The position numbers were made by a program, and so were the translations under genes. Source: a bacterium (GTDB taxonomy: Bacteria; Patescibacteriota; Minisyncoccia; UBA6257; GWB1-50-10). Taken from it: 64,000 nucleotides of DNA. The stretch covers positions 27,239 to 91,238 of the forward strand of contig JAKAHD010000003.1 in the NCBI GenBank assembly GCA_021815205.1. Reading direction: 5' to 3'. The notes under the pieces are model-generated. The model did not search any database and was not told where the DNA came from. It saw only the letters and a list, made by a program, of their open reading frames with translations. Below are positions 1-64,000 of this stretch, piece after piece (position 1 is the stretch's first letter; every line of letters starts with the position of its first letter).

Positions 1-619
1 TCTCCTCATTATCCCGGAGCGTTGTTGGGGAAAAGAGAAACTTCAAACACTTGGAGGATTTCTTGAAGTAAGGACCGCGCTCGCGATCCTTGAAGATATT
101 CTAAGGGAATATCGGAAGGATGGGACGATTATTCTCGGTGTCCATGTCGGCTACGCTGCGGGACAAAATACCGGGCATCTTCACTGGCATATTATCGAAT
201 TGCCACAGAAAAATCCGGATGACGTTACCGAAAAGAAAATACGAAAGTGCGCGAAAAATCCTTCTCTTCTCATACTCGATGACCGTGCAATCTCAGTAGT
301 CGCCGGAGGACAAAGGGGCGGCCAGTGTTTCTTTGTTCCAAAAGGAACCGAAAACACACTCCATGGTCTCGCGCTGAATCTTGTCGAGATTATACATATG
401 TACAACGATAAGTTCATGAGCACCGAGGGGCTCCCGCCGGAATACATGGTAGGGTTGAAATTCAGGAAAAGGGGGTTCATGTACGGGTTCTATATCCCTA
501 TCCTGAATCACCTCGGCTTTCCCGAATATTTTTCGCTCCTCGGCGAAGAACCAAGGTCAATCACTCTCCCGTGGCCGCACGAGAAAACGGTGGCCCATCT
601 AAAAGGGGCAGGGAGATAG
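1..619 (+). CDS. HIT-superfamily (histidine triad) protein, 5' end outside window
   Basis: Reading frame open from window edge; HLHWHII matches the H-phi-H-phi-H-phi-phi HIT motif; stop at 617-619; followed by hairpin plus T-run. Confidence 0.5.
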   Translation, partial: LLIIPERCWGKEKLQTLGGFLEVRTALAILEDILREYRKDGTIILGVHVGYAAGQNTGHLHWHIIELPQKNPDDVTEKKIRKCAKNPSLLILDDRAISVVAGGQRGGQCFFVPKGTENTLHGLALNLVEIIHMYNDKFMSTEGLPPEYMVGLKFRKRGFMYGFYIPILNHLGFPEYFSLLGEEPRSITLPWPHEKTVAHLKGAGR

Positions 620-626
620 AGATTTA

Positions 627-658
627 AAAGAATCGAATAACAATTCGATTCTTTTTAT
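627..658 (+). terminator. Rho-independent terminator (aagaatcgaat/attcgattctt stem then TTTTTATT)
   Basis: Perfect 11-bp stem, 4-nt loop, T-run directly after stop of upstream CDS. Confidence 0.6.
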
Positions 659-906
659 TATTCCTCTTCACTCGAATATCTCCGTCGCGTGCGATGAGGA
701 TGAATCCCGTGAGAAGCTCACATGGGGGTAGGAAACCCCGCGTTCGCCACGGGATGAGGCATTCACCCCCCACGAAATGAGTGTGGGGGTTCATCCACGT
801 GGCACGCCACGGGGTTTCCTGCTTCTCACGGGATGAAGGGCGAAGGAGCACCCTTCCGTAGTCTGCTCGAGGCGGACGAAGGAGGGGGAGGAAAAGAGCA
901 AGGGAG

Positions 907-948
907 CAGACACGGGGTGCTATGCTATAGCATAGCACCCCGTGTCTG
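907..948. repeat. 42-bp perfect palindrome (cagacacggggtgctatgctatagcatagcaccccgtgtctg)
   Basis: Read directly; sequence equals its own reverse complement; sits in 575-bp non-coding convergent intergenic region full of dyad symmetry. Confidence 0.9.
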
Positions 949-1081
949 TAGGAGTGGGGGTTATGTCCATGGGGGGAGGAGAATCTCGTGAACGTAAAGA
1001 TCCTTCTTCCGCCAAACAGCGATCTCAGGATGACGCGTAGCAAACGGGATTGGGATGACCACGAAAGAGATTGTGTTGGCA

Positions 1082-1107
1082 AGCGGGGTCTGGGTGCTAT
1101 GCTATAG
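1082..1107. repeat. Second copy of the GTGCTATGCTATAGCATAGCAC palindrome core (26 bp)
   Basis: Identical 26-bp palindromic core 176 bp from first copy, flanks diverge. Confidence 0.85.
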
Positions 1108-1230
1108 CATAGCACCCCTCCGTGGAGAGATACTTCTCTCCCTACGGGAGATCAGAAAGACGGAAAAAAGTTTAGAGCAGAGTAAAAATGACGGAAAATA
1201 CAAACAGATTCAGGATGACGGGAACGACCG

Positions 1231-1764
1231 TCAACCGATAATTTCCTCAATTTCCGCAAGCGTAGCGCACACGAAGTCGGGGGTGCATTTTTTCAATTCC
1301 TCAATGTTGTATTTATTTTTCAAGAACACGGTCTTCGCACCGATCGCCTCCCCCGCCTTCATATCCTTATCGCTGTCGCCTATGAAAAACGACTGCGCGG
1401 GATCGATGTCGAACTCCTTGATTGCGCGGAGCATGAGCCCCGGCTTCGGTTTCCTGCATTCGCACCCGTCCCCTTCTTTGTGCGGGCAATAATATACTTC
1501 ATCAAGCGTCCCGCGGAGCAGTTCGCGCATCTTCCTGTGAATTTCATGGAGGGTTTCGAGTCGCATCAGCCCCTTTGCAATCTGCGCCTGGTTCGTGATC
1601 ACAAAAAGCTTGTACCCCCTCTTTTTCGCGGATTCGAGCAATTCGAGAATCCCGCTCATCACCTTGAACTCGTCCCAGCGCACGAGATACTCACCGCGCG
1701 GCAATGCCTCGCAGATTATTCCATCGCGGTCGAGAAATAATGCTTTATGTGTCGCTGCGCTCAT
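1231..1764 (-). CDS. gmhB: D-glycero-D-manno-heptose 1,7-bisphosphate phosphatase (HAD family)
   Basis: FLDRDG motif at N-terminus, HAD IIIA architecture, CxHx...CxC zinc motif region; in heptose cluster. Confidence 0.75.
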   Translation of the reverse strand: MSAATHKALFLDRDGIICEALPRGEYLVRWDEFKVMSGILELLESAKKRGYKLFVITNQAQIAKGLMRLETLHEIHRKMRELLRGTLDEVYYCPHKEGDGCECRKPKPGLMLRAIKEFDIDPAQSFFIGDSDKDMKAGEAIGAKTVFLKNKYNIEELKKCTPDFVCATLAEIEEIIG

Positions 1765-1943
1765 GCTACGAAATACGAATTAAGTGCGAATATACGAATA
1801 ATGTCTTCTTCTGCCATCCTGAGCGGAGGAATAATCCTTTCAGTTCAGTATCAGTACACATCGGCCTCATCGGTATCAATCAGCGTCTTAGAGATCCTTC
1901 TCCGCCTACGGCGGATTCAGGATGACAACCTTCTAATACGGGC

Positions 1944-2705
1944 TCACTCATAGAACGGGCTTTCCTTTAATTTTGTGAGATACCACTGCTTTGCAAACTC
2001 GTACTTCTCGGGTGTGCCGATATCCAAAATGTTCTCATTGGCGGGGTAGCCGAAAATCCGCTCGCCTTGCGCGACGAGTTTGTTTAAGACGTGAATATCG
2101 AGCCGCAAGGGCGTGTGCGCGGGAATGAAATCCAGGATTCTCTTCGAGAGCGCGTAGAGCCCGCTGTTCACGTACGTATGCTCGTGAAACTCGTGAATGT
2201 CGTGCGGGCGCACGTGCCACTCGAGAATCCGCTTCGTTTCGGGATCGATCTTCGCGATCTCTCCCGCCTGCGGGTTGTCGGAGCGCTTCAAGACGACTGT
2301 CGCAAGCGCGCGGTTTTTCTCATGCGCCTCGACCAGCTTCCGGAAATCGAAAAAGTAGAGCTCGTCGCCGTAAATGAAGATGAAGTTTTTGCTCAAGGAG
2401 TTCGCCGCTTTCTTGATCGCCCCTGCCGTCTCCATAAGTCCCTTTGATTCGTCGCTGTATTCGATTGAAACGCCGAAACGGCTGCCATCCCCGAAATATT
2501 CGGTAATTTTTTCGGGAAGGTAGTGGACGTTAATAATGAAATTCGTGAAACCTTGTCGTTTCAGGAAGAGGATTTCATGCAAAAGAAGCGGCTTATCCTT
2601 GTAAATCGGCACCATCACTTTCGGGACGGTGTTTGTGAGCGGCCGGAGCCGCGTCCCAAGCCCCGCCCCGAGGATAAGAACTTTGTAGTTAGAGTAATCC
2701 GTCAT
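1944..2705 (-). CDS. Sugar-phosphate nucleotidyltransferase, likely D-glycero-D-manno-heptose 1-phosphate guanylyltransferase (HddC-like)
   Basis: VLILGAGLGTRLRPLT nucleotidyltransferase signature; ATG at 2705 with purine-rich upstream preferred over TTG at 2732; next to gmhA/hddA. Confidence 0.7.
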   Translation of the reverse strand: MTDYSNYKVLILGAGLGTRLRPLTNTVPKVMVPIYKDKPLLLHEILFLKRQGFTNFIINVHYLPEKITEYFGDGSRFGVSIEYSDESKGLMETAGAIKKAANSLSKNFIFIYGDELYFFDFRKLVEAHEKNRALATVVLKRSDNPQAGEIAKIDPETKRILEWHVRPHDIHEFHEHTYVNSGLYALSKRILDFIPAHTPLRLDIHVLNKLVAQGERIFGYPANENILDIGTPEKYEFAKQWYLTKLKESPFYE

Positions 2706-2758
2706 AAATAACTCTCTTCTAAAACCGCGCAATGAAATTCCGGTCTTTCAAACACAAG

Positions 2759-2834
2759 AAGCTGGGTAAGGTAAAAAGTGGGTAAGACTGGGGCTAGCGC
2801 CCCGGAGCGCACACTTTCTTACCTTACCCAGCTT
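2759..2834. repeat. Hairpin element with conserved 31-nt loop (copy 1 of 2)
   Basis: 16-bp perfect inverted arms aagctgggtaaggtaa/ttaccttacccagctt around core AAAGTGGGTAAGACTGGGGCTAGCGCCCCGGAGCGCACACTTT; same core at 50376-50460 with unrelated arms. Confidence 0.8.
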
Positions 2835-2850
2835 CATAATCCAGGGAAAA

Positions 2851-3459
2851 TTAATCCGCGCGGCCCCTCCTCTCCATCACGTGATTGAAGTAGTCCTTAA
2901 AATACTCCGTCATGAGGTGCAGGATCACGCCGTGCACACCCTCAACGATCCCGTACCTTCCCTTCTCGGTCGGCACGAAGATCTTCACATCCGCAAGCTC
3001 GTTTAATTTTCCCCCATCGAACCCCGAGACGCCGATCACGGGCACCTCGCACGACTTCGCATATTCCACGGCCTTCAAAATATTTACCGAGTTCCCGGAA
3101 CTCGAAATCGCGATGATCGCGTCTCCCTCCCGCATATAGTTCTGAAGCGGCCCCAGAAACACCATATCAAACCCCTCGTCGTTCGCCCACGCCGTGAGCT
3201 CGGACTCGGTCGTCGGGAGCCGGATCGCCTGGAAGCGTTTCACCTGCTTTCCGAGATGATGGCTGAAGACCGTTTTATTGAAATCGCTCACCCAATGAGT
3301 CGCCATCGCGAGCGATCCTCCGTTTCCGAACACATAAATCCGACCGTCACGCTCATAGACGGCCTGCAATACATTAAAGGCCTTCGCAATCTCCTTGATC
3401 GGAAGATTGTGTATTGATTCATCCGTTCGCGCGAGAAATTGTTTGATATATTCTTCCAT
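2851..3459 (-). CDS. gmhA: Sedoheptulose 7-phosphate isomerase (SIS domain)
   Basis: SIS-domain phosphoheptose isomerase, YVFGNGGSLAMATHWVSDF matches GmhA core. Confidence 0.8.
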   Translation of the reverse strand: MEEYIKQFLARTDESIHNLPIKEIAKAFNVLQAVYERDGRIYVFGNGGSLAMATHWVSDFNKTVFSHHLGKQVKRFQAIRLPTTESELTAWANDEGFDMVFLGPLQNYMREGDAIIAISSSGNSVNILKAVEYAKSCEVPVIGVSGFDGGKLNELADVKIFVPTEKGRYGIVEGVHGVILHLMTEYFKDYFNHVMERRGRAD

Positions 3460-3463
3460 AATT

Positions 3464-4483
3464 TTAGAATCCGTTTTGATAATGATTGTTCAAAAGGATA
3501 TCGGTTCCCGTATGAGTAAAGTGGATGGGAAGCTCTCTCCCCTCGGGGAGTTCATGCTCCTTAAAGAACGTCTGCATCCTTTCGCGGATCTTTCCCTGCG
3601 CGGGGGGCGGCGCGATAAACATCACGCATCCGCCGCCGCCCGCCCCAAGAATTTTTCCTCCCCACGCGCCGGCGCCGAGTCCCGCGTTATAGATTTCGTC
3701 CACAAGCATATTCGGCGCGCTCGACGACAAGCTCTTTTTCCGCGCCCATCCTTCGTGGAGCATCTTTGCTATCCCCTTTATGTCTCCCGCGAGGAGCCGC
3801 TCGTTGAACTCGAAGACAGAATCCGCCATCTGTATATAGGTTTCAAAATTTTTATCAATCTTCGATTTTTGATCCGAAAGCACGCTCGATGCGGGGCGCG
3901 TGATGCCCGTATAGAAAAGAAGGATGTGATCCTCAAACTCGAGCTTCTTCTTGTAATCGAGAAGGATTGATTCCACATCGACGGAATCGTCGGGATTGAA
4001 CTGAAAGATATTGAACCCGCCGAACGAGGCCGCGTACTGATCCTGCTTCCCGATCGGCTCGCCCAAGAGCTCAATCTCGAGACGGGACGCCGCCTCCGCC
4101 GCCTCTTCCCTGCTTAATGTCTTTCCAAGATACGCATTGAGGCCTTTCATGAGCGCCACGGCGAAACTCGAGGAAGAGCCGAGGCCCGTTTTCGCCGGAA
4201 GATCGGCAAACGATCCGATCTCGATGCCGCTCTTCGTGATGTCGAGATCAAGGAGCGCCGCCCTCACGCGGGTATGCTGAATGTCCTTCGGATGGTCCAC
4301 AAGCTCCGTTTTTTGGTACTTCACCATGAACTTATCAACCAAAGGCGTGGGATTCACGAGTACATAAATATACTTGTCAATCGTCGCCGAAAGCACCCGC
4401 CCCGGGGAACGATGATAGAAATCGGGGAGATCGGTTCCTCCTCCCACAAAGCTCATGCGTAACGGCGCGCGAATCATTATCAT
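3464..4483 (-). CDS. hddA: D-glycero-D-manno-heptose 7-phosphate kinase (GHMP kinase)
   Basis: IRAPLRMSFVGGGTD N-terminal GHMP motif typical of HddA; stop 4 nt from gmhA start. Confidence 0.75.
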   Translation of the reverse strand: MIMIRAPLRMSFVGGGTDLPDFYHRSPGRVLSATIDKYIYVLVNPTPLVDKFMVKYQKTELVDHPKDIQHTRVRAALLDLDITKSGIEIGSFADLPAKTGLGSSSSFAVALMKGLNAYLGKTLSREEAAEAASRLEIELLGEPIGKQDQYAASFGGFNIFQFNPDDSVDVESILLDYKKKLEFEDHILLFYTGITRPASSVLSDQKSKIDKNFETYIQMADSVFEFNERLLAGDIKGIAKMLHEGWARKKSLSSSAPNMLVDEIYNAGLGAGAWGGKILGAGGGGCVMFIAPPPAQGKIRERMQTFFKEHELPEGRELPIHFTHTGTDILLNNHYQNGF

Positions 4484-4683
4484 AATATAACTCTATGTGA
4501 AACGAGCAGTAAGGTCAATTGATATGAGAAATTTGCCCCTACAAAGCAGAGGAATTTAAACGCTGATTTATACTGATAAGGCTGATGTGTGCCGATAACG
4601 AAGATACTTCTCCGCCGAAGGCATATCAGCATGAATCAGCTATACTCCCAAACCTAATCATGGGTGGGAGGTAAATCGGCGCC

Positions 4684-5511
4684 TTAGAAGACCTTCCGTT
4701 TCAAGTGAGAGAGCGATGAATGCAATCCTCTACGGATAAAGAGCGGCAAGAACGAATACCAGTATGCGCCGAGATTCAAAAGATATGCAAAAATAAAATT
4801 CGGATATTCCCGTTTATGCCGCTTCAAAAACTCGAGAATCATCTTCCCTTGTGCGCGCTGATAGGTGAATGACTTATTCTGCCCCGCGAGCATATAGACC
4901 GCGAGGTATTCGGGAATATTATAGAGCTTTCCCTTCGTGCCCATCTTGAGCCATAAGTCCCAGTCCTCCGCAAAACGCCACGGCCCGTACCCGCCGACTT
5001 CGAGCGCGATATTCTTCCGGAACATCACCGTCGTGTGGGAAAAAGGATTTGCAAAAAGCGCGTGCCGTCTGATTTCGCCGTCATGTTCGCGCTTCAGATA
5101 CCTGAAAAGTTCCATTCCTTCCCCATTTATCACGATCACGCCACTTCCCACTACCATGAATGCGGGACGCGCATCAAGAAACTCAACTTGTTTTTTAAGC
5201 TTGTCTTTGCTGCACCAATAATCATCATCATCAAGCCGCGCGATATACTCTCCTTGAGCAAACTCCAGTCCTTTGTTCAATGTTTTCGAGATGTCGGGGT
5301 ACAAGTTTTCCGCGTTCGTGATGACCCGGATGCGCGCGTCCTTTTCCTGCCACTCTTTTAATATCTTTGGCGTCTCATCGGTCGAAGCATCGTCCACAAT
5401 AATAAGCTCCCAATCTTGAAATGACTGATCAAGCACGCTCTGAATCGCGCGCCCCAGAAGCTTCGCGCGATTGCAGGTCGGCATGAGAACGCTCACCTTT
5501 ACGTTCGTCAT
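4684..5511 (-). CDS. Family 2 glycosyltransferase
   Basis: VSVLMPTCNRAKLL...DQSFQDWELIIVDDASTD GT2 N-terminal signature; start chosen at MTNVKV (ATGA overlap with upstream gene). Confidence 0.75.
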   Translation of the reverse strand: MTNVKVSVLMPTCNRAKLLGRAIQSVLDQSFQDWELIIVDDASTDETPKILKEWQEKDARIRVITNAENLYPDISKTLNKGLEFAQGEYIARLDDDDYWCSKDKLKKQVEFLDARPAFMVVGSGVIVINGEGMELFRYLKREHDGEIRRHALFANPFSHTTVMFRKNIALEVGGYGPWRFAEDWDLWLKMGTKGKLYNIPEYLAVYMLAGQNKSFTYQRAQGKMILEFLKRHKREYPNFIFAYLLNLGAYWYSFLPLFIRRGLHSSLSHLKRKVF

Positions 5512-6479
5512 ACGTTTTTGAAAACAAGAAGATGTTTCAGACGATAATACCACCGTAAGAGCGCGGGGAAAAAAGAAGCGGGAATGATAAGAATAATAAG
5601 ATCGAGGATAAAGAAAAACGGCGCGCTCGGCGGATAGGCGCGGAAGGCGCGCCGCGCGAGAAGACGCGCATTTTCCTTGTCTCCGTTTGCAAGATACGCC
5701 GCCGAGGTTTTAAACCCATACACCGAGCGATAATAATCGAGTTTGGACGCACGCCGCGCGCGTTTTTCCATCTTCTCCGCGAGGCGATCAAGGATCTGAA
5801 GATTGGTAAGCTTCACCGCGGGCTGACTCTTCGCATCTTGAAGATTCCCGCTCTTCCGCATACGCAACTTCCCAAGTATCTCGGGGAGAAAACAGATCAC
5901 TCCTCCGGCAGACGCGACCCTGATCCAAAACTCCAGATCCTCGGAGCGGCGCATCGTCTCGTCGAAATATCCGAAACGATCAAACGCGCTTCTCCGTAAC
6001 ACAACCGCAAGCGGCGCAATAAAGTTTCCTTGTATAAGGTGAGGCAATACCTTATCTCCTGAATAATATTTATACTGCAGTTTCAGAAGATGATTCGGTT
6101 CGTCCTCGTAAAAATGATAGAGATCGCAGTACGAGATATCGCATTCGGGATGCGACTCAAGATGTTCAATCTGTTTTTCCATCTTTTCTGGGAGAAAGAA
6201 ATCGTCCGCATCGAGAAGCGCGATGTAGCTTCCCTTCGCTTCTCTGATAGCCGTATTTCTCGCTCCGGAAAGACCTTTATTCGCTTGGATTATGTATTTG
6301 ACTTTCCCGGATTGAATATACGGCGCAAGCACCTCTTTCGTATTGTCCGTCGATCCGTCGTCGATCACGATAACCTCCTTGTTGCCATAGGTCTGCGCAA
6401 GTGCGGATTCGACGGCGTCCGCCACATAGCGGGCGGCGTTGTAGGATGGTATGATTATCGAAACGAGAGGTTGTTCCAT
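5508..6479 (-). CDS. Family 2 glycosyltransferase
   Basis: VSIIIPSYNAARYV...VIVIDDGSTDNT, DAD motif LLDADD. Confidence 0.8.
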   Translation of the reverse strand: MEQPLVSIIIPSYNAARYVADAVESALAQTYGNKEVIVIDDGSTDNTKEVLAPYIQSGKVKYIIQANKGLSGARNTAIREAKGSYIALLDADDFFLPEKMEKQIEHLESHPECDISYCDLYHFYEDEPNHLLKLQYKYYSGDKVLPHLIQGNFIAPLAVVLRRSAFDRFGYFDETMRRSEDLEFWIRVASAGGVICFLPEILGKLRMRKSGNLQDAKSQPAVKLTNLQILDRLAEKMEKRARRASKLDYYRSVYGFKTSAAYLANGDKENARLLARRAFRAYPPSAPFFFILDLIILIIPASFFPALLRWYYRLKHLLVFKNV

Positions 6480-6517
6480 TGCGAATACAAGGTTGATAGT
6501 ACCACATCATTTCTCAC

Positions 6518-7822
6518 ATGCAACGCGCCGCAAAATTGTTCGTGCTCTTAGGAATCGGGAGTTTATTTTTTAGACGAGGGATTATAAAACCCTACACGCT
6601 CCAACCCTTTGAATTCTTTATCCTCCTTGCGGGCATCACGCTCGCACTCTTTTTTATTTTTCATAAAGAAAAGTGGGAAGAACTCAAGGCGCTCTCCGGC
6701 TGGTTCCTGTTTTTTCTCGCGATGGCGCTCTTCGCCGCAGCGGGAACGATAAACGGTTACCGCCTTTACGGTCTGGACGAGACGATACAGAAAGCAATCT
6801 TGATTGATTTCTTCTATATCGCAATAGGCGCCCTTGCATTCTTCCTTGTGTTTTACTTTTCGAGAGAAGCGCGTTTCAGAAAACACGCGGTGCTCACATT
6901 CCTCTCTCCGATAATTTTCACTCCGTTCTTGCTCTCTCGCTATCTTGCGGACAAGCTGGGATTCACCGAGGGGAGAACCCACTTCTGGGGTCTCACGACA
7001 AATCCGTCAGAGTTCGCTCTTCTATCGCTCTTTTCTTTAAGTATACTCGTTTTCCTTATACTAAAAGAAAAGAGAACTCTTATAAGAGTGTTCTTGTGGA
7101 TACTCATCGTTTTCTTAGTCGCGCTTATACTTTGGTCGGGATCAAGGACAGCGTGGGCCTCAATAGTTGCAGTGGCATTATTTGTAGGACTCTTTATCTT
7201 CTCAAAACATTATCCCAAAAACTGGAAGTCCGGTATCGGAAGAATTTTTCTGTATATCTTAGTTTCCATACTTACCGTAACCGCTTCATTTTTTATACTC
7301 CCCCATCGGGAGAAAATTATGGTGCTCGACAGGGTTTTTCCTCAAATAACAAACTACGATCCGACATTTTTCCGATTAGACGAGTTGGCGCTGGGAGATG
7401 CCATGTATAGCGTGATAAAAAGTGACGCGATTCAATTCCCCTACCAAAATAGGCAACGCATATGGCCTCAAGCGTTACATCTCGCTTTGAGCCACCCACT
7501 CTTAGGGCTAGGAGTTACTTACGACATATCGTCAAATAAAATAAGAGATGGGGCAGAGGTTGTAGGAGCCCATAATACTTTTCTGGAGGCCTTGCTTACG
7601 GGAGGTGTCGGACTTTTCTTGCTCCTTCTCTTGTTCTACGCAAAAGTATTGCGCCAATTAGAGACTTTAGAAAGGGATTATCAATTCGTTGGGCTCGTTT
7701 CGATGGTAACGAGTATTTTTTTATTTTCTCTTTTTGGAGATTATCTTTTCGCGCTCCCCTGGATGTGGGTCCCTTTTGCGCTCCTCTTTGGGAAGGGCGG
7801 CACAGAGCCCTCAAAGCTCTAG
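6518..7822 (+). CDS. O-antigen ligase/polymerase family membrane protein (Wzy_C-like)
   Basis: About 10 predicted TM helices, GSRTAWASIV motif typical of O-antigen ligase family. Confidence 0.65.
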   Translation: MQRAAKLFVLLGIGSLFFRRGIIKPYTLQPFEFFILLAGITLALFFIFHKEKWEELKALSGWFLFFLAMALFAAAGTINGYRLYGLDETIQKAILIDFFYIAIGALAFFLVFYFSREARFRKHAVLTFLSPIIFTPFLLSRYLADKLGFTEGRTHFWGLTTNPSEFALLSLFSLSILVFLILKEKRTLIRVFLWILIVFLVALILWSGSRTAWASIVAVALFVGLFIFSKHYPKNWKSGIGRIFLYILVSILTVTASFFILPHREKIMVLDRVFPQITNYDPTFFRLDELALGDAMYSVIKSDAIQFPYQNRQRIWPQALHLALSHPLLGLGVTYDISSNKIRDGAEVVGAHNTFLEALLTGGVGLFLLLLLFYAKVLRQLETLERDYQFVGLVSMVTSIFLFSLFGDYLFALPWMWVPFALLFGKGGTEPSKL

Positions 7823-8848
7823 TATTTTAAAGATGTCAGAAAATCTTCTCTCATAAGTGTGGTCGCGTAAAGTTCGTTCGTAACCACGGAGGGTTATGTT
7901 TTCTCTTTCTTCGTTATGCTGAAGGTAGTATTGAATCTTCACGATAAGATCTTCAAGGTCCTCGTAGATCACACACTCTTCTCCCGGTTTATAATATTCC
8001 GCGAGAGTATCCGCAATCTGCGTAAAAAGCAACGATCTGCACGCGGGAATTTCGAATATCCTCGCCTTAATCTGGGGAATGCTCTTTTGCCGCCACTCGC
8101 GCACATTATCAAAAAAATTCCAAAAATCGGGGACGATCCACCTCCCGGACCTCTTAAAGAAAAATCGTATTAATGGTTTTATTCCTATATATGCGGATGA
8201 TGGGTTGAGACCCAAACTTATTTTGCTTCTTCCGATGATTTCAACGAGTTCCTTTTGTTGTATGCGCCCATTTTTCCATCCGTTTCCATACACTTCGATG
8301 CGTATTCCGTGCTCTAATAACACCCGAATAACCCTCCCCCTTTCTTTATTCCAACTCCCCACAAAGCTTACGTCAATATCTTTGCTCTTCAAGGATGGCT
8401 TATAGGTACTCGTATTCGCGGCCCACTGCGAATGAATGACGTTCTGTATGCCGATTTCTTTATACTTCTCAACCGCCTTCGAATATGTTGTTACGACCCA
8501 TGAAAAGTGCGGGGCGTAGTATTTCGAATAGTTATCGAACCGCCAGTGATCGTCCGGAAACCACGCGACGCTCTTCGTAATGTTTTTTATCGCATCCAGC
8601 GTTTTTGTATCAAGCTCGTCGGTATACATAAAGGCAAAGAAGAGATCGGGCTTTTCATGGCGCACTGCCTCAAGGAGCTCCTGATTCATCTTTTCCTTCC
8701 CTACGTCGAGCATCCTTTCATACGGGAAGTAGAGCACCTCAGCTCCGGGGAAACGCGTGAGTGACTCATAAAAATTACTATGCTCAAAACTCAACCCTCG
8801 GGAGGGATTCATCTTATCGAATTGAAGAGCGGAATATACAATCTTCAT
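7811..8848 (-). CDS. CgeB-family (DUF3880-type) glycosyltransferase
   Basis: C-terminal ARIFEIPACRSLL...YYL-H-EER-I---G-ER-L-DHTYE-R pattern characteristic of CgeB-like GT1-fold proteins. Confidence 0.55.
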   Translation of the reverse strand: MKIVYSALQFDKMNPSRGLSFEHSNFYESLTRFPGAEVLYFPYERMLDVGKEKMNQELLEAVRHEKPDLFFAFMYTDELDTKTLDAIKNITKSVAWFPDDHWRFDNYSKYYAPHFSWVVTTYSKAVEKYKEIGIQNVIHSQWAANTSTYKPSLKSKDIDVSFVGSWNKERGRVIRVLLEHGIRIEVYGNGWKNGRIQQKELVEIIGRSKISLGLNPSSAYIGIKPLIRFFFKRSGRWIVPDFWNFFDNVREWRQKSIPQIKARIFEIPACRSLLFTQIADTLAEYYKPGEECVIYEDLEDLIVKIQYYLQHNEERENITLRGYERTLRDHTYERRFSDIFKILEL

Positions 8849-9558
8849 TGTTTCACTGCGCGCACAAAATACTCAAAACAAAGCAGTTCGCTTGACTTCT
8901 TATCGTGCGTACGCATCACACGGAGAAGAAAAAGCGCAGGCAGAACAAACATCCAAAGCGCTTTTGCGAGAGCGCTTCCTGAATATTGCTCGGCGATTGT
9001 CGGGAGTGTAATGAGCGCTTGGGATATCGAATCAAAATAGTCTCCGCTCGGAATAATCTGTGTTATGGTAAAACCAAGACGGCCAAGGTGCGTCTCATAG
9101 AAATACTTATTGAATCCCGTACAGAAGTGAAACGGAGAGAAATGAGTCATACTCACAAAGGGCGCGGAGAGAATAAGAACGCCTTTTTTCTTAAGGACCC
9201 TTGCAAATTCTTCAAGCGCTTTCACGGGATCAGGGACGTGCTCCAAAACCTCAGTACAAAGAACCGCGTCAAAAGAAGCATCGGGCACCGGTATCGCGGT
9301 TATATCGGATATGATATCAATCTTCGTTTGGTCCCATGCGCCGGTTTGTAACCCAACGCCATTTCCTTTCCCGTCATATCGCGCAAAATCTTGCGAGACA
9401 TACACTAAATGACTACACTCTTTCTTGAACGGACATTCACCCGCGCCGGCGTCGAGAATCCTTAATCCTCTGGGAAGTTTTCTCAATTCACTCGAGATCC
9501 ATGCAATCCTCGAATCTTCGTCCCTCGACGCAATTTTTAGTATTTTACCCTTGAGCAT
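8845..9558 (-). CDS. Class I SAM-dependent methyltransferase
   Basis: ILDAGAGEC motif I, VLCTEVLEHVPDP post-I region. Confidence 0.7.
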   Translation of the reverse strand: MLKGKILKIASRDEDSRIAWISSELRKLPRGLRILDAGAGECPFKKECSHLVYVSQDFARYDGKGNGVGLQTGAWDQTKIDIISDITAIPVPDASFDAVLCTEVLEHVPDPVKALEEFARVLKKKGVLILSAPFVSMTHFSPFHFCTGFNKYFYETHLGRLGFTITQIIPSGDYFDSISQALITLPTIAEQYSGSALAKALWMFVLPALFLLRVMRTHDKKSSELLCFEYFVRAVKQ

Positions 9559-9579
9559 ATTGGAAGGCGTTCCCCTGGG

Positions 9580-10353
9580 CTATCGCTTTTTCATAAACCA
9601 AAAACAACCACACCCATAATTCTCACGATCCGCCTGTGCACGAGTTGCGTGAGTAATGATGCCAATTCCGTTTTCCGAGAACTCAGGAATAAGCGAAAAT
9701 TCCTTTAACTCCAAATCGGAGAAATACTCCATAATTTGGCTAAAAGAATAGATGCGATGGGCGTTAAACATAACTTTTGGTTTCCCCACCGGCGTTACAA
9801 AGAGGAGCGATCCCCCAGGCGCAAGAACCCTTTTTAGTTCTTGTATCGCTTTCAGATCACCGTCGGGATCAATTGGGTCGCCGTAACGGCCGAGCCCCAC
9901 ATGTTCTACGGTATGCATACAAGAAAGGGAGCTCACTTCCCCGTCACGGAAGGGGAGCTTCATTAAATCTCCCGGAAGAACTTCGAGATTCGGCAACTCA
10001 AGAAGCGGCGGCCGATAATCATAAAATCTCACCGGGACAAATGCCGATATGATCGTGCAGAAATATAGACTGGACGCCACGTCCACATGCATCGAGGGAT
10101 GTATCTCCCTCACCTTCCGCGCGGCCCACGCGGTGTGGTACACATAATGTCGATCAAAACTCGTGGTCTTTGTTTTTTCGCGCACCTGCGGATACAAGTC
10201 CTTCCATAATGCCGTAAAGCGCGGGTTGCGCGCGCTCATCTTTCTAAACGCAAAGTAATCCGAGAGAATCAAAGCACGTGAGGCATAGTTGATTCCCACA
10301 TTCAAGAATCGATTTAATTTTTTGAGCATCTTCCTCATATACGGACTGTTCAC
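9580..10353 (-). CDS. Methyltransferase-fold protein (DUF268-like)
   Basis: HTVEHVGLGRYGDPIDPDGD motif typical of DUF268 methyltransferase-like proteins. Confidence 0.5.
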   Translation of the reverse strand: MNSPYMRKMLKKLNRFLNVGINYASRALILSDYFAFRKMSARNPRFTALWKDLYPQVREKTKTTSFDRHYVYHTAWAARKVREIHPSMHVDVASSLYFCTIISAFVPVRFYDYRPPLLELPNLEVLPGDLMKLPFRDGEVSSLSCMHTVEHVGLGRYGDPIDPDGDLKAIQELKRVLAPGGSLLFVTPVGKPKVMFNAHRIYSFSQIMEYFSDLELKEFSLIPEFSENGIGIITHATRAQADRENYGCGCFWFMKKR

Positions 10354-11363
10354 TCATCAATGAAAACTTGCTTATACGGCCTCTCAAGCGCCCGCCGCCT
10401 TCTTCTTTCAAGATACGCGTCCATGAACTTCGGCATCACGCCAGCGACTCGGGAATATCGGATGAACGCGCGGAATACCCGCTTTGTGAAAGTCAGAAGG
10501 ATTTCCGCCATCGCTCTTGGATGAAATATCTGTTCAAGGAAGAACGTGATGTGGGAAAAGCGGATTGGGAGGAGAATTCCTTCCCCGTTTCTAAACATAT
10601 GCGTCTGCCGATTGCACAAAATATCCATGCGGTACTTCCGGCATTCTCTAAGATACCTCTTGAATTTTAGGTCGGCAACCCCGCTTCTTAGTTCCTGCGC
10701 TCCCAATTGATTGTCGTGTATTCTTCCATAATTTGCCACCACAGGAAGAAAATAAGGAAGATATCCCCGGGTATGGAACGCGAGATTGAATTCAAGCCAC
10801 GTCTCAATATCCCGCGCGGCATTCGCCGTACGCGGAGGGAAACATTCTTCCATTACGCGCTTCCTCACCACAAAGTTCCCTTCGGGAAGCCAAAACTGGG
10901 TGCGGAGCCAGTAATAAAAAAACGCCTCTTTTTGCGGAGGCTGTCGCCGATGGAATTGCGGATAAGAGACGGCGAGCAACCGTCCGTCTTCGCTCATATA
11001 CCGGGGCAATCCCCACACCAAAGAAACATCGGCGTGCGTATCGAGCACTTCCGCGCATTGCGCGAACCAGGTTTTTCTAAGGTAGCCGTCCGAGACGGCA
11101 CACTGGGCTACATACTCTCCCCTTGCGAGCGCAAGCCCTTTCCTGAACGCCTCAAGATATCCGCTGTCTTTCTCGGAGATCCACTTGATTCCCGCGTAAT
11201 CCTTCAATATCTCGAGCGTTCCATCGGACGATCCGCCGTCAATCACCACACACTCAAAATTCTTATAGGTCTGACCGAGAATGGAATCCAGAGTAGCCCG
11301 CAGGAATTTTCCGGTATTGTACGAGGCGACGATAACGGTGAGTTTTGGATTTCCTTCCGCCAT
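10350..11363 (-). CDS. Family 2 glycosyltransferase
   Basis: LTVIVASYNTGKFLRATLDSILGQTY...VVIDGGSSDGT; start at MAEGNPK preferred. Confidence 0.75.
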   Translation of the reverse strand: MAEGNPKLTVIVASYNTGKFLRATLDSILGQTYKNFECVVIDGGSSDGTLEILKDYAGIKWISEKDSGYLEAFRKGLALARGEYVAQCAVSDGYLRKTWFAQCAEVLDTHADVSLVWGLPRYMSEDGRLLAVSYPQFHRRQPPQKEAFFYYWLRTQFWLPEGNFVVRKRVMEECFPPRTANAARDIETWLEFNLAFHTRGYLPYFLPVVANYGRIHDNQLGAQELRSGVADLKFKRYLRECRKYRMDILCNRQTHMFRNGEGILLPIRFSHITFFLEQIFHPRAMAEILLTFTKRVFRAFIRYSRVAGVMPKFMDAYLERRRRRALERPYKQVFIDE

Positions 11364-11367
11364 ATGC

Positions 11368-12363
11368 TTACAAAACAGGGGACCACACGACAACCGAATA
11401 ACCGTCTATGAAAAGACTCCCGATATAACTACGTCTCGCTTCAAGGATATTCACCTTCCCCTGCTGTTCGAGTTCCCGCAACGCGTCGAGAAATCCTGAG
11501 AGGTAGTTGCGCTTCTTAAAATAGCGGATTGAGAGAAAATCAAGGAGGTTTTCCTCATCTAAAAGCTCTCCCACGGGCTCGATATGCACGCAAACGGACG
11601 GCTTATTCTCGATGAGATAATCAAGGAATTCCTTGAAATGCGCGCCAACTTGTTCTAGGGCAGCGACTGTGACTACGCCGCTCTTCGGCGCGAGCTTGAA
11701 CGACATGTCCGGCGTGAACACGTTAAAAACCTTCCCTTCAACATTCGCATCAAGGCCGCTTGACGCGATACCGTTCACAAGCTCCGCGGACGACCGCGCC
11801 CAATCCAATCCATATAACCTTGCTGCGGGGTTCACTTCGCGGATTCTCCGAAGATTGTGTCCCGTACCACATCCGAATTCATATACGGAAGAAACTCCTT
11901 TGAGAAACTTGTCGAAAATCCAGTACTGGACCACCGAGAGCGAGTGTTGTTCGAAGTCGGGCGAGAGCGGTTTAATAAAGTCCTGTCTCCAGCGGACCAC
12001 CGGATATTTTCCGAAATACCGCGGCGTGAGGGCCTCCCACGAGGGAGCTTTCTTAAACGCCGCAAGGTTCTCTCCCCACCCCGTTTCCCACTGCCCGATA
12101 CGATGCTCACCTGAAAAAACAACGGAGTCCGCGGTGAGAAACTGCACGATCTTCAAAAGCCACGCGTCCCGCTCATCGAGCGTAAGCCGCGCATACTTGA
12201 AATGGTGCCGCGCGATCCTGGTCTTTACTTCCGTACTTAAGATATCGCCGAAAGCGGCTCCAAAATCTTCCGGCGTGAGAAAAAATTCCTCAAATGGTGC
12301 TGAATCATTTTTATTCATTGGACTTATTTCCTTTTTCGTCCTGGAACGCGAGATTCCACTCAA
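11368..12363 (-). CDS. SAM-dependent methyltransferase (start may be 12318)
   Basis: EFGCGTGHNL glycine-rich motif I, C-terminal half methyltransferase fold. Confidence 0.55.
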   Translation of the reverse strand: MSGISRSRTKKEISPMNKNDSAPFEEFFLTPEDFGAAFGDILSTEVKTRIARHHFKYARLTLDERDAWLLKIVQFLTADSVVFSGEHRIGQWETGWGENLAAFKKAPSWEALTPRYFGKYPVVRWRQDFIKPLSPDFEQHSLSVVQYWIFDKFLKGVSSVYEFGCGTGHNLRRIREVNPAARLYGLDWARSSAELVNGIASSGLDANVEGKVFNVFTPDMSFKLAPKSGVVTVAALEQVGAHFKEFLDYLIENKPSVCVHIEPVGELLDEENLLDFLSIRYFKKRNYLSGFLDALRELEQQGKVNILEARRSYIGSLFIDGYSVVVWSPVL

Positions 12364-13384
12364 GCATGCGCCTCAACCCCTCATCCAAGGAGACTTGCGG
12401 CGCGAATCCAAACTCGTTCTTCATCTTGCTCATGTCGAGGCATACTCGCGAGGGAGCGCCGATCACGCTCGCATCTTTTCCGGGACCGGGAATTACCTCG
12501 ACGCCCATGAGCCGGCCGATTTTTTCAGCGAGCTCCCTGACACTCACGGCCTCCTCCGAGGAACCTACATTATAAATAGTTTCTTTCCCAAAGAGAAGGA
12601 TAAGGAGAAGCTCCGTGAGTACGTCCGAAATATAACAAAAGGAGCGGAGATCGCGTCCGTCGTCCATCATCTCGATTTTCTTTTTCTCGATCGCCTTTTT
12701 GAAGAATTGACTAAGCACTCTTCCGTTTGTAAAGGTGAGGCCCGGACCGTATGAGAGAGCGGGGCGAGCGATTTTCACATGAAGCCCAAAAAGGTGTTTG
12801 TAGGCGAGGCAGATTACCTCGGAAAGCCGTTTTGATTCCACATAGCACGCGCGATTATTCGTGACAGAACTGTTTCCGGGAAATGTTTCGGGTGTCGGTA
12901 TGTGCGCCTCTTCGGGAGAACCGTAAATTTCACTACTGCTCAAATACAGGATCTTCGCCGCAGGATTGTGCTTCTTTGTTGATTCGAGAATACTTTTTAT
13001 ACCGATATAATTCACGTCGATCGTGGCAACCGGATCCTCAAGGAACACGGCGGGGGTTCCGTATCCCGCGGCATGGATCATAAAGTCGTATCGTTTTTCG
13101 TACTCTATGGGAGCTGCAAGGTCGCGCACTTCATAGCGGAACCCGGGCGATTTCCTAAGCAGCCAGATAACCGAAGTTGGCGTAAGAGGACGTTTCGTAA
13201 CAAGGTCAACCTCGATGCCGTAGGAGAGCTGGGTATTAAGATAATGAAAGAGGAACGCGAAGGAGGAACCGATAAGCCCGCTTCCCCCGGCAAGAAGTAT
13301 TCGCGAGTTACGAAACGCGTTCGTATCAACCCTCCCGATTACTTCCTTGATGTCATTGTTAAATATTTCGTGTGCAGATTTCAT
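12311..13384 (-). CDS. NAD-dependent epimerase/dehydratase (SDR, UDP-glucuronate decarboxylase / dTDP-glucose dehydratase-like)
   Basis: ILLAGGSGLIGSSF Rossmann motif, YxxxK-type SDR architecture; long-ORF N-terminus trimmed to MKSAHE. Confidence 0.6.
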   Translation of the reverse strand: MKSAHEIFNNDIKEVIGRVDTNAFRNSRILLAGGSGLIGSSFAFLFHYLNTQLSYGIEVDLVTKRPLTPTSVIWLLRKSPGFRYEVRDLAAPIEYEKRYDFMIHAAGYGTPAVFLEDPVATIDVNYIGIKSILESTKKHNPAAKILYLSSSEIYGSPEEAHIPTPETFPGNSSVTNNRACYVESKRLSEVICLAYKHLFGLHVKIARPALSYGPGLTFTNGRVLSQFFKKAIEKKKIEMMDDGRDLRSFCYISDVLTELLLILLFGKETIYNVGSSEEAVSVRELAEKIGRLMGVEVIPGPGKDASVIGAPSRVCLDMSKMKNEFGFAPQVSLDEGLRRMLEWNLAFQDEKGNKSNE

Positions 13385-14270
13385 GTACCGAGTGAATAAC
13401 CCCTTCTTTTGTAAGATCGTTGTCTCTACAATGTTCGGCGTATGTTCCGTAATTCGTAAGAAAACGGTCATGAATGCCCATTCGCTCATGGACGAACCGA
13501 ATGTTATCGCATACACGAGCTATTTCGTCGCCGATACCTCCAATTACGGAATGTTCTTCGACGGTAACTAACCGACCCGTTTTTTTCACGCTCTCGCGCA
13601 ACGTTTGCCGGGCTTTTTCAGAAAGAGGCTTGATAGTCGTACAATATATCAAGTCGCAGGAATATGTATTCTCAATCTCCTTGACTGCTTCGAACGCATT
13701 TTGGAGCTGGGGACCGGAAACCGCCACCGTGACGTCCCCTCCTTTGTGGAGCATCTCGACTTCCCCGAAACGGGGGTGTGTGGGAATTTCGTGAACGTGC
13801 TCCGGGAGGCGGAAGTAGGTCGGCATCCCGTTTGCGTACGTCTCCTTGAAAAGCGTATCGAACTCGTGCGGTGCGGCCGGGTATACAATCTGCATTCCGG
13901 GAAGCGCTCTTAAGATGGCGATATCGTCATAACAATGATGCGTACATCCGAGCGCCGCATAATCGAAGGCGCTCCCGATACTCACAATGTTCACGCCGAG
14001 CTTCTGATAACACAGGTCGTCTTTTATTTGCTCGAAGCACCGCTCTGTAATGAAGGGGGCGATACTGTGCACCACAGGAAAGAGACCGTTCATTGCAAGG
14101 CCCGCAGCTATACTCATCATTGATTGTTCCGCGATGCCGAGGTTATAGAAACGATCCTTATGGGCGGCTTCAAAATCCCGGAGCAGAAAATGACTAAGAT
14201 CGCCCAAGAGAACCACGAGACGGGGATCCTCACCGACTTCGAGCATGGTTTGTGCAAACTGTTTCCTCAT
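13359..14270 (-). CDS. Transketolase, C-terminal (pyrimidine-binding) subunit
   Basis: Transketolase Pyr and C-terminal domains, pairs with adjacent N-terminal subunit gene (4-bp overlap). Confidence 0.75.
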   Translation of the reverse strand: MRKQFAQTMLEVGEDPRLVVLLGDLSHFLLRDFEAAHKDRFYNLGIAEQSMMSIAAGLAMNGLFPVVHSIAPFITERCFEQIKDDLCYQKLGVNIVSIGSAFDYAALGCTHHCYDDIAILRALPGMQIVYPAAPHEFDTLFKETYANGMPTYFRLPEHVHEIPTHPRFGEVEMLHKGGDVTVAVSGPQLQNAFEAVKEIENTYSCDLIYCTTIKPLSEKARQTLRESVKKTGRLVTVEEHSVIGGIGDEIARVCDNIRFVHERMGIHDRFLTNYGTYAEHCRDNDLTKEGVIHSVHEICTRNI

Positions 14271-15031
14271 AGAGCATTCGAGTCGCTTTGGGATAAAATT
14301 TCTGCGCGGAACTTTTCGTACTCATCGGCTCCCGGCGCCTTATGGTGCCACGCCATGAAATTTTCCTCAAGCTCTCGGACTCCTTTTCCTTTCTTTGTGT
14401 TCGCGATGACGCAAAGCGGTTTTTCATGAGGTTCAAAGAGAACGCGTTTCAGCTCTTCGACTGAGTGGCCGTCGACCTCACGCACTTCCCAACCGAAGGA
14501 TTCGAACTTCGCGGGAAGGTGTATGGAGGTCATCGCGCGCACTTGGGAGTTATTCTTGTCGATAATACAAACGAAATTCGAGAGGTGTAATTGCTCCGCA
14601 TACATGGCAGTCTCCCATATCGTTCCCTCGTTCGATTCGCCGTCCCCGATGAGACAAAACACTTCTCCGGGTTCATGTTTTATCTTTCGTGAGAATGCAT
14701 ACCCCGCGGCGACGGGGAATCCATGCCAAAGGGAACCCGAGGAATTCATGACTCCCGGAACGGTACGATGGGGATGCCCGCCGAGCCGCGAATCGTACGC
14801 GCAATAGGAGAGAAGTTCCTGTTTCTCCAAAATACCGAAATGGGCGAGCGTTGCGAAGAGTGCGGCTCCCGCGTGCCCTTTACTTAGAAAAAAAACGTCG
14901 TGCTCATGTTTATTTGCATACACCGCATAGAGAGTTTCCACAATCGAGAAAGCGCTTGGGAGATGCCCCTCTCTTGAGGCAAAGACCATGCGAAGCACAT
15001 CAATCCTAATTTTCGCGCATTCATCGAGCAT
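14267..15031 (-). CDS. Transketolase, N-terminal (TPP-binding) subunit
   Basis: GHAGAALF...[11 protein letters not shown]-binding signature of split transketolases. Confidence 0.75.
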
Positions 15032-15977
15032 GCACCAGAGTCGGTTTTATCTCCCTTAAATAATACTCGATCGTCCTTTGAAGTCCCTCATGAAAACCGG
15101 TCTTTGCCTTAAACCCGAATTCTTGAAGTGCGCGGCTCGTGTCCAGGGATCTCCGCGGCTGGCCGTCGGGCTTGGATGGATCAAGCCTCATCTCTCCCTT
15201 ATACCCCATAAGTTCCGCGACGAGATGCGTGAGATCCTTGATGGATATCTCCATTCCCGATCCCAGATTCACTGGCATCGGCTTATCAAACCGCTCCGTC
15301 GCAAGCACAATTCCCTCTGCGGCGTCTTCCGCAAAAATAAACTCCCTCGTGGGGGTTCCCGTTCCCCACACCATCACGTAATCGGACCCCGAGTCGATCG
15401 CTTCATCTATCTTACGGATGATCGCGGGGATTACGTGGGAGCTTTCCGGATTGAAATTATCTCCGGGGCCGTAGAGATTCACCGGAAAGAGTGTAATCGC
15501 ATTGAATCCGTACTGCGCGCGATACGCCTGCGCCTGCACAAGGAGCATCTTCTTCGCAAGTCCGTAGGGCGCGTTCGTCTCTTCGGGGTAGCCATTCCAA
15601 ATATCGTCTTCCTTGAACGGAACGGGGGTGAATTTCGGATAGGCACAAATAGTCCCGACCGCAACGAATTTCTTTACCCCCGCGAGGCGAGCGGCTTCCA
15701 TCGTCTGCACGCCGATCATAATGTTGTTATAGAAAAGCTCGCCGGGGTGCTCCCGGTTATACCCGATCCCACCGACTTTCGCGGCGAGATGAATGACGAC
15801 ATCCTTCCCTTCAACCGCTTTTCTGCAATTACTCATTTCCCGCAAATCGAACTCGGATGCATGAGGAGCCGATATATTCTCCGGGGGAACACCGTGCGCG
15901 ATGAGTCGTTGCACTACGTAGGAACCAAGGAACCCGTTTCCTCCGGTTACCAGAATTTTTTTATCGGAAATATCCAT
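15021..15977 (-). CDS. fcl: GDP-L-fucose synthase (GDP-4-keto-6-deoxy-D-mannose 3,5-epimerase/4-reductase)
   Basis: [13 protein letters not shown]...[14 protein letters not shown]...LYGPGDNF matches Fcl; GGAG 10 nt upstream of ATG at 15977. Confidence 0.8.
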
Positions 15978-16010
15978 AGACACACTACTCCGCCTCGCGT
16001 ATGGCAAAAA

Positions 16011-17081
16011 CTACCGGGGGGTGAAGCCGTTCTCGTGAAGATGTCTTTCTCTCTCGGCTTCCTTCTTATCATGGGCAACCATCTCCTTCACCAGATCGTC
16101 AAAACTCACGGTTGGAGACCAACCGAGTTCACGCCTTGCTCTCGTCGCATCACCAAGCAGGGAATCTACCTCCGTAGGACGGAAGTATCTCTTATCTATC
16201 TCTACAACTGCCTTCCCTGTCTTTTCTTCGATGCCCTTCTCTGCCTCTTGTGACCCTTCCCATCTGATCGGCATACCTATCTCAAGAAAAACTCTCTCGC
16301 AGAACTCCCGCACCGAGTGCTGTTCGCCCGTTGCAATCACGTAATCGGATGGATTTTTTTGCTGTAACATCAAATACATAGCTCTCACGAAATCGCGCGC
16401 GTGCCCCCAATCGCGTTTCGCGTCCAAGTTTCCAAGATAGAGTTTCTCCTGAAGCCCGAGCGATATCCTTGTTGCGGCGCGAGTAATTTTTCTCGTGACA
16501 AAGGTCTCGCCGCGGCGTTCACTCTCATGGTTGAACAATACGCCGCTCACCGCGAATATGCCGTATGCTTCCCGGTAATTCACCGTAATCCAGTGCGCAT
16601 AGAGTTTTGCGGCGCCGTAGGGACTCCTCGGATAGAAGGGTGTCAATTCATTTTGTGGCGGCTTTGACGCGCCGAACATTTCGGAAGTCGAGGCCTGATA
16701 GAACTTCGTTTTCTTTTCCAATCCGAGTAATCTGATTGCTTCAAGAATTCTCAATGTCCCGACCGCATCGGCATTCGCGGTATACTCCGGGGTCTCGAAT
16801 GAGACCTGAACGTGCGATTGAGCACCGAGATTATAAATCTCATCGGGCTGTACCTCTCGGATCACGCGAATGAGATTTGTCGCATCACTCAGATCACCAT
16901 AATGAAGTTTCAGTTTCCGCTCCTCAATATGAGGGTCTTGGTATAAATGATCGATGCGCCCCGTATTAAAACTCGACGAACGGCGCACGATGCCGTGCAC
17001 TTCGTAGTCCTTCTCGAGAAGGAGTTCCGCGAGATAACTGCCGTCCTGCCCCGTGATTCCGGTAATGAGCGCCTTCTTCAT
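16011..17081 (-). CDS. gmd: GDP-mannose 4,6-dehydratase
   Basis: [39 protein letters not shown] canonical Gmd N-terminus. Confidence 0.9.
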
Positions 17082-17187
17082 GAATATGATGTCATTTTAC
17101 CGAACGGGCGGCAAAAGGCAATTATGCCATATCTTGAAAATTGAGCATCTTTAACGCGCGTTCGACATCATCTCCTTGAGCATGCGA

Positions 17188-17535
17188 TTATTGCGGACGC
17201 GAAAGCATCTCTTCCCTCGCACGACGAAGTTTTGCGGTACCCTGGTACCTTTTCCACGCGTGCCACTGAAACTCGCGGAACGCGTCTTCCGCGCCGGAAA
17301 TCACACGACCGTGTTTCATAATTTCAAATTGAAGAAGAGGCGATGCGGTATACGCGTCCACCAGGTCTATCTTCTCTTCGGGAATGGATAAAAGCTTCGC
17401 CGCGTTTTCGAGAGACGCAATCTTTTCCTCAAAAGAAAGGGGGCGGGCGGCATACACCGCCACATCAAAATCGGAGTGAGGGCTCGAAAAACCCGACGCC
17501 CGGGAACCGAATAAAATAAGAAGCGCGGACTGCAT
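17188..17535 (-). CDS. Pol-beta-superfamily nucleotidyltransferase (MNT-like)
   Basis: LFGSRASG...DFDV nucleotidyltransferase motif; no adjacent HEPN partner seen. Confidence 0.55.
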   Translation of the reverse strand: MQSALLILFGSRASGFSSPHSDFDVAVYAARPLSFEEKIASLENAAKLLSIPEEKIDLVDAYTASPLLQFEIMKHGRVISGAEDAFREFQWHAWKRYQGTAKLRRAREEMLSRPQ

Positions 17536-17550
17536 ACCTCCCATGGTACC

Positions 17551-18186
17551 CTACTTCCCCGCGGGAGTCGAGGTTGCGGTGCCGTTCACAAAGGCGGCCA
17601 TGTTCTTATCGCTCGGCCAGAGGGAAATAATTTTTTCACCCACCGTCTTCGCGTCCGCGGTTTTTCCCGCATCCATATAGAGTTGGTAGAGTCCGTAGAG
17701 GAACTGCGGACGTTTCGGGCTCAAGGCAAGCCCTTTCTCATAGAGCGCGAGGGCGGCATTATAATCTTTCTCACTCCTGTAATTTCTGAAATTCACCTCG
17801 TGGATATTCGCGAGCGTCATAAGCTCCTGCGTGTAGTTCAAGCCGTATCGCCCCGGCGCATTCGCGCGGGAAATAGAATCGGCGTAGGAGACGAGCGCGT
17901 CCGCGATCGCCTGCGGCGGTTTCTGCGCGATCACGCCGCCGATCTGGTTCTCTAAGAATCGGATGTTCTCGGCCTGCCCCACGGGAGAAGAGAAGTTCAG
18001 TGCCGTATTAAAAATACGCTCGTAATCCGCGACACTCCTCGCCTGATAGGAATTGTGCATCGCCTGAATAAAAAGCTGGGCCTTGCGGAACGGGAGGAAG
18101 GAGCCGTAGATCAAGGCGAGGACGGCAAGGATAATGCCGAGAGGAGCCGCAATTGTTTTGATTATTTTTTCTAGTGTAGTGTTCAT
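17551..18186 (-). CDS. Hypothetical membrane-anchored TPR-like protein
   Basis: N-terminal TM helix, helical repeat content; no recognisable catalytic motif. Confidence 0.4.
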   Translation of the reverse strand: MNTTLEKIIKTIAAPLGIILAVLALIYGSFLPFRKAQLFIQAMHNSYQARSVADYERIFNTALNFSSPVGQAENIRFLENQIGGVIAQKPPQAIADALVSYADSISRANAPGRYGLNYTQELMTLANIHEVNFRNYRSEKDYNAALALYEKGLALSPKRPQFLYGLYQLYMDAGKTADAKTVGEKIISLWPSDKNMAAFVNGTATSTPAGK

Positions 18187-18251
18187 TTTAAATTTTACAT
18201 TCTAAATTTTAATTCAATTTTAATTTTCTAATTTTAAAAACTTTTAGTGGT

Positions 18252-18614
18252 TTAATCTTTACCATTCATCGTTCCGACAATTTTTCCGAAAATCATAGAG
18301 AGTCCTTGGGCCTCGTTCCATAAAACTTTTATCTCATCCCGCTTATCTGGGGAATGTTTTGCAAACATTCTGAGCCAATGTTTTGTTTCTTGGGCTTCTT
18401 TTTTACAAATGTGTATTTTGTTTTTGAAATCTTTCCTCGAACTCGCGCCATTTGCTTCCATATAATTTGCTCCTACGCTTGTCGCTGCACGGACGAGCTG
18501 ACTGATAAGCGGCGTTGAAATGACATCTCTCGGTATGGATTTACAAAACATAATAACATTTTCCCCAAATACAGCTGTTCTTTCTTCTAAGTTGTACGGC
18601 GCTGTTTTGTTCAT
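18252..18614 (-). CDS. Four-helix-bundle protein ('23S rRNA intervening sequence' protein family)
   Basis: LEERT--F---V---C--IP------L--QL-RA-TSVGANY-EA---SS-KDF--K---C-KEA-ET--WL pattern; flanked on both sides by AT-rich spacers. Confidence 0.75.
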   Translation of the reverse strand: MNKTAPYNLEERTAVFGENVIMFCKSIPRDVISTPLISQLVRAATSVGANYMEANGASSRKDFKNKIHICKKEAQETKHWLRMFAKHSPDKRDEIKVLWNEAQGLSMIFGKIVGTMNGKD

Positions 18615-18660
18615 TTACCAATTTAAAATTCATTTAGAACTTAAAATTTGAAACTTAAAA

Positions 18661-20124
18661 TTAATTACTTGGGATTTGGTGCTTGGAATTTGGAATTTCC
18701 AAGAAGAGGTGTGTCGCGAATGCGAGGAAAAGAAATACATTGAGATAAATCGGGAGCACGTCGAAGAGCGCGATGCCTTGCCCTAGGTACGCGACGGGAA
18801 TCGCGAGGAGCCCCGCAGTGAGCACATACCCGTACGGATGGTGGTGCGCGACGATATCCTTCCTGCGCTTCACGAACTCGACGAAGAACGTGAGGTAGAT
18901 CCCGAGGAAGGCGAGGAATCCGACGATCCCCGTTTCCGCGAGGTAGTCAAAGAAGACGCTGTGCGCCCTATCAAACCATGTTTCCGAATTCTGCCCCGGC
19001 ACGTAGTGGCGCGGGTCGAAATACTTATCGAAGACCACGCTGAAATTCTCGGGGCCCCATCCGAGGAGCGGGCGCTCTTCGAATCCCTTGATTGCGGAGC
19101 CCCACGTCCAAAATCTTGTTTGTGCGGTCTGGTCGGATATCGAGACATCAAGAAGACGGCTTGAGGATTCGCAGAAAGGCACAAGCGGAATATTATTGCT
19201 CCGGAACGCGAAGGCGAGCCCCGCGAACACGATGCTTGCGCCCGCGAGGATCGCGGAGATCTTCTTCCCCTTTCCTTTGGGAAGCGCGAATGAGAGATAC
19301 AAGAGCCCCGTGATCACCGCGAGCCCGAGCCCGAGGAAAGAACCGCGCGTCTGCGAAAGAAGGAAGAAAAAGAGATAGGCGAGCATGAGTACGATAAACC
19401 CCCACACCTTCCCGTGGGGTATTATGCCCCGCGGGGATGATTTTAAATTACCATTCATCCCTGCCGTAGAACCACTGGATACTCTGGAAGGTGGGGGGGT
19501 AAAGAGCGCGTCGCGAGTGGGATTCCGCTTTTTTGTGAACCACAACCAAAGGCCGTAAAACATCATAAACATAAGATACGGCGCGAGGTACGCGGGATTG
19601 CCGAGCGAACCCTCGAACCTGCCGCAGAGCCCCGCAGGGCCGATGAACGACCCGACCTGAAACGATGCGGCAAGGCCGTAGAGAATCACGAAGCCCGATG
19701 CGACAAGTGAGAGTTTGAAGATGTGCCTCCACTCCAACTCCGTGCGGAAGAGTAAGAGGAGAAGCGTGAAGAAAATATAGAAATGGAGAATCTGCAGCCC
19801 TCCTTCGCCGCGTTCGAAGTTCGACCAGAATGCCGCCGCGGCATCGTAGGCGAAAAGGGACGCGAGGAGCGCCGCGAGCGTAAATATCGAGACGGCGATA
19901 AAAAGCGGATGATGAAACACCTTCTTCGCGCGCGCCTTCAATGCCTCCCACTCGTGGTTATGGAAGATCACTCCCAAGAGGAACGCGATAAGCGCGAGAT
20001 CCACCGCCGCGCGGAAAAACACATACTTCCCTACGATAAAAGGAAAGAGGGTGGAATTGGTAACCAAGATCACGCAGAAGACGGAGAGGTAGAGAAGAAT
20101 GCGGGAGAGCTTGAAGTAATTCAT
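18661..20124 (-). CDS. O-antigen ligase-like membrane protein
   Basis: Multi-TM, SQTRGSFLGLGLA (Wzy_C) motif, GWGPENF motif. Confidence 0.65.
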   Translation of the reverse strand: MNYFKLSRILLYLSVFCVILVTNSTLFPFIVGKYVFFRAAVDLALIAFLLGVIFHNHEWEALKARAKKVFHHPLFIAVSIFTLAALLASLFAYDAAAAFWSNFERGEGGLQILHFYIFFTLLLLLFRTELEWRHIFKLSLVASGFVILYGLAASFQVGSFIGPAGLCGRFEGSLGNPAYLAPYLMFMMFYGLWLWFTKKRNPTRDALFTPPPSRVSSGSTAGMNGNLKSSPRGIIPHGKVWGFIVLMLAYLFFFLLSQTRGSFLGLGLAVITGLLYLSFALPKGKGKKISAILAGASIVFAGLAFAFRSNNIPLVPFCESSSRLLDVSISDQTAQTRFWTWGSAIKGFEERPLLGWGPENFSVVFDKYFDPRHYVPGQNSETWFDRAHSVFFDYLAETGIVGFLAFLGIYLTFFVEFVKRRKDIVAHHHPYGYVLTAGLLAIPVAYLGQGIALFDVLPIYLNVFLFLAFATHLFLEIPNSKHQIPSN

Positions 20125-20223
20125 TTTTTTATACGGATGACCGCTGATTGCTGGCTGATTACCGCTGATTATCTTGCGGATGACCGCTGATAAAAGCGAT
20201 AAAAGGATTATACTATAAATGAG

Positions 20224-20640
20224 ATGACAACGGGAGATGGGGAAAATAGGGTAAACGATTTCTTATATGAAGACGCTTCGTACAAATTACGCGGGTGCGT
20301 TTTTAGAGTATACAACACTTTGGGTTTTGGACATAAGGAGGGCGTGTACCAAAAAGCTCTTGCGGAAGAATTCTTAAAATCGGGTTTAACATTCGAAAGG
20401 GAAAAAACAATTCCCATAATCTATAACGGAAAACAAGTAGGGACATATCGGCCCGATTTCACTATCGAGGGCACCATCATCCTTGAAATCAAAGCGGTTG
20501 AATTTATGCCGAAAAGCTACGAAACGCAACTCGTATATTATCTTAAAGGAACAAATTATAAGCTCGGCTTCCTTGTGAATTTCGGCGCCGCAAAGCTAGA
20601 TATGAGAAGACGAGTCTATACGCCTGCCGTATCAGTGTAA
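20224..20640 (+). CDS. GxxExxY family protein (PD-(D/E)xK-like)
   Basis: RPDF-IE---ILEIKA ... YY(L)K-T-YKLGFLVNFG signature of GxxExxY family. Confidence 0.7.
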   Translation: MTTGDGENRVNDFLYEDASYKLRGCVFRVYNTLGFGHKEGVYQKALAEEFLKSGLTFEREKTIPIIYNGKQVGTYRPDFTIEGTIILEIKAVEFMPKSYETQLVYYLKGTNYKLGFLVNFGAAKLDMRRRVYTPAVSV

Positions 20641-20662
20641 ATCAGCTTGCAATCAGCGGAAA

Positions 20663-23248
20663 TCAGTTAGGAAAAACCTGAATATTGGAATTACTCCCAC
20701 TTGAAGGTGATGTCGGGGAAGGCAACTGAATCCCCAGCTGATTGAACACGGGCTCGAGCTGGGACCACATCGGGGTCGCGCGGAGATCAATTTCCTTCGC
20801 GAGCGCTTCGAAGGCGGCTTTTGCCTCCGCGTTCTTCCCCCAGAGGTAGTACGCGACCGCGATCTTCAGCCGTATCTCGTTATGTTGGTTCGCACCCTGC
20901 GCCATCGCAAGCGCCTGGGTGTAATATCCGATCGCCGCGCCGTACTTCTGCTCCTCGTCGCCGAGAATATCCCCGAGCGCGGTCGCCTCCTCCACGGAGC
21001 GCGGCACGCGCCCCAACGCCTTCGCCTTCGCGATCTCCGCGTCTCCCGTCTTCGCATCCTTCAACTGGTACGCGAGAAGCCCGAGGAAAAAGTGCGGATC
21101 GCCCGCCTCTGGATTCAGACCCACCGCCGTTTTGAAGGCGTCGTAGGCGCCCTGCGTATCCCCCTCGAGCGCCTTCGTCTTCCCGATCACGTAGTACGTC
21201 TGCTGGCGATTGGGGCTCAACTCGAGTGCTTTTACTTCGAGCTCGCTCGCCTCTTTCAGATAGTTCGGGTTGAACGTATGAAACGTGTTCTTCACTTCCG
21301 CAAGCGTATCATAAAAGAGATAGTTCTTCGGATGATCGTCGACGACCGCCTGCATTTCGTCCACGACTTTCTTCTGGAGTGTCTGTATGTTGGGAAACTG
21401 GATGCCACTCTGATATCCTTGATTGATCACGCCCTCGAAGGTGAGCCGAATGTCATCGCGATACGGTGTCGGAACCGCAAGCGCCTCCTGCGCCGCACCG
21501 AGCGACTCCGGAATCATCCGGTTCAAGTAATAATTCGGAATCCAGTACTCCCTTCCCGCGCCGTACACCATCTGCCAGTTTAGAAAGATCACGGGGATGA
21601 GAGAGAGCACGAGGAATGGATATGCGAATGGCACAGATTTCCGCTGATTCTCTTGGACGCTGATTGATGCCGATTGGGCTGATTGATGCCGATACGCCGA
21701 ATCAATGAAGGCGATCACGAGAAAGAACATGAGGTACGTGCCGATCGTGTCGAAGATTACGAGATTCCGGACGAAGTATGCCGCGAGCATACCGAGAAGA
21801 ACGATACGTAGCCGATTACCGCTGATTGTAAGCTGATTACCACTGATTCCTCCGATGCCGCGGATTTTCAGAAGCTCATAGAGGAGCGTTACCCACACGC
21901 CGAGGTAGGCGAGGAGGCCCGCGATGCCGCCCGTAATCGCGTACTCGATAAGGACATTGTGCGGCTTGTCCCAGTAGGTTTCGCCGAAGGTGTTTGTGAG
22001 CAGCGCGGGGTTGTAGTGCTTCTGGAACGCGAGATTGAAGTTCTCCCATCCGAACCCGAATACGGGATGCGCCGGGAACGATTCCGCGGCGCTCTGCCAC
22101 GCGAGGAGGCGGTTCTCGAACTCGTTCCGCACCGTCCTAAAGTTTTGAATGCGATCGAGGCCCGGCACGTGGGACCAGAAAGATGCGCTACGGGTGAAAT
22201 AAAAAATACTGCCGAGGGCAATTACAATTACCAAGACGATGAGCCAGGGATTCTTGTAGACGGATGACCGCTGATTGCTTGCTGATTGCCGCTGATTCTC
22301 CATGACGGATGACCGCTGATTGCTTGCTGATTGCCGCTGATTCTCCATGACGGATGACCGCTGATTGCTTGCTGATTGCCGCTGATTCTCCATGACGGAT
22401 GACCGCTGATTGCTAGCTGATTGATGCTGATACCGGACGGCAAGAAGAAGAATGATAAGCAATAATCCCGCGAGGAGTCCCGCGATGTCGCCGCGGGTCT
22501 GGGTTTTGAAAATTGCCACTACATCCACCAAAGAGATACAAAGGTAGAGCCACCTATCCCTCACTCTTGATACCAGTTGAGGCCTACTATTCTGGACGCT
22601 GATTGATGCTGATTGGGCTGATTGATGCTGATCCATAAAAAGATGGATCCCAATGAAGACGTTAAAGAGTAGGTAGCCCGCGAGGAAGGTGGGGTTGCCG
22701 AACGAGGAGCCGGGGCGGGCGATCCCCTGCTCCAGAAAGAGATCATTCACGAAGGGAACGAAGGAAAAAAGAGCGCCCAGGGCGGCGGCGAGACTTGTCC
22801 ACACGCTCACGCGCCACACCTTTTTCCAGTCGATCGCGTCGCCAAGCGACGAGAGCGCGAGAAAGAGGAGCGCGAAGAACCAGAGCGAGACGACTCCCAA
22901 GGTGCGCGTCTCCTGCGACCATAAGCTGTTCAAAAGATCCTCGCCGAGGAACGCGGAGATCGTGAGAACGGACATAAAGACAAGCACTCCTATGGTGAGG
23001 GGGGTGAAGCGCACCCCCACGGATGACCGCTGATTGCGTGCTGATTGCCGCTGATTGCTAGCTGATGACCGCTGATAAAAAACAAGGGCGAGCCACAAAA
23101 GGATGATGATGCCCGTGAAGGACTGGAAGAGCGCGGTCTTTACGACGATAAAGGGGTTCATCGTCCACTTCCAGAAAAAAAGCGGGACGAGGACGACCAT
23201 TGAGTAGAGGCAACCTCTGATAATTTTGAGAACTGAGTTTTCGGACAT
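20663..23248 (-). CDS. O-antigen ligase-like membrane protein with C-terminal TPR domain and internal 15-aa tandem repeats
   Basis: Multi-TM N-terminal region with GFGWENF motif; C-terminal TPR repeats; MENQRQSASNQRSSV x3 encoded by perfect 45-bp DNA repeats. Confidence 0.65.
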   Translation of the reverse strand: MSENSVLKIIRGCLYSMVVLVPLFFWKWTMNPFIVVKTALFQSFTGIIILLWLALVFYQRSSASNQRQSARNQRSSVGVRFTPLTIGVLVFMSVLTISAFLGEDLLNSLWSQETRTLGVVSLWFFALLFLALSSLGDAIDWKKVWRVSVWTSLAAALGALFSFVPFVNDLFLEQGIARPGSSFGNPTFLAGYLLFNVFIGIHLFMDQHQSAQSASISVQNSRPQLVSRVRDRWLYLCISLVDVVAIFKTQTRGDIAGLLAGLLLIILLLAVRYQHQSASNQRSSVMENQRQSASNQRSSVMENQRQSASNQRSSVMENQRQSASNQRSSVYKNPWLIVLVIVIALGSIFYFTRSASFWSHVPGLDRIQNFRTVRNEFENRLLAWQSAAESFPAHPVFGFGWENFNLAFQKHYNPALLTNTFGETYWDKPHNVLIEYAITGGIAGLLAYLGVWVTLLYELLKIRGIGGISGNQLTISGNRLRIVLLGMLAAYFVRNLVIFDTIGTYLMFFLVIAFIDSAYRHQSAQSASISVQENQRKSVPFAYPFLVLSLIPVIFLNWQMVYGAGREYWIPNYYLNRMIPESLGAAQEALAVPTPYRDDIRLTFEGVINQGYQSGIQFPNIQTLQKKVVDEMQAVVDDHPKNYLFYDTLAEVKNTFHTFNPNYLKEASELEVKALELSPNRQQTYYVIGKTKALEGDTQGAYDAFKTAVGLNPEAGDPHFFLGLLAYQLKDAKTGDAEIAKAKALGRVPRSVEEATALGDILGDEEQKYGAAIGYYTQALAMAQGANQHNEIRLKIAVAYYLWGKNAEAKAAFEALAKEIDLRATPMWSQLEPVFNQLGIQLPSPTSPSSGSNSNIQVFPN
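22261..22420 (-). repeat. Perfect 45-bp tandem repeat x3 plus partial 4th (CTGATTG-rich), in-frame in CDS
   Basis: ggatgaccgctgattgcttgctgattgccgctgattctccatgac repeated head-to-tail with 100% identity. Confidence 0.95.
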
Positions 23249-23368
23249 GAGTACAGATTAACATTGATTTCTTCTCCTGTCATTTTTGGGGACGCGGATT
23301 TATGCTGATTTCACTGATTTATGCCGATACGACATCAGCACCCATCAGCCTTATCAGCATCTATCAGC

Positions 23369-23403
23369 GAAACAACCCCGACCGAAGTCGGGGTTGTTTT
23401 TAC
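23369..23403. terminator. Intrinsic terminator hairpin (aaacaaccccgac/gtcggggttgttt) with T-run
   Basis: 13-bp perfect stem, 4-nt loop, TTTTT; immediately 3' of surface protein gene. Confidence 0.6.
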
Positions 23404-23424
23404 TCCAAACTAAGAGGAAGTTTC

Positions 23425-26400
23425 CTAGTTGGTGTACGTGACGTGCGCCAGGTTCAAGGGGACGCTCACGTCGCTTGAAAGATTCAAGCCGTTTGCCGTC
23501 GAGCCCGAAACCGCGCCGTCGCCCCAGTTCACGTCAGTCGCCGCATTCAAGTTGACATCCATGGACTGGCCAAGGTTCGCCGAGACAAAGTAGTTCGACG
23601 AGTCAACCTTGATCGCTACTCCCTTCGTGGAACCCGATGAAACCGGAGTTCCCGTGAAGGAGAACGTTACCGAGCAGGAGTTCCCCGTCGGCGTGCAGGA
23701 TTGCTGGGAAGAACCATCGTATGCCGATCCCGTTGAAGGATCGATGAGGTTCACGTTGAAGGCGCTTGCGGTCGAGAGCGCACCACCCACGAACCGGAGG
23801 GACAAGGTGTTTACCTTGACTTCCTGGCCCGAAGGATCAGCGCTGATCTTCAAGCAACCCACATAGTCGGTCGTCGTCCTCGAGCGAGCGGTTGTGGAAC
23901 CGCCGGTGTAGCTTCCGCACGCGCTATCCGAACCAAGCGAGGTACCCGCAAGCGTGAGCTTGCTCCTCAAGGTTGTGAGGGTCGCGAAGGAAGGCGTACC
24001 GGTTACCGTCACCGAGGTGTTCGATGACTTGCCGTACGCTACGACGCTCGAAGTCGCCGAAATCGCGATCGAGGTGGTTGCATTTTCAATACTGCCACCG
24101 CCGACCACGAACGGAGCCACGTTACCGCGAAGCTCTACCGCGAGTGTTCCGGCCTGCGGCACCGTAAGGGTCGCCGCCGTGCCGAAGTTGAAGTCAGCCA
24201 CGAACGAAGGAGCCGCACTCGTCATCGAGACGGGACCCGCGCCAGCAATGGCGTTTCCGTTCGCATCATAGAGCTGCAAGTTGGTGAACGCAGCGCCGAC
24301 CGAGGATCCGGTATTCAAGTTAAACTTGATTTCCTGGAGCCGGATCGGTTCGATGCCGGCCGTATCGGTCAAGAGAATCTTCCCCAAGCTTACGCCCGTC
24401 GAACCCAAAACCACCTGGCGCGACGCGCCGGAGTTGTTGTTTGAGATCGTAAGCGTAGGACCGGTAGATACCGTAACCGTCTGGCCCGCCGGCGTACCGC
24501 TGCAGGAGACACTGGTGTTTGTAGTCGCACCGGTTCCCGTGCAGGAGACGAACGACGTCACCGAGCCCATCGCACCGGTATTCGTGGTCAAGATATCCGC
24601 ATAGATATCGACAACCGCGGTACCGCCCACCGGGACAGCAAAGTTGTTGCCCGAGAAGGTGTAGTTTCCAGACGAGAGCGTGCTGTAGGTCGAGCCGACC
24701 TTGGTCGATCCGATCATCGCTTTCAAGTTCTGGAAGTTCGTGGACGAGGAGTTCACGCTCACCGTGAAGTTCGAGACGTTCACGCCTTCAGCCGAAGACG
24801 CCGTGAAGACATACGAGCCGATCTTTACGGCTGATGCACCCTTCGCGTACGTCTGGTTCGCGAACGCGCCGTTCTTCGTCACCGTAAGAGGCGTCGTAGA
24901 AAGCGTGAGCGCGGAACCGGTCGCCGAGCCGCTCGAGCTCGTCTGGCTTGAGGTCAAGCCCTGCAAGTTCGAGGAGTTGCCCGGCAAGCTTGCCGTCACG
25001 GTCGTGAAGTCGGCGCCGGTCTGTACGTCAGCCCTTACCGAGATCACGCGAGTCGTGTTCGCGGGAATCGTGTAGACGATCGGCGAACCGCTCGTGCCGA
25101 AGTGGCACGTAACGTTATTCGCATCGGTCAAGGTACACGCGCCGCTATTCGAGGAGGTGGTGCCTCCCGTCGTCGAGATCGTGGTACCGATCTGGTTCCC
25201 TTGATCGTCAACGAGACGAAGGTTCTGAAGATCGGTATCAAAGCCCGCAGAGCTCGCGGTATTCCAGTTGTGCGTACCGCCGGTCTTCGTGAGCTTCACA
25301 TCCAAGAACTTGATCTTTACGGCTTCACCCGCCGCGTAAATATCGAATTTCGCGAGGGTCGTACCCGATCCGCCGAGCGCGATATTGCCCGTCGGGGTCG
25401 CGGTATCGACAGAAGTCGTAATCTGTCCCTGGTTGATTGTGACTGACACACCGGAACCGCCGTTTACGGTTACGGAGACAGGAACGTTGTACTGCGTGTC
25501 TACCGCATAGATATCGTACGAGTTCAAGAGCTCGAACTGGAAGTTAAAGCTCGGGGAACCCATGATATCGGCATAGATCTGGATATTGTTCGATCCGGTC
25601 TGAAGCTTTACGGGAGACGCGGAGAAATCGAAGTACGCGGAGCCGTCAGATGCGACGGAAGCCAAGGTCGAGCCGACCTGATTGCCGTTCACCATAAACT
25701 TCACGTTCTTCAAATCGGTCTTCGTCGCGGAGCCAACCACCTTGAAGTTCACCGAGGTGAGGTTTACCGGGCTGTTGTTCACAGTCGCGGTCCACTGCGA
25801 GGCCAATACGCCGGTTGTGCCGGCATATACCGTCGTACCGACCGAGGACGATGCAAAGGTTACCGATGCAATCGAGGGGTTCGATACGGATGTGACGGTG
25901 AAGGTGTTGCCGTTCAACGGGAACGCGCCCGAGGCGGTTACCGCGGCATTCGTGGCATCCGTCGCCGTCACGTCGCTTGCGCCGGTCATCGCGAACGAGA
26001 TCGTGTTTCCCGCCGAGAGATTCGTTGCCGGATCAATCGCGAGCGTCAAGTTCACGGTCTGACCTGCCGCAATATTCAAGGCAATTCCGGAGAAATCAAC
26101 CACGCCGGCATTCACCGAGGTGTATTGATAGAGTACCTTGCCGTTCTGGACGAGGTACGCGCCCGAGATTGCCGAATCGGCTACTACGCCGGTCTTGTGG
26201 AACTTCAAGTCCGTGACCGTTACGCCGCTCGCGGTGCCCGCGGTTAAGTTCACCGCAAGTACCGGAACGCGAGCCGCCGCCGAAGAGGCGCTCGAAATCA
26301 ACGCACCCGAGGCGGGATTGTTCGAGGCAACACTTACCACGAGTCCGGAAGCCGGAGCTGTAGGACCAGGCGTCGGTGTTGGCGTCGGGGTTACTACCGC

Positions 26401-26832
26401 CGAAGCATTCACGACTGCCCGAGTTTTAGGCCCGAAGTAGCCGACCGAGGGGGTGATACCCTTTGCCGCCTGATATTTCGCGAGAGCTGCTTTGGTGGCA
26501 GGACCGAAGTATTCGGTTTCCATGCCCTTCGAGCCGGCGCCCGTCGCGGCAACGGTGTATCCGTTTGCGTTCAAGAACTGCTGCAAGGCCTTTACGTCAG
26601 CTCCTTTGCTTCCAAGGGTGAGGTCCTTAGAGAAGGTGTAGGAAGAAGTCGTGTTTCCTTGTGCAGCATTCAACTGCGCCTGCAAGGTCTGGATCTGCGC
26701 CAAGAGCGCGGCGATCTGGGCCTGCAAGTCTGAGGTTGTAGCTGCGGAGGCCGAAAGGACCGAACCACCGAACCATGCGGCGGTCGCGATCGCGAGACCT
26801 ACTGCAGCTGCTTTTCGACTAAAATTACTCAT
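23425..26832 (-). CDS. Large secreted surface protein: signal peptide, coiled coil, peptidoglycan-binding domain, long Thr/Ser/Gly/Val-rich beta-repeat region
   Basis: N-terminal signal peptide ending ASA; LQAQIAALLAQIQTLQAQL coiled coil; PG_binding_1-like GSKGADVKALQQFLNANGY...AKYQAAKG; about 900 aa low-complexity T/S/G/V. Confidence 0.7.
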   Translation of the reverse strand: MSNFSRKAAAVGLAIATAAWFGGSVLSASAATTSDLQAQIAALLAQIQTLQAQLNAAQGNTTSSYTFSKDLTLGSKGADVKALQQFLNANGYTVAATGAGSKGMETEYFGPATKAALAKYQAAKGITPSVGYFGPKTRAVVNASAVVTPTPTPTPGPTAPASGLVVSVASNNPASGALISSASSAAARVPVLAVNLTAGTASGVTVTDLKFHKTGVVADSAISGAYLVQNGKVLYQYTSVNAGVVDFSGIALNIAAGQTVNLTLAIDPATNLSAGNTISFAMTGASDVTATDATNAAVTASGAFPLNGNTFTVTSVSNPSIASVTFASSSVGTTVYAGTTGVLASQWTATVNNSPVNLTSVNFKVVGSATKTDLKNVKFMVNGNQVGSTLASVASDGSAYFDFSASPVKLQTGSNNIQIYADIMGSPSFNFQFELLNSYDIYAVDTQYNVPVSVTVNGGSGVSVTINQGQITTSVDTATPTGNIALGGSGTTLAKFDIYAAGEAVKIKFLDVKLTKTGGTHNWNTASSAGFDTDLQNLRLVDDQGNQIGTTISTTGGTTSSNSGACTLTDANNVTCHFGTSGSPIVYTIPANTTRVISVRADVQTGADFTTVTASLPGNSSNLQGLTSSQTSSSGSATGSALTLSTTPLTVTKNGAFANQTYAKGASAVKIGSYVFTASSAEGVNVSNFTVSVNSSSTNFQNLKAMIGSTKVGSTYSTLSSGNYTFSGNNFAVPVGGTAVVDIYADILTTNTGAMGSVTSFVSCTGTGATTNTSVSCSGTPAGQTVTVSTGPTLTISNNNSGASRQVVLGSTGVSLGKILLTDTAGIEPIRLQEIKFNLNTGSSVGAAFTNLQLYDANGNAIAGAGPVSMTSAAPSFVADFNFGTAATLTVPQAGTLAVELRGNVAPFVVGGGSIENATTSIAISATSSVVAYGKSSNTSVTVTGTPSFATLTTLRSKLTLAGTSLGSDSACGSYTGGSTTARSRTTTDYVGCLKISADPSGQEVKVNTLSLRFVGGALSTASAFNVNLIDPSTGSAYDGSSQQSCTPTGNSCSVTFSFTGTPVSSGSTKGVAIKVDSSNYFVSANLGQSMDVNLNAATDVNWGDGAVSGSTANGLNLSSDVSVPLNLAHVTYTN

Positions 26833-27625
26833 TTTCTATTTTCTGAACACTTCCCCATACTGCCATAAATTGCTCGTCCTTATGCGCCGTATGAAGATTT
26901 GTTCTTTTGTTTGTTCGACAATTTTGTTTTTCTGTTCGGTCATGGCACGTCTTTTTCCGTGCCAGCCGCCGACCTTTGGGGTTTCAGGAACGTCATGCGC
27001 CTCCCTTTTCGACCCGCGCCTTGTGAGGTTAGGTGGCGGAAGAAGAGGAGATGACGGGTAGTATCTAACTGAAATTTTTAATTCCTAATTTTTAATTTCT
27101 AAACCCGAATTAAAAACTGGGATCCTGCATAACAAAAATCTCGCTTGTGGAGCGAGATTGTAAAACTCATGAATACACAGAACACCTCCGGCAGAGACAT
27201 CCGTCGCCAAATCGAGCTATTCAGCAAGGGGTGACTCAGCCAAAGGGCCGCGTGCTTCATCAGTTTGGCCTCACTCCAAACTAATTGATGCCTTCGTCGT
27301 TATCAGTATACATCAGCTCACATCAGCACTATCAGCGTCAAGAACTCAATAGAGATGGGACGCCGATACATGGCCGATAAGGCCGATACATACTGAACTT
27401 GACAGTATGATTATACCAAATTACAGCTCTTTTCGGAAGATTGCAAGAAGATCCCTCTCTCTCGTCGTGGCGGTATACTACCTATAACGAAGATGCCCCC
27501 TCCCCGTTACGGGGGCATACAGATTTTCACAGATCTACAACAGATGCTCACGGATCACAAAATAACTACGAACCGATGTATCTGTGATCCGCGAAAATCC
27601 GCAGTCATCCGTGCCGATCTGTCGT

Positions 27626-28411
27626 TCAAGGGAGAAACCACGGGGCGGTGGCGAAGAGGATGCTCGAGAATACCGCGAAAAACGTCAGCTGTTTCAGGAT
27701 GAAGGAGAACCCAAGATTCCCCTCAAAGTGGGCAAGAAAGGTATCCCGGAGCATGATGAGAAAGAGAGCGAGAAACGCCCCGGCGCTTATGAAGCCGAGG
27801 GGGAGAAAGAGCGCGAGGGCGGAGACCTCAAGCGCAAGCAGTGCGAACGCGAACGAGAGGAGTCGCACGGTGCGGGGCCTCCCCGCCTCCAAAAACCCGA
27901 ACGCTTCTTTCATAAGAAGCGTAAGAAGAAGCGCCATCCCCCCGAACCAGAAAAAAAGCGGAAAAAAGGACGCATTCCCCAGCGAAGGAGCGTAGAGAAA
28001 AAACTCCGCCATCACGAAGAAAAGTATCCCGCTGTGCACCACACGATACAAAAGCGCGCGGTCCGTAAACGCAAGACGCGAAAGCCCGAGAAGAATATAA
28101 AGCACCGCGCCGTAGAGAAGCGCGATCATTCCCTTCACTATAGAGGGGATAAGAAGCGCGGGAAGGAACGAGACGCTCCAGAACGCGAGGAACGCCGCGA
28201 CCGCGATCGTCCAGAAGGAGACGCGGAGCGCCGTGCGTTCCGGGGGCTCCGAAAAATAAATATACCCGACGAGGGCGAAATATACCGCACCACCCCAGAA
28301 CGAGAACCGAAAAAGGAGCGCGAGGAGAAGCGCAATGACGCCCAGGAGGGCCCTACGCGGCAACCTCCACCCGATTTCCTTTGGTAAGTATGACCGTAGC
28401 TTTGGTGCCAT
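27626..28411 (-). CDS. Hypothetical polytopic membrane protein (start uncertain; overlaps clpB 3' end)
   Basis: About 8 hydrophobic helices; opposite-strand ORF is K/E/R low complexity mirror. Confidence 0.45.
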   Translation of the reverse strand: MAPKLRSYLPKEIGWRLPRRALLGVIALLLALLFRFSFWGGAVYFALVGYIYFSEPPERTALRVSFWTIAVAAFLAFWSVSFLPALLIPSIVKGMIALLYGAVLYILLGLSRLAFTDRALLYRVVHSGILFFVMAEFFLYAPSLGNASFFPLFFWFGGMALLLTLLMKEAFGFLEAGRPRTVRLLSFAFALLALEVSALALFLPLGFISAGAFLALFLIMLRDTFLAHFEGNLGFSFILKQLTFFAVFSSILFATAPWFLP

Positions 28412-31001
28412 CCTTCAGCGATCCCCGAATGATCTTATCCGCCAAGGCGTCGACGATCACCTTCTGGATCATGCGCCGTATGGGGCGCGCGCCGTAATCC
28501 GGGTCGAATCCGTGCGCCACAATGTGCTTCTTGACCTCCGGTGTTATCTGGAGCGCGACCCCTTTTTCGGAGAGGCGCGTCTTCACTTCCTCAAGCTGGA
28601 TATCCACGATTTTTTCGATGTCCTGCGGGGTCAGCGAATTGAAGATGATGATCTCGTCGAGGCGATTCAGAAACTCCGGCTTGAAGGTGTCTCGAAGCGA
28701 ATTCATGACGCGTTCACCGAACTGCTCCTCTTTTTCTTTGAGTTCCTCTCCCGCGTGCCCCACTTTGAATCCCAAGTTCGACATCTCGCGGAAATACTCG
28801 CTTCCCACGTTCGAGGTAAGGATGATGATCGCGTTCTTGAAGTTTGCCACCTTCCCTTTGGAATCGGTGAGCCGTCCGTTATCCAGAACCTGGAGCAGTA
28901 TGTTAAATACCTCGGGGTGCGCTTTTTCGATCTCATCGAAGAGAATCAAGCTGTACGGCCTGTGGCGGATCGTATCCGTAAGCCGACCCCCTTCGTCGTA
29001 CCCCACATAGCCGGGAGGCGAACCGATAAGACGCGACACGGAGTGCCGCTCCATATATTCGGACATATCAATCCGGACGAGCGCCTTTTCGTCATTGAAC
29101 ATAAATTCCGCGAGCGCCCGCGCGAGTTCCGTCTTCCCGACTCCCGTGGGCCCCAGAAACATGAACGACCCCGCGGGGCGATCCTCGTCCGCGAGCCCCG
29201 CCCGCGAGCGGCGCAAGGCGCGCGAGACGGCATTAATCGCCTCTTCTTGTCCCACGACACGGCGCTTCAAGTCTTCCTCGATGCGGGAAAGTTTTTTCAT
29301 CTCGGATTCAAGCATGCGAGACACGGGAATCCCCGTCCAGCGCGAGACGACCGCGGCGATATCCTCCTCGTCAACAACCTCTTTGATAAAATGCTCCCCA
29401 TTTTTCTTTCTCTGTTTTGCATGCTCCTCGATTGCCTTTTCAAACTCCGCGTATTTTTTCGAAAGTTTCGGGATCTCACCATAGCGGATCTCCGCGACGC
29501 GCTCGAAATTGCCTTCGCGCTCGGCGACCTCCGCCGCACGGCGCAGATCTTCAAGCGATGTCCGGAGCGCGTGCAGGGATTCGACGCTCGTTTTCTCTTC
29601 CTCCCACCGCGAGGTAAGCCTCGCGTTTTGATCCTTTAGTTTTTTCAGGTTCCGCGCAACCTCCTTGAGACGAGCGGCTTTCTTCACGTGCTGTTCCTTT
29701 CCGAGCGCGGACTTCTCGATTTCAAGCCGCGTGATGTCCCTTCTTATTTTCTCGAGATCGGCGGGAATGCTGTCGGATTCGAGCCGGCGCGCGGCGGCGG
29801 CCTCATCAATGAGGTCAACCGCCTTGTCGGGAAGAAACCGCTCCGTGATGTAGCGCGCGCCGAGCTGGACCGCGGCCATGATCGCGCCGTCCGTAATCTT
29901 CAAACCATGATGCGTCTCGTACTTCTCTTTGAGGCCCCGCAGGATCGCGATCGAGTCCTCAATCGATGGTTCCTCGACGAAGATCGGCTGGAACCGGCGC
30001 TCGAGCGCGGTATCTTTCTCGATGTACTTCTGGTATTCCTTCAAGGTTGTCGCGCCGATCGCATGCAATTCGCCTCTTGCCAACGCGGGCTTTAACATAT
30101 TCGAGGCGTCGATCGCGCCCTCCGCGGCGCCCGCGCCCACGATCATGTGGATCTCGTCTATGAAGAGGATGATGCGCCCCTGGGATTCGCGCACTTCTTT
30201 CATAAACGCCTTGAACCGATCTTCGAACTCGCCGCGGAATTTTGTCCCCGCGATCAAGGAGCCGAGATCGAGCATCACAATCTCTTTTTCTTTGAGGGAC
30301 TCCGGCACGTCGCCCGAGACGATGCGCTGGGCGAGTCCTTCGACAATCGAGGTCTTCCCGACGCCCGGCTCGCCGATCAAAACGGGATTGTTCTTCGTGC
30401 GGCGCGAAAGAATTTGCATTACGCGGCGAAGCTCATCTTCCCTTCCTATCACGGGGTCAAGCTTCCCTTCGCGCGCCTTATTCGTCACATTCACCGCGTA
30501 CTTTTCGAGCACCTGGAACTTCGACTCGGGCGTCTCATCCGTCACGCGCGTCGCGCCGCGAAGCTCATGGAGCGCGCGCCCGAGCGCGTCTTTCTTCGCG
30601 CCCGAACGGGAGAGGGATTCCTGCGCAAGAGACGGCACGTCTGCAAGCGCGAGCAAGAGATGCTCGCACGAGACGAACTCATCCTTCTGCTTCATCGCAA
30701 TCTCTCCCGCCCTATCCAAGATTCGCATGAGCTCCTGCGAGAGGTAGAGCTGCCCCACCATTCCGTGGGACGCAAAGATCTTCGGAAGCTTCTCGAGGGT
30801 TTTCGCGACCCCGCGTTCAAGATTGGGAAGCTCGACGTTTGCTCTTAGAAGCATGGGGCGCACGAGCGTCGTCTCGTCATCTAAGAGCGCGGCTAAGAGA
30901 TGCAGCGCCTTGAGCTCGCCGTGGTTGTAGCGCGCGACCATCTCCTGCGCGTTCTGAAGCGCTTCTTGCGCCTTGATGGTAAACCGTTGAAAGTTGGGCA
31001 T
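28353..31001 (-). CDS. clpB: ATP-dependent chaperone ClpB
   Basis: Two AAA+ modules with Walker A GEPGVGKT and GPTGVGKT, long coiled-coil middle domain, N-terminal Clp_N repeats. Confidence 0.95.
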
Positions 31002-31184
31002 AGGATGAAAATTTTTAATTTAAAATTTGAAATTTTTATTGGATTTTAAAATTGATTAAAAATTAAGAATTTCAAATTAAAAATTAAAACTCTTCAGTTA
31101 TTATAAGGTATCCTACTCCTTTTGGGTAAGATTAGCAAATGGGTACTCTGAGTGCTAATTAACTTCCCCGAGAGATATTGGGGA

Positions 31185-32450
31185 CTATTGTCCCTTCGGG
31201 CGTTCGGCGAGTGTGACGGGGATCGTAAGCTCCTGGTTCCCCCGCCGCACCTTGAGGGTCACCGTATCCCCTACATTGTACTGATTCACGAGGTTCTGGA
31301 GAGGATGATCCGCGTTAATCGCCGTACCGTTTACCTCAAGAATGATGTCCTCCGCCTGGAGCCCCGCTTTTGCGGCGGGCGAGCCGGGCACGATCGCGGG
31401 GCCCGCCTCGGAACCGCGGAGCAGAGCGCCGCGACTGACTGGAAGATGCTGGGCTTTCGCGAAATCGGAGGTGATTATCGTGTAGCGCACCCCGAGATAC
31501 GGCGTTGTGATTACGCCGGTCGTTTCGACGGAATGGATATCCCGCTTCGCCTCATTGATCGGGATTGCAAACCCGATGTTCTGCGCGCCCGAGACGATCG
31601 CGGTATTAATGCCGATCACCTCTCCCTCAAGATTCAAGAGCGGCCCTCCCGAGTTCCCGGGATTGATTGCCGCATCCGTCTGGATCACCCCTTGGATTGT
31701 CTCCGCGCCGAAGCCGGCGCCCGAGGCGGTAATCGTGCGCTGAAGCCCCGAGATCACGCCCACCGAGACCGTGTTCGAAAACTGCCCGAGCGAGTTTCCG
31801 ATCGCGATCGCGGTTTGGCCGAGCTGAAGCCCGTTCGAATCGCCAAGCCGCATCACGGGCAATCCCTCCGCGTTGATCTTCAAGACGGCGAGATCCTGCA
31901 CCGGATCGCGCGCCACAACCTTCGCGGCGTATTTTTTCCCGTCGCTCGTAAGCACAGTGTAGCTTGCGGAGGTATCCGCTACCACATGCTTGTTGGTAAG
32001 TATGAGACCGCTCGATGACACGACAAACCCGGAGCCGCCGCCCACTTGCTGTTCCTGCGTTCCTTTCTGGCACGGCTGGGTGAACTGAAAACCGGAACCG
32101 TTCCCGAAGAAATCCTGGAAGCCCGGCGGAAGGTTCGAGAAGGGATTATAGGGGCACTGCTCGATCACAGGCAGGTCCTTCGTAATCACAATCGAGACGA
32201 CCGAGGGCGATGCCTGTTTCACCGCTTGCACAACCGCTTGTTCGTACGAGTTCGCCGACACATACGACGTGGTCGTGGAGGTTGCGTTTGTATTCGGATT
32301 ACTGCGCTTTGAAGCGGAAGAAGTTCCATTCAAAAAATCCCACACGTCGCTCCACACGCTCGCGTGCGCGAACCCAGAGCTCACGAGCGACCCGAACACT
32401 CCGCCCACAAGGCCGGCGACAATGATTGTAATGAGTAATTTCTTCTGCAT
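31185..32450 (-). CDS. S1C serine protease (HtrA/DegP family) with PDZ domain
   Basis: Signal/TM N-terminus, catalytic GNSGGPL, C-terminal PDZ (GLQAEDIILEVNG). Confidence 0.85.
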   Translation of the reverse strand: MQKKLLITIIVAGLVGGVFGSLVSSGFAHASVWSDVWDFLNGTSSASKRSNPNTNATSTTTSYVSANSYEQAVVQAVKQASPSVVSIVITKDLPVIEQCPYNPFSNLPPGFQDFFGNGSGFQFTQPCQKGTQEQQVGGGSGFVVSSSGLILTNKHVVADTSASYTVLTSDGKKYAAKVVARDPVQDLAVLKINAEGLPVMRLGDSNGLQLGQTAIAIGNSLGQFSNTVSVGVISGLQRTITASGAGFGAETIQGVIQTDAAINPGNSGGPLLNLEGEVIGINTAIVSGAQNIGFAIPINEAKRDIHSVETTGVITTPYLGVRYTIITSDFAKAQHLPVSRGALLRGSEAGPAIVPGSPAAKAGLQAEDIILEVNGTAINADHPLQNLVNQYNVGDTVTLKVRRGNQELTIPVTLAERPKGQ

Positions 32451-32520
32451 AGTTCTTATTACTTCTCTCCTAAAATACTACGTGTTCCCATAAAACACAG
32501 GTGTGTGGTAGTTATATGCC

Positions 32521-32646
32521 ATAGAAGCAGGTTACCTGCCCGAATGACCGTCATTCGGTCGGGCGGGCGCAGAAACGTACGCGGATTCACGCTGACGCGT
32601 TCTGCGTTTATCTGCGTTTTCATCTGCGTGATCCGCTTCTACGATA
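32521..32646. repeat. About 126-bp MITE-like element with TAGAAGCAG terminal inverted repeats (copy 1)
   Basis: About 85% identical to 44287-44410; internal palindrome cgaatgaccgtcattcg; CTGCGTT repeats. Confidence 0.8.
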
Positions 32647-32649
32647 TGT

Positions 32650-33426
32650 TTACTTGATTTCGTACTGTAATGTTACCGTTACGTCCGTTTCCTGGGAGCC
32701 GGGCTCGATCGTGGGAGCCGCGGATTCCATCATCGCGCCCCCTTGTGCTGCGCCCGCAGCTCTCATCGCGTTATAGTACACGGGTACCGAACCGGACTCG
32801 CTGATCGAGAGCAGGCGTCCCACCGAAAATCCCGCGGCCTTGGCGATTTCCTGCGCTTGGGCTTGGGCCTTCTTGATCGCATCCGCACGCGCCGCTTCTT
32901 TCACCTTCGTCGGGTCATCAATCGTGAACTGAAGCTGGGACACGGAATTCGCGCCCTGTTTCACAATACCTGAAAGGAGACCGCCAATCTTCGTGAAATC
33001 GCGGATTGTTACGTCCACATTCTGCGTCACGGTGTACCCCACGATTACGGGCGGAGGACAGACGGCCGTCGCATACATGCCGCAATCCGAATACTGGTAT
33101 CTCGGGCTTATCGTATACCCGCTCGTCTTCACATCCTTCGCGTCCACTCCTTCCGACTTCAGGAAGTCAATCGCCTTATTCATACTCGCGGTATTCATCT
33201 CCTGAAGCGACGCGAGGTCTTTCCCTCCCTGCGTCACCACACTGAAGGTGAATCTCGCGATGTCCGGAACCGCGATCGTCTTTCCTTGCGCCGTCACCGA
33301 GAAACTCCGGTATGACGAGGGTTGAATCGAACTTGAATACGCATTCACATACGTGAGCGCCGCGTAGGCGCCGACGAGGAGCGCAATCGTAAGCGCGAAA
33401 TGCACATACTGCTTTGTTTTTTCCAT
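32650..33426 (-). CDS. SIMPL-domain (DUF541) periplasmic protein
   Basis: TM anchor then DUF541/SIMPL-like sequence pattern (…GYTVTQNVDVTIRD…). Confidence 0.6.
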   Translation of the reverse strand: MEKTKQYVHFALTIALLVGAYAALTYVNAYSSSIQPSSYRSFSVTAQGKTIAVPDIARFTFSVVTQGGKDLASLQEMNTASMNKAIDFLKSEGVDAKDVKTSGYTISPRYQYSDCGMYATAVCPPPVIVGYTVTQNVDVTIRDFTKIGGLLSGIVKQGANSVSQLQFTIDDPTKVKEAARADAIKKAQAQAQEIAKAAGFSVGRLLSISESGSVPVYYNAMRAAGAAQGGAMMESAAPTIEPGSQETDVTVTLQYEIK

Positions 33427-33575
33427 ATATTTTTTATGTTTCCTTCGACAAGATATAGTATAGCATAAAAACGACGGAATTTTAAATTTCAAGTTCTACG
33501 TTTTAAATTAATTTTAATTTTTTCAATTTTAAAATTCGCTCATTCAATTAAAATCTGAAATTTAGAATTTAAAAT

Positions 33576-35183
33576 TTATTCAAGTATTTTCTTCATCCTC
33601 TTCACCGCCTCCCTTATTTCCGCTTTCGTGGTATAGATCCCGAAACTGAAACGGACGCTTCCCCGCACGCGCTCCGAAGGGAGATGAAGCGCCTCTAACA
33701 CATGAGACGGGGCATACGATCTTGCACTACACGCGGAGCCGGAAGATGCCGCAATTCCCGCCATATCCATCTTCGTGAGCAGATCTCCCGCAAACTCCGT
33801 CGGAAAATAGACGTTCAGGATATGCGGCGCCGTATCGCTTCTTCCTTTATTCCTCCTTCCTGATTCCTGATTCCCGTTTATCGATGCCGGCGGATACACC
33901 TTCTTCAATGCTCTCCAAAAGTAATCTCTGATCTCCGTCACCCTCTTCACGTTTCTTGCGCGCTCCTTTTCCGCAAGGCGCGCCGCCTCACCGAACCCCG
34001 CGATCGCGGGCACGTTTTCCGTGCCTGAACGAAGGCCGAACTCCTGGCCGCCCCCCGTCACGAGCGGCTGCACCGCCCGCAAATCCGAATTTCGAAATCC
34101 GAAATCCGAAACCACGCTCTTCCCATTATTCTGAGTTCGCCTACCGGCGAACGAAGAATCTCCACGTAGAGATCCTTCACTCCACTCAGGATGACGTACT
34201 ACTCTCGAATTTCGTACATAGAGTGCTCCCGTTCCCTTCGGGCCGTAGATCTTCTGCGAGGAGAGCGTCATAAGGTCGACGCCGAGCTTTGCCGTATCAC
34301 AATTGAAATACTCGAATGCCTGCGCGGCATCAACGTGGAACAACGGATACGTTGTTCCAAAATCCGAATTTCGAAATCCGAAATCCGAAATACCGTTTCG
34401 TGCTTTTAATTTCGTGCTTCGAATTTGTTTCGAATTTCGTGCTTCGAATTTCGTATTTTGATAGTTGCGGATAATATCCGCAATTTGAGCGATGGGTTGT
34501 ATGGAACCAATCTCGTTATTCACGTACATCACCGACACAAGCACGGTGCGTTCATCGAGCGATGATTCGAGTTTCTTCATGTCCACAATTCCCTTCTTAT
34601 CGACGGGGAGCACCGCAATTTCCACTCCTTCTCTCTCGAGCGAGTACGCGGTGTCGAGCACGGATTCGTGTTCGATCGCCGAAACAATTATTTTAGGACG
34701 CTGATTTACGCTGATTGCTAGCTGATGACCGCTGATTTTATTTTTTATACCAGAGATCCTCCGCCTCGCGTGTTTTTCAAGGAATATCTCGGAGCTCTCA
34801 CGAGCTTGGTCTCCGAAGGAACCATGAGAGCGAGAGCGCATGACGTCTTCCGCCGCTGGAGCGGAAGAACGGCCGGTTCCGCGAGAAGCAAAAAGAGCGC
34901 TTCTCGCCACCCCGCGGAGCGCAAGGTTGTTCGCCTCGGTCGCGCCCGAGGTAAAGATCACCTCGCGGAACCTCCCGTTAATCGCCTTCGCGATCGTCTC
35001 CCGCGCCTTGTCCACTGCGCTCATCGCCTTTTGCCCGAAGGAATGCAAAGAACCAGGATTCCCGAAGTTGTCGGAAAAATACGGGAGCATTATTTTTCTC
35101 GCCTCGCTCCGCACCGGAGTCGAAGCGGCGTAGTCCAAATAAATCCTTCTCATTAAGATTGAATAACGGTAATGAGGCGGCAA
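33576..35183 (-). CDS. Cysteine desulfurase (NifS/IscS family) carrying four in-frame low-complexity insertions (true start may be 35153)
   Basis: YLDYAASTP, FTSGATEANN, PLP-lysine region SSQKIYGPKG, GGGQE-GLRSGTENV, C-terminal active-site SSGSACS; 535 aa vs about 385 typical; inserts map onto DNA repeat elements. Confidence 0.8.
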   Translation of the reverse strand: MPPHYRYSILMRRIYLDYAASTPVRSEARKIMLPYFSDNFGNPGSLHSFGQKAMSAVDKARETIAKAINGRFREVIFTSGATEANNLALRGVARSALFASRGTGRSSAPAAEDVMRSRSHGSFGDQARESSEIFLEKHARRRISGIKNKISGHQLAISVNQRPKIIVSAIEHESVLDTAYSLEREGVEIAVLPVDKKGIVDMKKLESSLDERTVLVSVMYVNNEIGSIQPIAQIADIIRNYQNTKFEARNSKQIRSTKLKARNGISDFGFRNSDFGTTYPLFHVDAAQAFEYFNCDTAKLGVDLMTLSSQKIYGPKGTGALYVRNSRVVRHPEWSEGSLRGDSSFAGRRTQNNGKSVVSDFGFRNSDLRAVQPLVTGGGQEFGLRSGTENVPAIAGFGEAARLAEKERARNVKRVTEIRDYFWRALKKVYPPASINGNQESGRRNKGRSDTAPHILNVYFPTEFAGDLLTKMDMAGIAASSGSACSARSYAPSHVLEALHLPSERVRGSVRFSFGIYTTKAEIREAVKRMKKILE

Positions 35184-35271
35184 CTAAGTAGCAATTAAGT
35201 AGAAATTTATTGTACGAAATACGGACAACTTGATTTCCGTTCATTACCACCTCATTACTATTAATTATCGC

Positions 35272-35751
35272 CTACTCTTTTGAGACCTCCTTATCCAAAA
35301 AGTTATTGAACGCGGGGAGCCGCAAGATCCACAGGACCGCCGTCATACCCACCGCGGAGACCACGGCGAAACTCAAGAGCCCGATGCCGCACAAAACCCC
35401 GATCGCCGCAACGAACCACACGGTCGCCGCGGTTGTGAGCCCTTTCACGTGGACACCGTGCTTCACAATAATGCCGGCGCCCAAGAACCCGACGCCCACC
35501 ACCACATTCGCAATGGCGCCAAGAAATCCGCTATTCCGCGCGATCACCTCGGCGAGATTGTCGGGAGAGAGCGCCACGATATAAGGAAGGGTGATGCCTA
35601 CAATCGAGAAGATCGCGGCGCCCGCGGAGACCATCATGTCCGTGCGAAGCCCCGCCTCCTTTCCCGCGAACTGCCGCTCGGCGCCCACCACGAGCCCCAA
35701 GAGCGCGGCGAGCCCCAAACGAAGCATCATTTCACCTAAGGTTAACATAGG
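35272..35751 (-). CDS. MgtC/SapB family membrane protein
   Basis: LRLGLAALLGLVVGAERQ N-terminal MgtC signature. Confidence 0.75.
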   Translation of the reverse strand, partial: PMLTLGEMMLRLGLAALLGLVVGAERQFAGKEAGLRTDMMVSAGAAIFSIVGITLPYIVALSPDNLAEVIARNSGFLGAIANVVVGVGFLGAGIIVKHGVHVKGLTTAATVWFVAAIGVLCGIGLLSFAVVSAVGMTAVLWILRLPAFNNFLDKEVSKE

Positions 35752-35847
35752 TTTATTATAAATTTTAATTCTAAATTTCAAATTTTAAATCAATTTAAAA
35801 ATTTTAAAATTTAAACATTACGTTATTGAATAAAAATTTAAAATTCG

Positions 35848-36495
35848 TCATTTATATTTCGGGTGTTCTTCCTTCGCCTTGAGCAGGTAGTTTGCGTACC
35901 GCGCGAGCGCGAAGAGCATGCTTGAGAGACGATTCAGAAACTGGAGGAACTCGGGGGAAAGCTTCGCGCGTTTCCCAAAAACGATCGCGGAGCGCTCGGC
36001 GCGGCGCGCGATTGCGCGCGCGATATCGAGCTTCGCGGAGAGTTCGCTTCCTCCCGGAAGCACGAAGTTCCGGAGCGTGGGGAGCAGAGCATCAATCTTC
36101 TGGATCATGTGTTCAAGTCGCGCGGTCTTTGCCTCGGTGATACGCGGAATTTCTTTCACGGAATAGGTAAACCCAATCGAGGCGATCTCCGCCTGCGCGA
36201 TGAAGAGGTCTTCTTGCAGATCCTCGAGCGACCGCAGAACGAGCGCGCCCGACCCGTTAGGAATCTCGTCTCCTCCAGATGACCCAAGCGGCTTCCGGGG
36301 CGGGCTATTTCTAACGGGGCCCGCTTTCTTCTTTATGAAAACCTTTTTCGCCTCGATGCGGCACAGTCCGAACCACGAGTTCAGTTCGTCGAGGTTCCCC
36401 AAGAGCTCAAAAAGTGCATCGTCTTTTTCAAGGCGCTTGTTACCGAAGGAGCTTCTTCCCCCATCCCCTTTTCCGGTAAAAAACTGGGTCTTCAT
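35848..36495 (-). CDS. PduO-type ATP:cob(I)alamin adenosyltransferase family protein
   Basis: TGKGDGG N-terminal motif and LEDLQEDLF helical signature of PduO/MMAB family; contains a low-complexity insert. Confidence 0.6.
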   Translation of the reverse strand: MKTQFFTGKGDGGRSSFGNKRLEKDDALFELLGNLDELNSWFGLCRIEAKKVFIKKKAGPVRNSPPRKPLGSSGGDEIPNGSGALVLRSLEDLQEDLFIAQAEIASIGFTYSVKEIPRITEAKTARLEHMIQKIDALLPTLRNFVLPGGSELSAKLDIARAIARRAERSAIVFGKRAKLSPEFLQFLNRLSSMLFALARYANYLLKAKEEHPKYK

Positions 36496-36525
36496 GGCTT
36501 TTCTTCATTATAGCATGGCATCTCC

Positions 36526-36575
36526 CATCAACTCCCTATCGAAGTTCAACTTCACTATTTCTAGTGAAGTTGAAC
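36526..36575. promoter_or_regulatory. 21-bp perfect inverted repeat (cctatcgaagttcaacttcac ... gtgaagttgaacttcgatagg) in divergent promoter region
   Basis: Read directly; lies between divergently transcribed adenosyltransferase and tmk genes; no T-run, so operator-like rather than terminator. Confidence 0.4.
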
Positions 36576-36696
36576 TTCGATAGGAGAGCGTATGTGTCTT
36601 CTTATTCTGTGTTGCGCGCGCCCTGCTTCTTGTACCTTGTGTTTTTCCCCGCGTTGTTCTTTCATTACTCCATCTGCTATTTTAAAAGTAAGGAGA

Positions 36697-37335
36697 ATGG
36701 AAGTGAAAAAAACACAGATACTTATCGCATTTGAAGGGATAGACGGCGCAGGAAAATATACCGTGCTCTCCTCCGTCCGCGCATGGCTCAAGTCGCTTGG
36801 GTATCGCGTGGAGTGCTCCAGTGAGCCGAATGGAGAATCAAGTCCTTTGGGGAAACATATTAGGGCGATCTTGAAGGGCGAGCTGCCGATGCCCGAACCG
36901 CTCGAGATGCAGCGGCTCTACGTCTTGGACCGCGCGCAGGATATCGCCTGCCTCATCAATCCGTTCCTTAGACAAGGCGGTGTGTATCTCATCGAGCGAT
37001 TCGCGTTTTCGACGATCGCCTACGGCATGTGTGAGGGCATTCCGCTTGAAAAGCTGGTAGCGCTCCACACGGAAGTCATGGGAGACTCCATGCGCTGGCC
37101 AGACCTCACCGTAATTCTTGACCTCTCGGGAAGAGAAGCGGTACAGCGGATCGCGGCGGGGCGCGATCACTTTGAGTATTTCGAAAAAGAAGAGAAGCTT
37201 GAGACGATCAGGCAAAATTACCTCGCAATCGCCGCACATCCGCGATTCAAAGATGCCACGGTAGTAATAGACGGCGCTCCTTCCCCCGAGGAGGTTTTTA
37301 AAAAAACGAAAGAGGCCCTTGTTGCGCGATTCTAA
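36697..37335 (+). CDS. tmk: Thymidylate kinase
   Basis: ILIAFEGIDGAGK P-loop, DR(Y/A) region; AAGGAGA RBS 6 nt upstream of ATG at 36697. Confidence 0.8.
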   Translation: MEVKKTQILIAFEGIDGAGKYTVLSSVRAWLKSLGYRVECSSEPNGESSPLGKHIRAILKGELPMPEPLEMQRLYVLDRAQDIACLINPFLRQGGVYLIERFAFSTIAYGMCEGIPLEKLVALHTEVMGDSMRWPDLTVILDLSGREAVQRIAAGRDHFEYFEKEEKLETIRQNYLAIAAHPRFKDATVVIDGAPSPEEVFKKTKEALVARF

Positions 37336-37433
37336 GGGTGCCCTAAGGGTGTCCAACCTCCTTAGGAGGTTGGACACCCTTAGGCCTTAGGATATCTCAC
37401 CCCCCTGGACACTCCTTCCCGTCTAGGGGATTT

Positions 37434-38093
37434 TTATATACCGCGAAGATATGCGGGGAGCGACTCGACGGAAGGAATAAAGGGAAATATGTGATCCGGC
37501 TTCACGGGAGAAATATGCACGACGGCGAGCCCGAGCCGGTGCGCCGGAAGAATGTCCGTGAGAAGAGAATCTCCCGTCATGAGCGCCTCGGATGGCGCAC
37601 AGCCGAACGCACCGCATACGCGTTCAAATACCTCTCCCGTCCCATCTTTTGGAATTTTCTTCCCGCGCTCCCATCCGACAAAAACGCGGAATATGTTCTT
37701 ATGAACCCCTATTGCATCAAGGACGCGCTCCGCCTGCGGCGTCGGGCTGTCCGTAACTATACCGAGCGCATACCCTTCGTTCCGCAACGTCTCGAGCATC
37801 GCAACGATCGATGGCATTGGCTTCAAAAACTCACTCGGGTCGACGCGTACGATCGCATCATACCAGCGCTCCAACCCGAAATCGCGCCGCGCATCAAGAT
37901 CGGCCGGCGCTCGTCCTTCAAGGAACGCAAGGTGCCGCTCGACGTACTCTTTCGCTCTTTCATACTCGATCCCGAGGTGCCGCGCGAATGCATCCCGCAC
38001 GAGCCATGGAAACCGCCGATAATACACATCGGCCGCGCGCCCCGCAACGAGCGTGTGATCAATGTCGAAAAGAATAAGTTTTGGATGTTGCAC
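37434..38093 (-). CDS. HAD-superfamily hydrolase (start approximate; long ORF 5' extension is the tRNA-His gene)
   Basis: LILFDIDHTLV motif I, later GD--LTDI motif; apparent N-terminal 25 aa are the reverse complement of a tRNA. Confidence 0.55.
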   Translation of the reverse strand: MQHPKLILFDIDHTLVAGRAADVYYRRFPWLVRDAFARHLGIEYERAKEYVERHLAFLEGRAPADLDARRDFGLERWYDAIVRVDPSEFLKPMPSIVAMLETLRNEGYALGIVTDSPTPQAERVLDAIGVHKNIFRVFVGWERGKKIPKDGTGEVFERVCGAFGCAPSEALMTGDSLLTDILPAHRLGLAVVHISPVKPDHIFPFIPSVESLPAYLRGI

Positions 38094-38113
38094 GAAAGAT
38101 GAAACGATTTTTG

Positions 38114-38187
38114 GGTGCTTGATGGGGATTGAACCCACGACCCTCTGCTCCACAGGCAGATGCTCTACCAACTGAGCTACAAGCACC
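38114..38187 (-). tRNA. tRNA-His (GTG) with encoded G-1, no encoded CCA
   Basis: Cloverleaf built by hand: G-1, acceptor GTGCTTG/CAAGCAC, D GCTC/GAGC, anticodon loop CTGTGGA, T-arm GTGGG TTCAATC CCCAT, C73. Confidence 0.8.
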
Positions 38188-38252
38188 ATTCTCTCTTCTT
38201 ATCGCCCTCATTAATGTACAACAGCGATACGCGGCTGTAAAATATGAAACAT

Positions 38253-39050
38253 ATGCAAAAATATACTATTACTCTCCTTAAAAAGGAGGAGGTTGCAACA
38301 GGAACGATGTCCTTTCTTCTCTCCCGCCCCGAAGGGTTCGTATTCAAGGCCGGCCAGCACATTGATCTCACCATCCCGAATCCGCCCGAAAACGACGACG
38401 AGGGGAATGTCCGCACCTTCTCGCTCGCGAGCGCACCAGAGGAAGAAGGGCTTCTCGTCGCGACACGGATGCGCGACACCGCCTTCAAGCGAGTATTGAA
38501 ATCCATGCCGGAGGGAAGCGCGCTCGAGATGGACGGACCCTACGGCAACATGATCCTCCAGTCGAACACCTCACGTCCCGCGGTCTTCCTCGCGGGCGGG
38601 ATCGGCATCACGCCCTTCCGCAGTATGATATTCGAAGCGGCCTTGAAGGGCCTGCCGCATAAGATATTCCTCTTCTACTCCAATAGGAAGATTGAGGACG
38701 CCGCGTTTCTCGCTGAGCTTCGCGCACTCGAGAAAAAGAATGAAAATTACAAACTCATCACGACGCTCACCGCGCCCGAAGCGGCGCAATCCGGAAAGAG
38801 CGACGAGACGGGCTATATCACGGAGGCGATGGTGAGAAAATACATCCCCGACTTCCTCTCTCCCGTTTCCCCCCGCACCGAAAGAGCTGTTCACAACCTA
38901 TCTACAACAAAGGGTGGTAACCCGCTTTCTGGTGTGGGGGTGTATTACCTCGCGGGCCCGCCCGCGATGACGGGCGCGATGCGCGAGATGCTCTCGAGAA
39001 GCGGCGTGAGCGAAGATGATATACGAATGGAAGAATTTTCCGGATACTAA
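38253..39050 (+). CDS. FNR-like FAD/NAD(P)-binding oxidoreductase
   Basis: RTFSLAS (RxYS-type FAD site), VFLAGGIGITPF NAD(P)-binding motif. Confidence 0.6.
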   Translation: MQKYTITLLKKEEVATGTMSFLLSRPEGFVFKAGQHIDLTIPNPPENDDEGNVRTFSLASAPEEEGLLVATRMRDTAFKRVLKSMPEGSALEMDGPYGNMILQSNTSRPAVFLAGGIGITPFRSMIFEAALKGLPHKIFLFYSNRKIEDAAFLAELRALEKKNENYKLITTLTAPEAAQSGKSDETGYITEAMVRKYIPDFLSPVSPRTERAVHNLSTTKGGNPLSGVGVYYLAGPPAMTGAMREMLSRSGVSEDDIRMEEFSGY

Positions 39051-39183
39051 AACTTAGAAGCAGATAACGCCACTGAAACGCGGATACACGCAGAAACATT
39101 TCCGTATCACTCTGCGAGACCGGATGCGCGCATGCGGTGCGTGCGATGTGATATTATTCTAAGATACATTGATTGATCGTGTA

Positions 39184-39303
39184 TTTATCCCGTTAGAAAT
39201 CGCGATTGCGGTTTATGATGGGATATCAACAATAACATCATGAATACAAGTCGCAATAGAATACATACCGCGAATTGCACAATCGCGATCTATTTCTAAC
39301 GGG
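39184..39303. repeat. 120-bp palindromic element with CCCGTTAGAA terminal inverted repeats
   Basis: cccgttagaaatcgcgattgcgg ... ccgcgaattgcacaatcgcgatctatttctaacggg; shorter relative at 49305-49346. Confidence 0.75.
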
Positions 39304-39969
39304 ATGAATACTTTTTTCGATTCCCTTGGCACGCTCGTCGTGCAGTATCCCGCGTGGAGCCACTGGCTTATCGCGCTCGGGATGGCGCTTCAGGGGGAGA
39401 TCACCATCTTCGTCTCGATGTACCTCATTGCGAACCGCTCGCTCGGATGGACGGACTTCCTGATTCCCGCATTCGCTTCCGTGATCATCGTGGACTACTT
39501 CCTGTACCTCCTTGGTCGCGCGCTTCGCACCACGCGATTCGGGTGGAAGTTCTATAAAAAAATAAAGGCGAAGAGGCGCACGCAATGGTACCTCTATTAC
39601 GTGCGAGAGAATCTGAACAAGCTCATTCTCATCTCGAAGTTCCTTTTGGGAGGCAACATTATCATCCTGACCGCGGTCGGTTGGGCAAAAACGAAGTTTG
39701 GAAGATTCGCGCGCGCACACTTCTTGAGCGTGAGCTTGTGGCTCGGATGCATGATCGCGATCATGTATTCGATGGCGTCCGGGCTCTTCTATCTCAAATC
39801 CACGGCCTCTTTGAAGCAGGTTGAGATCGGCATTGGTATTTTCGTGCTCATTATCTTCTTAGGAGAGTACATCCTGAAGCGCGCGCTCGGAAAACGGGTT
39901 GGGTTCGAGGCGATCTCGAAGGATCTTAAGGATGAGGACGAGGAGGAAGAGGAGAGTAGAGAGAATTGA
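39304..39969 (+). CDS. DedA/VTT-domain family membrane protein
   Basis: Multi-TM with VIIVDYFLYLLGRALR DedA-like core; acidic C-terminal tail. Confidence 0.5.
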   Translation: MNTFFDSLGTLVVQYPAWSHWLIALGMALQGEITIFVSMYLIANRSLGWTDFLIPAFASVIIVDYFLYLLGRALRTTRFGWKFYKKIKAKRRTQWYLYYVRENLNKLILISKFLLGGNIIILTAVGWAKTKFGRFARAHFLSVSLWLGCMIAIMYSMASGLFYLKSTASLKQVEIGIGIFVLIIFLGEYILKRALGKRVGFEAISKDLKDEDEEEEESREN

Positions 39970-40023
39970 TTTATAAAAAGTCCCGCTTTTTATAAGTCAA
40001 TTCTCCATTCCTGGCTGGGTTGG

Positions 40024-40356
40024 CTACGAAAACAACTTATCTATCTTTGCCGCAAGAATAAAGTCATTCTCCGAAAGCCCGCCCAAGGCGTGCGTTGAGA
40101 GCTCGAGTTTCACGCGATTATAGAATATGTAAATGTCAGGGTGGTGTCCCTCGCGCTCCGCAAGGTCCGCGACTTTATTGATAAACGCCATCGCTTGCCT
40201 GAAATCCGCGAATTTGAACTCGCGCGAAATCGCGGTGTAATCCGCATTCGGTTTCCATTCGGGAACCTGCGGAAGATACATTGCGGCGCCCTCTTTCCCC
40301 AAGGGAGGAATCCCTCCTTCGCAGGCAACGCACTTCTTTTGAGTAAGGTCTTGCAT
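40024..40356 (-). CDS. Pterin-4a-carbinolamine dehydratase (PCD/DCoH)
   Basis: EREGHHPD motif and length about 110 aa. Confidence 0.8.
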   Translation of the reverse strand: MQDLTQKKCVACEGGIPPLGKEGAAMYLPQVPEWKPNADYTAISREFKFADFRQAMAFINKVADLAEREGHHPDIYIFYNRVKLELSTHALGGLSENDFILAAKIDKLFS

Positions 40357-40451
40357 ATAAAGTAATACGATAAAAATACAATAGTGACACGGTGGAAATA
40401 CAATCGCACAACTGCATCACTATTGTATCACCACCGTATCACTTTCTCTTG

Positions 40452-40752
40452 TGCCGCGGGGGTGAGTTGAACACCCGACGCCCGCCTCTTCCAAAGCGAC
40501 TGGACTATCTCATCACCCACCGCAACTAGATAAGAGTTGGGTGGGGCTGGGCGCTATTGCAGGATTATTGTTGGGACTCACCTGCTAGTCTCTACACCTT
40601 CCGAAGAACCGTAGCCCTCTTCGGCTTGGCTCGGGATTGTTTCTCATACAACATCGAGAAGTTTTCCCCGAGTTCACCCAGTTTTTAATTTTGCATTACT
40701 GCAAAATGCCCCAAAGATCTAGGGCGGCGCTCTACCGCTGAGCTACCGCGGC
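40452..40752 (-). tRNA. tRNA-Phe (GAA) interrupted by a 229-nt group I intron after U33
   Basis: 5' exon 40721-40752 and 3' exon 40452-40491 join into canonical cloverleaf (acceptor GCCGCGG/CCGCGGC, A73, anticodon loop CU/GAAGA, T GGGTG TTCAACT CACCC). Confidence 0.75.
40492..40720 (-). ncRNA. Group I self-splicing intron in tRNA-Phe anticodon loop
   Basis: Follows exon U; P1 CCCU/GGGG with U-G at splice site; 3' terminal G; R-like GUAGAGACUAG and S-like GAUAGUCC able to form P7; P2 and P8 hairpins. Confidence 0.65.
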
Positions 40753-40793
40753 ATATCCCGCGTTGCTTACTATACCAAAGGAGCTCCTCTCTT

Positions 40794-42020
40794 TCAATTC
40801 TTCATCGCCTCCACGACCCTCGAAACGCCGACCGCATAGGCGGCCATTCTGAAACTTATAGTATGGGATTCCTTGTATGCGAAGATTTCTTCAGATGCCG
40901 AGTTCATCTTCTTTTTTAACTCTTCAAACACTTTTTCCTTGCTCCAGTGCTCGTGATGCATATTCTGATACCACTCAAAATATGAAACACTCACGCCTCC
41001 CGAGTTCGCAAGCACGTCGGGAATAACGGGAATCCCCTTTTTCTCAAGTATCATATCCGCATCGCTCGTCACGGGGCCGTTCGCCATCTCGAGCACATAC
41101 TTCGCCTTGATGGCTTCCGCATTCTCCGAGGTAATCACGTTCTCGGTCGCGGCCGGAATAAACACGTCGACGGGGAGTGTAAGAAGATTGTCGTTTGAAA
41201 TCGCCGTGGTACCGGGCATCCCCTCAAGCGACCCGTGCGTTTTTTTGAACTCGATCGCGGCATCGACGTCGATTCCTTGATCGTTTTTGATCGCATGCTT
41301 CGAATCGGCAATCGCAATCACGCGGTAGCCGGCATCGTGCGCGTAACGCGCGGTATAATACCCGACATTTCCTATCCCCTGCACCGCAACCGTCGTCTGT
41401 TTCGGATCGAGATGTTCCCGCTCCGCGAGGTTCTGAAGCACATAAAACCCCCCAAGCCCCGTTGCCTCGGTTCTCCCCTCGCTGCCATCTTTTTCGAGCG
41501 GCTTTGCCGTAATGACCGCGGGAGCGTATCCGTGCGCGAGTTTTCCGTATTCATCCGCCATCCATCCCATCATCTCCGAGGTCGTGTACATATCAGGAGC
41601 AGGTATATCCTTCGTTGGTCCTATAATCTCATAGATCGCCCTAAGGTACGCACGGGAAAGGCGTTCTAGTTCAGATTCCGAAAGTGTCTTCGTATCAACT
41701 ATCACGCCGCCTTTCCCTCCACCGAACGGGATATCCGCAATCGCGCACTTCCACGTCATCCACATGGAGAGCGCGCGGATCTCCGAAGGGTTCACGAAAG
41801 GACTGAAACGGATGCCTCCCTTATAGGGACCCCGCACATTCGAGTGCTGGGCGCGATACCCCGTGAATAGTTTCACCGATCCGTCATCCATCGTGACGGG
41901 AAAGTGCACCTCGAGAAACTTGTCATGCACCGAGAGGCGCGTAACGATATCGGACGGAAGTTTTAATATCTCCGCGATTTTTTTGAGTTGTGCAACGCTC
42001 GTAGCGTAGGGATCATTCAT
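40794..42020 (-). CDS. gdhA: Glu/Leu/Phe/Val dehydrogenase (glutamate dehydrogenase)
   Basis: GGIRFSP...KCAIADIPFGGGKGG glycine-rich GDH signature; Rossmann GIGNVG. Confidence 0.9.
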   Translation of the reverse strand: MNDPYATSVAQLKKIAEILKLPSDIVTRLSVHDKFLEVHFPVTMDDGSVKLFTGYRAQHSNVRGPYKGGIRFSPFVNPSEIRALSMWMTWKCAIADIPFGGGKGGVIVDTKTLSESELERLSRAYLRAIYEIIGPTKDIPAPDMYTTSEMMGWMADEYGKLAHGYAPAVITAKPLEKDGSEGRTEATGLGGFYVLQNLAEREHLDPKQTTVAVQGIGNVGYYTARYAHDAGYRVIAIADSKHAIKNDQGIDVDAAIEFKKTHGSLEGMPGTTAISNDNLLTLPVDVFIPAATENVITSENAEAIKAKYVLEMANGPVTSDADMILEKKGIPVIPDVLANSGGVSVSYFEWYQNMHHEHWSKEKVFEELKKKMNSASEEIFAYKESHTISFRMAAYAVGVSRVVEAMKN

Positions 42021-42081
42021 ATACCTCGAAAGACAAACTCTTATATCTTACCTTTCGGTTATGAGGAATATTACCCTTGTG

Positions 42082-42155
42082 CGCCCCCGCCAGGACTTGA
42101 ACCCGGAACCTTCTCCTTAGAACGGAGCCGCTCTATCCAGTTGAGCTACAGGGGC
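42082..42155 (-). tRNA. tRNA-Arg (TCT), no encoded CCA
   Basis: Acceptor GCCCCTG/CGGGGGC, D GCTC/GAGC, anticodon loop GTTCTAA, T CCGGG TTCAAGT CCTGG, G73. Confidence 0.65.
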
Positions 42156-42283
42156 CCTCCTGATGTACAATATATATTCCCTCATCTAGAATGTAAACAA
42201 ATTGGAGAGTAGCACCCGTCTGCAACGCATATGCGTAGCATTGCGGGCAGGTACCGGCAGTACGTCTGCTTCTTGCCCGCCCA

Positions 42284-42354
42284 CCTTTCGTATCGGGATA
42301 TAGTGTAACGGTAGCACGAGTCCTTTGGGAGGATTTAGTCTCGGTTCAAGTCCG
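42284..42354 (+). tRNA. tRNA-Pro (TGG), no encoded CCA
   Basis: Acceptor CGGGATA/TATCCCG, anticodon loop TTTGGGA with G37, T CTCGG TTCAAGT CCGAG, A73. Confidence 0.75.
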
Positions 42355-42661
42355 AGTATCCCGACAAAAATCAATTACCGCACCGCGAGCCGTGCGGTAT
42401 GAAAGAAACCCTTCGACTCGCCTCCGGCTCGCTCAGGGTATTTTTCTCCTGCCATTCATCCTCGCCGCGAGCGGCGAGGTATTCTGATGAAAAATAAAAG
42501 GTGGGCGGGTGAAGGAGCAGGTAGACCGGGTTCCTCGCCTGCTATGCATATGCGTAGCAGGCGGGCAGGGATTCCCGGCTCTCCGACAAATTTTTCTCGC
42601 CGAATAAACCCACACCTTCGCCGCAGGGTATCCTGAGGGTGTACAGTACGCAGGAGATCTC

Positions 42662-44215
42662 CTATTCTTCCGCGAGGAGTTGCGGCAGTACACTCTCCCC
42701 CGTCATTTCTTTGGGTTTCGGAATCCCCATAAGATCGAGGATTGTGGGCGCCACATCCGAGAGCATTCCAATTGTTGGGATGGGTGCCATGGGATCGATG
42801 GGATTCTTCTTTTGAAACTGCCTGCCGACAAGATAGATCGGCACGGGACTCGCGTCATGCTTCGTCTCCGGCTCTCCCGTCTTCAGATCAAGGAGTTTCT
42901 CGGCATTCCCGTGATCCGATGTGACGATCATGATACCGTCCTCCTCGAAGATCGCCTTCACGAGCTTCCCCACTTCCTCGTCGATAATTTTCACCGCCCG
43001 AAGCGTCGCCGCGTAATTCCCCGTGTGCGCGATGATGTCGGGGTTCGCGTAGTTTACAAGAATAAAATCATACGTTCGCTCATGAAGCGCCGCGAGGACG
43101 CGGTCGGTAATCGGGCCCGCCATCATCTCGGGATGCTCATCGTGCCGCACGACGCTCTGCGAAGGCAGGAGCACTCGGAATTCATTTTTGTACGGCGTCT
43201 CTTTCAATCCGTTAAAGAAGTAGGTGATGTGCGCATACTTTTCTGTCTCCGCGATCCGGAGCTGGGTCTTTCCCTCGTCCGACAACACTTTCCCGAGGGG
43301 ATACTCTATAACCTCGTCCGGAAAAGCGACCTCCGCCTTGAGCGACGGGTCGTACTCCGTCATCGTAACGATGTGCGCATTTCCGTACGGGTGCACGGAG
43401 AAGTGAGCAAATCCGGGATCCGTAAATGCGCGCGCGAGTTCCCGCATTCTGTCTTCTCTGAAGTTGAAAAAGATAATCGAATCACCGTCCCGTATCGGAT
43501 GCGGCGTTCCTATAACCGAAGGGATGATGTATTCATCGCTCAAATCGCGCGCGTATGCCTCCTGCGCCGCATCATGAATCGTGGTACTTTTCCCCTTCGC
43601 TTCCGTGAGCACGCGGTACGCCATCTCGAGCCGATCCCAATGCTTGTCGCGATCCATACCGTAGTAACGCCCCCCGATGCTCGCGATATGCGGCATGACG
43701 TCGATCCCCGTTCTCCGTGAGAGCTCGCCCACGAGCCTTTCGACTGACTGCGGCGCGCTGTCCCTTCCATCCGAAAAAAGCTGGAGAAAGAACGGCACGT
43801 TTTTCTCTTTCGCGATTGCAATAAGCGCGACGAGATGATCGAGCGATGCATGCACATTTCCCTCGGAAAGAAGCCCCACAAGGTGCACCGCGCTCGCATG
43901 CGCCTCCGCATACGCGAACGCCTCCTGAAGCATGGAATTTTTTGAGAAACTTCCGTCCTGTATCGCGAGTGAGATTCTTGGAAAGTGCTGATACATCACC
44001 TTCCCCGCGCCCATCGTGAGATGCCCCACTTCGCTGTTCCCTTCTTCCTCCCACGGAAGCCCTACCGAGATGCCCGAGGCCTGGAGCGCCCCGGTCGGAA
44101 AATGGCTCCGCAAGTATTGCATCACCTGCGGCGCGGCGCGATAGATCGGATTACTTTCATCCAAGGCCCCGATGCCCCATCCGTCCAAGACGACGAGCAA
44201 AAGCGTGCGTTTCAT
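42662..44215 (-). CDS. gpmI: 2,3-bisphosphoglycerate-independent phosphoglycerate mutase
   Basis: LLVVLDGWG N-terminus, metalloenzyme and iPGM_N domains, catalytic S in SDHGN region (VTSDHGNAE). Confidence 0.85.
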   Translation of the reverse strand: MKRTLLLVVLDGWGIGALDESNPIYRAAPQVMQYLRSHFPTGALQASGISVGLPWEEEGNSEVGHLTMGAGKVMYQHFPRISLAIQDGSFSKNSMLQEAFAYAEAHASAVHLVGLLSEGNVHASLDHLVALIAIAKEKNVPFFLQLFSDGRDSAPQSVERLVGELSRRTGIDVMPHIASIGGRYYGMDRDKHWDRLEMAYRVLTEAKGKSTTIHDAAQEAYARDLSDEYIIPSVIGTPHPIRDGDSIIFFNFREDRMRELARAFTDPGFAHFSVHPYGNAHIVTMTEYDPSLKAEVAFPDEVIEYPLGKVLSDEGKTQLRIAETEKYAHITYFFNGLKETPYKNEFRVLLPSQSVVRHDEHPEMMAGPITDRVLAALHERTYDFILVNYANPDIIAHTGNYAATLRAVKIIDEEVGKLVKAIFEEDGIMIVTSDHGNAEKLLDLKTGEPETKHDASPVPIYLVGRQFQKKNPIDPMAPIPTIGMLSDVAPTILDLMGIPKPKEMTGESVLPQLLAEE

Positions 44216-44286
44216 ATTCTTTATCTTACCAAGAGATGGATGAAAAGCGTAGTTTGTACCGTAGCACAGCAAAGAAGCTTTTCGAA

Positions 44287-44410
44287 TATAGAAGCAGATA
44301 ACCTGCCCGAATGACCGTCATTCGGTCGGGCGGGCGCAGAAATACACGCGGATAGACGCAGATAATGTTTCTGCGTTTTCTGCGTGCTCGTGGCGTTCTG
44401 CTTCTACGAT
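44287..44410. repeat. About 124-bp MITE-like element with TAGAAGCAG TIRs (copy 2)
   Basis: Matches 32521-32646; partial third copy at 39055-39100. Confidence 0.8.
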
Positions 44411-44509
44411 ACAAATCCTTGCAAAGTGTTTCTCACCCTCCTATACTTCATAGGGAGAACAATCAACAAAAGTCGATGCAAAACAATAGAAATCAAATTT
44501 TTATCACCT

Positions 44510-46033
44510 ATGAATCTTACCCCCTTAGAGGCGGGCGGCTTGGCGATCATCGGACTCGCAGTCGGATATGCGATCCGCTTTGGCATCGCGAAGAAACTCC
44601 GGGGTTCTCTCGAGCAGAAAGCCGAGGAGGAACTCGAGGCCGCAAAAAGTAAAGCGAAGGAGATCATCGTCGAAGCAAGAAACGAAGCTACGTTGGTTCT
44701 TGCTCAAGCCCAAAAAGACGAGCGCGAACGAAAGCAGGAGCTCCGTCGCCTCGAGGAGCGCCTCACAAAGAAAGAAGACTCACTCGATGAGCGCGCCCGC
44801 GAATTCGACGCCCAGCTCATAGGCCTTTCAGCTAAAGAGAATAAGCTTAAAGAACTCGAGGAGGAGATAAAAGGCCTTCATGAAAAAGCGGTTGGTGAAC
44901 TTGAGCGCGTCGCGGGACTCTCGCGCGAAGACGCGAAGCAAGCGATCTTCGAGGAACTTGAAACCTCATACCGCAAAGAACTTACGGGCGACCTCGTGCG
45001 TCTTGAGCGTGAACGCAGGGATGCAATCGAGGCAAAAGGCATGGAGATCCTTGAAACCGCGATCCAGCGGTACGCGAGAAACTCGATCGCAGACGTGACG
45101 ACGAGTATCGTGAACCTCCCCGACGAAGATATTAAAGCGAAGATCATCGGCCGCGAAGGAAGGAATATTCGCACGTTCGAGCGGCTTACGGGCGTCGAAC
45201 TTATCATCGACGAGACGCCGGAGAGCGTGATCCTCTCCTCGTTCGATCCCATGCGCCGCGAACTCGCAAAGATGGCGCTTGAAAAACTTCTCAAGGACGG
45301 GCGTATTCAGCCCGCAAAAATCGAGGAGAAGGTTGAGGAGGCGCGGCGGGAACTCGAGGACAGGGTTCAAAAAATCGGAGAGGAAGCGGTATACGAAGTG
45401 GGAATCCTCGATCTTCCGAAAGAAATTATCTATCTCTTGGGACGCCTGAACTTCCGCACGAGCTACGGGCAGAACGTGCTCCTGCACTCGATCGAGATGG
45501 CGCATATTTCAGGGATGATCGCCTCGGAACTGGGGCTTAACCCCGAGATCGCGAAGAAAGGAGCGCTCCTCCACGACATCGGAAAGGCGGTGGACCACGA
45601 AGTTGAAGGGACGCACGTCGAGATCGGGCGCAAGCTTCTTAAAAAGTACAACGTACAGGAGGAGGTGATCCGCGCGATGGAATCTCATCACGACGATTAC
45701 CCTTTCTCGTCGCCCGAGTCCTATATCGTCGCGGCGGCGGACGCGATCTCCGCGGCGCGTCCCGGCGCGCGGCGCGATACGCTTGAGAAGTACATCAAGC
45801 GGCTCGAGGACATCGAAAAGACGGTGAACGAGTTCGACGGCGTGAAGCAATCCTATGCGGTTTCCGCGGGGCGCGAGGTACGCGTCTTCGTGGTACCCGA
45901 AAAAATCGACGATTTCGGGGCGCTGGAACTTGCAAAAAAGATCGCACAAAAAATTCAAACGAACGTGCAGTACCCCGGCGAAATCAAAGTAACGGTGATA
46001 CGGGAGGTGAAGGCGGTGGAGTATGCGAGATAG
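44510..46033 (+). CDS. rny: Ribonuclease Y
   Basis: N-terminal TM, coiled coil, KH domain (IIGREGRNIRTFE), HD domain (HSIEMAHISG...LLHDIGK). Confidence 0.9.
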   Translation: MNLTPLEAGGLAIIGLAVGYAIRFGIAKKLRGSLEQKAEEELEAAKSKAKEIIVEARNEATLVLAQAQKDERERKQELRRLEERLTKKEDSLDERAREFDAQLIGLSAKENKLKELEEEIKGLHEKAVGELERVAGLSREDAKQAIFEELETSYRKELTGDLVRLERERRDAIEAKGMEILETAIQRYARNSIADVTTSIVNLPDEDIKAKIIGREGRNIRTFERLTGVELIIDETPESVILSSFDPMRRELAKMALEKLLKDGRIQPAKIEEKVEEARRELEDRVQKIGEEAVYEVGILDLPKEIIYLLGRLNFRTSYGQNVLLHSIEMAHISGMIASELGLNPEIAKKGALLHDIGKAVDHEVEGTHVEIGRKLLKKYNVQEEVIRAMESHHDDYPFSSPESYIVAAADAISAARPGARRDTLEKYIKRLEDIEKTVNEFDGVKQSYAVSAGREVRVFVVPEKIDDFGALELAKKIAQKIQTNVQYPGEIKVTVIREVKAVEYAR

Positions 46034-46034
46034 C

Positions 46035-46345
46035 TACGAAATACGAAAACATACGAATATACGAAAGAAAGTACGCCTCATCTTGCCAAAATTAACATGG
46101 AACTTGTGTATAATTCTTGCATAGCGGGACGTTTTTCTTTAATTTGGTTCCATATTCGTATATTCGTAGAAAATTCGTATTTCGTAGCAAAAGAGTAGGA
46201 AAACAGAGGGTGGTCTGCTATAATAAACCCGTAAAGAAAAAGGTCGGAGGTTGGCTACGAAATACGAAAACATACGAATATACGAAAGTGCCGAATGCGC
46301 AATCGATTTGTATATTCATACTTCATTCGTAATTCGTAGAGAAAC
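46035..46345. repeat. Cluster of TACGAA-box elements (two identical direct 34-mers, two inverted copies) upstream of hup
   Basis: ctacgaaatacgaaaacatacgaatatacgaaag at 46035 and 46254; inverted versions at 46146-46184 and 46318-46345; related copy at 1765-1800. Confidence 0.8.
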
Positions 46346-46347
46346 AT

Positions 46348-46623
46348 ATGAAAAAAGACGGATTGGTCGAGGCGGTGATGAAAAACGCCGGAATCGAGAC
46401 CAAGAAACAGGCAACCCAGGCGGTTGAAGCGGTATTCGACGCTATCGTAAAGACGATGTCGCGCGGCGAAGAGGTGGCAATCACCGGATTCGGCACCTTC
46501 CGCGTTGCGAAGCGCGCGGCGCGCATGGGCGTAAACCCCAAGACCGGCGAAAAAATTCAAATTAAGGCTTCGACGAAACCGAAGTTCCGCGCCGGGAAAC
46601 TCTTGAAGGAAGCGGTATTGTAA
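46348..46623 (+). CDS. hup: DNA-binding protein HU
   Basis: 91 aa, GFGTF...R.GRNP.TGE HU/IHF signature. Confidence 0.9.
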   Translation: MKKDGLVEAVMKNAGIETKKQATQAVEAVFDAIVKTMSRGEEVAITGFGTFRVAKRAARMGVNPKTGEKIQIKASTKPKFRAGKLLKEAVL

Positions 46624-46650
46624 CCTGACTCTTGTGAGCTTAAAAAATCA

Positions 46651-46690
46651 AAAAACTCCCTCCGCCAACCGGCGGATGAGGAGTTTTTTG
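46651..46690. terminator. Bidirectional intrinsic terminator between hup (+) and downstream minus-strand gene
   Basis: A-run, GC-rich imperfect hairpin tccgcc/ggcgga extended by aactcc/ggagtt, then TTTTTT. Confidence 0.55.
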
Positions 46691-46712
46691 ATGCTACTAC
46701 TGTTCGTTGGCC

Positions 46713-47612
46713 CTACTGGCCGAGCAACTTCCTCACTAAGTTGCTAATATCGATAAAATTCTGATACGCGCCTTTGATGCGATCAAGGGACGACCGTATC
46801 ACGTCCTTTATCGATATCGCGGGTTGGGATGGGAGGGTAGACGTCGCGTGCTGCGCCGTCGACGAGGGGGTTGAGGTCGCACTCTGGATCGGGATCGAGG
46901 TTGCGGTTCCGGTTGCCATCTCGTTCGTGCTCGTCACCACGTACTGGGCGACGAATGCGGTAGCGGCCTTCCGGTTCAGATTAGCCGCATCCGCGATCGC
47001 CCTACCGGCGCTCGCGACGAGTGCGCCGAAGTGCTTTCCTTGGGGCGCATATCCCAAGGAGGAGAGGTTCTCATTTATTTTCTGAAGGCGCAATGATGCA
47101 ATTTGAATCGCCTTCGCCTCCTGTTTCAAAAGAATGAAATCTTGGATCTGGGTCACGAGCGGAATATAAGTCGCGTCCCTCCAACTTTTGAAATCTTCCG
47201 CAATGCGCTTAATCTTCGCCGCATCGACGGAACTCGGATCGCTTACAAGACTCCGTTCCGAATCGTAGTAGACGAGCGCCTTCGTGAGCCCGTCAAGCGC
47301 CTGTTGTTTCCACGGCTCGAAGGCATCGTCCTTGTCAATCGTGAGTAGTTTATACTCATAGTCCTTCGCCTCCGCTGAGGAAAGATCGAGCACTTGCTTG
47401 AAGGTTTCGATGCGGAGCGTGGTATCGTTCGCCGCATTATCATCTTTTGCGGTCACGAGATCGTCAATGTACGCTTTGGCGCTCTCCAGCGCTTTCTGCA
47501 CGGGAGGAGTCGAGGTGCCGCTCGCGGCATACGCGGAGGAGGGCGCCCGCCCAAAAATTCCCATCGCGAAGAGGGCGAGAATTGATAGGACTATGAGAGG
47601 TTGCTTTTGCAT
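46713..47612 (-). CDS. Hypothetical secreted protein
   Basis: Signal peptide ending AYA; no recognisable domain; in operon with anti-sigma and sigma. Confidence 0.45.
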   Translation of the reverse strand: MQKQPLIVLSILALFAMGIFGRAPSSAYAASGTSTPPVQKALESAKAYIDDLVTAKDDNAANDTTLRIETFKQVLDLSSAEAKDYEYKLLTIDKDDAFEPWKQQALDGLTKALVYYDSERSLVSDPSSVDAAKIKRIAEDFKSWRDATYIPLVTQIQDFILLKQEAKAIQIASLRLQKINENLSSLGYAPQGKHFGALVASAGRAIADAANLNRKAATAFVAQYVVTSTNEMATGTATSIPIQSATSTPSSTAQHATSTLPSQPAISIKDVIRSSLDRIKGAYQNFIDISNLVRKLLGQ

Positions 47613-47618
47613 CGGCAG

Positions 47619-48077
47619 TTAAAAAATTACTCTATTAAGAAGCGTGTCGATCTGGGGGTTGCTGCTTGTTCCCGGGTTCTGATTGATGGTCTGCTGTTCG
47701 GCTTTCAGTACACGCTGATTCAAATGGCGCATTGCATTAGTCGAAATCTCGGAGAGCGCCGATGCGATCGTCTGATCAACGCTCTGCTGATATGATATCG
47801 CTTGCAGGGCGACGTTGATCTTTAAATTATTAAACTCCTGATGCAACGCCTCCGGGGTCGCAAGCGCGGTTGCGGCGCGCTTGCTATGCACCAACGAGGA
47901 AAAACCGACGATCGAGACGGCGAGCATCGCGACCGCCGTCGCCCACATCGAGAGAAGCCCCCACGCGGGCGGCATAGCCGGACGAACCGCCAAGATACCG
48001 CGGCGAGACGCTGCGACGAACGCTTCGTCCGGTGCGATGTTCGCGAGCATCTTCAGTTGCCGTTTAAGATTGTCCAT
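47619..48077 (-). CDS. Putative anti-sigma factor (single-pass membrane protein)
   Basis: Immediately downstream and overlapping ECF sigma gene, short cytoplasmic N-terminus, single TM. Confidence 0.5.
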   Translation of the reverse strand: MDNLKRQLKMLANIAPDEAFVAASRRGILAVRPAMPPAWGLLSMWATAVAMLAVSIVGFSSLVHSKRAATALATPEALHQEFNNLKINVALQAISYQQSVDQTIASALSEISTNAMRHLNQRVLKAEQQTINQNPGTSSNPQIDTLLNRVIF

Positions 48078-48615
48078 AACGTTCGTTGATATATTTTTTG
48101 AGTTGTTTCAGCGCACGGTGCTGGATAACCCGTATCGCCCCTTCGGTTTTTTCGAGTGCGGAGGCCATCTCCTTATTCGTCTTCTCTTCAATAAATTTCA
48201 TAATGAGCACGTCCTGGTACACCGGCTCGAGGAGCCCGAGGCACTCCCGAATCCTTCCGAGATCGAGTGCGATATCAAACTTCTCCTCCTCGGATGTGGG
48301 GGAAACCACCACATGTTCCGGTACCTGTTCGAGCGCCACCACCGGCTTTGCCATACGGTAGTAATCAATGACCGCATTTCGAGCGATCCGATAGAGCCAG
48401 CTCGAGAAGGGAAACCCTTTGAACTCGTAGCGCTTGATATTTTTCCACGCGTTCAGGAAAACCTCGTGGGTGATGTCTTCCGCATCCCCTTTCTTCCCGC
48501 CAATTTTAAGAAAGACGAAACGATAAATTGCGGATACGTGACGATCATAGAGAATTCCAAAGGCCTCTTCTTTGCCCTCTTTTGCTTTCTCTATGAGCTT
48601 TTCTTCGTCTTTCAT
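48064..48615 (-). CDS. RNA polymerase ECF-type sigma-70 factor
   Basis: Region 2 (ITHEVFLNAWKNIKRY..FSSWLYRIARNAVIDYYR) and region 4 (DVLIMKFIEEKTNKEMASALEKTEGAIRVIQHRALKQL). Confidence 0.85.
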   Translation of the reverse strand: MKDEEKLIEKAKEGKEEAFGILYDRHVSAIYRFVFLKIGGKKGDAEDITHEVFLNAWKNIKRYEFKGFPFSSWLYRIARNAVIDYYRMAKPVVALEQVPEHVVVSPTSEEEKFDIALDLGRIRECLGLLEPVYQDVLIMKFIEEKTNKEMASALEKTEGAIRVIQHRALKQLKKYINERYGQS

Positions 48616-49508
48616 AGGATAGAACGATGCATGCGCCTCTTTGTTTCTCAACTCAAAAAGAGAACTGTAACGACCCTGTAACGTTACAGAAGACCCCGAC
48701 TTCCTCATGGTAGCAGAGGGGGGTGGATTGGGCTACCCAATTAGTCTCTTTCTCCGGAATGCAATGCCCGATGAGGTCTTCAAATACAATTCAAACGCCA
48801 CCGCTTTTTTCTTATTCAGAAAACCACAAACCCAGATAATTTTCCATGGCATGAACTTTGAGGTGTGTTTATTGGCGCAGCGTAGCGAGTGAAATGCAAA
48901 AGTGAAACTTTTGCGTTTCCGAGCACGCAAGCCAAGAAGGGGTTTAATGCCCCGCGGCGTGCCGCAACGGAAGTGCGCGAAGCACTCCATTATACTGGGC
49001 CCCGAGGTCGGATACCCTTCATTTGCGCCACTATTAAGAATTTAAAAACGGGCGCACGCAAAAACAAAAAATGTAAAGGCAATTTTTCTGCGAGGCAGCG
49101 CCGCTTGGCGGCACGGCGACGGGGCGGAGAGCGTGCGATTTAGTTTCGCTTCACCACGCGCTCCGCGCGTGGCACATTGTCAGCGATTTTGAAAATAGGT
49201 GCGAGCTTGGTAAAATAGAGACACACATCATAAAGAAACCACCCCTCGCGATTGAGGGTGGTTTCTTTTGAGTGCGGAATGGGAGAATCTCACTGCTCGC
49301 TCCTCGATAAATCCCGTTAGAAGCTCACGCGGGGCTTTCTGCTTCTAACGGGATAAACTCGGAGCTGCGCCTTGAGAACCCTCGGTTCTCAATACTCTCC
49401 AACACGGGGAACCGACCACGGTTCCCCGACCCCCTCCACTTGTTCGACTCTCCCATATGCTCACAAGAAAACCATCTGCACGAATACAGATGGTTTTCTT
49501 GTGAGCAG

Positions 49509-49579
49509 TGCGGAATGGGAGAGTCGAACTCCCGACTTCAGTTTGGAAAACTGACATTTTACCGCTAAACTAATCCCGC
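49509..49579 (-). tRNA. tRNA-Gly (TCC) (alternative fold would give Trp-CCA; Gly favoured), no encoded CCA
   Basis: Acceptor GCGGGAT/ATTCCGC with G1-C72,C2-G71,G3-C70; D-loop AGCGGTA; G26; anticodon stem TCAGT/ACTGA loop TTTCCAA; T GGGAG TTCGACT CTCCC; A73. Confidence 0.55.
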
Positions 49580-49740
49580 CTACTCCGCCTTCGTCGGATC
49601 CGGCGGGCAAGCCCGCAAAAAGACGCGAAGGGCGAAGTTTCTTTTTACTGTACCATAGTGCCTAAAAATAAGATCGGGTGCAAGAAGATGCCCCGCATGG
49701 AAATGCCAGAAATCCTATGCTATCATCGAAGGAGAATGAT

Positions 49741-50334
49741 ATGCGTGCATCGTGGAAAAGAATAGGCGTCATCATCACTGCGCTCCTTCTTCTCGCGGGG
49801 GGGATAGTGTATTTCGCCGTTCATACATGGGAGTCGCCGGTTCCCGTTGATTTTACGACGGCACGCAACCACGCGGCGACCGTGAGTCAGAGTATCGTAA
49901 CGCTTACGGAAGATACCAACAAAACGATTCAAGACATTCACACCGCCCAAACCGCCGGAACGACGGACCAGGTGCTCAGCCTTATCGACAACGCGAGAGG
50001 CACGAATGCACAGGCGTATGAGAAGGCCCTCGAGCTCTCGAAGGATCTCCAACGGATGACCGAGTCGCTACACCAGATACAGCCGCGGGCGCGCCAGCAG
50101 ATCGCCTACGAAGCGATCGCGATCGAGCTTTCCCTGACAAGCGAGTTCATCACCTACACCGGCGCCCTGAATGACTTCCTGAACACGCTTGCAAAAACGG
50201 TCACGGCGGGAGGATTCGAAAATCAAAGAGCGCTTTCGGGTAAGCTCGCGACGGTGAATGGGAAGGTGGCGATCATCAACAATCTGAACCGCGAATTCAA
50301 CCAAAAGATGCAGAAATTCGACGCCTCCTTATAA
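49741..50334 (+). CDS. Hypothetical membrane-anchored protein
   Basis: AAGGAGA RBS before ATG 49741; N-terminal TM helix; no known domain. Confidence 0.45.
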   Translation: MRASWKRIGVIITALLLLAGGIVYFAVHTWESPVPVDFTTARNHAATVSQSIVTLTEDTNKTIQDIHTAQTAGTTDQVLSLIDNARGTNAQAYEKALELSKDLQRMTESLHQIQPRARQQIAYEAIAIELSLTSEFITYTGALNDFLNTLAKTVTAGGFENQRALSGKLATVNGKVAIINNLNREFNQKMQKFDASL

Positions 50335-50375
50335 CAACCTCACCTCCTATATAATAGAATCTTAAAAATGAGCAC

Positions 50376-50460
50376 ACGCACAGTTTATATGGCAAAAAAG
50401 TGGGTAGGACTTGGGCTAGCGCCCCGGAGCGCACACTTTTTTGCCATATAAACTGTGCGT
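50376..50460. repeat. Hairpin element with conserved 31-nt loop (copy 2 of 2)
   Basis: 24-bp perfect arms acgcacagtttatatggcaaaaaa / ttttttgccatataaactgtgcgt around same core as 2759-2834 (2 substitutions). Confidence 0.8.
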
Positions 50461-50468
50461 CAACTAAT

Positions 50469-50834
50469 ATGAGACTCATCGGAAAACTATTATTTCACAT
50501 CTTCTCGAACGCGATGGCGCTCCTCATCGCCGCCCAGTTCGTGCAAGGATTCTCGGTGAGCATGGACGTGATCTCGCTCTTCATCGCCGCAGTGATTCTC
50601 ACGGCAATCAACCTGCTCATCCGCCCGATCGTGAAACTCATCCTCGGCCCCCTTATCTTCCTCACATTCGGACTCATTATTATCGCAATTAACGCACTTT
50701 CCCTCTTTATTCTTGACACGGTAAGTTCCTCGATTACAATTCAAGGGATACTTCCCCTTCTTCTTGCGACCCTCATTGTAGGAGCGGTAAATATCATAGT
50801 GGGCGCCGCCGCAAAAGCGGCGTACAAAAACTAA
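50469..50834 (+). CDS. Phage-holin-family-IV-like small membrane protein
   Basis: About 120 aa, 4 TM helices, LINALALL...LRPI pattern reminiscent of Phage_holin_4_2 family. Confidence 0.45.
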   Translation: MRLIGKLLFHIFSNAMALLIAAQFVQGFSVSMDVISLFIAAVILTAINLLIRPIVKLILGPLIFLTFGLIIIAINALSLFILDTVSSSITIQGILPLLLATLIVGAVNIIVGAAAKAAYKN

Positions 50835-50904
50835 ACCCACAAAACCAATCCCGCGCGTTTCCGCGTATCATCCGCGTAAATCCGCGGTTTTGTAAAACAA
50901 AACA

Positions 50905-51114
50905 ATGTTATTCATCGGACAAATCGTCGTCTCCTTTATACTCATCGTGCTCATCCTGCTTCAAGAGCGAACAAGCGGGCTCTCGGGGGTCTTCGGAGGC
51001 GCGGGTGCCACGCCGTACCAAACGCGGCGCGGCCTTGAAAAAACAATCTACTGGGGCACAATCATCGCCGCCGCTATTTTCGCGGTACTCGCCGTACTGA
51101 ATCTGGTCGCGTAA
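50905..51114 (+). CDS. secG: Preprotein translocase subunit SecG
   Basis: 69 aa, two TM, LLQ...GLSGVFGGAG glycine-rich loop. Confidence 0.7.
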   Translation: MLFIGQIVVSFILIVLILLQERTSGLSGVFGGAGATPYQTRRGLEKTIYWGTIIAAAIFAVLAVLNLVA

Positions 51115-51150
51115 ACGCGCCGATTTTGGGACGCGGGTCCGCGCCGCATA

Positions 51151-52767
51151 ATGGCTTTCCTTAAGAAAATATTCTTAAATCTTTCCGCGCAGGAACGGAA
51201 GTTCTTTTTTGTTTCACTTGCGCTATTCGTCATAGCGCTCGCGACCGAAACCGCATTCGCGATACACGATCACAGTGTCTTCGTACCCATCCGAGGCGGC
51301 AGTTACCACGAGGGGTTTGTGGGGCAGCCCATCGCCTTGAACCCGATCGTCTCGAACAATCCGATTGATCAGGAAATGAGCGCCCTTCTCTTCACCCGTC
51401 TCGGCAACCTTCTCTCGGGCTACGACGTAAGCCGTGACGGGAAGAGCTACACCTTGAATCTCAAGGAAAATCTCTTGTGGAGCGATGGACAGCCGCTTAC
51501 GTCTGATGACGTCGTGTTTACCATACACACTATCCAAAACCCCATGAGCAACTCGCCGCTCGCGAAAAATTGGCAGGGAGTTGCCGTTGCACGCGTGAGC
51601 CAGCTCCAGACGAAACTCACGCTTCCCTCCTCGTATGCGTTCTTTCCGGATAATTTCTTGAACCTGCCGGTCATCCCGCAGCACAGCTACGGAAGCATTC
51701 CCGTCGAAAACTTCCGCCTCTCTTCCTACAACCTCGAGCCGGTGGGAAACGGCCCCTACGTCTTCAAAAGTTTTTCGAAACGAAAAGACGGATTCATCAC
51801 CACCTACCATCTTGTTATGAACAAAAACTATGCGGGAGCAAAGCCCTATATCACCGATTTTTACTTCGACTTCTTCCAGAGCACCAAAGATCTTCTCGCG
51901 GCGCTCACGACGCATGACGTAAACGCCTATGGCACGGCGGCGCCCCTTCCTTTCGACGCATCCCAAATGAAAGGGCTCGTCGTGGAACGGATCCCGACGC
52001 CGAACTACTACGCCGTCTTCTTCAATGAAACCAGCAACCCATTCCTGAAGGATAAGTCCCTCCGCGAAGCGCTCATAGAGGCGGTAGATCAGCAGGCGAT
52101 CGTACAAGACGCCCTAGGAGGAAATGCAACTCCCGTGTACGGGCCGCACCTCACGTTCCAGAACGGAACAATCGCACCCGGCAACCCCACCTCGAACCCG
52201 ACGGACGCCGCATCGCGCATCGCCGCGTTTAAGGCGGCGCACCAACGGGAGACGATCGCGCTCACGCTTTCGGTCCCCGACGCGCCTTTCCTGAAAAAAG
52301 TCGCGGACGACATCACGCGGGCGTGGACCAATGCCGGAATCGACAGCGTAAACATTCAGACGTTCAATCCGAACGACCTCTCGGATACTACCGTATCCGC
52401 GAGGAGCTACGATGCGCTCCTCTTCGGAAACGTATTCCAAAATCAGGACGATCTCTTCCCGTTCTGGCACTCTTCCCAACGCGCGTACCCGGGGTACAAT
52501 CTCGCGCTCTACGCGAATCAAAACGTTGATACCGCGATCGAAACGGCGCGTGAGACGCAGAACGATACAACGCGCGCCGCCGCCATCAAAGAAGCGACCT
52601 CGCGCATCACGAACGACGCGCCCGCGCTCTTCCTCTTCTCGCTCCCGTATACGTACGTGCACACGCCCTCGCTTCACGGATTTTCCACTAAGCCGATCAC
52701 GGTTCCCGCCGGCCGTTTTGCAAACGCCGACCAATGGTACACCGCGCAGGTGCGGGTAATCCGATAA
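51151..52767 (+). CDS. Extracellular solute-binding protein, family 5 (peptide/nickel-type SBP)
   Basis: N-terminal anchor, about 530 aa, family 5 SBP-like conserved segments. Confidence 0.55.
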   Translation: MAFLKKIFLNLSAQERKFFFVSLALFVIALATETAFAIHDHSVFVPIRGGSYHEGFVGQPIALNPIVSNNPIDQEMSALLFTRLGNLLSGYDVSRDGKSYTLNLKENLLWSDGQPLTSDDVVFTIHTIQNPMSNSPLAKNWQGVAVARVSQLQTKLTLPSSYAFFPDNFLNLPVIPQHSYGSIPVENFRLSSYNLEPVGNGPYVFKSFSKRKDGFITTYHLVMNKNYAGAKPYITDFYFDFFQSTKDLLAALTTHDVNAYGTAAPLPFDASQMKGLVVERIPTPNYYAVFFNETSNPFLKDKSLREALIEAVDQQAIVQDALGGNATPVYGPHLTFQNGTIAPGNPTSNPTDAASRIAAFKAAHQRETIALTLSVPDAPFLKKVADDITRAWTNAGIDSVNIQTFNPNDLSDTTVSARSYDALLFGNVFQNQDDLFPFWHSSQRAYPGYNLALYANQNVDTAIETARETQNDTTRAAAIKEATSRITNDAPALFLFSLPYTYVHTPSLHGFSTKPITVPAGRFANADQWYTAQVRVIR

Positions 52768-52769
52768 TC

Positions 52770-53774
52770 ATGAACTCTTACGAGAAGAACATCCTCGCGT
52801 TCTCGAACCAGCTTGAAGGAAGAGGGCTCTCCGGGCACGGCATCGAAGCGCTCCGGGGATTTGTTCCCGACGGTATCGTGGTGTGCGGCATGGGCGGATC
52901 CGGAACTATCGGCACCTTCCTTGAACACATGGCGCGCTCGATCGGAATACGCATACCGATCTTGACCGTGAAGGATATCGCGCTCCCTAAGGTCCCCTTC
53001 GCGCATCCACTCTTCATATGCATCTCATTCTCCGGCAACACCAAGGAGACGATCGGCGTGGCACGGGCGGCCTTGAAGGTGCGCGGCGCAAAAGTCGCGC
53101 TCGTCACGACGGGGGGCGCGTTGCTTCGCCTCGCGCTCGCAAAAAAACTGCCCCACGTCACCTTCGATCCTGGGGGCTTGACACCGAGGGGCGCTTCTGG
53201 TTATATGTATTATGCCACGCTTGAGATTATAAAAAAGGTGCTCCCCATGCGAGTACCGAAGATCTCAAAGCTAATCTCTCCTTCGCGTATTCGGACACAA
53301 GGAAAAGAACTTGCGAGAAAGTTCGCGGGAACGAACGTCTTGGTCTACAGTTCTTTCCGAAATGCGCACATCGGGTATATTTGGAAAACGAATCTGAATG
53401 AAACGGGGAAGGTGCCCGCTTTCGCGAATACCTACCCCGAGATCTACCACAACGAGATTGTGGGGTTTGAAAAAACAAGAGTCGGATGGAGCGCGCTATG
53501 GCTCATAGAGCGACACATCGCACCGCACGAGGCGCGGCGTCTCAAGAGCGTGCGGGAACTGCTTACGTCACGCGGAATACGGCACATCGTCGTGCCACTC
53601 AAAGGAAAGAACCCGCTCGAGGAGCTGTGGTATGCGGTCATTCTTTCGCATTGGGCAAGCATGTATCTCGCGGAGATGCGGCATATCGACCCCACGGCGA
53701 CACGCGCGATCGATACATTAAAAAATAAATCATCCTCCGAAGGAGGATCCGCCTCCGGAGGAAAAAAAGAATAG
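52770..53774 (+). CDS. Bifunctional phosphoglucose/phosphomannose isomerase-like SIS protein
   Basis: Two SIS-like halves, CGMGGSGTIG motif; ATG 52770 overlaps upstream stop by 1 codon spacing. Confidence 0.5.
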   Translation: MNSYEKNILAFSNQLEGRGLSGHGIEALRGFVPDGIVVCGMGGSGTIGTFLEHMARSIGIRIPILTVKDIALPKVPFAHPLFICISFSGNTKETIGVARAALKVRGAKVALVTTGGALLRLALAKKLPHVTFDPGGLTPRGASGYMYYATLEIIKKVLPMRVPKISKLISPSRIRTQGKELARKFAGTNVLVYSSFRNAHIGYIWKTNLNETGKVPAFANTYPEIYHNEIVGFEKTRVGWSALWLIERHIAPHEARRLKSVRELLTSRGIRHIVVPLKGKNPLEELWYAVILSHWASMYLAEMRHIDPTATRAIDTLKNKSSSEGGSASGGKKE

Positions 53775-53853
53775 TTGCGGAGATGGCGAAATTGGCAGGC
53801 CTGCCTGCGGCAGGCGGGCACGCAGGGTTACCCCGTACTTTCCAAAAGCATAA

Positions 53854-53935
53854 GGGGATGTGGCGAAATTGGCAGACGCGCACGCTTCAGGGGCGTGTGA
53901 GGCAACTCATGTGGGTTCAAGTCCCACCATCCCCA
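53854..53935 (+). tRNA. tRNA-Leu (CAG), class II with long variable arm, no encoded CCA
   Basis: Acceptor GGGGATG/CATCCCC, 3-bp D stem, anticodon loop TTCAGGG, variable hairpin TGAG GCAA CTCA, T GTGGG TTCAAGT CCCAC, A73. Confidence 0.75.
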
Positions 53936-54152
53936 CAAAAAAGGAATTTTTAATTTACAATTTCTAATTTTTAATCAATTTTTAAGACAAAAATGTTTTA
54001 ATTTTTAAAATTAGAACATTCGCTCATTGATTAAAAATTTCAAATTAAAAATTCAAAAATTCTTCAATGAAGTAATCGGTTTTTCGCGTTTTCCTGAATT
54101 CAATCAGCAGTGAAGAAAATTCTAGAGACTTGCGCGAAGAGCTAAATAACGT

Positions 54153-55952
54153 ATGCCTCACACGGCACCACGGAGCAGAAAAAAGGCCGGAGAAAGAAGG
54201 TCCTCGTACGGGCCGCCTTCCGCGTACGCCGGACCCGCACGCGAAAGAGCGCACGCCGCCCCCAAAGAACGGGAAGAAAAAGAGAACGAACGCGATCACG
54301 TGAATTTGGTTGCGCTGGGCGGGCTCGAGGAAATCGGCCGCAATATGTCCTACATCGAGTACAAGGATGAGATTGTCATCGTTGATATGGGGATCCAGTT
54401 TCCCGAAGAGACGACGCCGGGAATCGACTTTATCATCCCGAACGTCTCCTCGCTCGAGCCGAAGAAATCGCGTATCAAGGCGCTTGTTTTGACGCACGCG
54501 CATTTCGATCATATCGGCGCGCTCCCGTATCTCATGGAGAAGATCGGAAATCCTCCCGTCTACACGATGGAACTCACGAAAGCCATGATCCAAAAACGGC
54601 AGGAGGAATTCACGAATGCCCCGAAATTGCACGTCGAAACGGTGAAGTACCGGGATAAAAAGAAAATCGGCCAGTATCTCGAGCTTGAATTTTTCGGCGT
54701 GGATCATACGGTGCCCGAGACGACGGGCGTCGTCATAAAAACGCCGGTCGGGAACATCGTGCACTTTGCCGATTTCCGGATCGAGTATAACGAGAAGGGA
54801 GAGGCGCAAAACATCAGCGAGTTCAAACGCATCGGCGAATTGGGCATTCACACGTTCATGATCGACAGCACGAACGCGGATATAGAAGGACGCTCACTCT
54901 CCGAAAAAAACATCGAAAAAAACCTTGAGGAAATATTCACGCGGGCCCAAGGGCGCATTATTCTCACGACATTTTCCTCGATGCTCACCCGCATCGCGGA
55001 GATTATCAAGATCGCCGAACGCCTCGGAAAAAAGGTGGCGATTAACGGCCGTTCGATGAAAGAGGGTGTGCAGATCGCGCAATCCTTGGGCTACATCAAG
55101 GCGAAGAAAGATACGTTGATCCCCGTCGAGGATGTCCACAAATATGCGGATAATAAGATATTAGTCCTCACGACCGGCTCGCAGGGGCAGGAAAACGCCG
55201 GCCTCATGAGAATCATCATGGGCGAGCATCGTCATATACGCATAAAGGCGGGCGATATGGTGCTTTTCTCCTCTTCCGCGATTCCGGGAAATGAGCGGAG
55301 TATCCAGAACCTCAAGGATAATCTCTGCCGCCAAGGCGCAATCGTGATCACTTCATCGATCATTGATATCCACGTAAGCGGACACGCTCCCAAGGATGAT
55401 CTTGAGGCGGTCATCAAGCTCATCAAGCCGAAATTTCTTATGCCTGTGCACGGCCATTACTTTAAACGAATGGCAAATGGACAGAATGGCGTTGCGGCGG
55501 GCATGAAACCGGATCAGATACGGCTTTTGGATAACGGTCAGATCGCGCATCTTACGAAGGACGAGTTTGTTGTCACAAAAGAGTTCGTCCCCGCGAATTA
55601 CGTCATGGTGGACGGCCTTGGCGTGGGAGATGTGGGGGAGATTGTGCTCCGCGATCGGCGCATGCTCGCGCAGGAAGGAATGTTCGTCATTATCACGACC
55701 CTCGACAAAAAGACGGGGCGGGTTTTGAAGAATCCGGATATTATCTCGCGCGGCTTCATCTATCTCAAGGAAAACCAGATACTCCTGGATGAAATCAGAA
55801 AAAGGGTGCGCGGCATCATCGGCCGCATCCCCCGCTATCAACCTCCGGATCCCGACTATGTGAAATCGTTGATCCGCGACCAGATCGGGCAATTCTTGTA
55901 CAACAAAACGAAAAGACGCCCTATGGTATTGCCCGTTTTAATCGAAATCTAG
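54153..55952 (+). CDS. rnj: Ribonuclease J (metallo-beta-lactamase/beta-CASP) with basic N-terminal extension
   Basis: LGGLEEIGRNM, HAHFDHIGALPYL motif II, beta-CASP and C-terminal domain. Confidence 0.85.
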   Translation: MPHTAPRSRKKAGERRSSYGPPSAYAGPARERAHAAPKEREEKENERDHVNLVALGGLEEIGRNMSYIEYKDEIVIVDMGIQFPEETTPGIDFIIPNVSSLEPKKSRIKALVLTHAHFDHIGALPYLMEKIGNPPVYTMELTKAMIQKRQEEFTNAPKLHVETVKYRDKKKIGQYLELEFFGVDHTVPETTGVVIKTPVGNIVHFADFRIEYNEKGEAQNISEFKRIGELGIHTFMIDSTNADIEGRSLSEKNIEKNLEEIFTRAQGRIILTTFSSMLTRIAEIIKIAERLGKKVAINGRSMKEGVQIAQSLGYIKAKKDTLIPVEDVHKYADNKILVLTTGSQGQENAGLMRIIMGEHRHIRIKAGDMVLFSSSAIPGNERSIQNLKDNLCRQGAIVITSSIIDIHVSGHAPKDDLEAVIKLIKPKFLMPVHGHYFKRMANGQNGVAAGMKPDQIRLLDNGQIAHLTKDEFVVTKEFVPANYVMVDGLGVGDVGEIVLRDRRMLAQEGMFVIITTLDKKTGRVLKNPDIISRGFIYLKENQILLDEIRKRVRGIIGRIPRYQPPDPDYVKSLIRDQIGQFLYNKTKRRPMVLPVLIEI

Positions 55953-56121
55953 ACGCAGGAAATATACACGAATTGCTCACAAATTTCACGAACGACTTGG
56001 GTTTGCGTTGTTCGTGGAGCCATCCCCCACATTATTATGTGGGGGATTGACTTATGAGTAAACAAGTGCTATTATACCGTCAGCAAAATTAACAATTCTA
56101 TAATCAATAAATTAAAGGAGG

Positions 56122-57327
56122 TTGTTCATGGAACAACAAGAAACTAGTATCACAACGGAAACTTTCACGCCGAATCCGAACATTAAATTGGTTCTGAATG
56201 GCGGGAAAACTACGCTTGACAGCGCAACTGTGCCGGTCGAGTGGCATTTTTCGGATGAACTCATCGCAAAAAAGCCGCGCTACATTGTGATCTGCGATCA
56301 CGAAATGCCGATTGAGAAGCTGAAAGATAAGATCTCCTACTGTGGAGGTTATCGAACTGCATTCTCAGTGAGAGATCTCGCAGGTTACATACAAATCCAC
56401 AAACCGGGAAGTCACCATTTTATTGCAATCGTTTTCTACGATTATAATGACGGTAAGGGGTTATCTGGATTGTCACGCGCAAGACAATGGATTTCCGGGA
56501 AGAACGGACAATATGATTACGGCATCTTCTACGATTGTCTCAAGGACGACTCCATGGCTACATGGAACGCGGAAGTGACTGCGGTCGAATTCGAAGTTCC
56601 GAAGGAACTCTTCGCCGAAAAATCGGAGACATGGTTTGGCACATTAACATGGAAATGGGTAAATCGGTGGTTCTCTCATGCGCCCGTCGATCAATGCGAA
56701 TACCGGAAAAGAAAGGTTTTCGCATTCACCGCGCAGCCTTTCCTGCTGTTCATTGGTCGTTTGATCGCGGGAATATTCTGTACCTTTTATTCATTGGTCG
56801 GGGCTTTGTGTCTACTTTTCATCGGCTTTCAACCGAGTAATATCTTCAAAAATCTTCTACACTCTTGGTGGAACTTGAATTTGTTCGACTTAGACCTTCG
56901 AAACACCAATGAGTGGGGCTATAAGAACGACTGGAGGAAATGGACGAGAAAGGACCGCTCGCGAAGAAAAATCCCCCTATTTGCCGTGCCAGCACTAGAT
57001 GTAGTCGCACTTGGAGCGATGGCGGGACTTATTTTTCTTGTTGTACATCATACCATGATGTTCCTTTTCTTATCTCTTATTGCAATCTACGCCTCCGTAG
57101 TTGCAAAAATATACAGCAATGTAGTAAAATCGCGTGAAAAGAAAGAAGAGGTAAAGAAGGAGATTATGGACTTCCACCTTGAATACTTAAAAAAGAATGC
57201 TGGCATGAGTTCGGTGCCGGCAAGCGTGGACATAAGGAGCATCATCCCGAAAGTGGATAATAGAACAAAATTGCATTTAAGCTTTTGGGCTATGAAAGCG
57301 AAAGTGTGCAAACCTTTCGCAAATTGA
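56122..57327 (+). CDS. Hypothetical protein: about 190-aa soluble N-domain plus C-terminal TM helices, in lower-GC islet
   Basis: Strong AAAGGAGG RBS; sigma70-like TTGACT-17-TATTAT upstream; noticeably lower GC than neighbours; no recognisable domain. Confidence 0.5.
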   Translation: MFMEQQETSITTETFTPNPNIKLVLNGGKTTLDSATVPVEWHFSDELIAKKPRYIVICDHEMPIEKLKDKISYCGGYRTAFSVRDLAGYIQIHKPGSHHFIAIVFYDYNDGKGLSGLSRARQWISGKNGQYDYGIFYDCLKDDSMATWNAEVTAVEFEVPKELFAEKSETWFGTLTWKWVNRWFSHAPVDQCEYRKRKVFAFTAQPFLLFIGRLIAGIFCTFYSLVGALCLLFIGFQPSNIFKNLLHSWWNLNLFDLDLRNTNEWGYKNDWRKWTRKDRSRRKIPLFAVPALDVVALGAMAGLIFLVVHHTMMFLFLSLIAIYASVVAKIYSNVVKSREKKEEVKKEIMDFHLEYLKKNAGMSSVPASVDIRSIIPKVDNRTKLHLSFWAMKAKVCKPFAN

Positions 57328-57433
57328 CGCGGGAGGAAATTTGGATCAATTTTAAGAGCCGATTTTTTCGGCTCTTCCATTTTGATAAACCCGTTAAACC
57401 CTATATACTATAAATGAATCCCTATATACGCGT

Positions 57434-57790
57434 ATGGTCACAAAACCCATCCTCGTCTCCGACACCATTACCGAAGAAAAGGTAAAAGAGCTTGCTCGAG
57501 AATGGTTCGATTCGATCATAAAAGGCGCCATTGATATCAGGAGGGAGATTATTGCGCTCGGAGGGGAGTACCATATCGATGCGCAGGACATACTAATTGA
57601 GAATGGTTCAAATCCGGAAGATACGTGGGGATTCAACATACTCCTCGACTCCGACAAGGTGCTCGCGGAACGGATTGAGTTCATATCCCTCATCAATATC
57701 CGTCCCGCAGAGGGAAATCGGGGCATGGAGATACAAGACGAGGAGATAAAAAAGAAAATAAGGACGATTATAGAGAAACGAATATCATGA
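57434..57790 (+). CDS. Small hypothetical protein (DUF5674-like pattern)
   Basis: 118 aa; ...IALGGEYHIDAQDILIENGS...WGFNIL pattern; 4-bp overlap with next ORF. Confidence 0.4.
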   Translation: MVTKPILVSDTITEEKVKELAREWFDSIIKGAIDIRREIIALGGEYHIDAQDILIENGSNPEDTWGFNILLDSDKVLAERIEFISLINIRPAEGNRGMEIQDEEIKKKIRTIIEKRIS

Positions 57791-58083
57791 TGGGAGCGCG
57801 CACCACAACTTTTTATATGGCGAATCTTGGGAGCGAACTCCTGCGGATGCTTGCCGCACGAGAAAGGAATGATGAAAAAGCGTTCCGTGAATCGGCGAGA
57901 CGGTCGCTCGCGCTCGCCGACTCCGCGCTCGCGCGTGAACACGCAAGAGGACGGGAGGAAATACTCACGCTCAAAAAAATAATCAACGACTTCCTTGGGG
58001 GCGAGGCGCGGTATGCCATCACAAAAAAAGAGATAGAATCTTATTTCTTCCCCTTCGCAATAAAACAAATGGAAATGTCGTAA
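57787..58083 (+). CDS. Small hypothetical helical protein, translationally coupled to previous ORF
   Basis: 98 aa, ATGA overlap, predicted all-helical. Confidence 0.35.
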   Translation: MMGARTTTFYMANLGSELLRMLAARERNDEKAFRESARRSLALADSALAREHARGREEILTLKKIINDFLGGEARYAITKKEIESYFFPFAIKQMEMS

Positions 58084-58118
58084 GTGCCACCTGCCGATTA
58101 CTCATTGCTACAAATATC

Positions 58119-59111
58119 ATGAAACCAATATTAGTCTCCGGCATTCAGCCGACCGGAAAGTTGCATATCGGCAACTACCTCGGGGCATTGAAGAACTTTG
58201 TGGAGCTTCAGAATTCCGGGAAGTACCAGTGCTTCTTTTTCGTTGCGGATCTTCACTCCCTGACCAAAGAGTACGACCCGAAGGAAAAGCCGAAGCAGAT
58301 CGAGAACCTCATTCTCGACTTTTTTGCGGCGGGCATCGACCCTAAGAAATCGGTGACCTTTGTCCAGTCCGCAATTCCCGCTCACAGCGAGCTCGCATGG
58401 ATTTTGAATACCATCACCCCGTTCGGAGAACTGCTCCGCATGACCCAGTTCAAGGACAAGTCCGGCGCGGCGCCGCAAAACATCAACGCCGGCCTCTTCG
58501 ACTACCCCGTGCTTATGGCGGCGGATATCTTCCTCTATAACGCGCGGTTCGTGCCTGTGGGAGAAGATCAACTGCAGCACCTCGAGCTCGCCCGTACGCT
58601 CACACGAAAATTTAATTCGAAATTCGGCAAAATATTTATGGAACCCTTCCCCGTGATGACCGAGGTGCCGCGCCTCATGAGTATGGACGATCCGACGCAC
58701 AAGATGTCGAAGTCGCGGCCCGAAGGATGCCTCTTTTTAGACGATGAGCCCGACGTGATTCGAAAGAAGATTACGCGCGCCGTAACCGATTCCGAAACCG
58801 AGGTGCGAATGGACGTGGAACGAAAGCCCGCGATTTCGAACCTGATGCGCATCTACTCCGCGATGACCGGAAAGAACTTCATGGAGATTGAGGAATGTTT
58901 CAAAGGTAAGGGTTACGGCGAGTTCAAGAAAGCACTTGCGGAAGCGGCCGTGAAGGGCCTCGCGCCGTTCCAAAAGAAGAAAAAAGAACTTAAAAAACAC
59001 CGCGCCGCACTCCAAAAAATCATCACGGCGGGAAATAAAAAAGCGAGTGTAATCGCATCGAAAAAACTCCTTACCATCAAGAGAAAACTGGGGCTTTCCG
59101 CTTTTTCTTAG
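58119..59111 (+). CDS. trpS: Tryptophan--tRNA ligase
   Basis: GIQPTGKLHIGNYLGA (HIGH), KMSKS present, class I TrpRS length. Confidence 0.9.
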   Translation: MKPILVSGIQPTGKLHIGNYLGALKNFVELQNSGKYQCFFFVADLHSLTKEYDPKEKPKQIENLILDFFAAGIDPKKSVTFVQSAIPAHSELAWILNTITPFGELLRMTQFKDKSGAAPQNINAGLFDYPVLMAADIFLYNARFVPVGEDQLQHLELARTLTRKFNSKFGKIFMEPFPVMTEVPRLMSMDDPTHKMSKSRPEGCLFLDDEPDVIRKKITRAVTDSETEVRMDVERKPAISNLMRIYSAMTGKNFMEIEECFKGKGYGEFKKALAEAAVKGLAPFQKKKKELKKHRAALQKIITAGNKKASVIASKKLLTIKRKLGLSAFS

Positions 59112-59114
59112 AGA

Positions 59115-59942
59115 TTAAATAAAAATGCGGAGGTTCGCTTGTATGTCTTCAAACACCCTATCGCGCATTCCACTGTCTGGAATGTGTTTTTCTTTCTCCC
59201 GAAGAATCTCTCTAAAAAGCTTCGCCGATTTCTCATACACAGCCGTAATGTTGTGTTTTTTCAACTTCGCGGCATACGCCCCGAACGTCTCAAGTTGCAT
59301 AATGATTTCCTCAAGTATTTGAAACTGGATCGGGTGTATGGCAAGTTTTTTATTTTCCCGTTCAAGCCACAATTCAGAGAGTTCTTTCACCGTAGCAACA
59401 TCAGCGCCAATTACTACCCTTGGAATCTGCCCTAATTCGCCGCGGATATTCATATGATCAGAGATAAAATATTTCACCGTGGCAAGTTTCCCTTGCACGA
59501 GCTCTTCTTTTATGCGATCAAATTTTTTCTGCGTGTCGGAACTAAATGTGGCGTCAATTGCGAGCGCGAGATATGAAGCGGATGATTCCGTTTCACGGAG
59601 CTCAGCGACGCTGTCTACTCCGTTCTTCACATCATCAAAACGCGATGTTTTTATGGTTGTCACATTGGGCCCAAGCCACTCATTCAACTCTGCCTGTTCA
59701 TGCAACACGCATTCGAAAATGGTGGCTAATTTTTCCGTATGTGCGCGTGATGGATCTTCCTGCACTCTGAATTTTCTTTCCATCTCTGCAACATATTTTT
59801 CATCTTGTACAATATTTTCTTCACCGTATAAATCCTTGAAATCGCCTAATGGTATGCGTTCGCGCGCGAGCGTTTTTTCTGCGGTAATATACGCTTGATC
59901 TATCGCTAAATTCTCGTAGATATCAGACTCAAAATTTTTCAT
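59115..59942 (-). CDS. Hypothetical protein (lower-GC, no recognisable domain)
   Basis: 275-aa ORF with coding-like composition; between trpS and ileS. Confidence 0.4.
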   Translation of the reverse strand: MKNFESDIYENLAIDQAYITAEKTLARERIPLGDFKDLYGEENIVQDEKYVAEMERKFRVQEDPSRAHTEKLATIFECVLHEQAELNEWLGPNVTTIKTSRFDDVKNGVDSVAELRETESSASYLALAIDATFSSDTQKKFDRIKEELVQGKLATVKYFISDHMNIRGELGQIPRVVIGADVATVKELSELWLERENKKLAIHPIQFQILEEIIMQLETFGAYAAKLKKHNITAVYEKSAKLFREILREKEKHIPDSGMRDRVFEDIQANLRIFI

Positions 59943-59946
59943 AGCG

Positions 59947-62900
59947 CTATTGCAACTTTCTCAATCCAATCCAAATATCGGATTCGTTGATTTTTGTGTC
60001 ACACTCCGCATCGAACTTCTCGGAGCGCTTCCACTCGACCGATGCGGCATTCGTTTCTTTCTTAATAAGGGCGGTGTTCTTCTCGACGATACTCGCGAAC
60101 TCCTTGTCCCCCTCCATCATGAGCGCGATCGTGTCCTTCGGCTCAAGCCTCGCGTCCTGGCGCAATCCCTGGATCGTGCGCATAAGCTCGCGGAGCATTC
60201 CCTCTTCGCGGAGTTCGTGTGTAATCTCCGCATCGAGCACGAAGTCCTCCTTGAGATTTTTGTCGAAACTGATTGTCTTCACATTGATTTCGTCTTTGAG
60301 TATCTCCAAAAGTTCTTTCTGGCCGCTTAATTCCTGATTCCTAATTCCTAATTCCCGTAAAGGTTGTCTCACCTTTATTCCCCGTTCCGCCCGCTTCGCG
60401 AGGACCGCGCTCGCCAAGTCGCGTACTTTCGCCATATCGGTCAATAATTTTTGATTTTTGATTTTTGATTTTTGATCTACCTTCGTCCACTCCGCCATAT
60501 GCACCGAGAGCCCTTTCCCGTCGAGCGAGAGGTAGAGCGATTCGGCAAAGAAGGGGGTAAAGGGCGCCATAAGTTTCGCGGTCTCAAGAAGCGCATACCG
60601 GAGCGTCGCGGATGCCGCCGCGTAGTCCTCTTGACTTTCCGGTTTCTGGAGCCGCCGCCGCGACCGGCGGATATACCAGCGCGAGAGGTCCCCCGCAAAA
60701 TTCTCGATGTTCCGCGCCGCGGTCCCTATGTCGTAGACATTCAAACTCTTTGTCACCACATTGATCGTCTCATTGAGCCGCGCAAGGACCCATCTGTCAA
60801 GAATGTGCGAAGGTTTTAGGTTTAAGGTCTTAGGTTTTAGGTTTCTATCGGAATATGTTTCGCAGAAGACATAGGAGTGATACAAAAGTTGGAAGAACTG
60901 GCGCGAAACTTTTCCGAGATCCGCCTCATCAAACCGCTTGGGCTCGCCCGGCGGATTCACGGTGTAGCAATACCACCGGACGACATCAACGCCGTACTTC
61001 GCGATCATGTCCCACGGGCTTACGATATTCCCCTTCGACTTCGACATCTTCTGCCCGTGCTTATCGAGAATAAGCCCTAAGGCGATCACGTTCTTATAGG
61101 GTGCCTCAAGTCCCAAGAGCGTCGCGAGCGCGAGGAGCGTATAAAACCAGCCGCGCGTCTGATCAATTCCCTCGACGATATAGTCGGCGGGAAAATCGAT
61201 CTTCTTTATGAGCGCTTTGAGATTCTGCGGGGTGAGCTTTGGTGTCTTGGCAGTGAGCTTCAAATTGAACCTGAAGGGAAAGTGTTCCTGGGCGAAGGGC
61301 ATCGCACCAGAATCAAACCACACGTCCATCACTTCCGGTACTCGATGCATCGCGGTTTTGCACTTCGGGCACTCCACGGAAAATTCGTCAATGTAGGGAC
61401 GATGCAGATCAAACTCGCCCGTCTCGCTTCTCGGTACGGAACGCAGGGTGCCATACTCCACCTCGCCGTTCTTTACGTAATCCTCGCCGCGCCTATCCTT
61501 CTCGGCGACCGCGTCCGTACTCGTCCATCCCTGCATAATATGCTGGAGCATCCAGACGCACGATTCGTGCGTCACAATAAGAATCGTCTTCCCTTGATAT
61601 TTCTTCTCCATCTCACGCACAAAATCATAGAGTCGCGCGCGCAAATCGGCGAAGCTCTCCCCGTTCGGCGCCCGCTTCAGAAACTTCTCGTGGCGCGAAC
61701 CGTAGTATCCTCGGTACGCGTCATACGGCATGTCGTTGAAGTCGCCAAAATCGAACTCGCGGATACGCGCATCGAACACGATCTTCGGAAGCGAGAGCTT
61801 CTCCTTGAGCACCTCGGCGCTCTCCTTGGTGCGCGTGAGATCGGAGGCAAAAAAGAGATCAATCTTTTCCTTCTTTATTTTTCGTGCGGCGGCCTCGATC
61901 TGCGTTCTCCCCTTCAAGGTGAGGTGGTACGGCTTCTTCTCGGGCCAGCTCACGACCATATGCTTTGTATTGCTCTCCGCCTCGCCGTGGCGGATGAAGA
62001 TGTACTTGTTTGTGCTCTTCGGCGCAAGTGATTCAAGATCCTTCACGCTCCCCGGCACATGCGCCTTCCCGCACTGCTCGCACTGCCAGATCGGCAAGGG
62101 AGTGCCCCAGTACCGCTCGCGGGAAACCGCCCAATCCTTCACCTCGCGAAGCCACTCGCCGAAACGCCCGTCCTTAATTGTTTCCGGAACCCAGTTGATC
62201 TTTTTATTTGAAGCGAGGAGTTTCGAGCGAAGCGAGCTCATCGCGATAAACCACGAGTCGCGCGCATAGTAGAGGAGCGGCGTACCGCACCGCCAGCAGT
62301 ACGGGTAATCGTGCGTATATTCTTCGGTACGGAGGAAGAGGTTTTTTGACTTTAAATATTCAAATATCAGTTCCTCCGTTTCTTTGCTTTTCACGGAGCG
62401 TCCCTCAAGTTCCTTCACGTCCTTTGTAAACTTCCCTTGTTCATCCACCGTGTGGTGCTGCGGGAGACCGATTCTTTTTCCGAGATTATAATCGTCTTCT
62501 CCGTACATCACGGCGGTGTGCACGACGCCTGTGCCGTCCGTCGTCGTCACGAAATCAGCGGGATACACTTTATATGAGGTGTCGGATTTAAGCGCAGGCA
62601 CGTCGAAAAGCGGCTCGTACTCTAAACCGATCAGATCCTTTCCTTGTATCGTAGTAAGTATTTTGTATTCAGTAGTAAGCACCTTGCTCGCTAAATCTTG
62701 AGCAACAATGTAATTCTCCCCCGTATCCTTACTGCGCACTACTTGATATGTAATACTTTTCCCCACGGCGAGCGCGACATTCCCGGGAAGCGTCCACGGG
62801 GTTGTGGTCCAGGAAAGAACATAAATGTCTCCTCGAGTTTTTAGTTTCGAGTTTTTAGTTTTTAGTTTGAATTTTATATAGACTGAAGTATCCTTCACTT

Positions 62901-63501
62901 CCTTGTATCCCAACGCGAGTTCGTGCGAAGAAAGCGCGGTGCCGCATCGCGTGCACCACGGCACTACCTTATGGCCCTTGTAGAGCAGTTTCTTCTCCCA
63001 AATTTGTTTCAAAAGAAACCACACCGATTCGATGTAGTTGTTCTCATAGGTTATGTAGGGATTTTTAAGATCGAGCCAGAAGCCCATACGGCGCGTAAGA
63101 CGCTCCCACTCGTCTTTGTACTGCCAGACGGACTGTCTGCACGCCTCGTTGAACTTCGCGATACCGTACTGTTCGATCTCCTTCTTCGATTTCAGGCCGA
63201 GTTTTTTCTCGACCTCGAGCTCCACGGGAAGCCCGTGCGTATCCCACCCCGCGCGGCGCGGGACGTAGTAGCCGGACATTGATTTATAGCGAAGTATTAT
63301 GTCCTTGAAACTTCGCGAGAGTACGTGATGGATGCCGGGGCGGCCGTTTGCGGTGGGAGGTCCTTCATAAAACACGAATTTTCTTCCCCTACTCTCTCTT
63401 CGTGCGGCAAGGGATTTTTCGAATACCGAATTTTCTCGCCAAAATGAAAGTATTTTTTCTTCTATTTCGGGGAGAGAAAATTTCTCAAGTCTGCGCAACA
63501 T
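59947..63501 (-). CDS. ileS: Isoleucine--tRNA ligase with inserted histidine-phosphatase (PGM-like) domain and several micro-repeat insertions
   Basis: HIGH-region PPTANGRPGIHH, editing domain (TTPWTLPGN), KMSKS; aa about 531-735 form RHG-type phosphatase domain (IFIRHGEAESN...ILIVTHES). Confidence 0.85.
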   Translation of the reverse strand: MLRRLEKFSLPEIEEKILSFWRENSVFEKSLAARRESRGRKFVFYEGPPTANGRPGIHHVLSRSFKDIILRYKSMSGYYVPRRAGWDTHGLPVELEVEKKLGLKSKKEIEQYGIAKFNEACRQSVWQYKDEWERLTRRMGFWLDLKNPYITYENNYIESVWFLLKQIWEKKLLYKGHKVVPWCTRCGTALSSHELALGYKEVKDTSVYIKFKLKTKNSKLKTRGDIYVLSWTTTPWTLPGNVALAVGKSITYQVVRSKDTGENYIVAQDLASKVLTTEYKILTTIQGKDLIGLEYEPLFDVPALKSDTSYKVYPADFVTTTDGTGVVHTAVMYGEDDYNLGKRIGLPQHHTVDEQGKFTKDVKELEGRSVKSKETEELIFEYLKSKNLFLRTEEYTHDYPYCWRCGTPLLYYARDSWFIAMSSLRSKLLASNKKINWVPETIKDGRFGEWLREVKDWAVSRERYWGTPLPIWQCEQCGKAHVPGSVKDLESLAPKSTNKYIFIRHGEAESNTKHMVVSWPEKKPYHLTLKGRTQIEAAARKIKKEKIDLFFASDLTRTKESAEVLKEKLSLPKIVFDARIREFDFGDFNDMPYDAYRGYYGSRHEKFLKRAPNGESFADLRARLYDFVREMEKKYQGKTILIVTHESCVWMLQHIMQGWTSTDAVAEKDRRGEDYVKNGEVEYGTLRSVPRSETGEFDLHRPYIDEFSVECPKCKTAMHRVPEVMDVWFDSGAMPFAQEHFPFRFNLKLTAKTPKLTPQNLKALIKKIDFPADYIVEGIDQTRGWFYTLLALATLLGLEAPYKNVIALGLILDKHGQKMSKSKGNIVSPWDMIAKYGVDVVRWYCYTVNPPGEPKRFDEADLGKVSRQFFQLLYHSYVFCETYSDRNLKPKTLNLKPSHILDRWVLARLNETINVVTKSLNVYDIGTAARNIENFAGDLSRWYIRRSRRRLQKPESQEDYAAASATLRYALLETAKLMAPFTPFFAESLYLSLDGKGLSVHMAEWTKVDQKSKIKNQKLLTDMAKVRDLASAVLAKRAERGIKVRQPLRELGIRNQELSGQKELLEILKDEINVKTISFDKNLKEDFVLDAEITHELREEGMLRELMRTIQGLRQDARLEPKDTIALMMEGDKEFASIVEKNTALIKKETNAASVEWKRSEKFDAECDTKINESDIWIGLRKLQ

Positions 63502-63748
63502 GGTAGTTATTGTAATGGGGAAGCGGAATTTTCGCAAAACACGGACACCGAATTTTAAATATCCATCATATGAGAAAACCCACCATAATATGCGCACACA
63601 TCCGCCCCTCAAAAGTAACGATTACTAAATCAATTTAGTACAACGGAAGGAGGTCTTGCCTCAATATGATGTATTGAAGCGAGGCGTCCTGATTTTAGAG
63701 TACGTGTATCCGCGTAAATCAGTTTTAAATCCGCGGTAATCCGTTTTT

Positions 63749-64000
63749 TTACATTCTCTCCACCACTTCGATCCCCAGAAGCTCTAAACCCTTCCTCAGC
63801 ACATCCGCAGCAACGCTGAGGAGCGCGAGCCGTGCAGCACGCACCTTCTCATTCGCCCTCAAGACAGGCAGTGTTTGATAAAAATAATTTGCGTCTTTCG
63901 CGAGCGCATAGAGATAATCCGAAAGGTGATTTGGGTAGTACGAGCGCGTAATCTCCTCAACCACCTGGGGAAATTCAAAAAGGTCCATAATAAGCTTCTC
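63749..64000 (-). CDS. argS: Arginine--tRNA ligase, C-terminal DALR anticodon-binding domain (5' part beyond window)
   Basis: Frame open to window end; ...RLALLSVAADVLRKGLELLGIEVVERM terminal ArgRS signature. Confidence 0.7.
   Translation of the reverse strand, partial: EKLIMDLFEFPQVVEEITRSYYPNHLSDYLYALAKDANYFYQTLPVLRANEKVRAARLALLSVAADVLRKGLELLGIEVVERM

Follow-up and report, generated by a model that had tools for sequence, protein, structure and literature searches.

Why do two hairpins of one patescibacterial genome carry nearly the same loop on unrelated stems? The question is raised by a 64,000-nt stretch of DNA, referred to here as the window, in which the two copies lie 47.6 kb apart. 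The initial annotation had described a near-identical core at both sites, and our comparison confirms it: a 43-nt segment is common to 2775-2817 and 50397-50439 with only two differences (A2785/G50407 and G2790/T50412), and both copies form strong hairpins. A 37-nt degenerate pattern matches the window twice, at these two copies and both times on the + strand, with 0 matches expected from 100 shuffles. The features of the two copies are as follows.

2758..2835, + strand: copy 1, whole hairpin (5' arm 2758-2781, apex core 2782-2810, 3' arm 2811-2835)
2782..2810, + strand: copy 1, apex core, GTAAGACTGGGGCTAGCGCCCCGGAGCGC
2791..2802, + strand: copy 1, apical mini-hairpin GGGC-TAGC-GCCC from the fold, extending to 2788-2805 in this copy
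50376..50460, + strand: copy 2, whole hairpin (5' arm 50376-50403, apex core 50404-50432, 3' arm 50433-50460)
50404..50432, + strand: copy 2, apex core, GTAGGACTTGGGCTAGCGCCCCGGAGCGC
50413..50424, + strand: copy 2, apical mini-hairpin GGGC-TAGC-GCCC from the fold, at invariant paired columns of the family alignment

Fold and gene context of the window copies

RNA folding gives a single long hairpin for each copy, with -51.8 kcal/mol (z = -8.25 against shuffles) for copy 1 and -53.7 kcal/mol (z = -9.07) for copy 2. The inverted-repeat search recovers arms of ~24 nt with one bulge for copy 1 (2758-2781 / 2811-2835) and a perfect 27-nt inverted repeat for copy 2, whose arms measure 27-28 nt; the arms of 16 bp and 24 bp, respectively, that had been assigned to the two copies were therefore too short. 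Nor is the "31-nt loop" of that description open, since the apex is structured, with a 4-bp helix (GGGC/GCCC) and a TAGC tetraloop placed on an 8x7 internal loop that a G-C pair closes. As had been claimed, the outer arms are unrelated between the copies; those of copy 1 resemble subfamily arms of another genome, OY970216.1 (e.g. at locus L048).

The apex core of copy 1 differs from the 29-nt core of ~95 Patescibacteria copies solely at position 9 (position 2790 of the window), where T of the family consensus is replaced by G, adding one extra base pair. In copy 2, the consensus A is replaced by G50407, a base rarely seen at this position of the family and also present in a copy at 4085-4173 of locus L070. 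A covariance model of the family (R1) scores copy 1 at 77.0 bits (E 3e-18) and copy 2 at 90.5 bits (E 7e-22); it detects only these two copies in the window and additional diverged copies in other loci.

Copy 1 is placed between minus-strand genes for a SIS isomerase (2851-3459) and for a nucleotidyl transferase (start at 2706), both of a heptose-nucleotide pathway, and stands 15 nt past the stop codon of the SIS gene. Its core, being on the + strand, thus runs antisense to both neighbours. Copy 2 is flanked by two plus-strand genes, an ORF of unknown function (49678-50334) and a gene for a 4-TM holin-like protein (50469-50834), 41 nt past the stop codon of the former and 8 nt ahead of the ATG of the latter at 50469, and its core is thus sense to both. 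The same-strand neighbours and the opposite orientation of the two copies relative to transcription, which had been noted before, are hence borne out by the gene context. The window shows no regularly spaced array of the CRISPR kind, as it contains two copies, and the copies elsewhere are dispersed singly.

As a separate observation, a sigma-70-like match (TTGCCA, 18 nt, TAATAT; a consensus match only) is present at 50441-50470, running from the 3' arm of copy 2 into the ATG at 50469. The insertion could thereby supply a promoter for the near-leaderless holin-like gene.

Apex, stem and folded strand of the family

The two hairpins are not a private pair. The exact apex 20-mer GGGCTAGCGCCCCGGAGCGC was found at 101 loci in contigs representing one genome per species, ~95 of which belong to Patescibacteria and carry the full 29-nt core and a stem; they come from roughly 50 species or assemblies. 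The remaining ~6 are chance matches in G+C-rich genomes and have no flanking core. The hosts comprise Saccharibacteria, the Kaiser-, Jorgensen-, Adler- and Nomurabacteria (Paceibacteria groups), Minisyncoccia and Peregrinibacteria/Peribacteria, and one complete Patescibacteria chromosome of 805 kb contains at least nine copies; in some genomes, up to three copies lie within 2.5 kb. The window itself is assigned to Patescibacteria by homologs of the SIS protein that borders copy 1. If the core were just a bare part of some larger repeat, stemless copies would be expected, as the initial annotation pointed out; the copies found are many, and all have stems.

Every copy presents the consensus core of 29 nt, GTAAGACTT-GGGC-TAGC-GCCC-CGGAGCGC, between pairing arms. 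This invariance is overstated and partly a matter of ascertainment, because the search demanded the exact 20-mer, and protein-level alleles do reveal core drift despite the near-invariance of the copies selected by the 20-mer. Most of the family genomes are metagenome bins that were examined as 8-kb pieces, and gene calls at the family loci are crude ORF calls unless confirmed by Pfam or PDB homology. Two loci may reflect assembly breaks at the palindrome: at 5555-5660 of L028, two cores stand ~70 nt apart beside a run of N, and at 478-512 of L038, a core is found without matching arms.

The element seems to have escaped earlier description. Rfam 15, applied to the whole window at gathering score, reports tRNAs and a group I intron and nothing at the hairpins, and permissive Rfam scans of both sites return generic miRNA-precursor-like hairpins far below threshold; the Rfam scan that had been suggested thus yields no family for either site. 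A full-text literature search found no description of the element either. We conclude that this ~83-base hairpin repeat of Patescibacteria (CPR) is previously undescribed. A 29-nt degenerate pattern has 0 matches in 2.9 million viral contigs, and a phage-borne element was rejected because no viral contig contains the core. A resemblance of the apex to RNase P RNA (GGUAAGA...CCGGAGC) was also dropped, since no rnpB is present in the loci examined and the topology differs. In RNase P RNA, the motif is a hairpin loop, with a topology unlike that of the element apex.

The element is ~83-85 nt long and is composed of an asymmetric 29-nt apex on a stem of ~27 bp. In the apex, a G-C pair closes an 8x7 internal loop rich in purines, above which a 4-bp helix is capped by a tetraloop of the form N-A-R-C; the distribution of arm lengths has a sharp peak at 26-28 nt. 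The stem ends are weakly conserved: they are purine-rich, often GAAAC...GTTTC, and the stem base has no conserved tetranucleotide. Within genomes the outer arms have an identity of 0.53 (~0.62 in two of them), compared with 0.27 between genomes. Several genomes have subfamilies of their own with arms common to several loci, and the loci of a Saccharibacteria genome share no more than the inner ~8 bp of the stem.

To what extent the stem is maintained can be seen from an ungapped alignment of 35 copies, in which 89.4% of the stem cells pair, against 57.4% with the partners shuffled and 35-52% with the partner slid by 1-3 columns. Both sides have changed in 27 of the 29 stem pairs, and the covariation score is 0.776 compared to 0.166. 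The apical helix covaries as well, GGGC/GCCC being replaced in diverged copies by GGCC-TAGC-GGCC or GGCC-AAGC-GGCC, with the loop kept as N-A-R-C. These data support the earlier proposal that structure, and not sequence alone, is conserved. Orthologous copies also stay paired via compensatory changes that involve even 8-bp blocks (L004 vs L050; L008 vs L012; L112 vs L051), implying either selection on the structure in place or a templated correction from arm to arm.

The pairs that deviate from Watson-Crick geometry are not distributed evenly between the strands. Along the stem, G.T/T.G oppositions outnumber A.C/C.A by 126 to 35 (p = 3e-13) and G.A/A.G outnumber T.C/C.T by 169 to 23; they recur at fixed distances from the core: G.A tends to occupy the first pair, and tandem A.G/G.A oppositions fall on pairs 3-4 or 7-8. 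The G.T excess is present in both GC-skew classes of the core strand, whether it is locally G-rich or C-rich (51:13 and 24:1), and is therefore tied to the element; mutation bias was rejected as its source on this ground. The core strand is also the better RNA folder than its complement in 78 of 96 copies. Since the G.U and G.A oppositions are confined to one strand, a single strand is the folded form.

The same asymmetry bears on the idea of a double-stranded DNA or cruciform site, dyad-symmetric, for a host protein in nucleoid organisation, replication or recombination. For such a site the orientation to transcription would be irrelevant, compensatory changes would also keep the dyad symmetry, and orientation does track strand composition, the core strand being the C-rich strand at 67 of 95 loci (p = 8e-5). 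However, the apex is asymmetric, the strand-specific mismatches (G.T >> A.C, G.A >> T.C) are meaningless in duplex DNA, and the presence or absence of the element in close relatives, together with copies inside genes, is hard to reconcile with a fixed function in the chromosome. The strand-asymmetric mismatches cannot be explained by a duplex site and can be by a folded single strand, of DNA or RNA; we regard the duplex site as very unlikely. The DNA and RNA forms of that single strand are indistinguishable from these data.

The initial annotation had favored a DNA-level or bidirectional element. One half of this proposal stands, as copies occur irrespective of which way transcription runs, and a DNA-level or mobile element therefore fits better than a cis-acting RNA. 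The other half does not, as the excess of G.T and G.A is strand-specific (126:35 and 169:23) and the element is thus not symmetric in the sense of "bidirectional".

Filled and empty sites between and within genes

Copies of the family occur in all four arrangements relative to the neighboring genes and in both orientations. The intergenic ones start mostly 0-20 nt past a stop codon, often between convergent genes, although intergenic spacers are tiny in these genomes anyway. Between co-directional genes, the folding strand is antisense in 24 cases and sense in 11.

This placement can be read in terms of a structured RNA with a function for the host, i.e. a 3'-UTR hairpin that serves as a terminator, a stabiliser or a dock for an RNA-binding protein, each copy doing a job. 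Such an RNA, the main rival to a mobile element, is consistent with the position of the intergenic copies just past stops and between convergent genes, with the strong covariation of stem and apical helix, with G.U and G.A pairs on one strand, which are typical of RNA motifs, and with an apex kept across classes. Furthermore, A5 and T5 tracts surround the inner helix in copies of the Paceibacteria type, including both window copies. However, the folding strand is mostly antisense in co-directional contexts, window copy 1 included, many copies lie inside genes in either orientation, the element is missing from the same loci in close relatives, and no Rfam family matches. In the Saccharibacteria type, moreover, the T tract is located 5' and the A tract 3', which is the wrong way for termination. 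A consensus scan for intrinsic (Rho-independent) terminators flags neither window copy, and terminator identity was rejected for this reason; in the window copies, the T5 tract is itself base-paired, with the A5 tract as its partner within the long stem. An RNA or terminator that works for the host thus appears unlikely, and less likely than a mobile element.

The two window loci are occupied in this genome and free of the element in its relatives. The junction between the SIS and nucleotidyl transferase genes measures 144 nt in the window and 2 nt in loci L106 and L107, where the SIS protein is 77% identical and the gene order is the same; in closer relatives (SIS identity 86-88%), the next gene abuts the SIS gene with zero spacer. 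At the copy 2 locus, L109 and L110 have 0 nt and 7 nt, respectively, between the ORF and the holin-like gene. Because the junctions of the relatives are tight, both window copies are lineage-specific insertions of a whole hairpin, and the absence of the element from the relatives' loci means that it is not a conserved regulatory structure of these operons. Any terminator or RNA-stabilising effect at the window loci would be secondary.

In L108, a different inverted-repeat element (2325-2445) is placed exactly at the copy 2 junction. Its family, which is also present at 39187-39311 of the window, has terminal inverted repeats of ~24 nt (ATCCCGTTAGAAATCGCGAT...) and a divergent interior.

Empty sites also decide on another alternative, namely that the apex of 29-45 nt is itself a small element that entered the loops of older, long terminator hairpins, the stems being those old terminators. 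The window does contain perfect hairpins free of the core with similar stems of 21-24 bp (907-948, 36535-36584, 37342-37384 and 49458-49507), and the Saccharibacteria loci of one genome share only the inner ~8 bp, as such an origin would suggest. The junctions of 0-7 nt in the relatives, however, contain no hairpin, the empty alleles of tsaD and typA contain ordinary coding sequence, and whole arms are common to several loci in several genomes. Since the empty sites lack a hairpin, the element did not insert into an older one; this alternative is largely refuted, and we consider it most improbable.

In Saccharibacteria, many copies lie within long ORFs. They are read in four of the six reading frames, the other two frames containing stops, and the core is translated as ALRGASPSL, RSGALAQVL, VRLGLAPRSA or KTWASAPER. 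The hosts of these in-frame copies are tsaD, tgt, typA/bipA, ligA, uvrB, gatB, argS, mnmA, truB and the gene for cysteine desulfurase (class-V aminotransferase), and comparison with solved homologs demonstrates that the in-gene copies are insertions in otherwise collinear proteins. We also observe that eight of these ten host genes (among loci L004-L091) are related to tRNA or translation: tgt, tsaD, truB, mnmA, argS, gatB, cysteine desulfurase and typA. This bias may merely mirror the gene content of very small genomes.

Filled and empty alleles can be compared directly in two of these proteins. Of the 120 TsaD proteins compared from Saccharibacteria, about one-third have nothing inserted in one particular loop; in the remainder, that loop holds this element in either orientation or one of several other palindromic insert families, and a second loop behaves alike. 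Among 119 TypA proteins of 87-100% identity, empty and filled alleles stand side by side, the empty form having 605 aa and the filled form ~627 aa at 88-93% identity. Both orientations of the core occur at the same typA site, and some cores are drifting or partly deleted.

At least four other families of insert peptides are found in the same TsaD and TypA loops of Saccharibacteria (also in L011 and L087), including STRSSRPVVTG..., ANSRAAALRN, AFRSAAARELAP and ASEPRNDGRER. One of these peptide types, AEHKDLARAAWSVSEGH, is related to the apex of this element and has diverged from it.

These results also redefine what the hairpin can be. It had been suggested that the loop is a ligand or protein site of a regulatory hairpin present in two copies, and this view does not hold at these loci: the hairpin belongs to a multi-copy family that is missing from both loci in relatives and occurs in frame within genes. 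The initial interpretation is hence partly supported; its structural intuition was right.

How the stems arise can be approached at one site of tsaD, referred to as site 3. Here, the left arm of the hairpin is native coding sequence (REEIEKIF, against REEAEKIF in empty alleles), placed at an equal distance from the GGVSAN motif in filled and empty alleles, and it is the long form that is ancestral among bacteria. In the 66-nt insert, the core stands between the two strands of the inner stem (8 nt), and the remainder copies ~21 nt of the native sequence in inverted form. Since the arm is native and the insert carries its inverted copy, part of the stem could come from the target itself. In typA orthologous copies of two genomes, the inner 19 bp of the stem are common, and the outer 8-9 bp are different yet complementary.

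The net inserts at tsaD site 3 and typA (51-69 nt), in ligA (~60 nt) and at tsaD site 1 (72-81 nt) are shorter than the hairpin, and tgt and uvrB have longer net inserts with nested palindromes. A general rule of a fixed 66-nt insertion with one native arm was dropped, because the lengths at tsaD site 1, uvrB and tgt differ; the rule is clear at tsaD site 3, and the empty and filled typA DNA is ambiguous as to which bases are native. That the target or the opposite arm serves as template for part of the stem is therefore a lead and is not established.

Probable mobility, known repeats and other features of the window

Taken with the rivals discussed above, the data are best explained by a non-coding mobile palindromic element of the RPE/REP kind, which is probably recognised as a single-stranded hairpin via its apex. 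The element behaves like selfish DNA, even in frame within essential genes. It would spread and persist as a folded single strand, most likely of DNA, with an RNA intermediate as a possibility, and the apex would be the recognition site for a putative trans-acting protein that is highly conserved. The arms would need to provide just a helix of fixed length, with a free sequence as long as it is paired. With only helix length and pairing being constrained, two copies of one genome can share the "loop" on unrelated stems. The stem itself may be formed on a template provided by the target, as suggested by the native arm found at one site at least (tsaD site 3).

Several observations delimit this mobile element. 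Direct target-site duplications are not seen above chance in 72 copies, the longest flanking repeats being equal to those of the shuffled control, which excludes classical cut-and-paste transposition. The window genes scanned are all housekeeping genes and include no mobilising enzyme, which counts against mobility; between closely spaced copies there is likewise no transposase, the paired copies flanking uvrA, rpsL and sigma-70 genes. The different arms of the window copies give no sign of recent movement in this genome. In addition, a 29-nt core common to Saccharibacteria and Paceibacteria is unusually conserved for a selfish repeat and would fit a host-level function too.

It is conceivable, though rather doubtful, that the apex is the handle of a new insertion mechanism used across Patescibacteria, in which a conserved enzyme of the host or the element binds the folded apex on one strand and builds the stem of ~27 bp, partly by copying the target in inverted form. 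Such a mechanism would explain why the stem has a constant length and an arbitrary sequence, why one arm is native at tsaD site 3, why the outer stem is replaced in compensatory blocks between typA orthologues and why direct target duplications are lacking. If true, the element could enter essential genes without destroying them.

The closest known counterparts are the Rickettsia palindromic elements (RPE), short non-coding hairpin repeats in the reduced genomes of host-dependent bacteria, which lie between genes and in frame in housekeeping genes, where they are read through. They, too, comprise several families with filled and empty alleles. By description, the Patescibacteria element is alike in all these respects, as a short non-coding hairpin repeat of reduced host-dependent genomes that is found both between genes and in frame, in several families and with filled and empty alleles. 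The family as a whole shows a palindromic repeat in frame within genes as well as between them, the window copies being intergenic. The present element differs in its other lineage, its far wider span (several classes) and its constant apex on a hypervariable stem, and is smaller, with ~83 nt against the ~105-146 bp listed for RPE (Ogata et al. 2000; PMC3184786).

REP/BIME sequences are extragenic palindromes of 20-40 nt with a GTAG or CGTC tag at one stem end and are mobilised by RAYT (HUH) transposases (PMC3733652, PMC3184786). The Patescibacteria element shares with them the imperfect palindrome, the folded single strand, the strand asymmetry, the lack of a target-site duplication, the many copies and the frequent position just past genes. 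In contrast, it is ~83 nt long, is conserved at the tip, carries neither GTAG nor CGTC at the base of its stem and is also intragenic. In MITEs such as Correia, RUP and Nezha, the terminal inverted repeats are conserved and the target site is directly duplicated (PMC3184786). MITEs are likewise non-autonomous long stem-loop repeats with genome-specific bursts, defined by filled versus empty sites, but the ends of the Patescibacteria element are weakly conserved and no duplication above chance is seen; a classical MITE was rejected for lack of the target-site duplication.

Among terminator-like repeats and bidirectional terminators, to which SPRITE of S. pneumoniae belongs (PMC3184786), a position just past stops and between convergent genes is familiar, and the A-tract and T-tract around a G+C-rich inner hairpin in Paceibacteria-type copies add to the likeness. 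The tracts of the Patescibacteria element are, however, placed inside a longer stem, the window copies are unflagged and the family is also intragenic. Integron attC sites are strand-specific substrates of folded single-stranded DNA, with conserved R/L boxes at the stem base and a variable centre. They resemble the Patescibacteria element in the strand-specific folded strand and in the conservation of structure over sequence, but the arrangement is reversed here, with an invariant centre and a variable base, and there is no integrase or cassette context. Finally, mitochondrial genes of Nematomorpha contain coding palindromes of which both arms are translated (PMC6649704). The inverted repeats embedded in protein-coding genes are alike; the Nematomorpha palindromes are organellar, much longer and without a shared conserved apex.

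The element is, in our assessment, real and non-trivial, a small palindromic mobile repeat with an unusual architecture and an unusually wide host range. Patescibacteria genomes are usually called streamlined and repeat-poor, and yet they harbor a hairpin repeat in ~50 species of several classes, plus other palindromic inserts, which dot intergenic junctions and core translation and repair genes (tsaD, typA, tgt, ligA, uvrB). Such repeats inflate and vary the lengths of marker proteins regarded as conserved, and the palindromes can break assemblies and gene calls; conversely, the core provides a simple sequence tag for recognising Patescibacteria contigs. The constant tip, the free stem of fixed length, the strand-specific non-canonical pairs and the lack of target duplication point to an uncharacterised system of single-strand recognition, for which the 29-nt apex is a concrete bait to find the protein partner. 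The element is also a tractable case of how palindromes stay perfect inside coding sequence.

Other repeats and features were observed in the window. The four core-free hairpins located above are perfect, 21-23 bp long and unique in sequence, with loops of 0-8 nt and no shared core. The 3' end of a tRNA-Gly directly adjoins one of them, and another is situated between convergent genes; they may serve as terminators in this genome. At 40482-40730 on the - strand, Rfam reports a group I intron that overlaps a tRNA-Pro(UGG) called by ARAGORN (40451-40526), and a second tRNA-Pro(UGG) is found at 42294-42365 on the + strand; 40451-40730 may be an intron-containing tRNA gene.

The cysteine desulfurase of the window (33576-35183, - strand, 535 aa) has three in-frame insertions relative to solved homologs, at residues 96-163, 237-280 and 327-370. 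The second corresponds to an inverted repeat at 34358-34460 of AAATCCGAAAT-like units, and the same units are present in the third (34084-34112). [quoted passage not shown]

What the first reader, a model, noticed from the sequence alone, without database searches (positions are those of the whole stretch)
4558..4646. CTGAT-box composite repeat family scattered through intergenic regions (and in-frame in genes)
The elements are built from 2-4 CTGAT(T) boxes at about 10-bp spacing, a GCCGATA(C/A) box, and the inverted ATCAG boxes. They occur at 4558-4646, 20136-20202, 23281-23362 and 27296-27395, and in-frame at 34693-34741, 21636-21690, 21813-21850, 22255-22430 and 23016-23075. The box/inverted-box arrangement predicts hairpins. 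The helical-turn spacing is what iterons or arrays of binding sites for one DNA-binding protein look like. No CDS of its own is present, so it is a non-autonomous element or a regulator-site family.
Basis: seen in the sequence. Interest (0 to 1): 0.55.

Follow-up and report, generated by a model that had tools for sequence, protein, structure and literature searches.

The report
Repeat ends of a nuclease-gene cassette
The scattered CTGAT-box repeats are the inverted end-pieces, and the gene-less or one-armed leftovers, of a small selfish DNA cassette that carries a nuclease gene, and related cassettes sit in-frame inside essential genes of many uncultured bacteria.

Summary
Observation confirmed. 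CTGAT as a word is not enriched (120 vs 114 expected). Its arrays at 9-11 bp spacing are far beyond chance: 20 triples vs 0 in 300 shuffles.

The claim "no CDS of its own" is wrong. Arrays 20133-20195 and 20629-20667 are inverted copies that tightly bracket a 138-aa GxxExxY (PDDEXK_3) nuclease gene. This gene is absent from the syntenic site of a related Patescibacteria genome.

In 69 metagenomic GxxExxY loci the flanks also carry inverted 10-bp-periodic box arrays, and the box type (CTGAT, CGGAT, CAGAT, GCGGAA and others) co-varies between the two flanks of one gene. A second GxxExxY gene of the same genome has perfect TACGAA-box ends, with gene-less copies in the window.

The other CTGAT elements are gene-less two-armed copies or single arms. 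Single arms persist in-frame in permissive loops of a Wzy-TPR protein and IscS. One is a 45-bp array seen with 2-4 units.

In other organisms whole cassettes lie in-frame in RecG, LepA, GatB and DHFR. The closest published relative is the 23S rRNA intervening sequence.

The mobility mechanism is inferred, not shown. I favour nuclease-started copying; RNA stem formation is a second possibility.

The parts
20133..20195 (+). Left end (LE) array of the cassette: ACGGATGACC-GCTGAT x3, then GCGGATGACC-GCTGAT-AAAA. It starts 9 nt from the ATG of the neighbouring Wzy gene (20124) and ends 29 nt before the GxxExxY ATG.
   Evidence: (D1, I6)
20224..20640 (+). GxxExxY protein gene (138 aa; Pfam PDDEXK_3, NCBIfam TIGR04256). 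E39, D78, E88 and K90 are invariant in 30 homologues. AlphaFold model pLDDT 91.6.
20629..20667 (-). Right end (RE) array: four ATCAG boxes, the inverted copy of the LE (46 nt, 74% complementary). It overlaps the last codons and stop of the GxxExxY gene. It also contains the TGA stop (20663-20665) of the convergent Wzy-TPR gene.
   Evidence: (I6)
23019..23080 (+). Solo array, collinear with the whole cassette LE. In-frame in Wzy-TPR loop 1, read as QRSSASNQRQSARNQRSSV.
   Evidence: (D1, D10)
22593..22635 (+). Solo array of subfamily 2 (GGACGCTGATTGATGCTGATTGGGCTGATTGATGCTGAT). In-frame in loop 2.
   Evidence: (D6)
22259..22434 (+). Solo array amplified as 3.8 tandem copies of a 45-bp unit (97% identical). 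In-frame in loop 3. Otherwise 100%-identical proteins in the database carry 4, 3 or 2 units.
   Evidence: (D4)
21813..21851 (+). Solo array, in-frame in loop 4, in a different reading frame (ISGNQLTISGN).
21640..21696 (+). Solo array of subfamily 2, in-frame in loop 5.
   Evidence: (D6)
34693..34741 (+). Solo array in-frame in IscS/NifS. It lies within a 68-aa insert (aa 96-163) that is absent from solved cysteine desulfurases.
23281..23369 (-). Gene-less two-armed element (LE + RE of subfamily 2 fused). It abuts the terminator hairpin 23370-23400. It has the same layout as the ends of the metagenomic cassette L180.
4558..4646 (-). Gene-less two-armed element in the spacer between the GT2 and GHMP-kinase genes (the interval of the finding).
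27296..27395 (.). Two outward-facing arrays: four ATCAG boxes at 27296-27340 and three CCGATA boxes at 27355-27395. It is not a simple LE-RE hairpin.
1848..1894 (-). Degenerate subfamily-2 array (ATCAG/ATCGG boxes), intergenic.
   Evidence: (I4, I13)

Best explanation
The CTGAT arrays are the terminal inverted box arrays of a small selfish cassette, plus its degenerate offspring. The cassette's only gene encodes a GxxExxY (PDDEXK_3) PD-(D/E)XK nuclease.

A full copy has three parts. The left array has 3-5 boxes of consensus ACGC[T/G]GAT at 10-11 bp spacing. The nuclease ORF follows. The right array is the inverted copy and starts at the stop codon.

The family also exists in two reduced forms. 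Gene-less two-armed copies (LE + RE) lie mostly in intergenic spacers next to terminators. One-armed 'solo' arrays also occur.

Inside genes only stop-free, in-frame arrays in tolerant surface loops survive selection. There they are translated as QSASNQR or ISGNQ low-complexity linkers, and they can expand by slippage.

Shown here:
- the architecture;
- its recurrence, with co-variation of box type between the two flanks, in many unrelated loci;
- presence/absence of the cassette between syntenic genomes;
- near-identity of the solo arrays to the cassette end;
- genome-specific box families at orthologous protein loops;
- whole cassettes in-frame in conserved genes of other organisms.

Inferred, about 40% likely. 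Copies are made at the DNA level by breaks that the cassette nuclease introduces at or between arrays. Those breaks are repaired from another copy (homing or ectopic gene conversion). This would spread the ORF into gene-less LE-RE sites and homogenise the arrays within a genome.

Inferred from the published rRNA intervening sequences. In transcripts the two arms pair into a stem that RNase III can cut. That would make intergenic and rRNA insertions nearly harmless.
For: - LE and RE bracket the nuclease gene as 46-nt inverted repeats (I6). The gene is PDDEXK_3/TIGR04256 and its catalytic residues are invariant.
- The syntenic relative L123 has the same gene order but no cassette and no CTGAT arrays.
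- In 72 metagenomic GxxExxY loci, forward C[TG]GAT boxes average 1.63 upstream vs 0.26 for reverse boxes. Downstream, reverse boxes average 1.36 vs 0.39 for forward boxes.
- In 69 non-redundant loci the own-flank inverted alignment score averages 22.6, vs 15.7 in direct orientation and 16.4 for cross-locus pairs. 29 of 69 loci exceed the 99th percentile of shuffles. The downstream arm usually starts 1-4 nt after the stop.
- Flank autocorrelation peaks at lag 10.
- Box type co-varies between the two flanks of a gene.
- Replicate in the same genome: a second GxxExxY gene (L211 19760-20164) has a perfect 34-nt inverted end of TACGAA boxes. Gene-less or solo TACGAA arrays lie in the window at 1765-1800, 46033-46187 and 46254-46345.
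- The solo arrays, the cassette LE and RE, and the LEs of related cassettes align as one 4-box unit.
- The Wzy-TPR and IscS arrays sit where orthologues or solved structures have gaps.
- Closer orthologues carry other families at the same loops.
- The 45-bp array is seen with 4, 3 or 2 units.
- Whole cassettes lie in-frame in RecG, LepA, GatB, DHFR, GT1/GT2, LeuRS and Wzy. 26 of 150 top cluster representatives are internal.
- Insert and host pairwise identities in 10 RecG genes are uncorrelated (r = 0.03).
- Coxiella IVS precedent: an inverted-repeat stem cut by RNase III, and tandem GACAGAT heptamers of variable number upstream of the ORF (PMC4990558).
Against: - No biochemical activity is known for any GxxExxY protein. 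PF13366 is listed as 'Unknown' (PMC3424549).
- The fold search gives only generic Cas4, lambda-exonuclease and RecB-like matches.
- No target-site duplication could be defined.
- An unrelated protein, the four-helix-bundle 23S_rRNA_IVP at 18252-18614, sits in the same kind of bracket. The ORF could therefore be cargo rather than the engine.
- Only about 40% of loci show a significant own-flank inverted repeat.
- Of the 120 CTGAT-array loci sampled from other phyla, only one has a GxxExxY gene within 8 kb.
- The 2-4 unit variation could be short-read assembly collapse.
- The strand-asymmetry tests for RNA pairing are weak: 43 vs 26 loci, p = 0.13, and mixed results.
Confidence: 0.6

Rival explanations
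1. These are ordinary MITE-like elements moved in trans by a conventional transposase encoded elsewhere in the genome. The GxxExxY gene, and the four-helix-bundle gene, are passenger cargo that happens to sit between two ends.
For: - Two unrelated small proteins occupy the same kind of inverted-array bracket.
- Gene-less two-armed copies look like MITEs.
- The outer termini are conserved: TAGAAGC[AGT]GAT ... ATC[TCA]GCTTCTA, with possible flanking TA.
- Most CTGAT arrays in other phyla have no GxxExxY gene nearby.
Against: - No transposase was noticed among the genes annotated in the window or in the 80 cassette loci, but no systematic search was made.
- The arrays hug the start and stop codons of the ORF, which is unusual for cargo.
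- Box type tracks GxxExxY phylogeny: the closest homologues carry CTGAT boxes.
- The nuclease stays about 54% identical with intact catalytic residues across hosts that are about 50% identical.
Confidence: 0.15
2. The arrays are primarily RNA-level elements. The paired arms form stems that act as RNase III processing sites, 3'-end stabilisers or terminator helpers, as REP/BIME elements and rRNA intervening sequences do. Their dispersal is secondary.
For: - The IVS stems of 23S rRNA are cut by RNase III (PMC4990558).
- The two-armed copies sit just downstream of stop codons and next to terminators.
- The transcribed strand folds better for three of them: -32.6 vs -28.8, -36.8 vs -30.0 and -47.3 vs -29.3 kcal/mol.
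- The cassette LE/RE duplex is -52.9 in sense vs -45.7 in antisense.
- In 43 of 69 loci the sense duplex is the more stable one.
Against: - Half of the window's arrays are one-armed, do not fold (z about 0) and are translated.
- The sense/antisense difference is not significant (p = 0.13), and one element goes the other way.
- Rfam has no match.
- RNA function does not explain presence/absence polymorphism or genome-specific box families.
Confidence: 0.12
3. One reading: an array of binding sites (iteron- or operator-like) for one DNA-binding regulator that coordinates the genes near the sites.
For: - Boxes lie on one face of the helix, with 10-11 bp spacing.
- Several copies lie in 5' regions of polysaccharide genes.
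- A promoter-like match uses the last box as its -35 element.
Against: - Six of 13 arrays are inside coding sequence.
- Promoter-like matches are at chance level.
- Arrays have fixed ends and copy the cassette end.
- Orthologous sites in relatives carry unrelated box families.
- There is no origin or initiator context.
Confidence: 0.05
4. These are locally generated minisatellites or low-complexity coding repeats made by replication slippage and kept for a protein-level role, with no mobile origin.
For: - The 45-bp unit is tandemly amplified and varies in copy number.
- The 21-bp periodicity keeps the reading frame.
Against: - The same 4-box unit with the same ends occurs in two unrelated genes, in intergenic DNA, and around nuclease genes of other organisms.
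- Two different reading frames are used.
- Distant orthologues lack the segments.
Confidence: 0.03

Closest known systems
Bacterial rRNA intervening sequences (IVS) carrying an S23p / 23S_rRNA_IVP ORF (Leptospira, Coxiella; PMC4990558)
   Same: - A small ORF is bracketed by terminal inverted repeats.
- Short tandem repeats lie just upstream of the ORF (GACAGAT heptamers after AGAAGA), with strain-variable copy number.
- Distribution is sporadic and horizontally transferred, and the element is regarded as selfish.
- The window has an IVP-family gene (18252-18614) in the same kind of bracket, two genes away from the CTGAT cassette.
   Different: - The CTGAT cassette is not in an rRNA gene.
- It encodes a PD-(D/E)XK nuclease instead of the four-helix-bundle protein.
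- Its repeats have a 10-11 bp rather than a 7 bp period.
- It has gene-less and one-armed copies, including copies translated inside proteins.
- RNase III processing is not tested here.
REPIN-RAYT systems (REP sequences and their REP-associated tyrosine transposase; PMC3116915, PMC3337134)
   Same: One gene is flanked by inverted copies of a short repeat. That repeat is also dispersed through the genome as inverted doublets and singlets, mostly in intergenic spacers.
   Different: - The flanked gene here is a PD-(D/E)XK nuclease, not a Y1/HUH transposase.
- The repeat is an array of periodic boxes, not a 20-40 nt palindrome with a GTAG or CGTC head.
- Copies occur in-frame in genes.
- The family looks horizontally mobile.
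Rickettsia palindromic elements (RPE; from my own knowledge of Ogata et al. 2000 and Claverie & Ogata 2003; PMC1779305 turned up but was not read)
   Same: Short selfish repeats are inserted in-frame in many protein-coding genes at structurally tolerant positions and are translated.
   Different: - RPEs are 100-150 bp palindromes with no associated gene and are confined to Rickettsia.
- Here the in-gene copies are one-armed box arrays, or whole nuclease cassettes in other organisms.
Homing endonuclease genes and inteins
   Same: - A small nuclease gene is present or absent at the same site in related genomes.
- In relatives the cassette sits in-frame at the same conserved site of housekeeping genes: RecG between motifs II and III, LepA between G2 and G3, and GatB.
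- Single-chain two-domain forms exist (40 of 150 cluster representatives).
   Different: - There is no intein (HINT) or self-splicing intron around it, so the insert stays in the host protein.
- Periodic inverted arrays flank the ORF.
- Site-specific cleavage is not demonstrated.
MITEs (miniature inverted-repeat transposable elements; PMC10969869)
   Same: The gene-less two-armed copies are short, have inverted ends, occur in several copies, and look like internal-deletion derivatives of a gene-bearing parent.
   Different: - The parent has no recognisable transposase.
- No target-site duplication was found.
- The ends are multi-box arrays.

Membership tests
rRNA intervening sequence (IVS) type element | Terminal inverted repeats bracketing a small ORF | tested here: met
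   20124-20169 vs 20631-20676 is 46 nt and 74% complementary. The LE/RE RNA duplex is -52.9 kcal/mol. The pattern recurs in 29 of 69 related loci.
rRNA intervening sequence (IVS) type element | ORF of the S23p / 23S_rRNA_IVP (PF05635) family | tested here: not met
   The ORF between the CTGAT arrays is PF13366/TIGR04256. A PF05635 gene with AT-rich inverted arrays lies nearby at 18252-18614.
rRNA intervening sequence (IVS) type element | Located inside a 16S/23S rRNA gene helix | tested here: not met
   No rRNA gene is present in the window (Rfam). The cassette lies between two Wzy-family genes.
rRNA intervening sequence (IVS) type element | Stem excised from the transcript by RNase III | not testable with these tools
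   Needs RNA mapping. Only folding energies are available.
MITE | Short (<~500 bp), no ORF, terminal inverted repeats, several copies | tested here: met
   4558-4646 and 23281-23369 fold with z = -2.7 and -3.4. Further gene-less elements of sister families are shown.
MITE | Target-site duplication flanking each copy | tested here: inconclusive
   Inspection of the boundaries shows no consistent direct repeat. A TA next to the TAGAAGC termini is possible but not consistent.
MITE | Derived from an autonomous IS that encodes a transposase | tested here: not met
   The only gene-bearing copy encodes a PD-(D/E)XK nuclease. No transposase family matched the proteins scanned.
REPIN-RAYT | Flanked gene is a RAYT (Y1/HUH transposase) | tested here: not met
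   Pfam and NCBIfam give PDDEXK_3 / GxxExxY only.
REPIN-RAYT | Single gene flanked by inverted repeats that are also dispersed as doublets and singlets | tested here: met
   Replicated by the TACGAA family and its own GxxExxY gene.
Iterons / regulator binding-site array | Direct repeats at helical spacing next to an origin, initiator gene or regulated promoters | tested here: not met
   The spacing criterion is met. However, 6 of 13 arrays are in coding sequence and promoter-like matches are at chance.
Homing endonuclease gene | Nuclease ORF with conserved catalytic residues, present or absent at one site among relatives | tested here: met
   E39, D78, E88 and K90 are invariant. The cassette is absent from syntenic L123.
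Homing endonuclease gene | Site-specific cleavage of the cassette-free allele followed by copying | not testable with these tools
   Only indirect evidence is available. The same insertion site occurs in 10 RecG genes, with uncorrelated insert and host identities.
Intein | HINT protein-splicing domain around the in-frame insert | tested here: not met
   Pfam finds only host domains plus PDDEXK_3 in 10 insert-bearing proteins. The junctions are array-derived low-complexity peptides.
Rickettsia palindromic elements | In-frame insertion of a dispersed repeat in protein-coding genes | tested here: met
   Five arrays in Wzy-TPR and one in IscS lie at positions that are gaps in orthologues or solved structures.
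Rickettsia palindromic elements | Membership of the RPE sequence families (100-150 bp palindromes of Rickettsia) | not tested
   No RPE sequence was compared here. From the literature as I know it, RPEs are 100-150 bp palindromes of Rickettsia. The in-gene copies here are one-armed and do not fold, and the host is a Patescibacteria lineage, so membership is unlikely.

The most novel reading that the evidence does not exclude
GxxExxY cassettes, and their four-helix-bundle sister cassettes, are a previously unrecognised class of homing-type selfish elements. They are the extra-ribosomal relatives of rRNA intervening sequences.

On this reading the periodic inverted arrays do two jobs. At the DNA level they are the recognition and homology arms for nuclease-started copying. 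At the protein level they are stop-free hydrophilic linkers. Those linkers let the whole nuclease domain sit in-frame in surface loops of essential proteins (RecG, LepA, GatB, DHFR) without any splicing, as an 'intein without an intein'.

The CTGAT repeats of this window would be the footprint population of one such element.
Probability: 0.35. Interest if true: 0.85.

Novelty: new variant of a known kind. Interest (0 to 1): 0.7.

Why it matters
- GxxExxY (TIGR04256/PF13366) is a very large protein family of unknown function: 22,336 clusters at 50% identity match the profile. The four-helix-bundle IVS protein family is a second uncharacterised family (PMC4990558).
- A common genomic architecture gives a concrete hypothesis for what these genes are: inverted 10-bp-periodic arrays, gene-less derivatives, and box families that co-vary with the gene.
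- It links these genes to the 35-year-old puzzle of how rRNA intervening sequences arise and move.
- It makes the nuclease's substrate directly testable, because the arrays are the obvious candidates.
- It explains many odd low-complexity inserts in proteins of Patescibacteria. It also explains why short-read assemblies break at such sites.
- It matters for annotation. Array-derived peptides and in-frame nuclease domains inflate and distort predicted proteins.

Tried and rejected
- The single genome-contig scan used too loose a pattern (GCTGAT N3-5, three times). The source genome was not recovered. About 25 of the loci were still informative.
- tblastn and an HMM of GxxExxY against those 120 loci found only one gene (L021). 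Array-to-gene linkage could not be shown in other phyla.
- Rfam gave nothing for the elements at gathering threshold, in the window or in 20 cassette loci.
- PADLOC gave no hit for the GxxExxY or IVP proteins. PHROGs gave only one marginal hit (phrog_5928, unknown function, E = 0.004) for the second GxxExxY protein.
- Promoter and terminator scans were at chance level.
- The G-U strand-asymmetry test for RNA pairing was not significant.
- No target-site duplication was found.
- The look-up of the 1221-aa protein to extend the window on the right failed.
- Full-text searches found no paper describing arrays around GxxExxY genes.
Full report

CTGAT as a word is not enriched: 120 matches on both strands against 114.3 +/- 10.8 in dinucleotide shuffles.

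What is abnormal is the arrangement. There are 35 same-strand pairs at 9-11 bp and 20 triples, against 0.28 and 0 in 300 shuffles. ATCAG/CTGAT is by far the top 5-mer for such triples.

A cluster scan, the repeat finder and TRF give 13 arrays.

Two subfamilies exist.
- Subfamily 1 reads ACGGATGACC-GCTGATTGCNN-GCTGATTRCC-GCTGAT, with spacing 11/10. This gives a 21-bp unit that keeps the reading frame.
- Subfamily 2 reads GGAC-GCTGATTGAT-GCYGATTGG-GCTGATTGAT-GCYGAT, with spacing 10/9/10.

Only 4558-4646 and 23281-23369 are box/inverted-box hairpins (DNA fold z = -2.7 and -3.4). The in-gene arrays are one-armed and fold no better than shuffles.

**2. Context.**

The window is from a Patescibacteria (Parcubacteria-group) genome. 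Homologues of its Wzy-TPR protein are named Wolfebacteria, Jorgensenbacteria and the like.

Six arrays lie inside two intact genes. Five are in ORF 20663-23248(-), a Wzy_C O-antigen-ligase-like membrane protein with C-terminal TPRs. One is in ORF 33576-35183(-), an IscS/NifS-type cysteine desulfurase.

Against a solved cysteine desulfurase, IscS has a 68-aa query-specific insert (aa 96-163) that contains the array, plus two further inserts made of other short repeats.

In an alignment of 12 Wzy-TPR orthologues, all five arrays fall in columns that are gaps in the more distant orthologues, in loops between hydrophobic segments. They are read as QSASNQRSS-type peptides, or in another frame as ISGNQ. 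So the 'in-frame in genes' statement is correct.

**3.

Arrays 20133-20195 (forward boxes) and 20629-20667 (inverted boxes) are a 46-nt, 74% complementary inverted pair (I6). They bracket ORF 20224-20640.

This 138-aa protein matches Pfam PDDEXK_3 (E = 9e-35) and NCBIfam TIGR04256 'GxxExxY protein'. E39, D78, E88 and K90 are invariant in 30 homologues. These fit the family's GxxExxY and PD-(D/E)xK motif pattern, so I read them as the catalytic residues. The AlphaFold model is confident (pLDDT 91.6).

The right array overlaps the gene's last codons. It also contains the TGA stop of the convergent Wzy-TPR gene. The left array begins 9 nt from the ATG of the next Wzy gene.

A related genome (L123, GCA_027423885.1) has the same order: ClpB, a 262-aa gene, the PG-binding protein, Wzy-TPR, Wzy, TPR, epimerase. 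It has only a 120-bp spacer where the window has the cassette, and it has no CTGAT arrays.

**4. Is the bracket a general property of GxxExxY genes?**

A metagenome scan with an alignment of homologues returned 80 loci.
- In 72 loci with full flanks, forward C[TG]GAT boxes average 1.63 upstream against 0.26 for reverse boxes.
- Downstream the bias reverses: 1.36 reverse against 0.39 forward.
- 21 loci have at least 3 forward boxes upstream, against 1 locus with at least 3 reverse boxes.

With no assumption about box sequence, the upstream flank aligns to the reverse complement of its own downstream flank with mean score 22.6. The direct orientation gives 15.7 and flanks of other loci give 16.4.
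- 29 of 69 non-redundant loci exceed the 99th percentile of shuffles.
- The downstream arm usually begins 1-4 nt after the stop codon.
- Flank autocorrelation peaks at lag 10.

The box differs among loci but matches between the two sides of one gene. The observed pairs are CTGAT/ATCAG, CGGAT/ATCCG, CAGAT/ATCTG, GCGGAA/TTCCGC, ACGGAC/GTCCGT and CACAGA/TCTGTG. The closest homologues of the window protein (60-72% identity) carry CTGAT boxes.

Many cassettes share an outer terminus, TAGAAGC[AGT]GAT ... GCTTCTA. Five viral-contig homologues show the same design with yet other boxes.

The window's LE, its RE (reverse-complemented), five of the in-gene solo arrays (all but 21640-21696 and 22593-22635, which are subfamily 2) and the LEs of five metagenomic cassettes align as one 4-box unit.

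**5. An independent replicate in the same genome.**

Extending the contig to the left (L211) uncovered a second GxxExxY gene about 7 kb outside the window. Its flanks are perfect 34-nt inverted copies made of TACGAA boxes: GCTACGAAATACGAATTTTGTACGAATATACGAA.

The window contains a solo array of exactly this family at 1765-1800. It also contains two gene-less two-armed elements at 46033-46187 and 46254-46345 (I2, 57, 61).

Further gene-less elements of sister families lie at:
- 27519-27625 (ACAGAT boxes);
- 32521-32645 and 44288-44400 (TAGAAGC termini, with a nested GC hairpin);
- 50855-50890;
- 63689-63750.

The four-helix-bundle gene at 18252-18614 (PF05635/TIGR02436) is bracketed by 45-nt AT-rich inverted arrays. 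Two homologues in other loci are bracketed the same way. AT-rich gene-less palindromes of that type fill other spacers in the window and in L123.

**6. What the other CTGAT copies are.**

23281-23369 has the layout of the ends of cassette L180 with the ORF removed. That layout is GACGC[T/G]GAT..., then GCCGATAC | ATCAGC..., then ATCAGYGAAAC followed by a terminator. 4558-4646 is similar.

The solo array 23019-23080 is collinear with the entire left end of the window's cassette, from ACGGATGACC to GCTGATAAAA.

The array in loop 3 is 3.8 tandem copies of a 45-bp unit. Otherwise 100%-identical proteins in the database carry 4, 3 or 2 units. This is either real length polymorphism or assembly collapse. 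Logan contigs break exactly there.

**7. Turnover at fixed protein positions.**

The 63%-identical orthologue (L125) has ACAGAT/ACGGAT...ATCTGT arrays in loops 1, 2 and 5. The 59%-identical orthologue (L123) has GC-rich palindromes at the same places.

Array similarity is high within a genome (local scores 21-36). It is at background between genomes at the same loop (scores 5-10).

Either the same tolerant loops are hit again and again, or resident arrays are overwritten by whichever family is active in the genome.

**8. Whole cassettes inside genes elsewhere.**

A profile search of 1.84 billion representatives found 22,336 clusters at E <= 1e-3. Of the best 150 clusters:
- 52 are stand-alone;
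- 40 have two nuclease domains in tandem;
- 26 have the domain internal, with at least 60 aa on both sides;
- 26 have it N-terminal;
- 6 have it C-terminal.

Representatives may be biased towards long members.

The hosts include RecG (between helicase motifs II and III), LepA (between G2 and G3), GatB, DHFR, GT1, GT2, LeuRS, asparagine synthase and Wzy-type proteins. In the Wzy-type proteins the insert sits in the loop that holds a solo array in the window.

I checked on DNA, with the standard code, that the frames are open through host, LE, nuclease, RE and host in RecG (L148, L162, L163) and in LepA (L173). The frame also runs through the cassette in L200, which looks like a glycosyltransferase.

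The junction peptides are always array translations: TQIDAD or TQTNAD on the left, RESASxQRxSA or ISVNQR on the right. No intein domain is present.

In ten RecG genes the nuclease is about 54% identical and the host about 50%. Pairwise insert and host identities are uncorrelated (r = 0.03). This fits cassette exchange at a fixed site, but the sample is small.

**9. How it most likely works.**

Shown: a discrete cassette with inverted periodic ends; gene-less and one-armed derivatives; presence/absence polymorphism; genome-specific families; tolerance in-frame.

Inferred: copying at the DNA level. I favour (about 40%) breaks made by the cassette's own nuclease at or between arrays, repaired from another copy. 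Three observations fit this:
- the ORF is conserved under selection;
- the insertion sites are intein-like;
- single-chain two-domain forms exist, and arrays are homogenised within genomes.

Against it, a non-nuclease protein occupies the same bracket, and no activity is known for the family. PMC3424549 lists PF13366 as 'Unknown'.

There is also a plausible RNA layer. [quoted passage not shown] In that IVS, 2-3 tandem GACAGAT heptamers follow AGAAGA upstream of the ORF (PMC4990558). That is strikingly like the TAGAAGC-CAGAT termini seen here.

Three gene-less elements fold better on the transcribed strand, and the cassette's sense duplex is stronger than the antisense one. The survey-wide asymmetry is not significant.

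**10. Comparison with the known, and novelty.**

The family works like REPIN-RAYT, MITE and RPE systems, and like IVS elements. It fails defining features of each: no RAYT, no transposase or target-site duplication, not in rRNA, no intein (see the membership table).

Full-text searches found nothing on arrays around GxxExxY genes. The CPR rRNA-insertion survey reports IVP ORFs and many short ORF-less insertions, and the passages I searched in it say nothing about such arrays (PMC11270868).

I file it as a new variant of a known kind, with a substantial chance of being more than that.

Noticed in passing
window 40482-40730 (-), next to tRNA-Pro(UGG) 40451-40526 (-): Rfam group I intron match (63 bits, gathering score 50). 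It overlaps the 3' part of an ARAGORN tRNA-Pro call, so it may be an intron-containing tRNA gene. A second tRNA-Pro(UGG) lies at 42294-42365 (+).
   Followed up: no
L211 19760-20164 (same genome, about 7 kb left of the window); window 1765-1800, 46033-46187, 46254-46345: A second GxxExxY gene has perfect 34-nt inverted ends made of TACGAA boxes. One solo and two gene-less copies of the same box family lie in the window.
   Followed up: yes
window 18185-18661; also 31006-31096, 33478-33576, 35754-35866, 53941-54064: The four-helix-bundle (23S_rRNA_IVP/TIGR02436) gene 18252-18614 is bracketed by AT-rich inverted box arrays (AATTTTAAA-type). Gene-less AT-rich palindromes of the same type occupy several other spacers. 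L123 has similar ones. The gene is absent from the syntenic relative.
   Followed up: partly
window 34081-34111, 34356-34454 (inside IscS, aa 237-280 and 327-370): Two more query-specific inserts in IscS are made of TCCGAAA / TTCGTGCTTCGAA tandem boxes, read as ARNSKQIRSTK...SDFGFRNSDFG. An Akkermansiaceae locus (L079) has CCGAAAT boxes next to CTGAT boxes.
   Followed up: partly
window 27519-27625; 32521-32645; 44288-44400; 50855-50890; 63689-63750: Further gene-less or solo elements of sister families: ACAGAT/ATCTGT boxes, and TAGAAGC...GCTTCTA termini with a nested GC-rich hairpin CCCGAATGACCGTCATTCGG. The 27519-27625 element folds at -47.3 kcal/mol on the minus strand vs -29.3 on the plus strand.
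   Followed up: partly
P0228, P0229, P0232, P0258, P0259, P0262, P0293; L148, L162, L163 (RecG); L173, P0223, P0230, P0242 (LepA); P0217, P0233 (GatB); P0215 (DHFR); P0243, P0237 (Wzy-type): Complete GxxExxY cassettes are inserted in-frame at the same conserved sites of housekeeping genes in other metagenomic organisms. Array-derived linker peptides sit on both sides and there is no intein domain.
   Followed up: partly
40 of the 150 best cluster representatives (e.g. P0209, P0212, P0214): Proteins of about 265 aa have two GxxExxY domains in tandem. These are single-chain 'dimers', reminiscent of monomeric homing endonucleases.
   Followed up: no
window 2773-2826 and 50395-50448; similar sequence in L123 about 5860-5900: A 54-nt repeat (91% identical), AAAAAGTGGGTARGACTKGGGCTAGCGCCCCGGAGCGCACACTTT. 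Each copy is embedded in a longer inverted repeat. It is conserved in the related genome and could be a small RNA or another element. It has no Rfam match.
   Followed up: no
window 914-940 and 1092-1118: Two perfect 27-nt copies in inverted orientation (GGGGTGCTATGCTATAGCATAGCACCC). Each is itself palindromic, and they lie 151 nt apart.
   Followed up: no
window 17188-17544 (-): A MntA-type nucleotidyltransferase antitoxin-like gene (NF047752, E = 1.4e-20) sits in the polysaccharide locus. Like the GxxExxY and IVP genes, it is absent from the syntenic relative L123.
   Followed up: no
L126, L127, L130, L136, L196 (upstream of the left array): A conserved stretch, CCTTTCCTTGTGGGCAAC, followed by a long A/T-clamped terminator hairpin, directly precedes the CTGAT array in several related cassettes. 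It has no Rfam match, and it is unclear whether it belongs to the element or marks a preferred landing site.
   Followed up: partly

Follow-up and report, generated by a model that had tools for sequence, protein, structure and literature searches.

An in-frame 45-bp tandem repeat in a Wzy_C-TPR membrane protein gene of a Patescibacteriota genome belongs to a dispersed family of helically phased C-N-GAT modules

A perfect tandem repeat inside the gene of a presumed surface-glycan enzyme raises the question whether changes in its length serve to vary the cell surface or have another origin. The repeat was analysed within a 64,000-nucleotide stretch of a Patescibacteriota genome, referred to below as the window. 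An earlier note on this DNA had placed the repeat in an O-antigen-ligase/TPR membrane protein, and profile and fold matches agreed with this assignment. The protein matched PF04932 with 41.6 bits (cut-off 31.7) over aa 241-449, a match stretched by the repeat, and the WaaL profile 7tpg with an E-value of 2.6e-6. Comparison of the predicted structure (pLDDT 88.7) with 7tpg_B by Foldseek gave a target-normalised TM-score of 0.64, and R178, R380 and D427-K428-P429-H430 were invariant in 47 homologues. Based on these similarities and on the structural model, the host protein can be assigned to the Wzy_C/WaaL-type O-antigen ligase family, with a putative ligase or polymerase activity. Its homologues were found in Wolfebacteria, Parcubacteria and Paceibacterota.

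The description of the repeat as three identical head-to-tail 45-bp units with a diverged fourth could also be confirmed, with exact copies of the 45-mer starting at 22262, 22307 and 22352. Tandem Repeats Finder (TRF) reported a period of 45 with 3.8 copies, 97% matches, no indels and a score of 325. The perfectly periodic run covers 156 bp (22259-22414) and the fourth copy carries four mismatched positions. Head-to-tail units in the range of 10-100 bp and of high identity are thus present, as in a VNTR. When read on the minus strand inside the open reading frame of the host gene, the unit is in frame and gives MENQRQSASNQRSSV, and since 45 is divisible by three, the repeat cannot act as a frameshift switch. 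Related 40-mers pointed out at 21636-21690 and 22568-22640 of the same gene are real; further related copies within it were found at 21812-21865 and 23020-23076, and many others lie outside the gene.

A strain-level comparison of copy number, proposed in the earlier note, was positive. In five other assemblies of the locus no SNPs were present over 22.5 kb, and the sole difference between these otherwise identical sequences was the number of units, which was 2, 3 or 4. The repeat therefore behaves like a VNTR. All assemblies compared were short-read assemblies, the ENA ones at least being MEGAHIT k141 contigs, and because the 156-bp periodic run is about as long as a read or a k-mer, some or all of the assemblies with two or three copies may have collapsed the repeat. 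A single allele of at least four copies, reduced to two or three by de Bruijn assemblers, could accordingly account for the differences as an artefact: the run exceeds a 150-bp read, k-mers of up to 111 recur inside it, and flanks without SNPs are consistent with one strain that was sampled repeatedly. On the other hand, all k-mers of the 4-copy allele are unique at k of at least 119, so that correct assembly was possible, and each of the values 2, 3 and 4 recurred across several independent assemblies, with two copies in up to seven contigs. The perfect identity of the units argues for a recent change in either case. A pure assembly artefact is thus a possibility to be reckoned with, although a somewhat unlikely one.

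The position of the repeat in the protein was predicted from the 13 TM segments, the positive-inside rule and the placement of the conserved catalytic loop outside the cell, which together put it in cytoplasmic loop 8. In homologues free of insertions, 17-20 lysine and arginine residues were counted on the 'in' side and 5-6 on the 'out' side. By the same prediction, all five loops that carry repeats (2, 6, 8, 10 and 12) are cytoplasmic. The earlier note had seen in the repeat a surface-exposed, length-variable loop of the contingency type and had asked whether it is extracytoplasmic; with the repeat and the four related arrays predicted on the cytoplasmic side, and with a unit length that precludes frameshifting, this part of the note could not be upheld. 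The loops concerned measure only 7-13 aa in insertion-free homologues and 21-60 aa at the same sites in the protein of the window. Among 46 homologues, the length of cytoplasmic loops 2, 6, 8, 10 and 12 varied with a standard deviation of 3.3-7.2, while four of the six extracytoplasmic loops were of fixed or nearly fixed length (standard deviation 0-0.9; 1.3 and 3.5 for the other two). The short loops of the homologues and the variable length of the cytoplasmic ones indicate that the arrays are insertions. In the AlphaFold model, the first approximately 30 repeat residues form a confident helical extension of TM8 (pLDDT 87-91), which leaves room for a structural role of the repeat.

What the earlier note had missed is that the unit belongs to a dispersed, multi-locus family, with copies between genes, in another gene and as arms of an adjacent cassette around a GxxExxY gene (Table 1). 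The module of about 40 bp consists of four C-N-GAT cores, in the window mostly CTGAT, spaced by 10-11 bp and therefore one per helical turn. In an alignment of 13 copies the four C..GAT cores were invariant, whereas the spacers and the N position varied. The 45-bp unit corresponds to one copy of this module plus 8 nt and aligns with units one to four in the left arm of the cassette and in the array of loop 2. The window contains 21 arrays of at least three phased C-N-GAT units, compared to a mean of 0.04 in shuffled sequences, so the arrays are not due to chance; CTGAT clusters numbered 16 against 1.15 in shuffles. Three forms of the module were found, i.e. single in-frame arms in predicted cytoplasmic loops, intergenic hairpins without an ORF, and inverted arms around a GxxExxY/PDDEXK_3 gene.

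Table 1. Coordinates of the 45-bp repeat, its host gene and the related arrays in the window
Feature	Coordinates	Strand	Remarks
Host gene, 861 aa	20663..23248	-	Wzy_C/WaaL-like membrane domain (13 predicted TM segments) and C-terminal TPR domain
45-bp tandem repeat, 3 perfect copies and a diverged 4th	22259..22431	-	Encodes (MENQRQSASNQRSSV)n; predicted cytoplasmic loop 8, aa 273-332; 2/3/4 copies among assemblies
In-frame array, 6 C-N-GAT units	23020..23076	-	Predicted cytoplasmic loop 2; ~85% identical (by eye) to cassette left arm
In-frame array, 4 units	22599..22632	-	Predicted cytoplasmic loop 6; GGACGCTGATTGATGC subtype
In-frame array, 6 units	21812..21865	-	Predicted cytoplasmic loop 10; different reading frame (GISGNQLTISGNRLR)
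In-frame array	21643..21693	-	Predicted cytoplasmic loop 12; near-copy of loop-6 array
Module in frame in Aminotran_5 (cysteine desulfurase-like) gene	34701..34736	-	CGCTGATTGCTAGCTGATGACCGCTGAT common to loop-2 array
ORF-less inverted array pair (4+4 units)	23295..23367	.	Host-gene 5' region; minus-strand RNA -31.6 kcal/mol, z -5.8
ORF-less inverted pair CTGAT/ATCAG, hairpin	4563..4639	.	z -5.3
ORF-less inverted pair (ATCAG x4 / CCGAT x3)	27302..27387	.	Minus-strand RNA -46.8 kcal/mol, z -7.5
Inverted pair, CACAGAT/ATCCGTG subtype	27520..27621	.	Core same as arrays in relative L128
Cassette left arm, 6 phased C-N-GAT units	20134..20191	+	Last unit overlaps -35-like hexamer
GxxExxY / PDDEXK_3 gene, 138 aa	20224..20640	+	Absent at syntenic site in relatives L124, L126
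Cassette right arm, 4 inverted units (ATCAG)	20631..20666	-	Overlaps stop codons of both flanking genes

Five arrays lie in frame in the Wzy_C-TPR gene and one in the Aminotran_5 gene. All six carry ATCAG on the coding strand. With a period of 10-11 bp, successive units fall in each of the three frames in turn, so that an array in the other orientation would introduce an in-frame TGA. These genes hold one arm orientation only, never a whole palindrome. A count of orientations in long open frames of metagenome loci (194 versus 5) was discarded as evidence, since TGA closes frames and the count is therefore largely tautological. Short tandem arrays were also seen in an IleRS-like ORF of the window. 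A search with the 16-mer GATGACCGCTGATTGC against 596 Gb of genome contigs gave only scattered single matches in unrelated taxa, as predicted by chance. A CRISPR-like or iteron/plasmid origin was rejected in view of the lack of spacers, the chromosomal housekeeping context and the conserved synteny with relatives.

Directly downstream of the host gene, two inverted arms and a nuclease-like gene form a cassette of about 530 bp. The encoded GxxExxY protein was recognised by TIGR04256 (121.4 bits, cut-off 35) and PF13366 (120 bits, cut-off 22), and belongs to a family with hundreds of relatives in a protein search. Both arms were found in the window and at loci L195 and L144, while L234 has a phased CGGAT array upstream but just one ATCCG unit downstream. 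At four loci picked by protein similarity alone, both arms were present in every case, each locus having exactly one array upstream and one in inverted orientation downstream, with no further array in 4.4 kb (0.01 expected). Relatives L124 and L126, which lack the cassette, have no C-N-GAT arrays in 22 kb. As regards a transposon or MITE with terminal inverted repeats, the window has inverted arms of several sites each, and the cassette is missing from the syntenic intergenic site in L124 and L126, but the flanking protein of these two relatives is just 56-59% identical, which is too divergent for a reading of junctions or target-site duplications. In relative L128, arrays of the CACAGAT type occur in the loops as well as in the arm that directly follows the stop codon, after which a GxxExxY-like ORF begins (MSDTFLYK). 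At L249 and L253 the cassette adjoins a Wzy_C-TPR gene that has no arrays of at least three units in its covered part. Relatives without C-N-GAT arrays hold other repeats (GGAGGCCCGGCCTCC) in the same loops, which suggests that the permissiveness of the loops may outweigh the neighbouring cassette. No transposase-like Pfam match was present among the genes listed around the locus, and PADLOC returned no defence-system match for the GxxExxY protein or for the four-helix-bundle protein nearby. The function of PDDEXK_3 is given as 'Unknown' in a survey of the superfamily (PMC3424549), and in the literature searched on GxxExxY, PDDEXK_3, TIGR04256, PF05635 and CPR tandem repeats no account of the arrays or the cassette was found.

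Taken together, the 45-bp repeat probably arose recently, when a single inserted copy of the dispersed module was amplified in tandem and in frame, and is best read as selfish or neutral DNA that is tolerated in permissive cytoplasmic loops and was lately amplified by slippage. Single arms would persist in genes only with ATCAG on the coding strand, and only where an extra polar, Arg-rich peptide does no harm. In this protein, such places would be the short loops on the cytoplasmic side of the Wzy_C/WaaL-like domain. One arm together with 8 nt would have given 45 bp in loop 8, a multiple of three, so that units could be gained or lost with the frame kept, either by slipped-strand mispairing or when identical units recombine unequally. 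The outcome would be two to four copies, and perhaps more, within a population that is otherwise clonal. Most likely, the change in length is close to neutral for the enzyme and does not serve as a programmed switch of the surface. The co-occurrence of arrays and cassette in only four related genomes suggests that the spread may have been from the cassette to the gene.

A more far-reaching proposal can be made. The GxxExxY/PDDEXK_3 genes could be the cargo of a previously undescribed selfish cassette, the encoded PD-(D/E)XK protein of which recognises the arms, with their three to six helically phased C-N-GAT sites, in a homing- or transposition-like process. This proposal is tentative and, on balance, rather doubtful. 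If it is true, the arm pairs that lack an ORF would represent sites that are empty or have decayed, single arms would have spread into nearby genes, and the VNTR of the Wzy_C-TPR gene would be collateral damage.

The arrays could also be candidate protein-binding sites, to which a protein, possibly GxxExxY itself, binds cooperatively once per helical turn, the peptide being a by-product. In that case, arrays inside genes and the expansion of such arrays would serve to tune transcription, to form roadblocks or to label targets for the nuclease. This would fit the strict 10-11 bp phasing with invariant C and GAT and variable spacers and N, as well as the concentration of arrays at the cassette, with 8 of about 11 CTGAT-type loci within 3.3 kb. 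In L253 and L255, no covariation of the N position was seen between the two arms, an observation that favours recognition by a protein over pairing of bases. Each of the GxxExxY ORFs examined also has a -10-like box upstream that the arms adjoin, but promoter-like matches near the cassette were no more frequent than in shuffled sequences. Moreover, the places taken up by the arrays are precisely the permissive loops of the protein, which speaks for a coding constraint rather than for a positional regulatory need, and an explanation of the repeat by protein binding is improbable.

Slightly less probable again is that the arms act as RNA, the inverted arms pairing into long stems that are processed or stabilise transcripts, comparable to rRNA intervening sequences, with in-gene AUCAG arrays able to base-pair with CUGAU arrays of the 5' region and thereby to influence translation or decay. 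Each of the four ORF-less inverted pairs folded far better than shuffled sequences (minus strand, z -5.3 to -7.5), and folding was consistently better for minus-strand RNA, the sense in which transcription of the neighbouring genes runs (-31.6 vs -22.6, -32.6 vs -28.8, -46.8 vs -30.9 and -47.3 vs -29.3 kcal/mol). This asymmetry may stem from G-U pairs, but it could merely reflect C/T transitions. Both GxxExxY and the neighbouring four-helix-bundle family (PF05635) lie between inverted arrays here, and the latter is named for 23S rRNA intervening sequences. Against an RNA function, no Rfam family matched, an Rfam search at E up to 1 over 17.5-28 kb giving only a sub-threshold Trp_leader match, and no compensatory variation was seen, as the five assemblies are identical; the behaviour of the N position in L253 and L255 likewise speaks against pairing.

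An adaptive contingency locus, in which slippage would change the length of a loop exposed by a surface-glycan enzyme and thereby diversify the surface or evade recognition by phage or host, is very unlikely: the perfect in-frame unit in a Wzy_C-family gene and the differing copy number between near-identical genomes would suit it, but a 45-bp unit allows no frameshift switch, the loop is predicted to be cytoplasmic, and copies between genes and in the Aminotran_5 gene are not explained by surface variation.

The repeat can be compared with several known systems. Rickettsia palindromic elements (RPE), reportedly described by Ogata et al. in 2000, are said to be selfish repeats inserted in frame in protein-coding genes. 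As with RPEs, one family occurs here both between genes and in frame within ORFs, and the insertions lie where homologues lack the segment and extra peptide is tolerated, with the host proteins intact. RPEs, however, are palindromes of 100-150 bp that are inserted whole, whereas the element in the window is an array of about 40 bp with four helically phased C-N-GAT sites, of which genes hold a single arm; one copy is tandemly amplified, and the family is tied to the GxxExxY cassette. MIRU-type VNTRs of mycobacteria are dispersed units of 40-100 bp with a variable tandem copy number, located mainly between the genes of operons. The present repeat shares with them a dispersed head-to-tail unit of tens of bp, an ORF-compatible length and a copy number that varies between near-identical genomes, but lies inside a membrane-protein gene and has an internal sub-periodicity of 10-11 bp. 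Simple-sequence contingency loci of Neisseria, Haemophilus and Campylobacter have units of 1-8 bp through which expression is switched by frameshift or by altered promoter spacing, or else exposed epitopes are varied; common to both is a hypermutable tandem repeat in a surface-glycan biosynthesis gene, while the unit here is 45 bp long, in frame and in a predicted cytoplasmic loop.

The arms outside genes have other counterparts. REP/BIME, ERIC and Correia-type repeats are intergenic hairpin repeats, and the four ORF-less pairs of Table 1 are likewise small, dispersed, intergenic hairpin-formers. Their arms, in contrast, are made of phased decamers and not of one imperfect palindrome, the associated gene encodes a PD-(D/E)XK GxxExxY protein, and neither a RAYT nor another transposase was seen among the genes listed around the locus. 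Intervening sequences of 23S rRNA carry a small ORF between long inverted stems, to which the small 'IVS-type' ORFs between inverted repeats in the window (GxxExxY and, 2 kb away, the four-helix-bundle protein) can be compared; unlike them, the elements here are not in rRNA, and their arms are phased short-repeat arrays that also occur alone inside coding genes. Iteron and parC-type arrays consist of direct repeats of 10-11 bp bound cooperatively by protein. In the window, too, four to six sites follow one another at intervals of one helical turn, and two sets of opposite orientation flank a promoter-like region, although here they have no plasmid or partition context and protein binding is hypothetical.

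By itself, the repeat is an in-frame VNTR of an ordinary kind, and also a caution, as it looks like a surface contingency locus while its topology is predicted to be inside the cell. More generally, genomes of this Patescibacteria lineage let short phased modules invade permissive loops of essential proteins, the Aminotran_5 gene being interrupted as well. Such invasion inflates protein length and can break short-read assemblies. As the module was the conserved flank of GxxExxY/PDDEXK_3 genes at four of four loci, it offers a testable candidate DNA or RNA partner for this family.

The perfect 45-bp tandem repeat described in the earlier note was borne out, with the exact 45-mer starting at 22262, 22307 and 22352. 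TRF reported a period of 45 with 3.8 copies, 97% matches, no indels and a score of 325 over 22259-22431, while direct reading of the sequence gave a perfectly periodic run of 156 bp (22259-22414) and four substitutions in the fourth copy. The repeat is read on the coding (minus) strand of the ORF 20663..23248 (861 aa), which encodes a Wzy_C/WaaL-like and TPR membrane protein, and its translation is MENQRQSASNQRSSV. A sub-period of about 10 bp inside the repeat and similar arrays elsewhere were also detected by TRF.

The 90%-identity cluster of the host protein contains five members, which apart from two alternative start calls differ in 15-aa steps only. Alignment gave four units in the window and P0001, three in P0087 and P0088 and two in P0085 and P0086, counts that carry a serious caveat: at least the ENA contigs are MEGAHIT assemblies with k=141, and the 156-bp periodic run is about the limit of 150-bp reads. 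Assembly could therefore have collapsed the repeat to fewer copies, and the true number could exceed four. For four members the DNA was compared (ENA ERZ27237538 and ERZ27237587; NCBI GCA_027423515.1 and GCA_027460785.1), and the 22.5-kb alignment with the window showed 0 substitutions, the sole difference being 45 or 90 bp at the repeat. The strain-level comparison proposed earlier thus revealed variation; 2-4 copies in a SNP-free background, together with three perfectly identical units, indicate that the copy-number change is very recent and possibly ongoing.

In the host protein, Pfam placed Wzy_C over aa 241-449 and weak TPR matches at the C-terminus. Interruption by the repeat stretches the Wzy_C match to 209 residues, compared with 149 positions in the model. 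The homologue profile matched the WaaL O-antigen ligase structure 7tpg (E 2.6e-6), and an AlphaFold model from 47 homologues (pLDDT 88.7, pTM 0.87) could be superposed on 7tpg_B with a target-normalised TM-score of 0.64. The homologues are labelled Wolfebacteria, Parcubacteria, Jorgensenbacteria and Paceibacterota, which points to a Patescibacteria (CPR) bacterium as the source organism; the GC content of the window is 51.7%.

Hydropathy gave 13 TM segments. In the insertion-free homologues P0006, P0007, P0013 and P0016, the short loops contain 17-20 K+R on the 'in' side versus 5-6 on the other side. An 84-residue loop with invariant D427-K428-P429-H430, which is periplasmic in WaaL, lies on the 'out' side. 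Across 46 homologues, length is constant or almost so in four of the six 'out' loops (sd 0-0.9; the other two 1.3 and 3.5), and 'in' loops 2, 6, 8, 10 and 12 are variable (sd 3.3-7.2). The repeat falls within 'in' loop 8 (aa 273-332), which measures 60 aa in the window versus a median of 12 and a maximum of 35 aa in these homologues. Based on the TM count, the K+R distribution, the conserved catalytic loop on the 'out' side and the loop lengths, the repeat is predicted to occupy a cytoplasmic loop, one that most relatives have in a short form, outside the exposed loops and outside the TM helices, where the earlier note had seen a possible objection to its reading. Of that reading the VNTR-like part stands; the surface contingency loop is not supported, since the switch or exposed epitope that defines a contingency locus is lacking in a loop predicted to be cytoplasmic.

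CTGAT/ATCAG cores spaced 9-12 bp apart formed 16 clusters in the window versus 1.15 in shuffles, and 13 versus 0.005 for clusters of at least three units; the relaxed core C-N-GAT gave 21 versus 0.04. Alignment of 13 copies defined a module of four cores, spaced 10-11 bp, in which C and GAT are invariant. The 45-bp unit can be aligned with units one to four of the array at 20134, an arm of the cassette treated below, and of the loop-2 array at 23020, and consists of that four-unit stretch plus 8 nt. It is no private minisatellite, being part of a dispersed family. Since the array at 34701 has the stretch CGCTGATTGCTAGCTGATGACCGCTGAT in common with that in loop 2, these copies are related by descent and are not independent products of slippage.

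Four more arrays are found in the host gene, in cytoplasmic loops 2, 6, 10 and 12, and one in-frame array within an Aminotran_5 gene. All six intragenic arrays carry ATCAG on the coding strand, a bias attributed to the TGA within CTGAT and to the 10-11-bp period, which passes through every reading frame. With ATCAG on the coding strand the three frames read NQR, IS(G) and SA, polar and stop-free. The four ORF-less inverted pairs have predicted folds much more stable than those of shuffles (z -5.3 to -7.5, minus strand). In all of them the minus-strand RNA folds better than the plus-strand RNA (e.g. -46.8 vs -30.9 kcal/mol), an asymmetry that G-U pairing would give, and the neighbouring genes are transcribed on the minus strand. 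No Rfam family matched over 17.5-28 kb.

Inverted pairs and cassette arms of the module family in the window
Feature	Position	Remark
Cassette left arm	20134-20191	6 units
Cassette right arm, inverted	20631-20666	4 units; overlaps stop codons of both neighbouring genes
ORF-less inverted pair	4563-4639	
ORF-less inverted pair	23295-23367	5' region of host gene
ORF-less inverted pair	27302-27387	
ORF-less inverted pair	27520-27621	CACAGAT subtype

The intergenic space directly 3' of the host gene is filled by a GxxExxY/PDDEXK_3 gene of 138 aa (TIGR04256, 121 bits; PF13366, 120 bits), with a cassette arm on either side. At the syntenic loci L124 and L126, which come from the closest relatives (59% and 56% protein identity), gene order is kept and this gene is absent, as is a PF05635 four-helix-bundle gene located 2 kb from the cassette in the window. 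For an unbiased test, four loci were picked by protein similarity only (P0121, P0144, P0153, P0180; 58-66% identity). Each 4.4-kb locus contained exactly two arrays and none elsewhere (expectation 0.01 per locus), in 4/4 cases one upstream of the gene and one, inverted, immediately 3' of the stop codon. At the N position of C-N-GAT, T, G and A all occur, with no co-variation between arms in the loci L253 and L255.

When metagenomes were scanned for three phased units, at least 120 loci were obtained (GC 29% to 73%), four of which carry five GxxExxY genes. Both arms are present at such genes in L195 and L144 (L232 is apparently the reverse complement of L144), L234 has a phased upstream CGGAT array and a single downstream ATCCG unit, and the second GxxExxY gene of L144 has no arms. 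CTGAT decamer arrays are extremely dense in the high-GC (64-67%) metagenome contigs L206 (10.4 kb), L231 (6.7 kb) and L212 (5.9 kb), with as many as 21 clusters in 10 kb, nearly all on one strand. Most contigs with close GxxExxY homologues (P0090-P0208) are just 0.5-2 kb long, as would be expected if short-read assemblies break at the repeat arms. On viral contigs, more distant homologues (41-48% identity) also lie among short phased repeats, which differ in sequence and arrangement. In the IMG/VR contigs L256 (1370-1930) and L258 (1380-1930), 9-bp-period repeats (GGTTCATCY; TTTCATTTG) form an upstream hairpin and a direct downstream copy, unlike the inverted-arm design.

Neither cassette nor C-N-GAT array was found in 22 kb of L124 and L126, whose loops hold a different repeat, GGAGGCCCGGCCTCC. 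In the locus of P0002, L128 (63% identity), the loops hold CACAGAT/ATCTGTG arrays, and a CACAGAT arm begins right 3' of the stop codon, followed by MSDTFLYK, which is similar to the N-terminus of a GxxExxY protein. In L249 and L253 the cassette again adjoins a Wzy_C-TPR gene, and arrays of three or more units are absent from as much of this gene as the locus covers. A nearby cassette accompanies in-gene arrays in two lineages, yet is insufficient for them.

The L124 repeat is a GC-rich palindrome, paired in the same cytoplasmic loops of P0003 (10640-10677, 10844-10879, 11471-11509) and read as GGPAS or EAGPP by strand; at the intergenic site of the window's cassette, L124 has phased arrays of CCAATTT type that form an inverted pair without an ORF (12533-12624). 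A GxxExxY gene lies straight after a Wzy_C-TPR gene in three further lineages (L249 1-2411; L253/L254 1-2393; L128 2758-2832). In L249/L250 and L253/L254 it also adjoins the large gene, with a PG_binding_1 match in L254, that in the window stands next to the host gene. This position suggests that insertion there is preferred or that the genes are functionally linked.

Other genes of the window bear repeats as well. The four-helix-bundle gene (120 aa, 18252-18614, minus strand; TIGR02436/PF05635, '23S rRNA IVS protein') is bracketed by AT-rich phased arrays of AAATTTTA type at 18184-18238 and 18610-18700 and is missing at the syntenic site in L124 and L126; with its arrays it resembles a further cassette built on the same plan but with other arms. 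At 18661-18700, a GGAATTTGGAATTTCCAAG-type repeat similar to the CCAATTT arrays of L124 encodes the last 13 residues of a second Wzy_C protein, LEIPNSKHQIPSN, so that a repeat array appears to supply the C-terminus and stop codon of this gene. The Aminotran_5 (cysteine desulfurase-like) ORF (33576-35183, minus strand, 535 aa) matches its Pfam model in four separate stretches; the interruptions contain short tandem arrays of 7-bp units at 33849, 34081 and 34356 and of a 14-bp unit at 34396, as well as the CTGAT module at 34701. An IleRS-like class-I tRNA synthetase ORF (59947-63612, minus strand, 1221 aa) contains a complete His_Phos_1 domain (aa 538-696) between its catalytic halves and several perfect or near-perfect heptamer arrays (60328, 60447, 60811, 62836).

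Most likely a single module arm entered the DNA for cytoplasmic loop 8, by insertion or by recombinational copying. Slipped-strand mispairing or unequal exchange between units would then shift the copy number, in frame because arm plus 8 nt equals 45 bp. The repeat peptide, polar with a net charge of +1 per unit and on the cytoplasmic side, is probably tolerated and not used. The closest analogues are the in-frame selfish repeats of Rickettsia (RPEs), the dispersed units of MIRU-type VNTRs, whose tandem number varies, hairpins of the REP/Correia type, and intervening sequences of rRNA in which inverted stems enclose a small ORF. In the literature searched, no description turned up of the phased C-N-GAT architecture or of its association with GxxExxY genes, and the function of PDDEXK_3 is given as 'Unknown' (PMC3424549). 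The 45-bp repeat is best filed as an in-frame dispersed-repeat insertion with tandem instability, and the GxxExxY cassettes may represent a new kind of selfish element.
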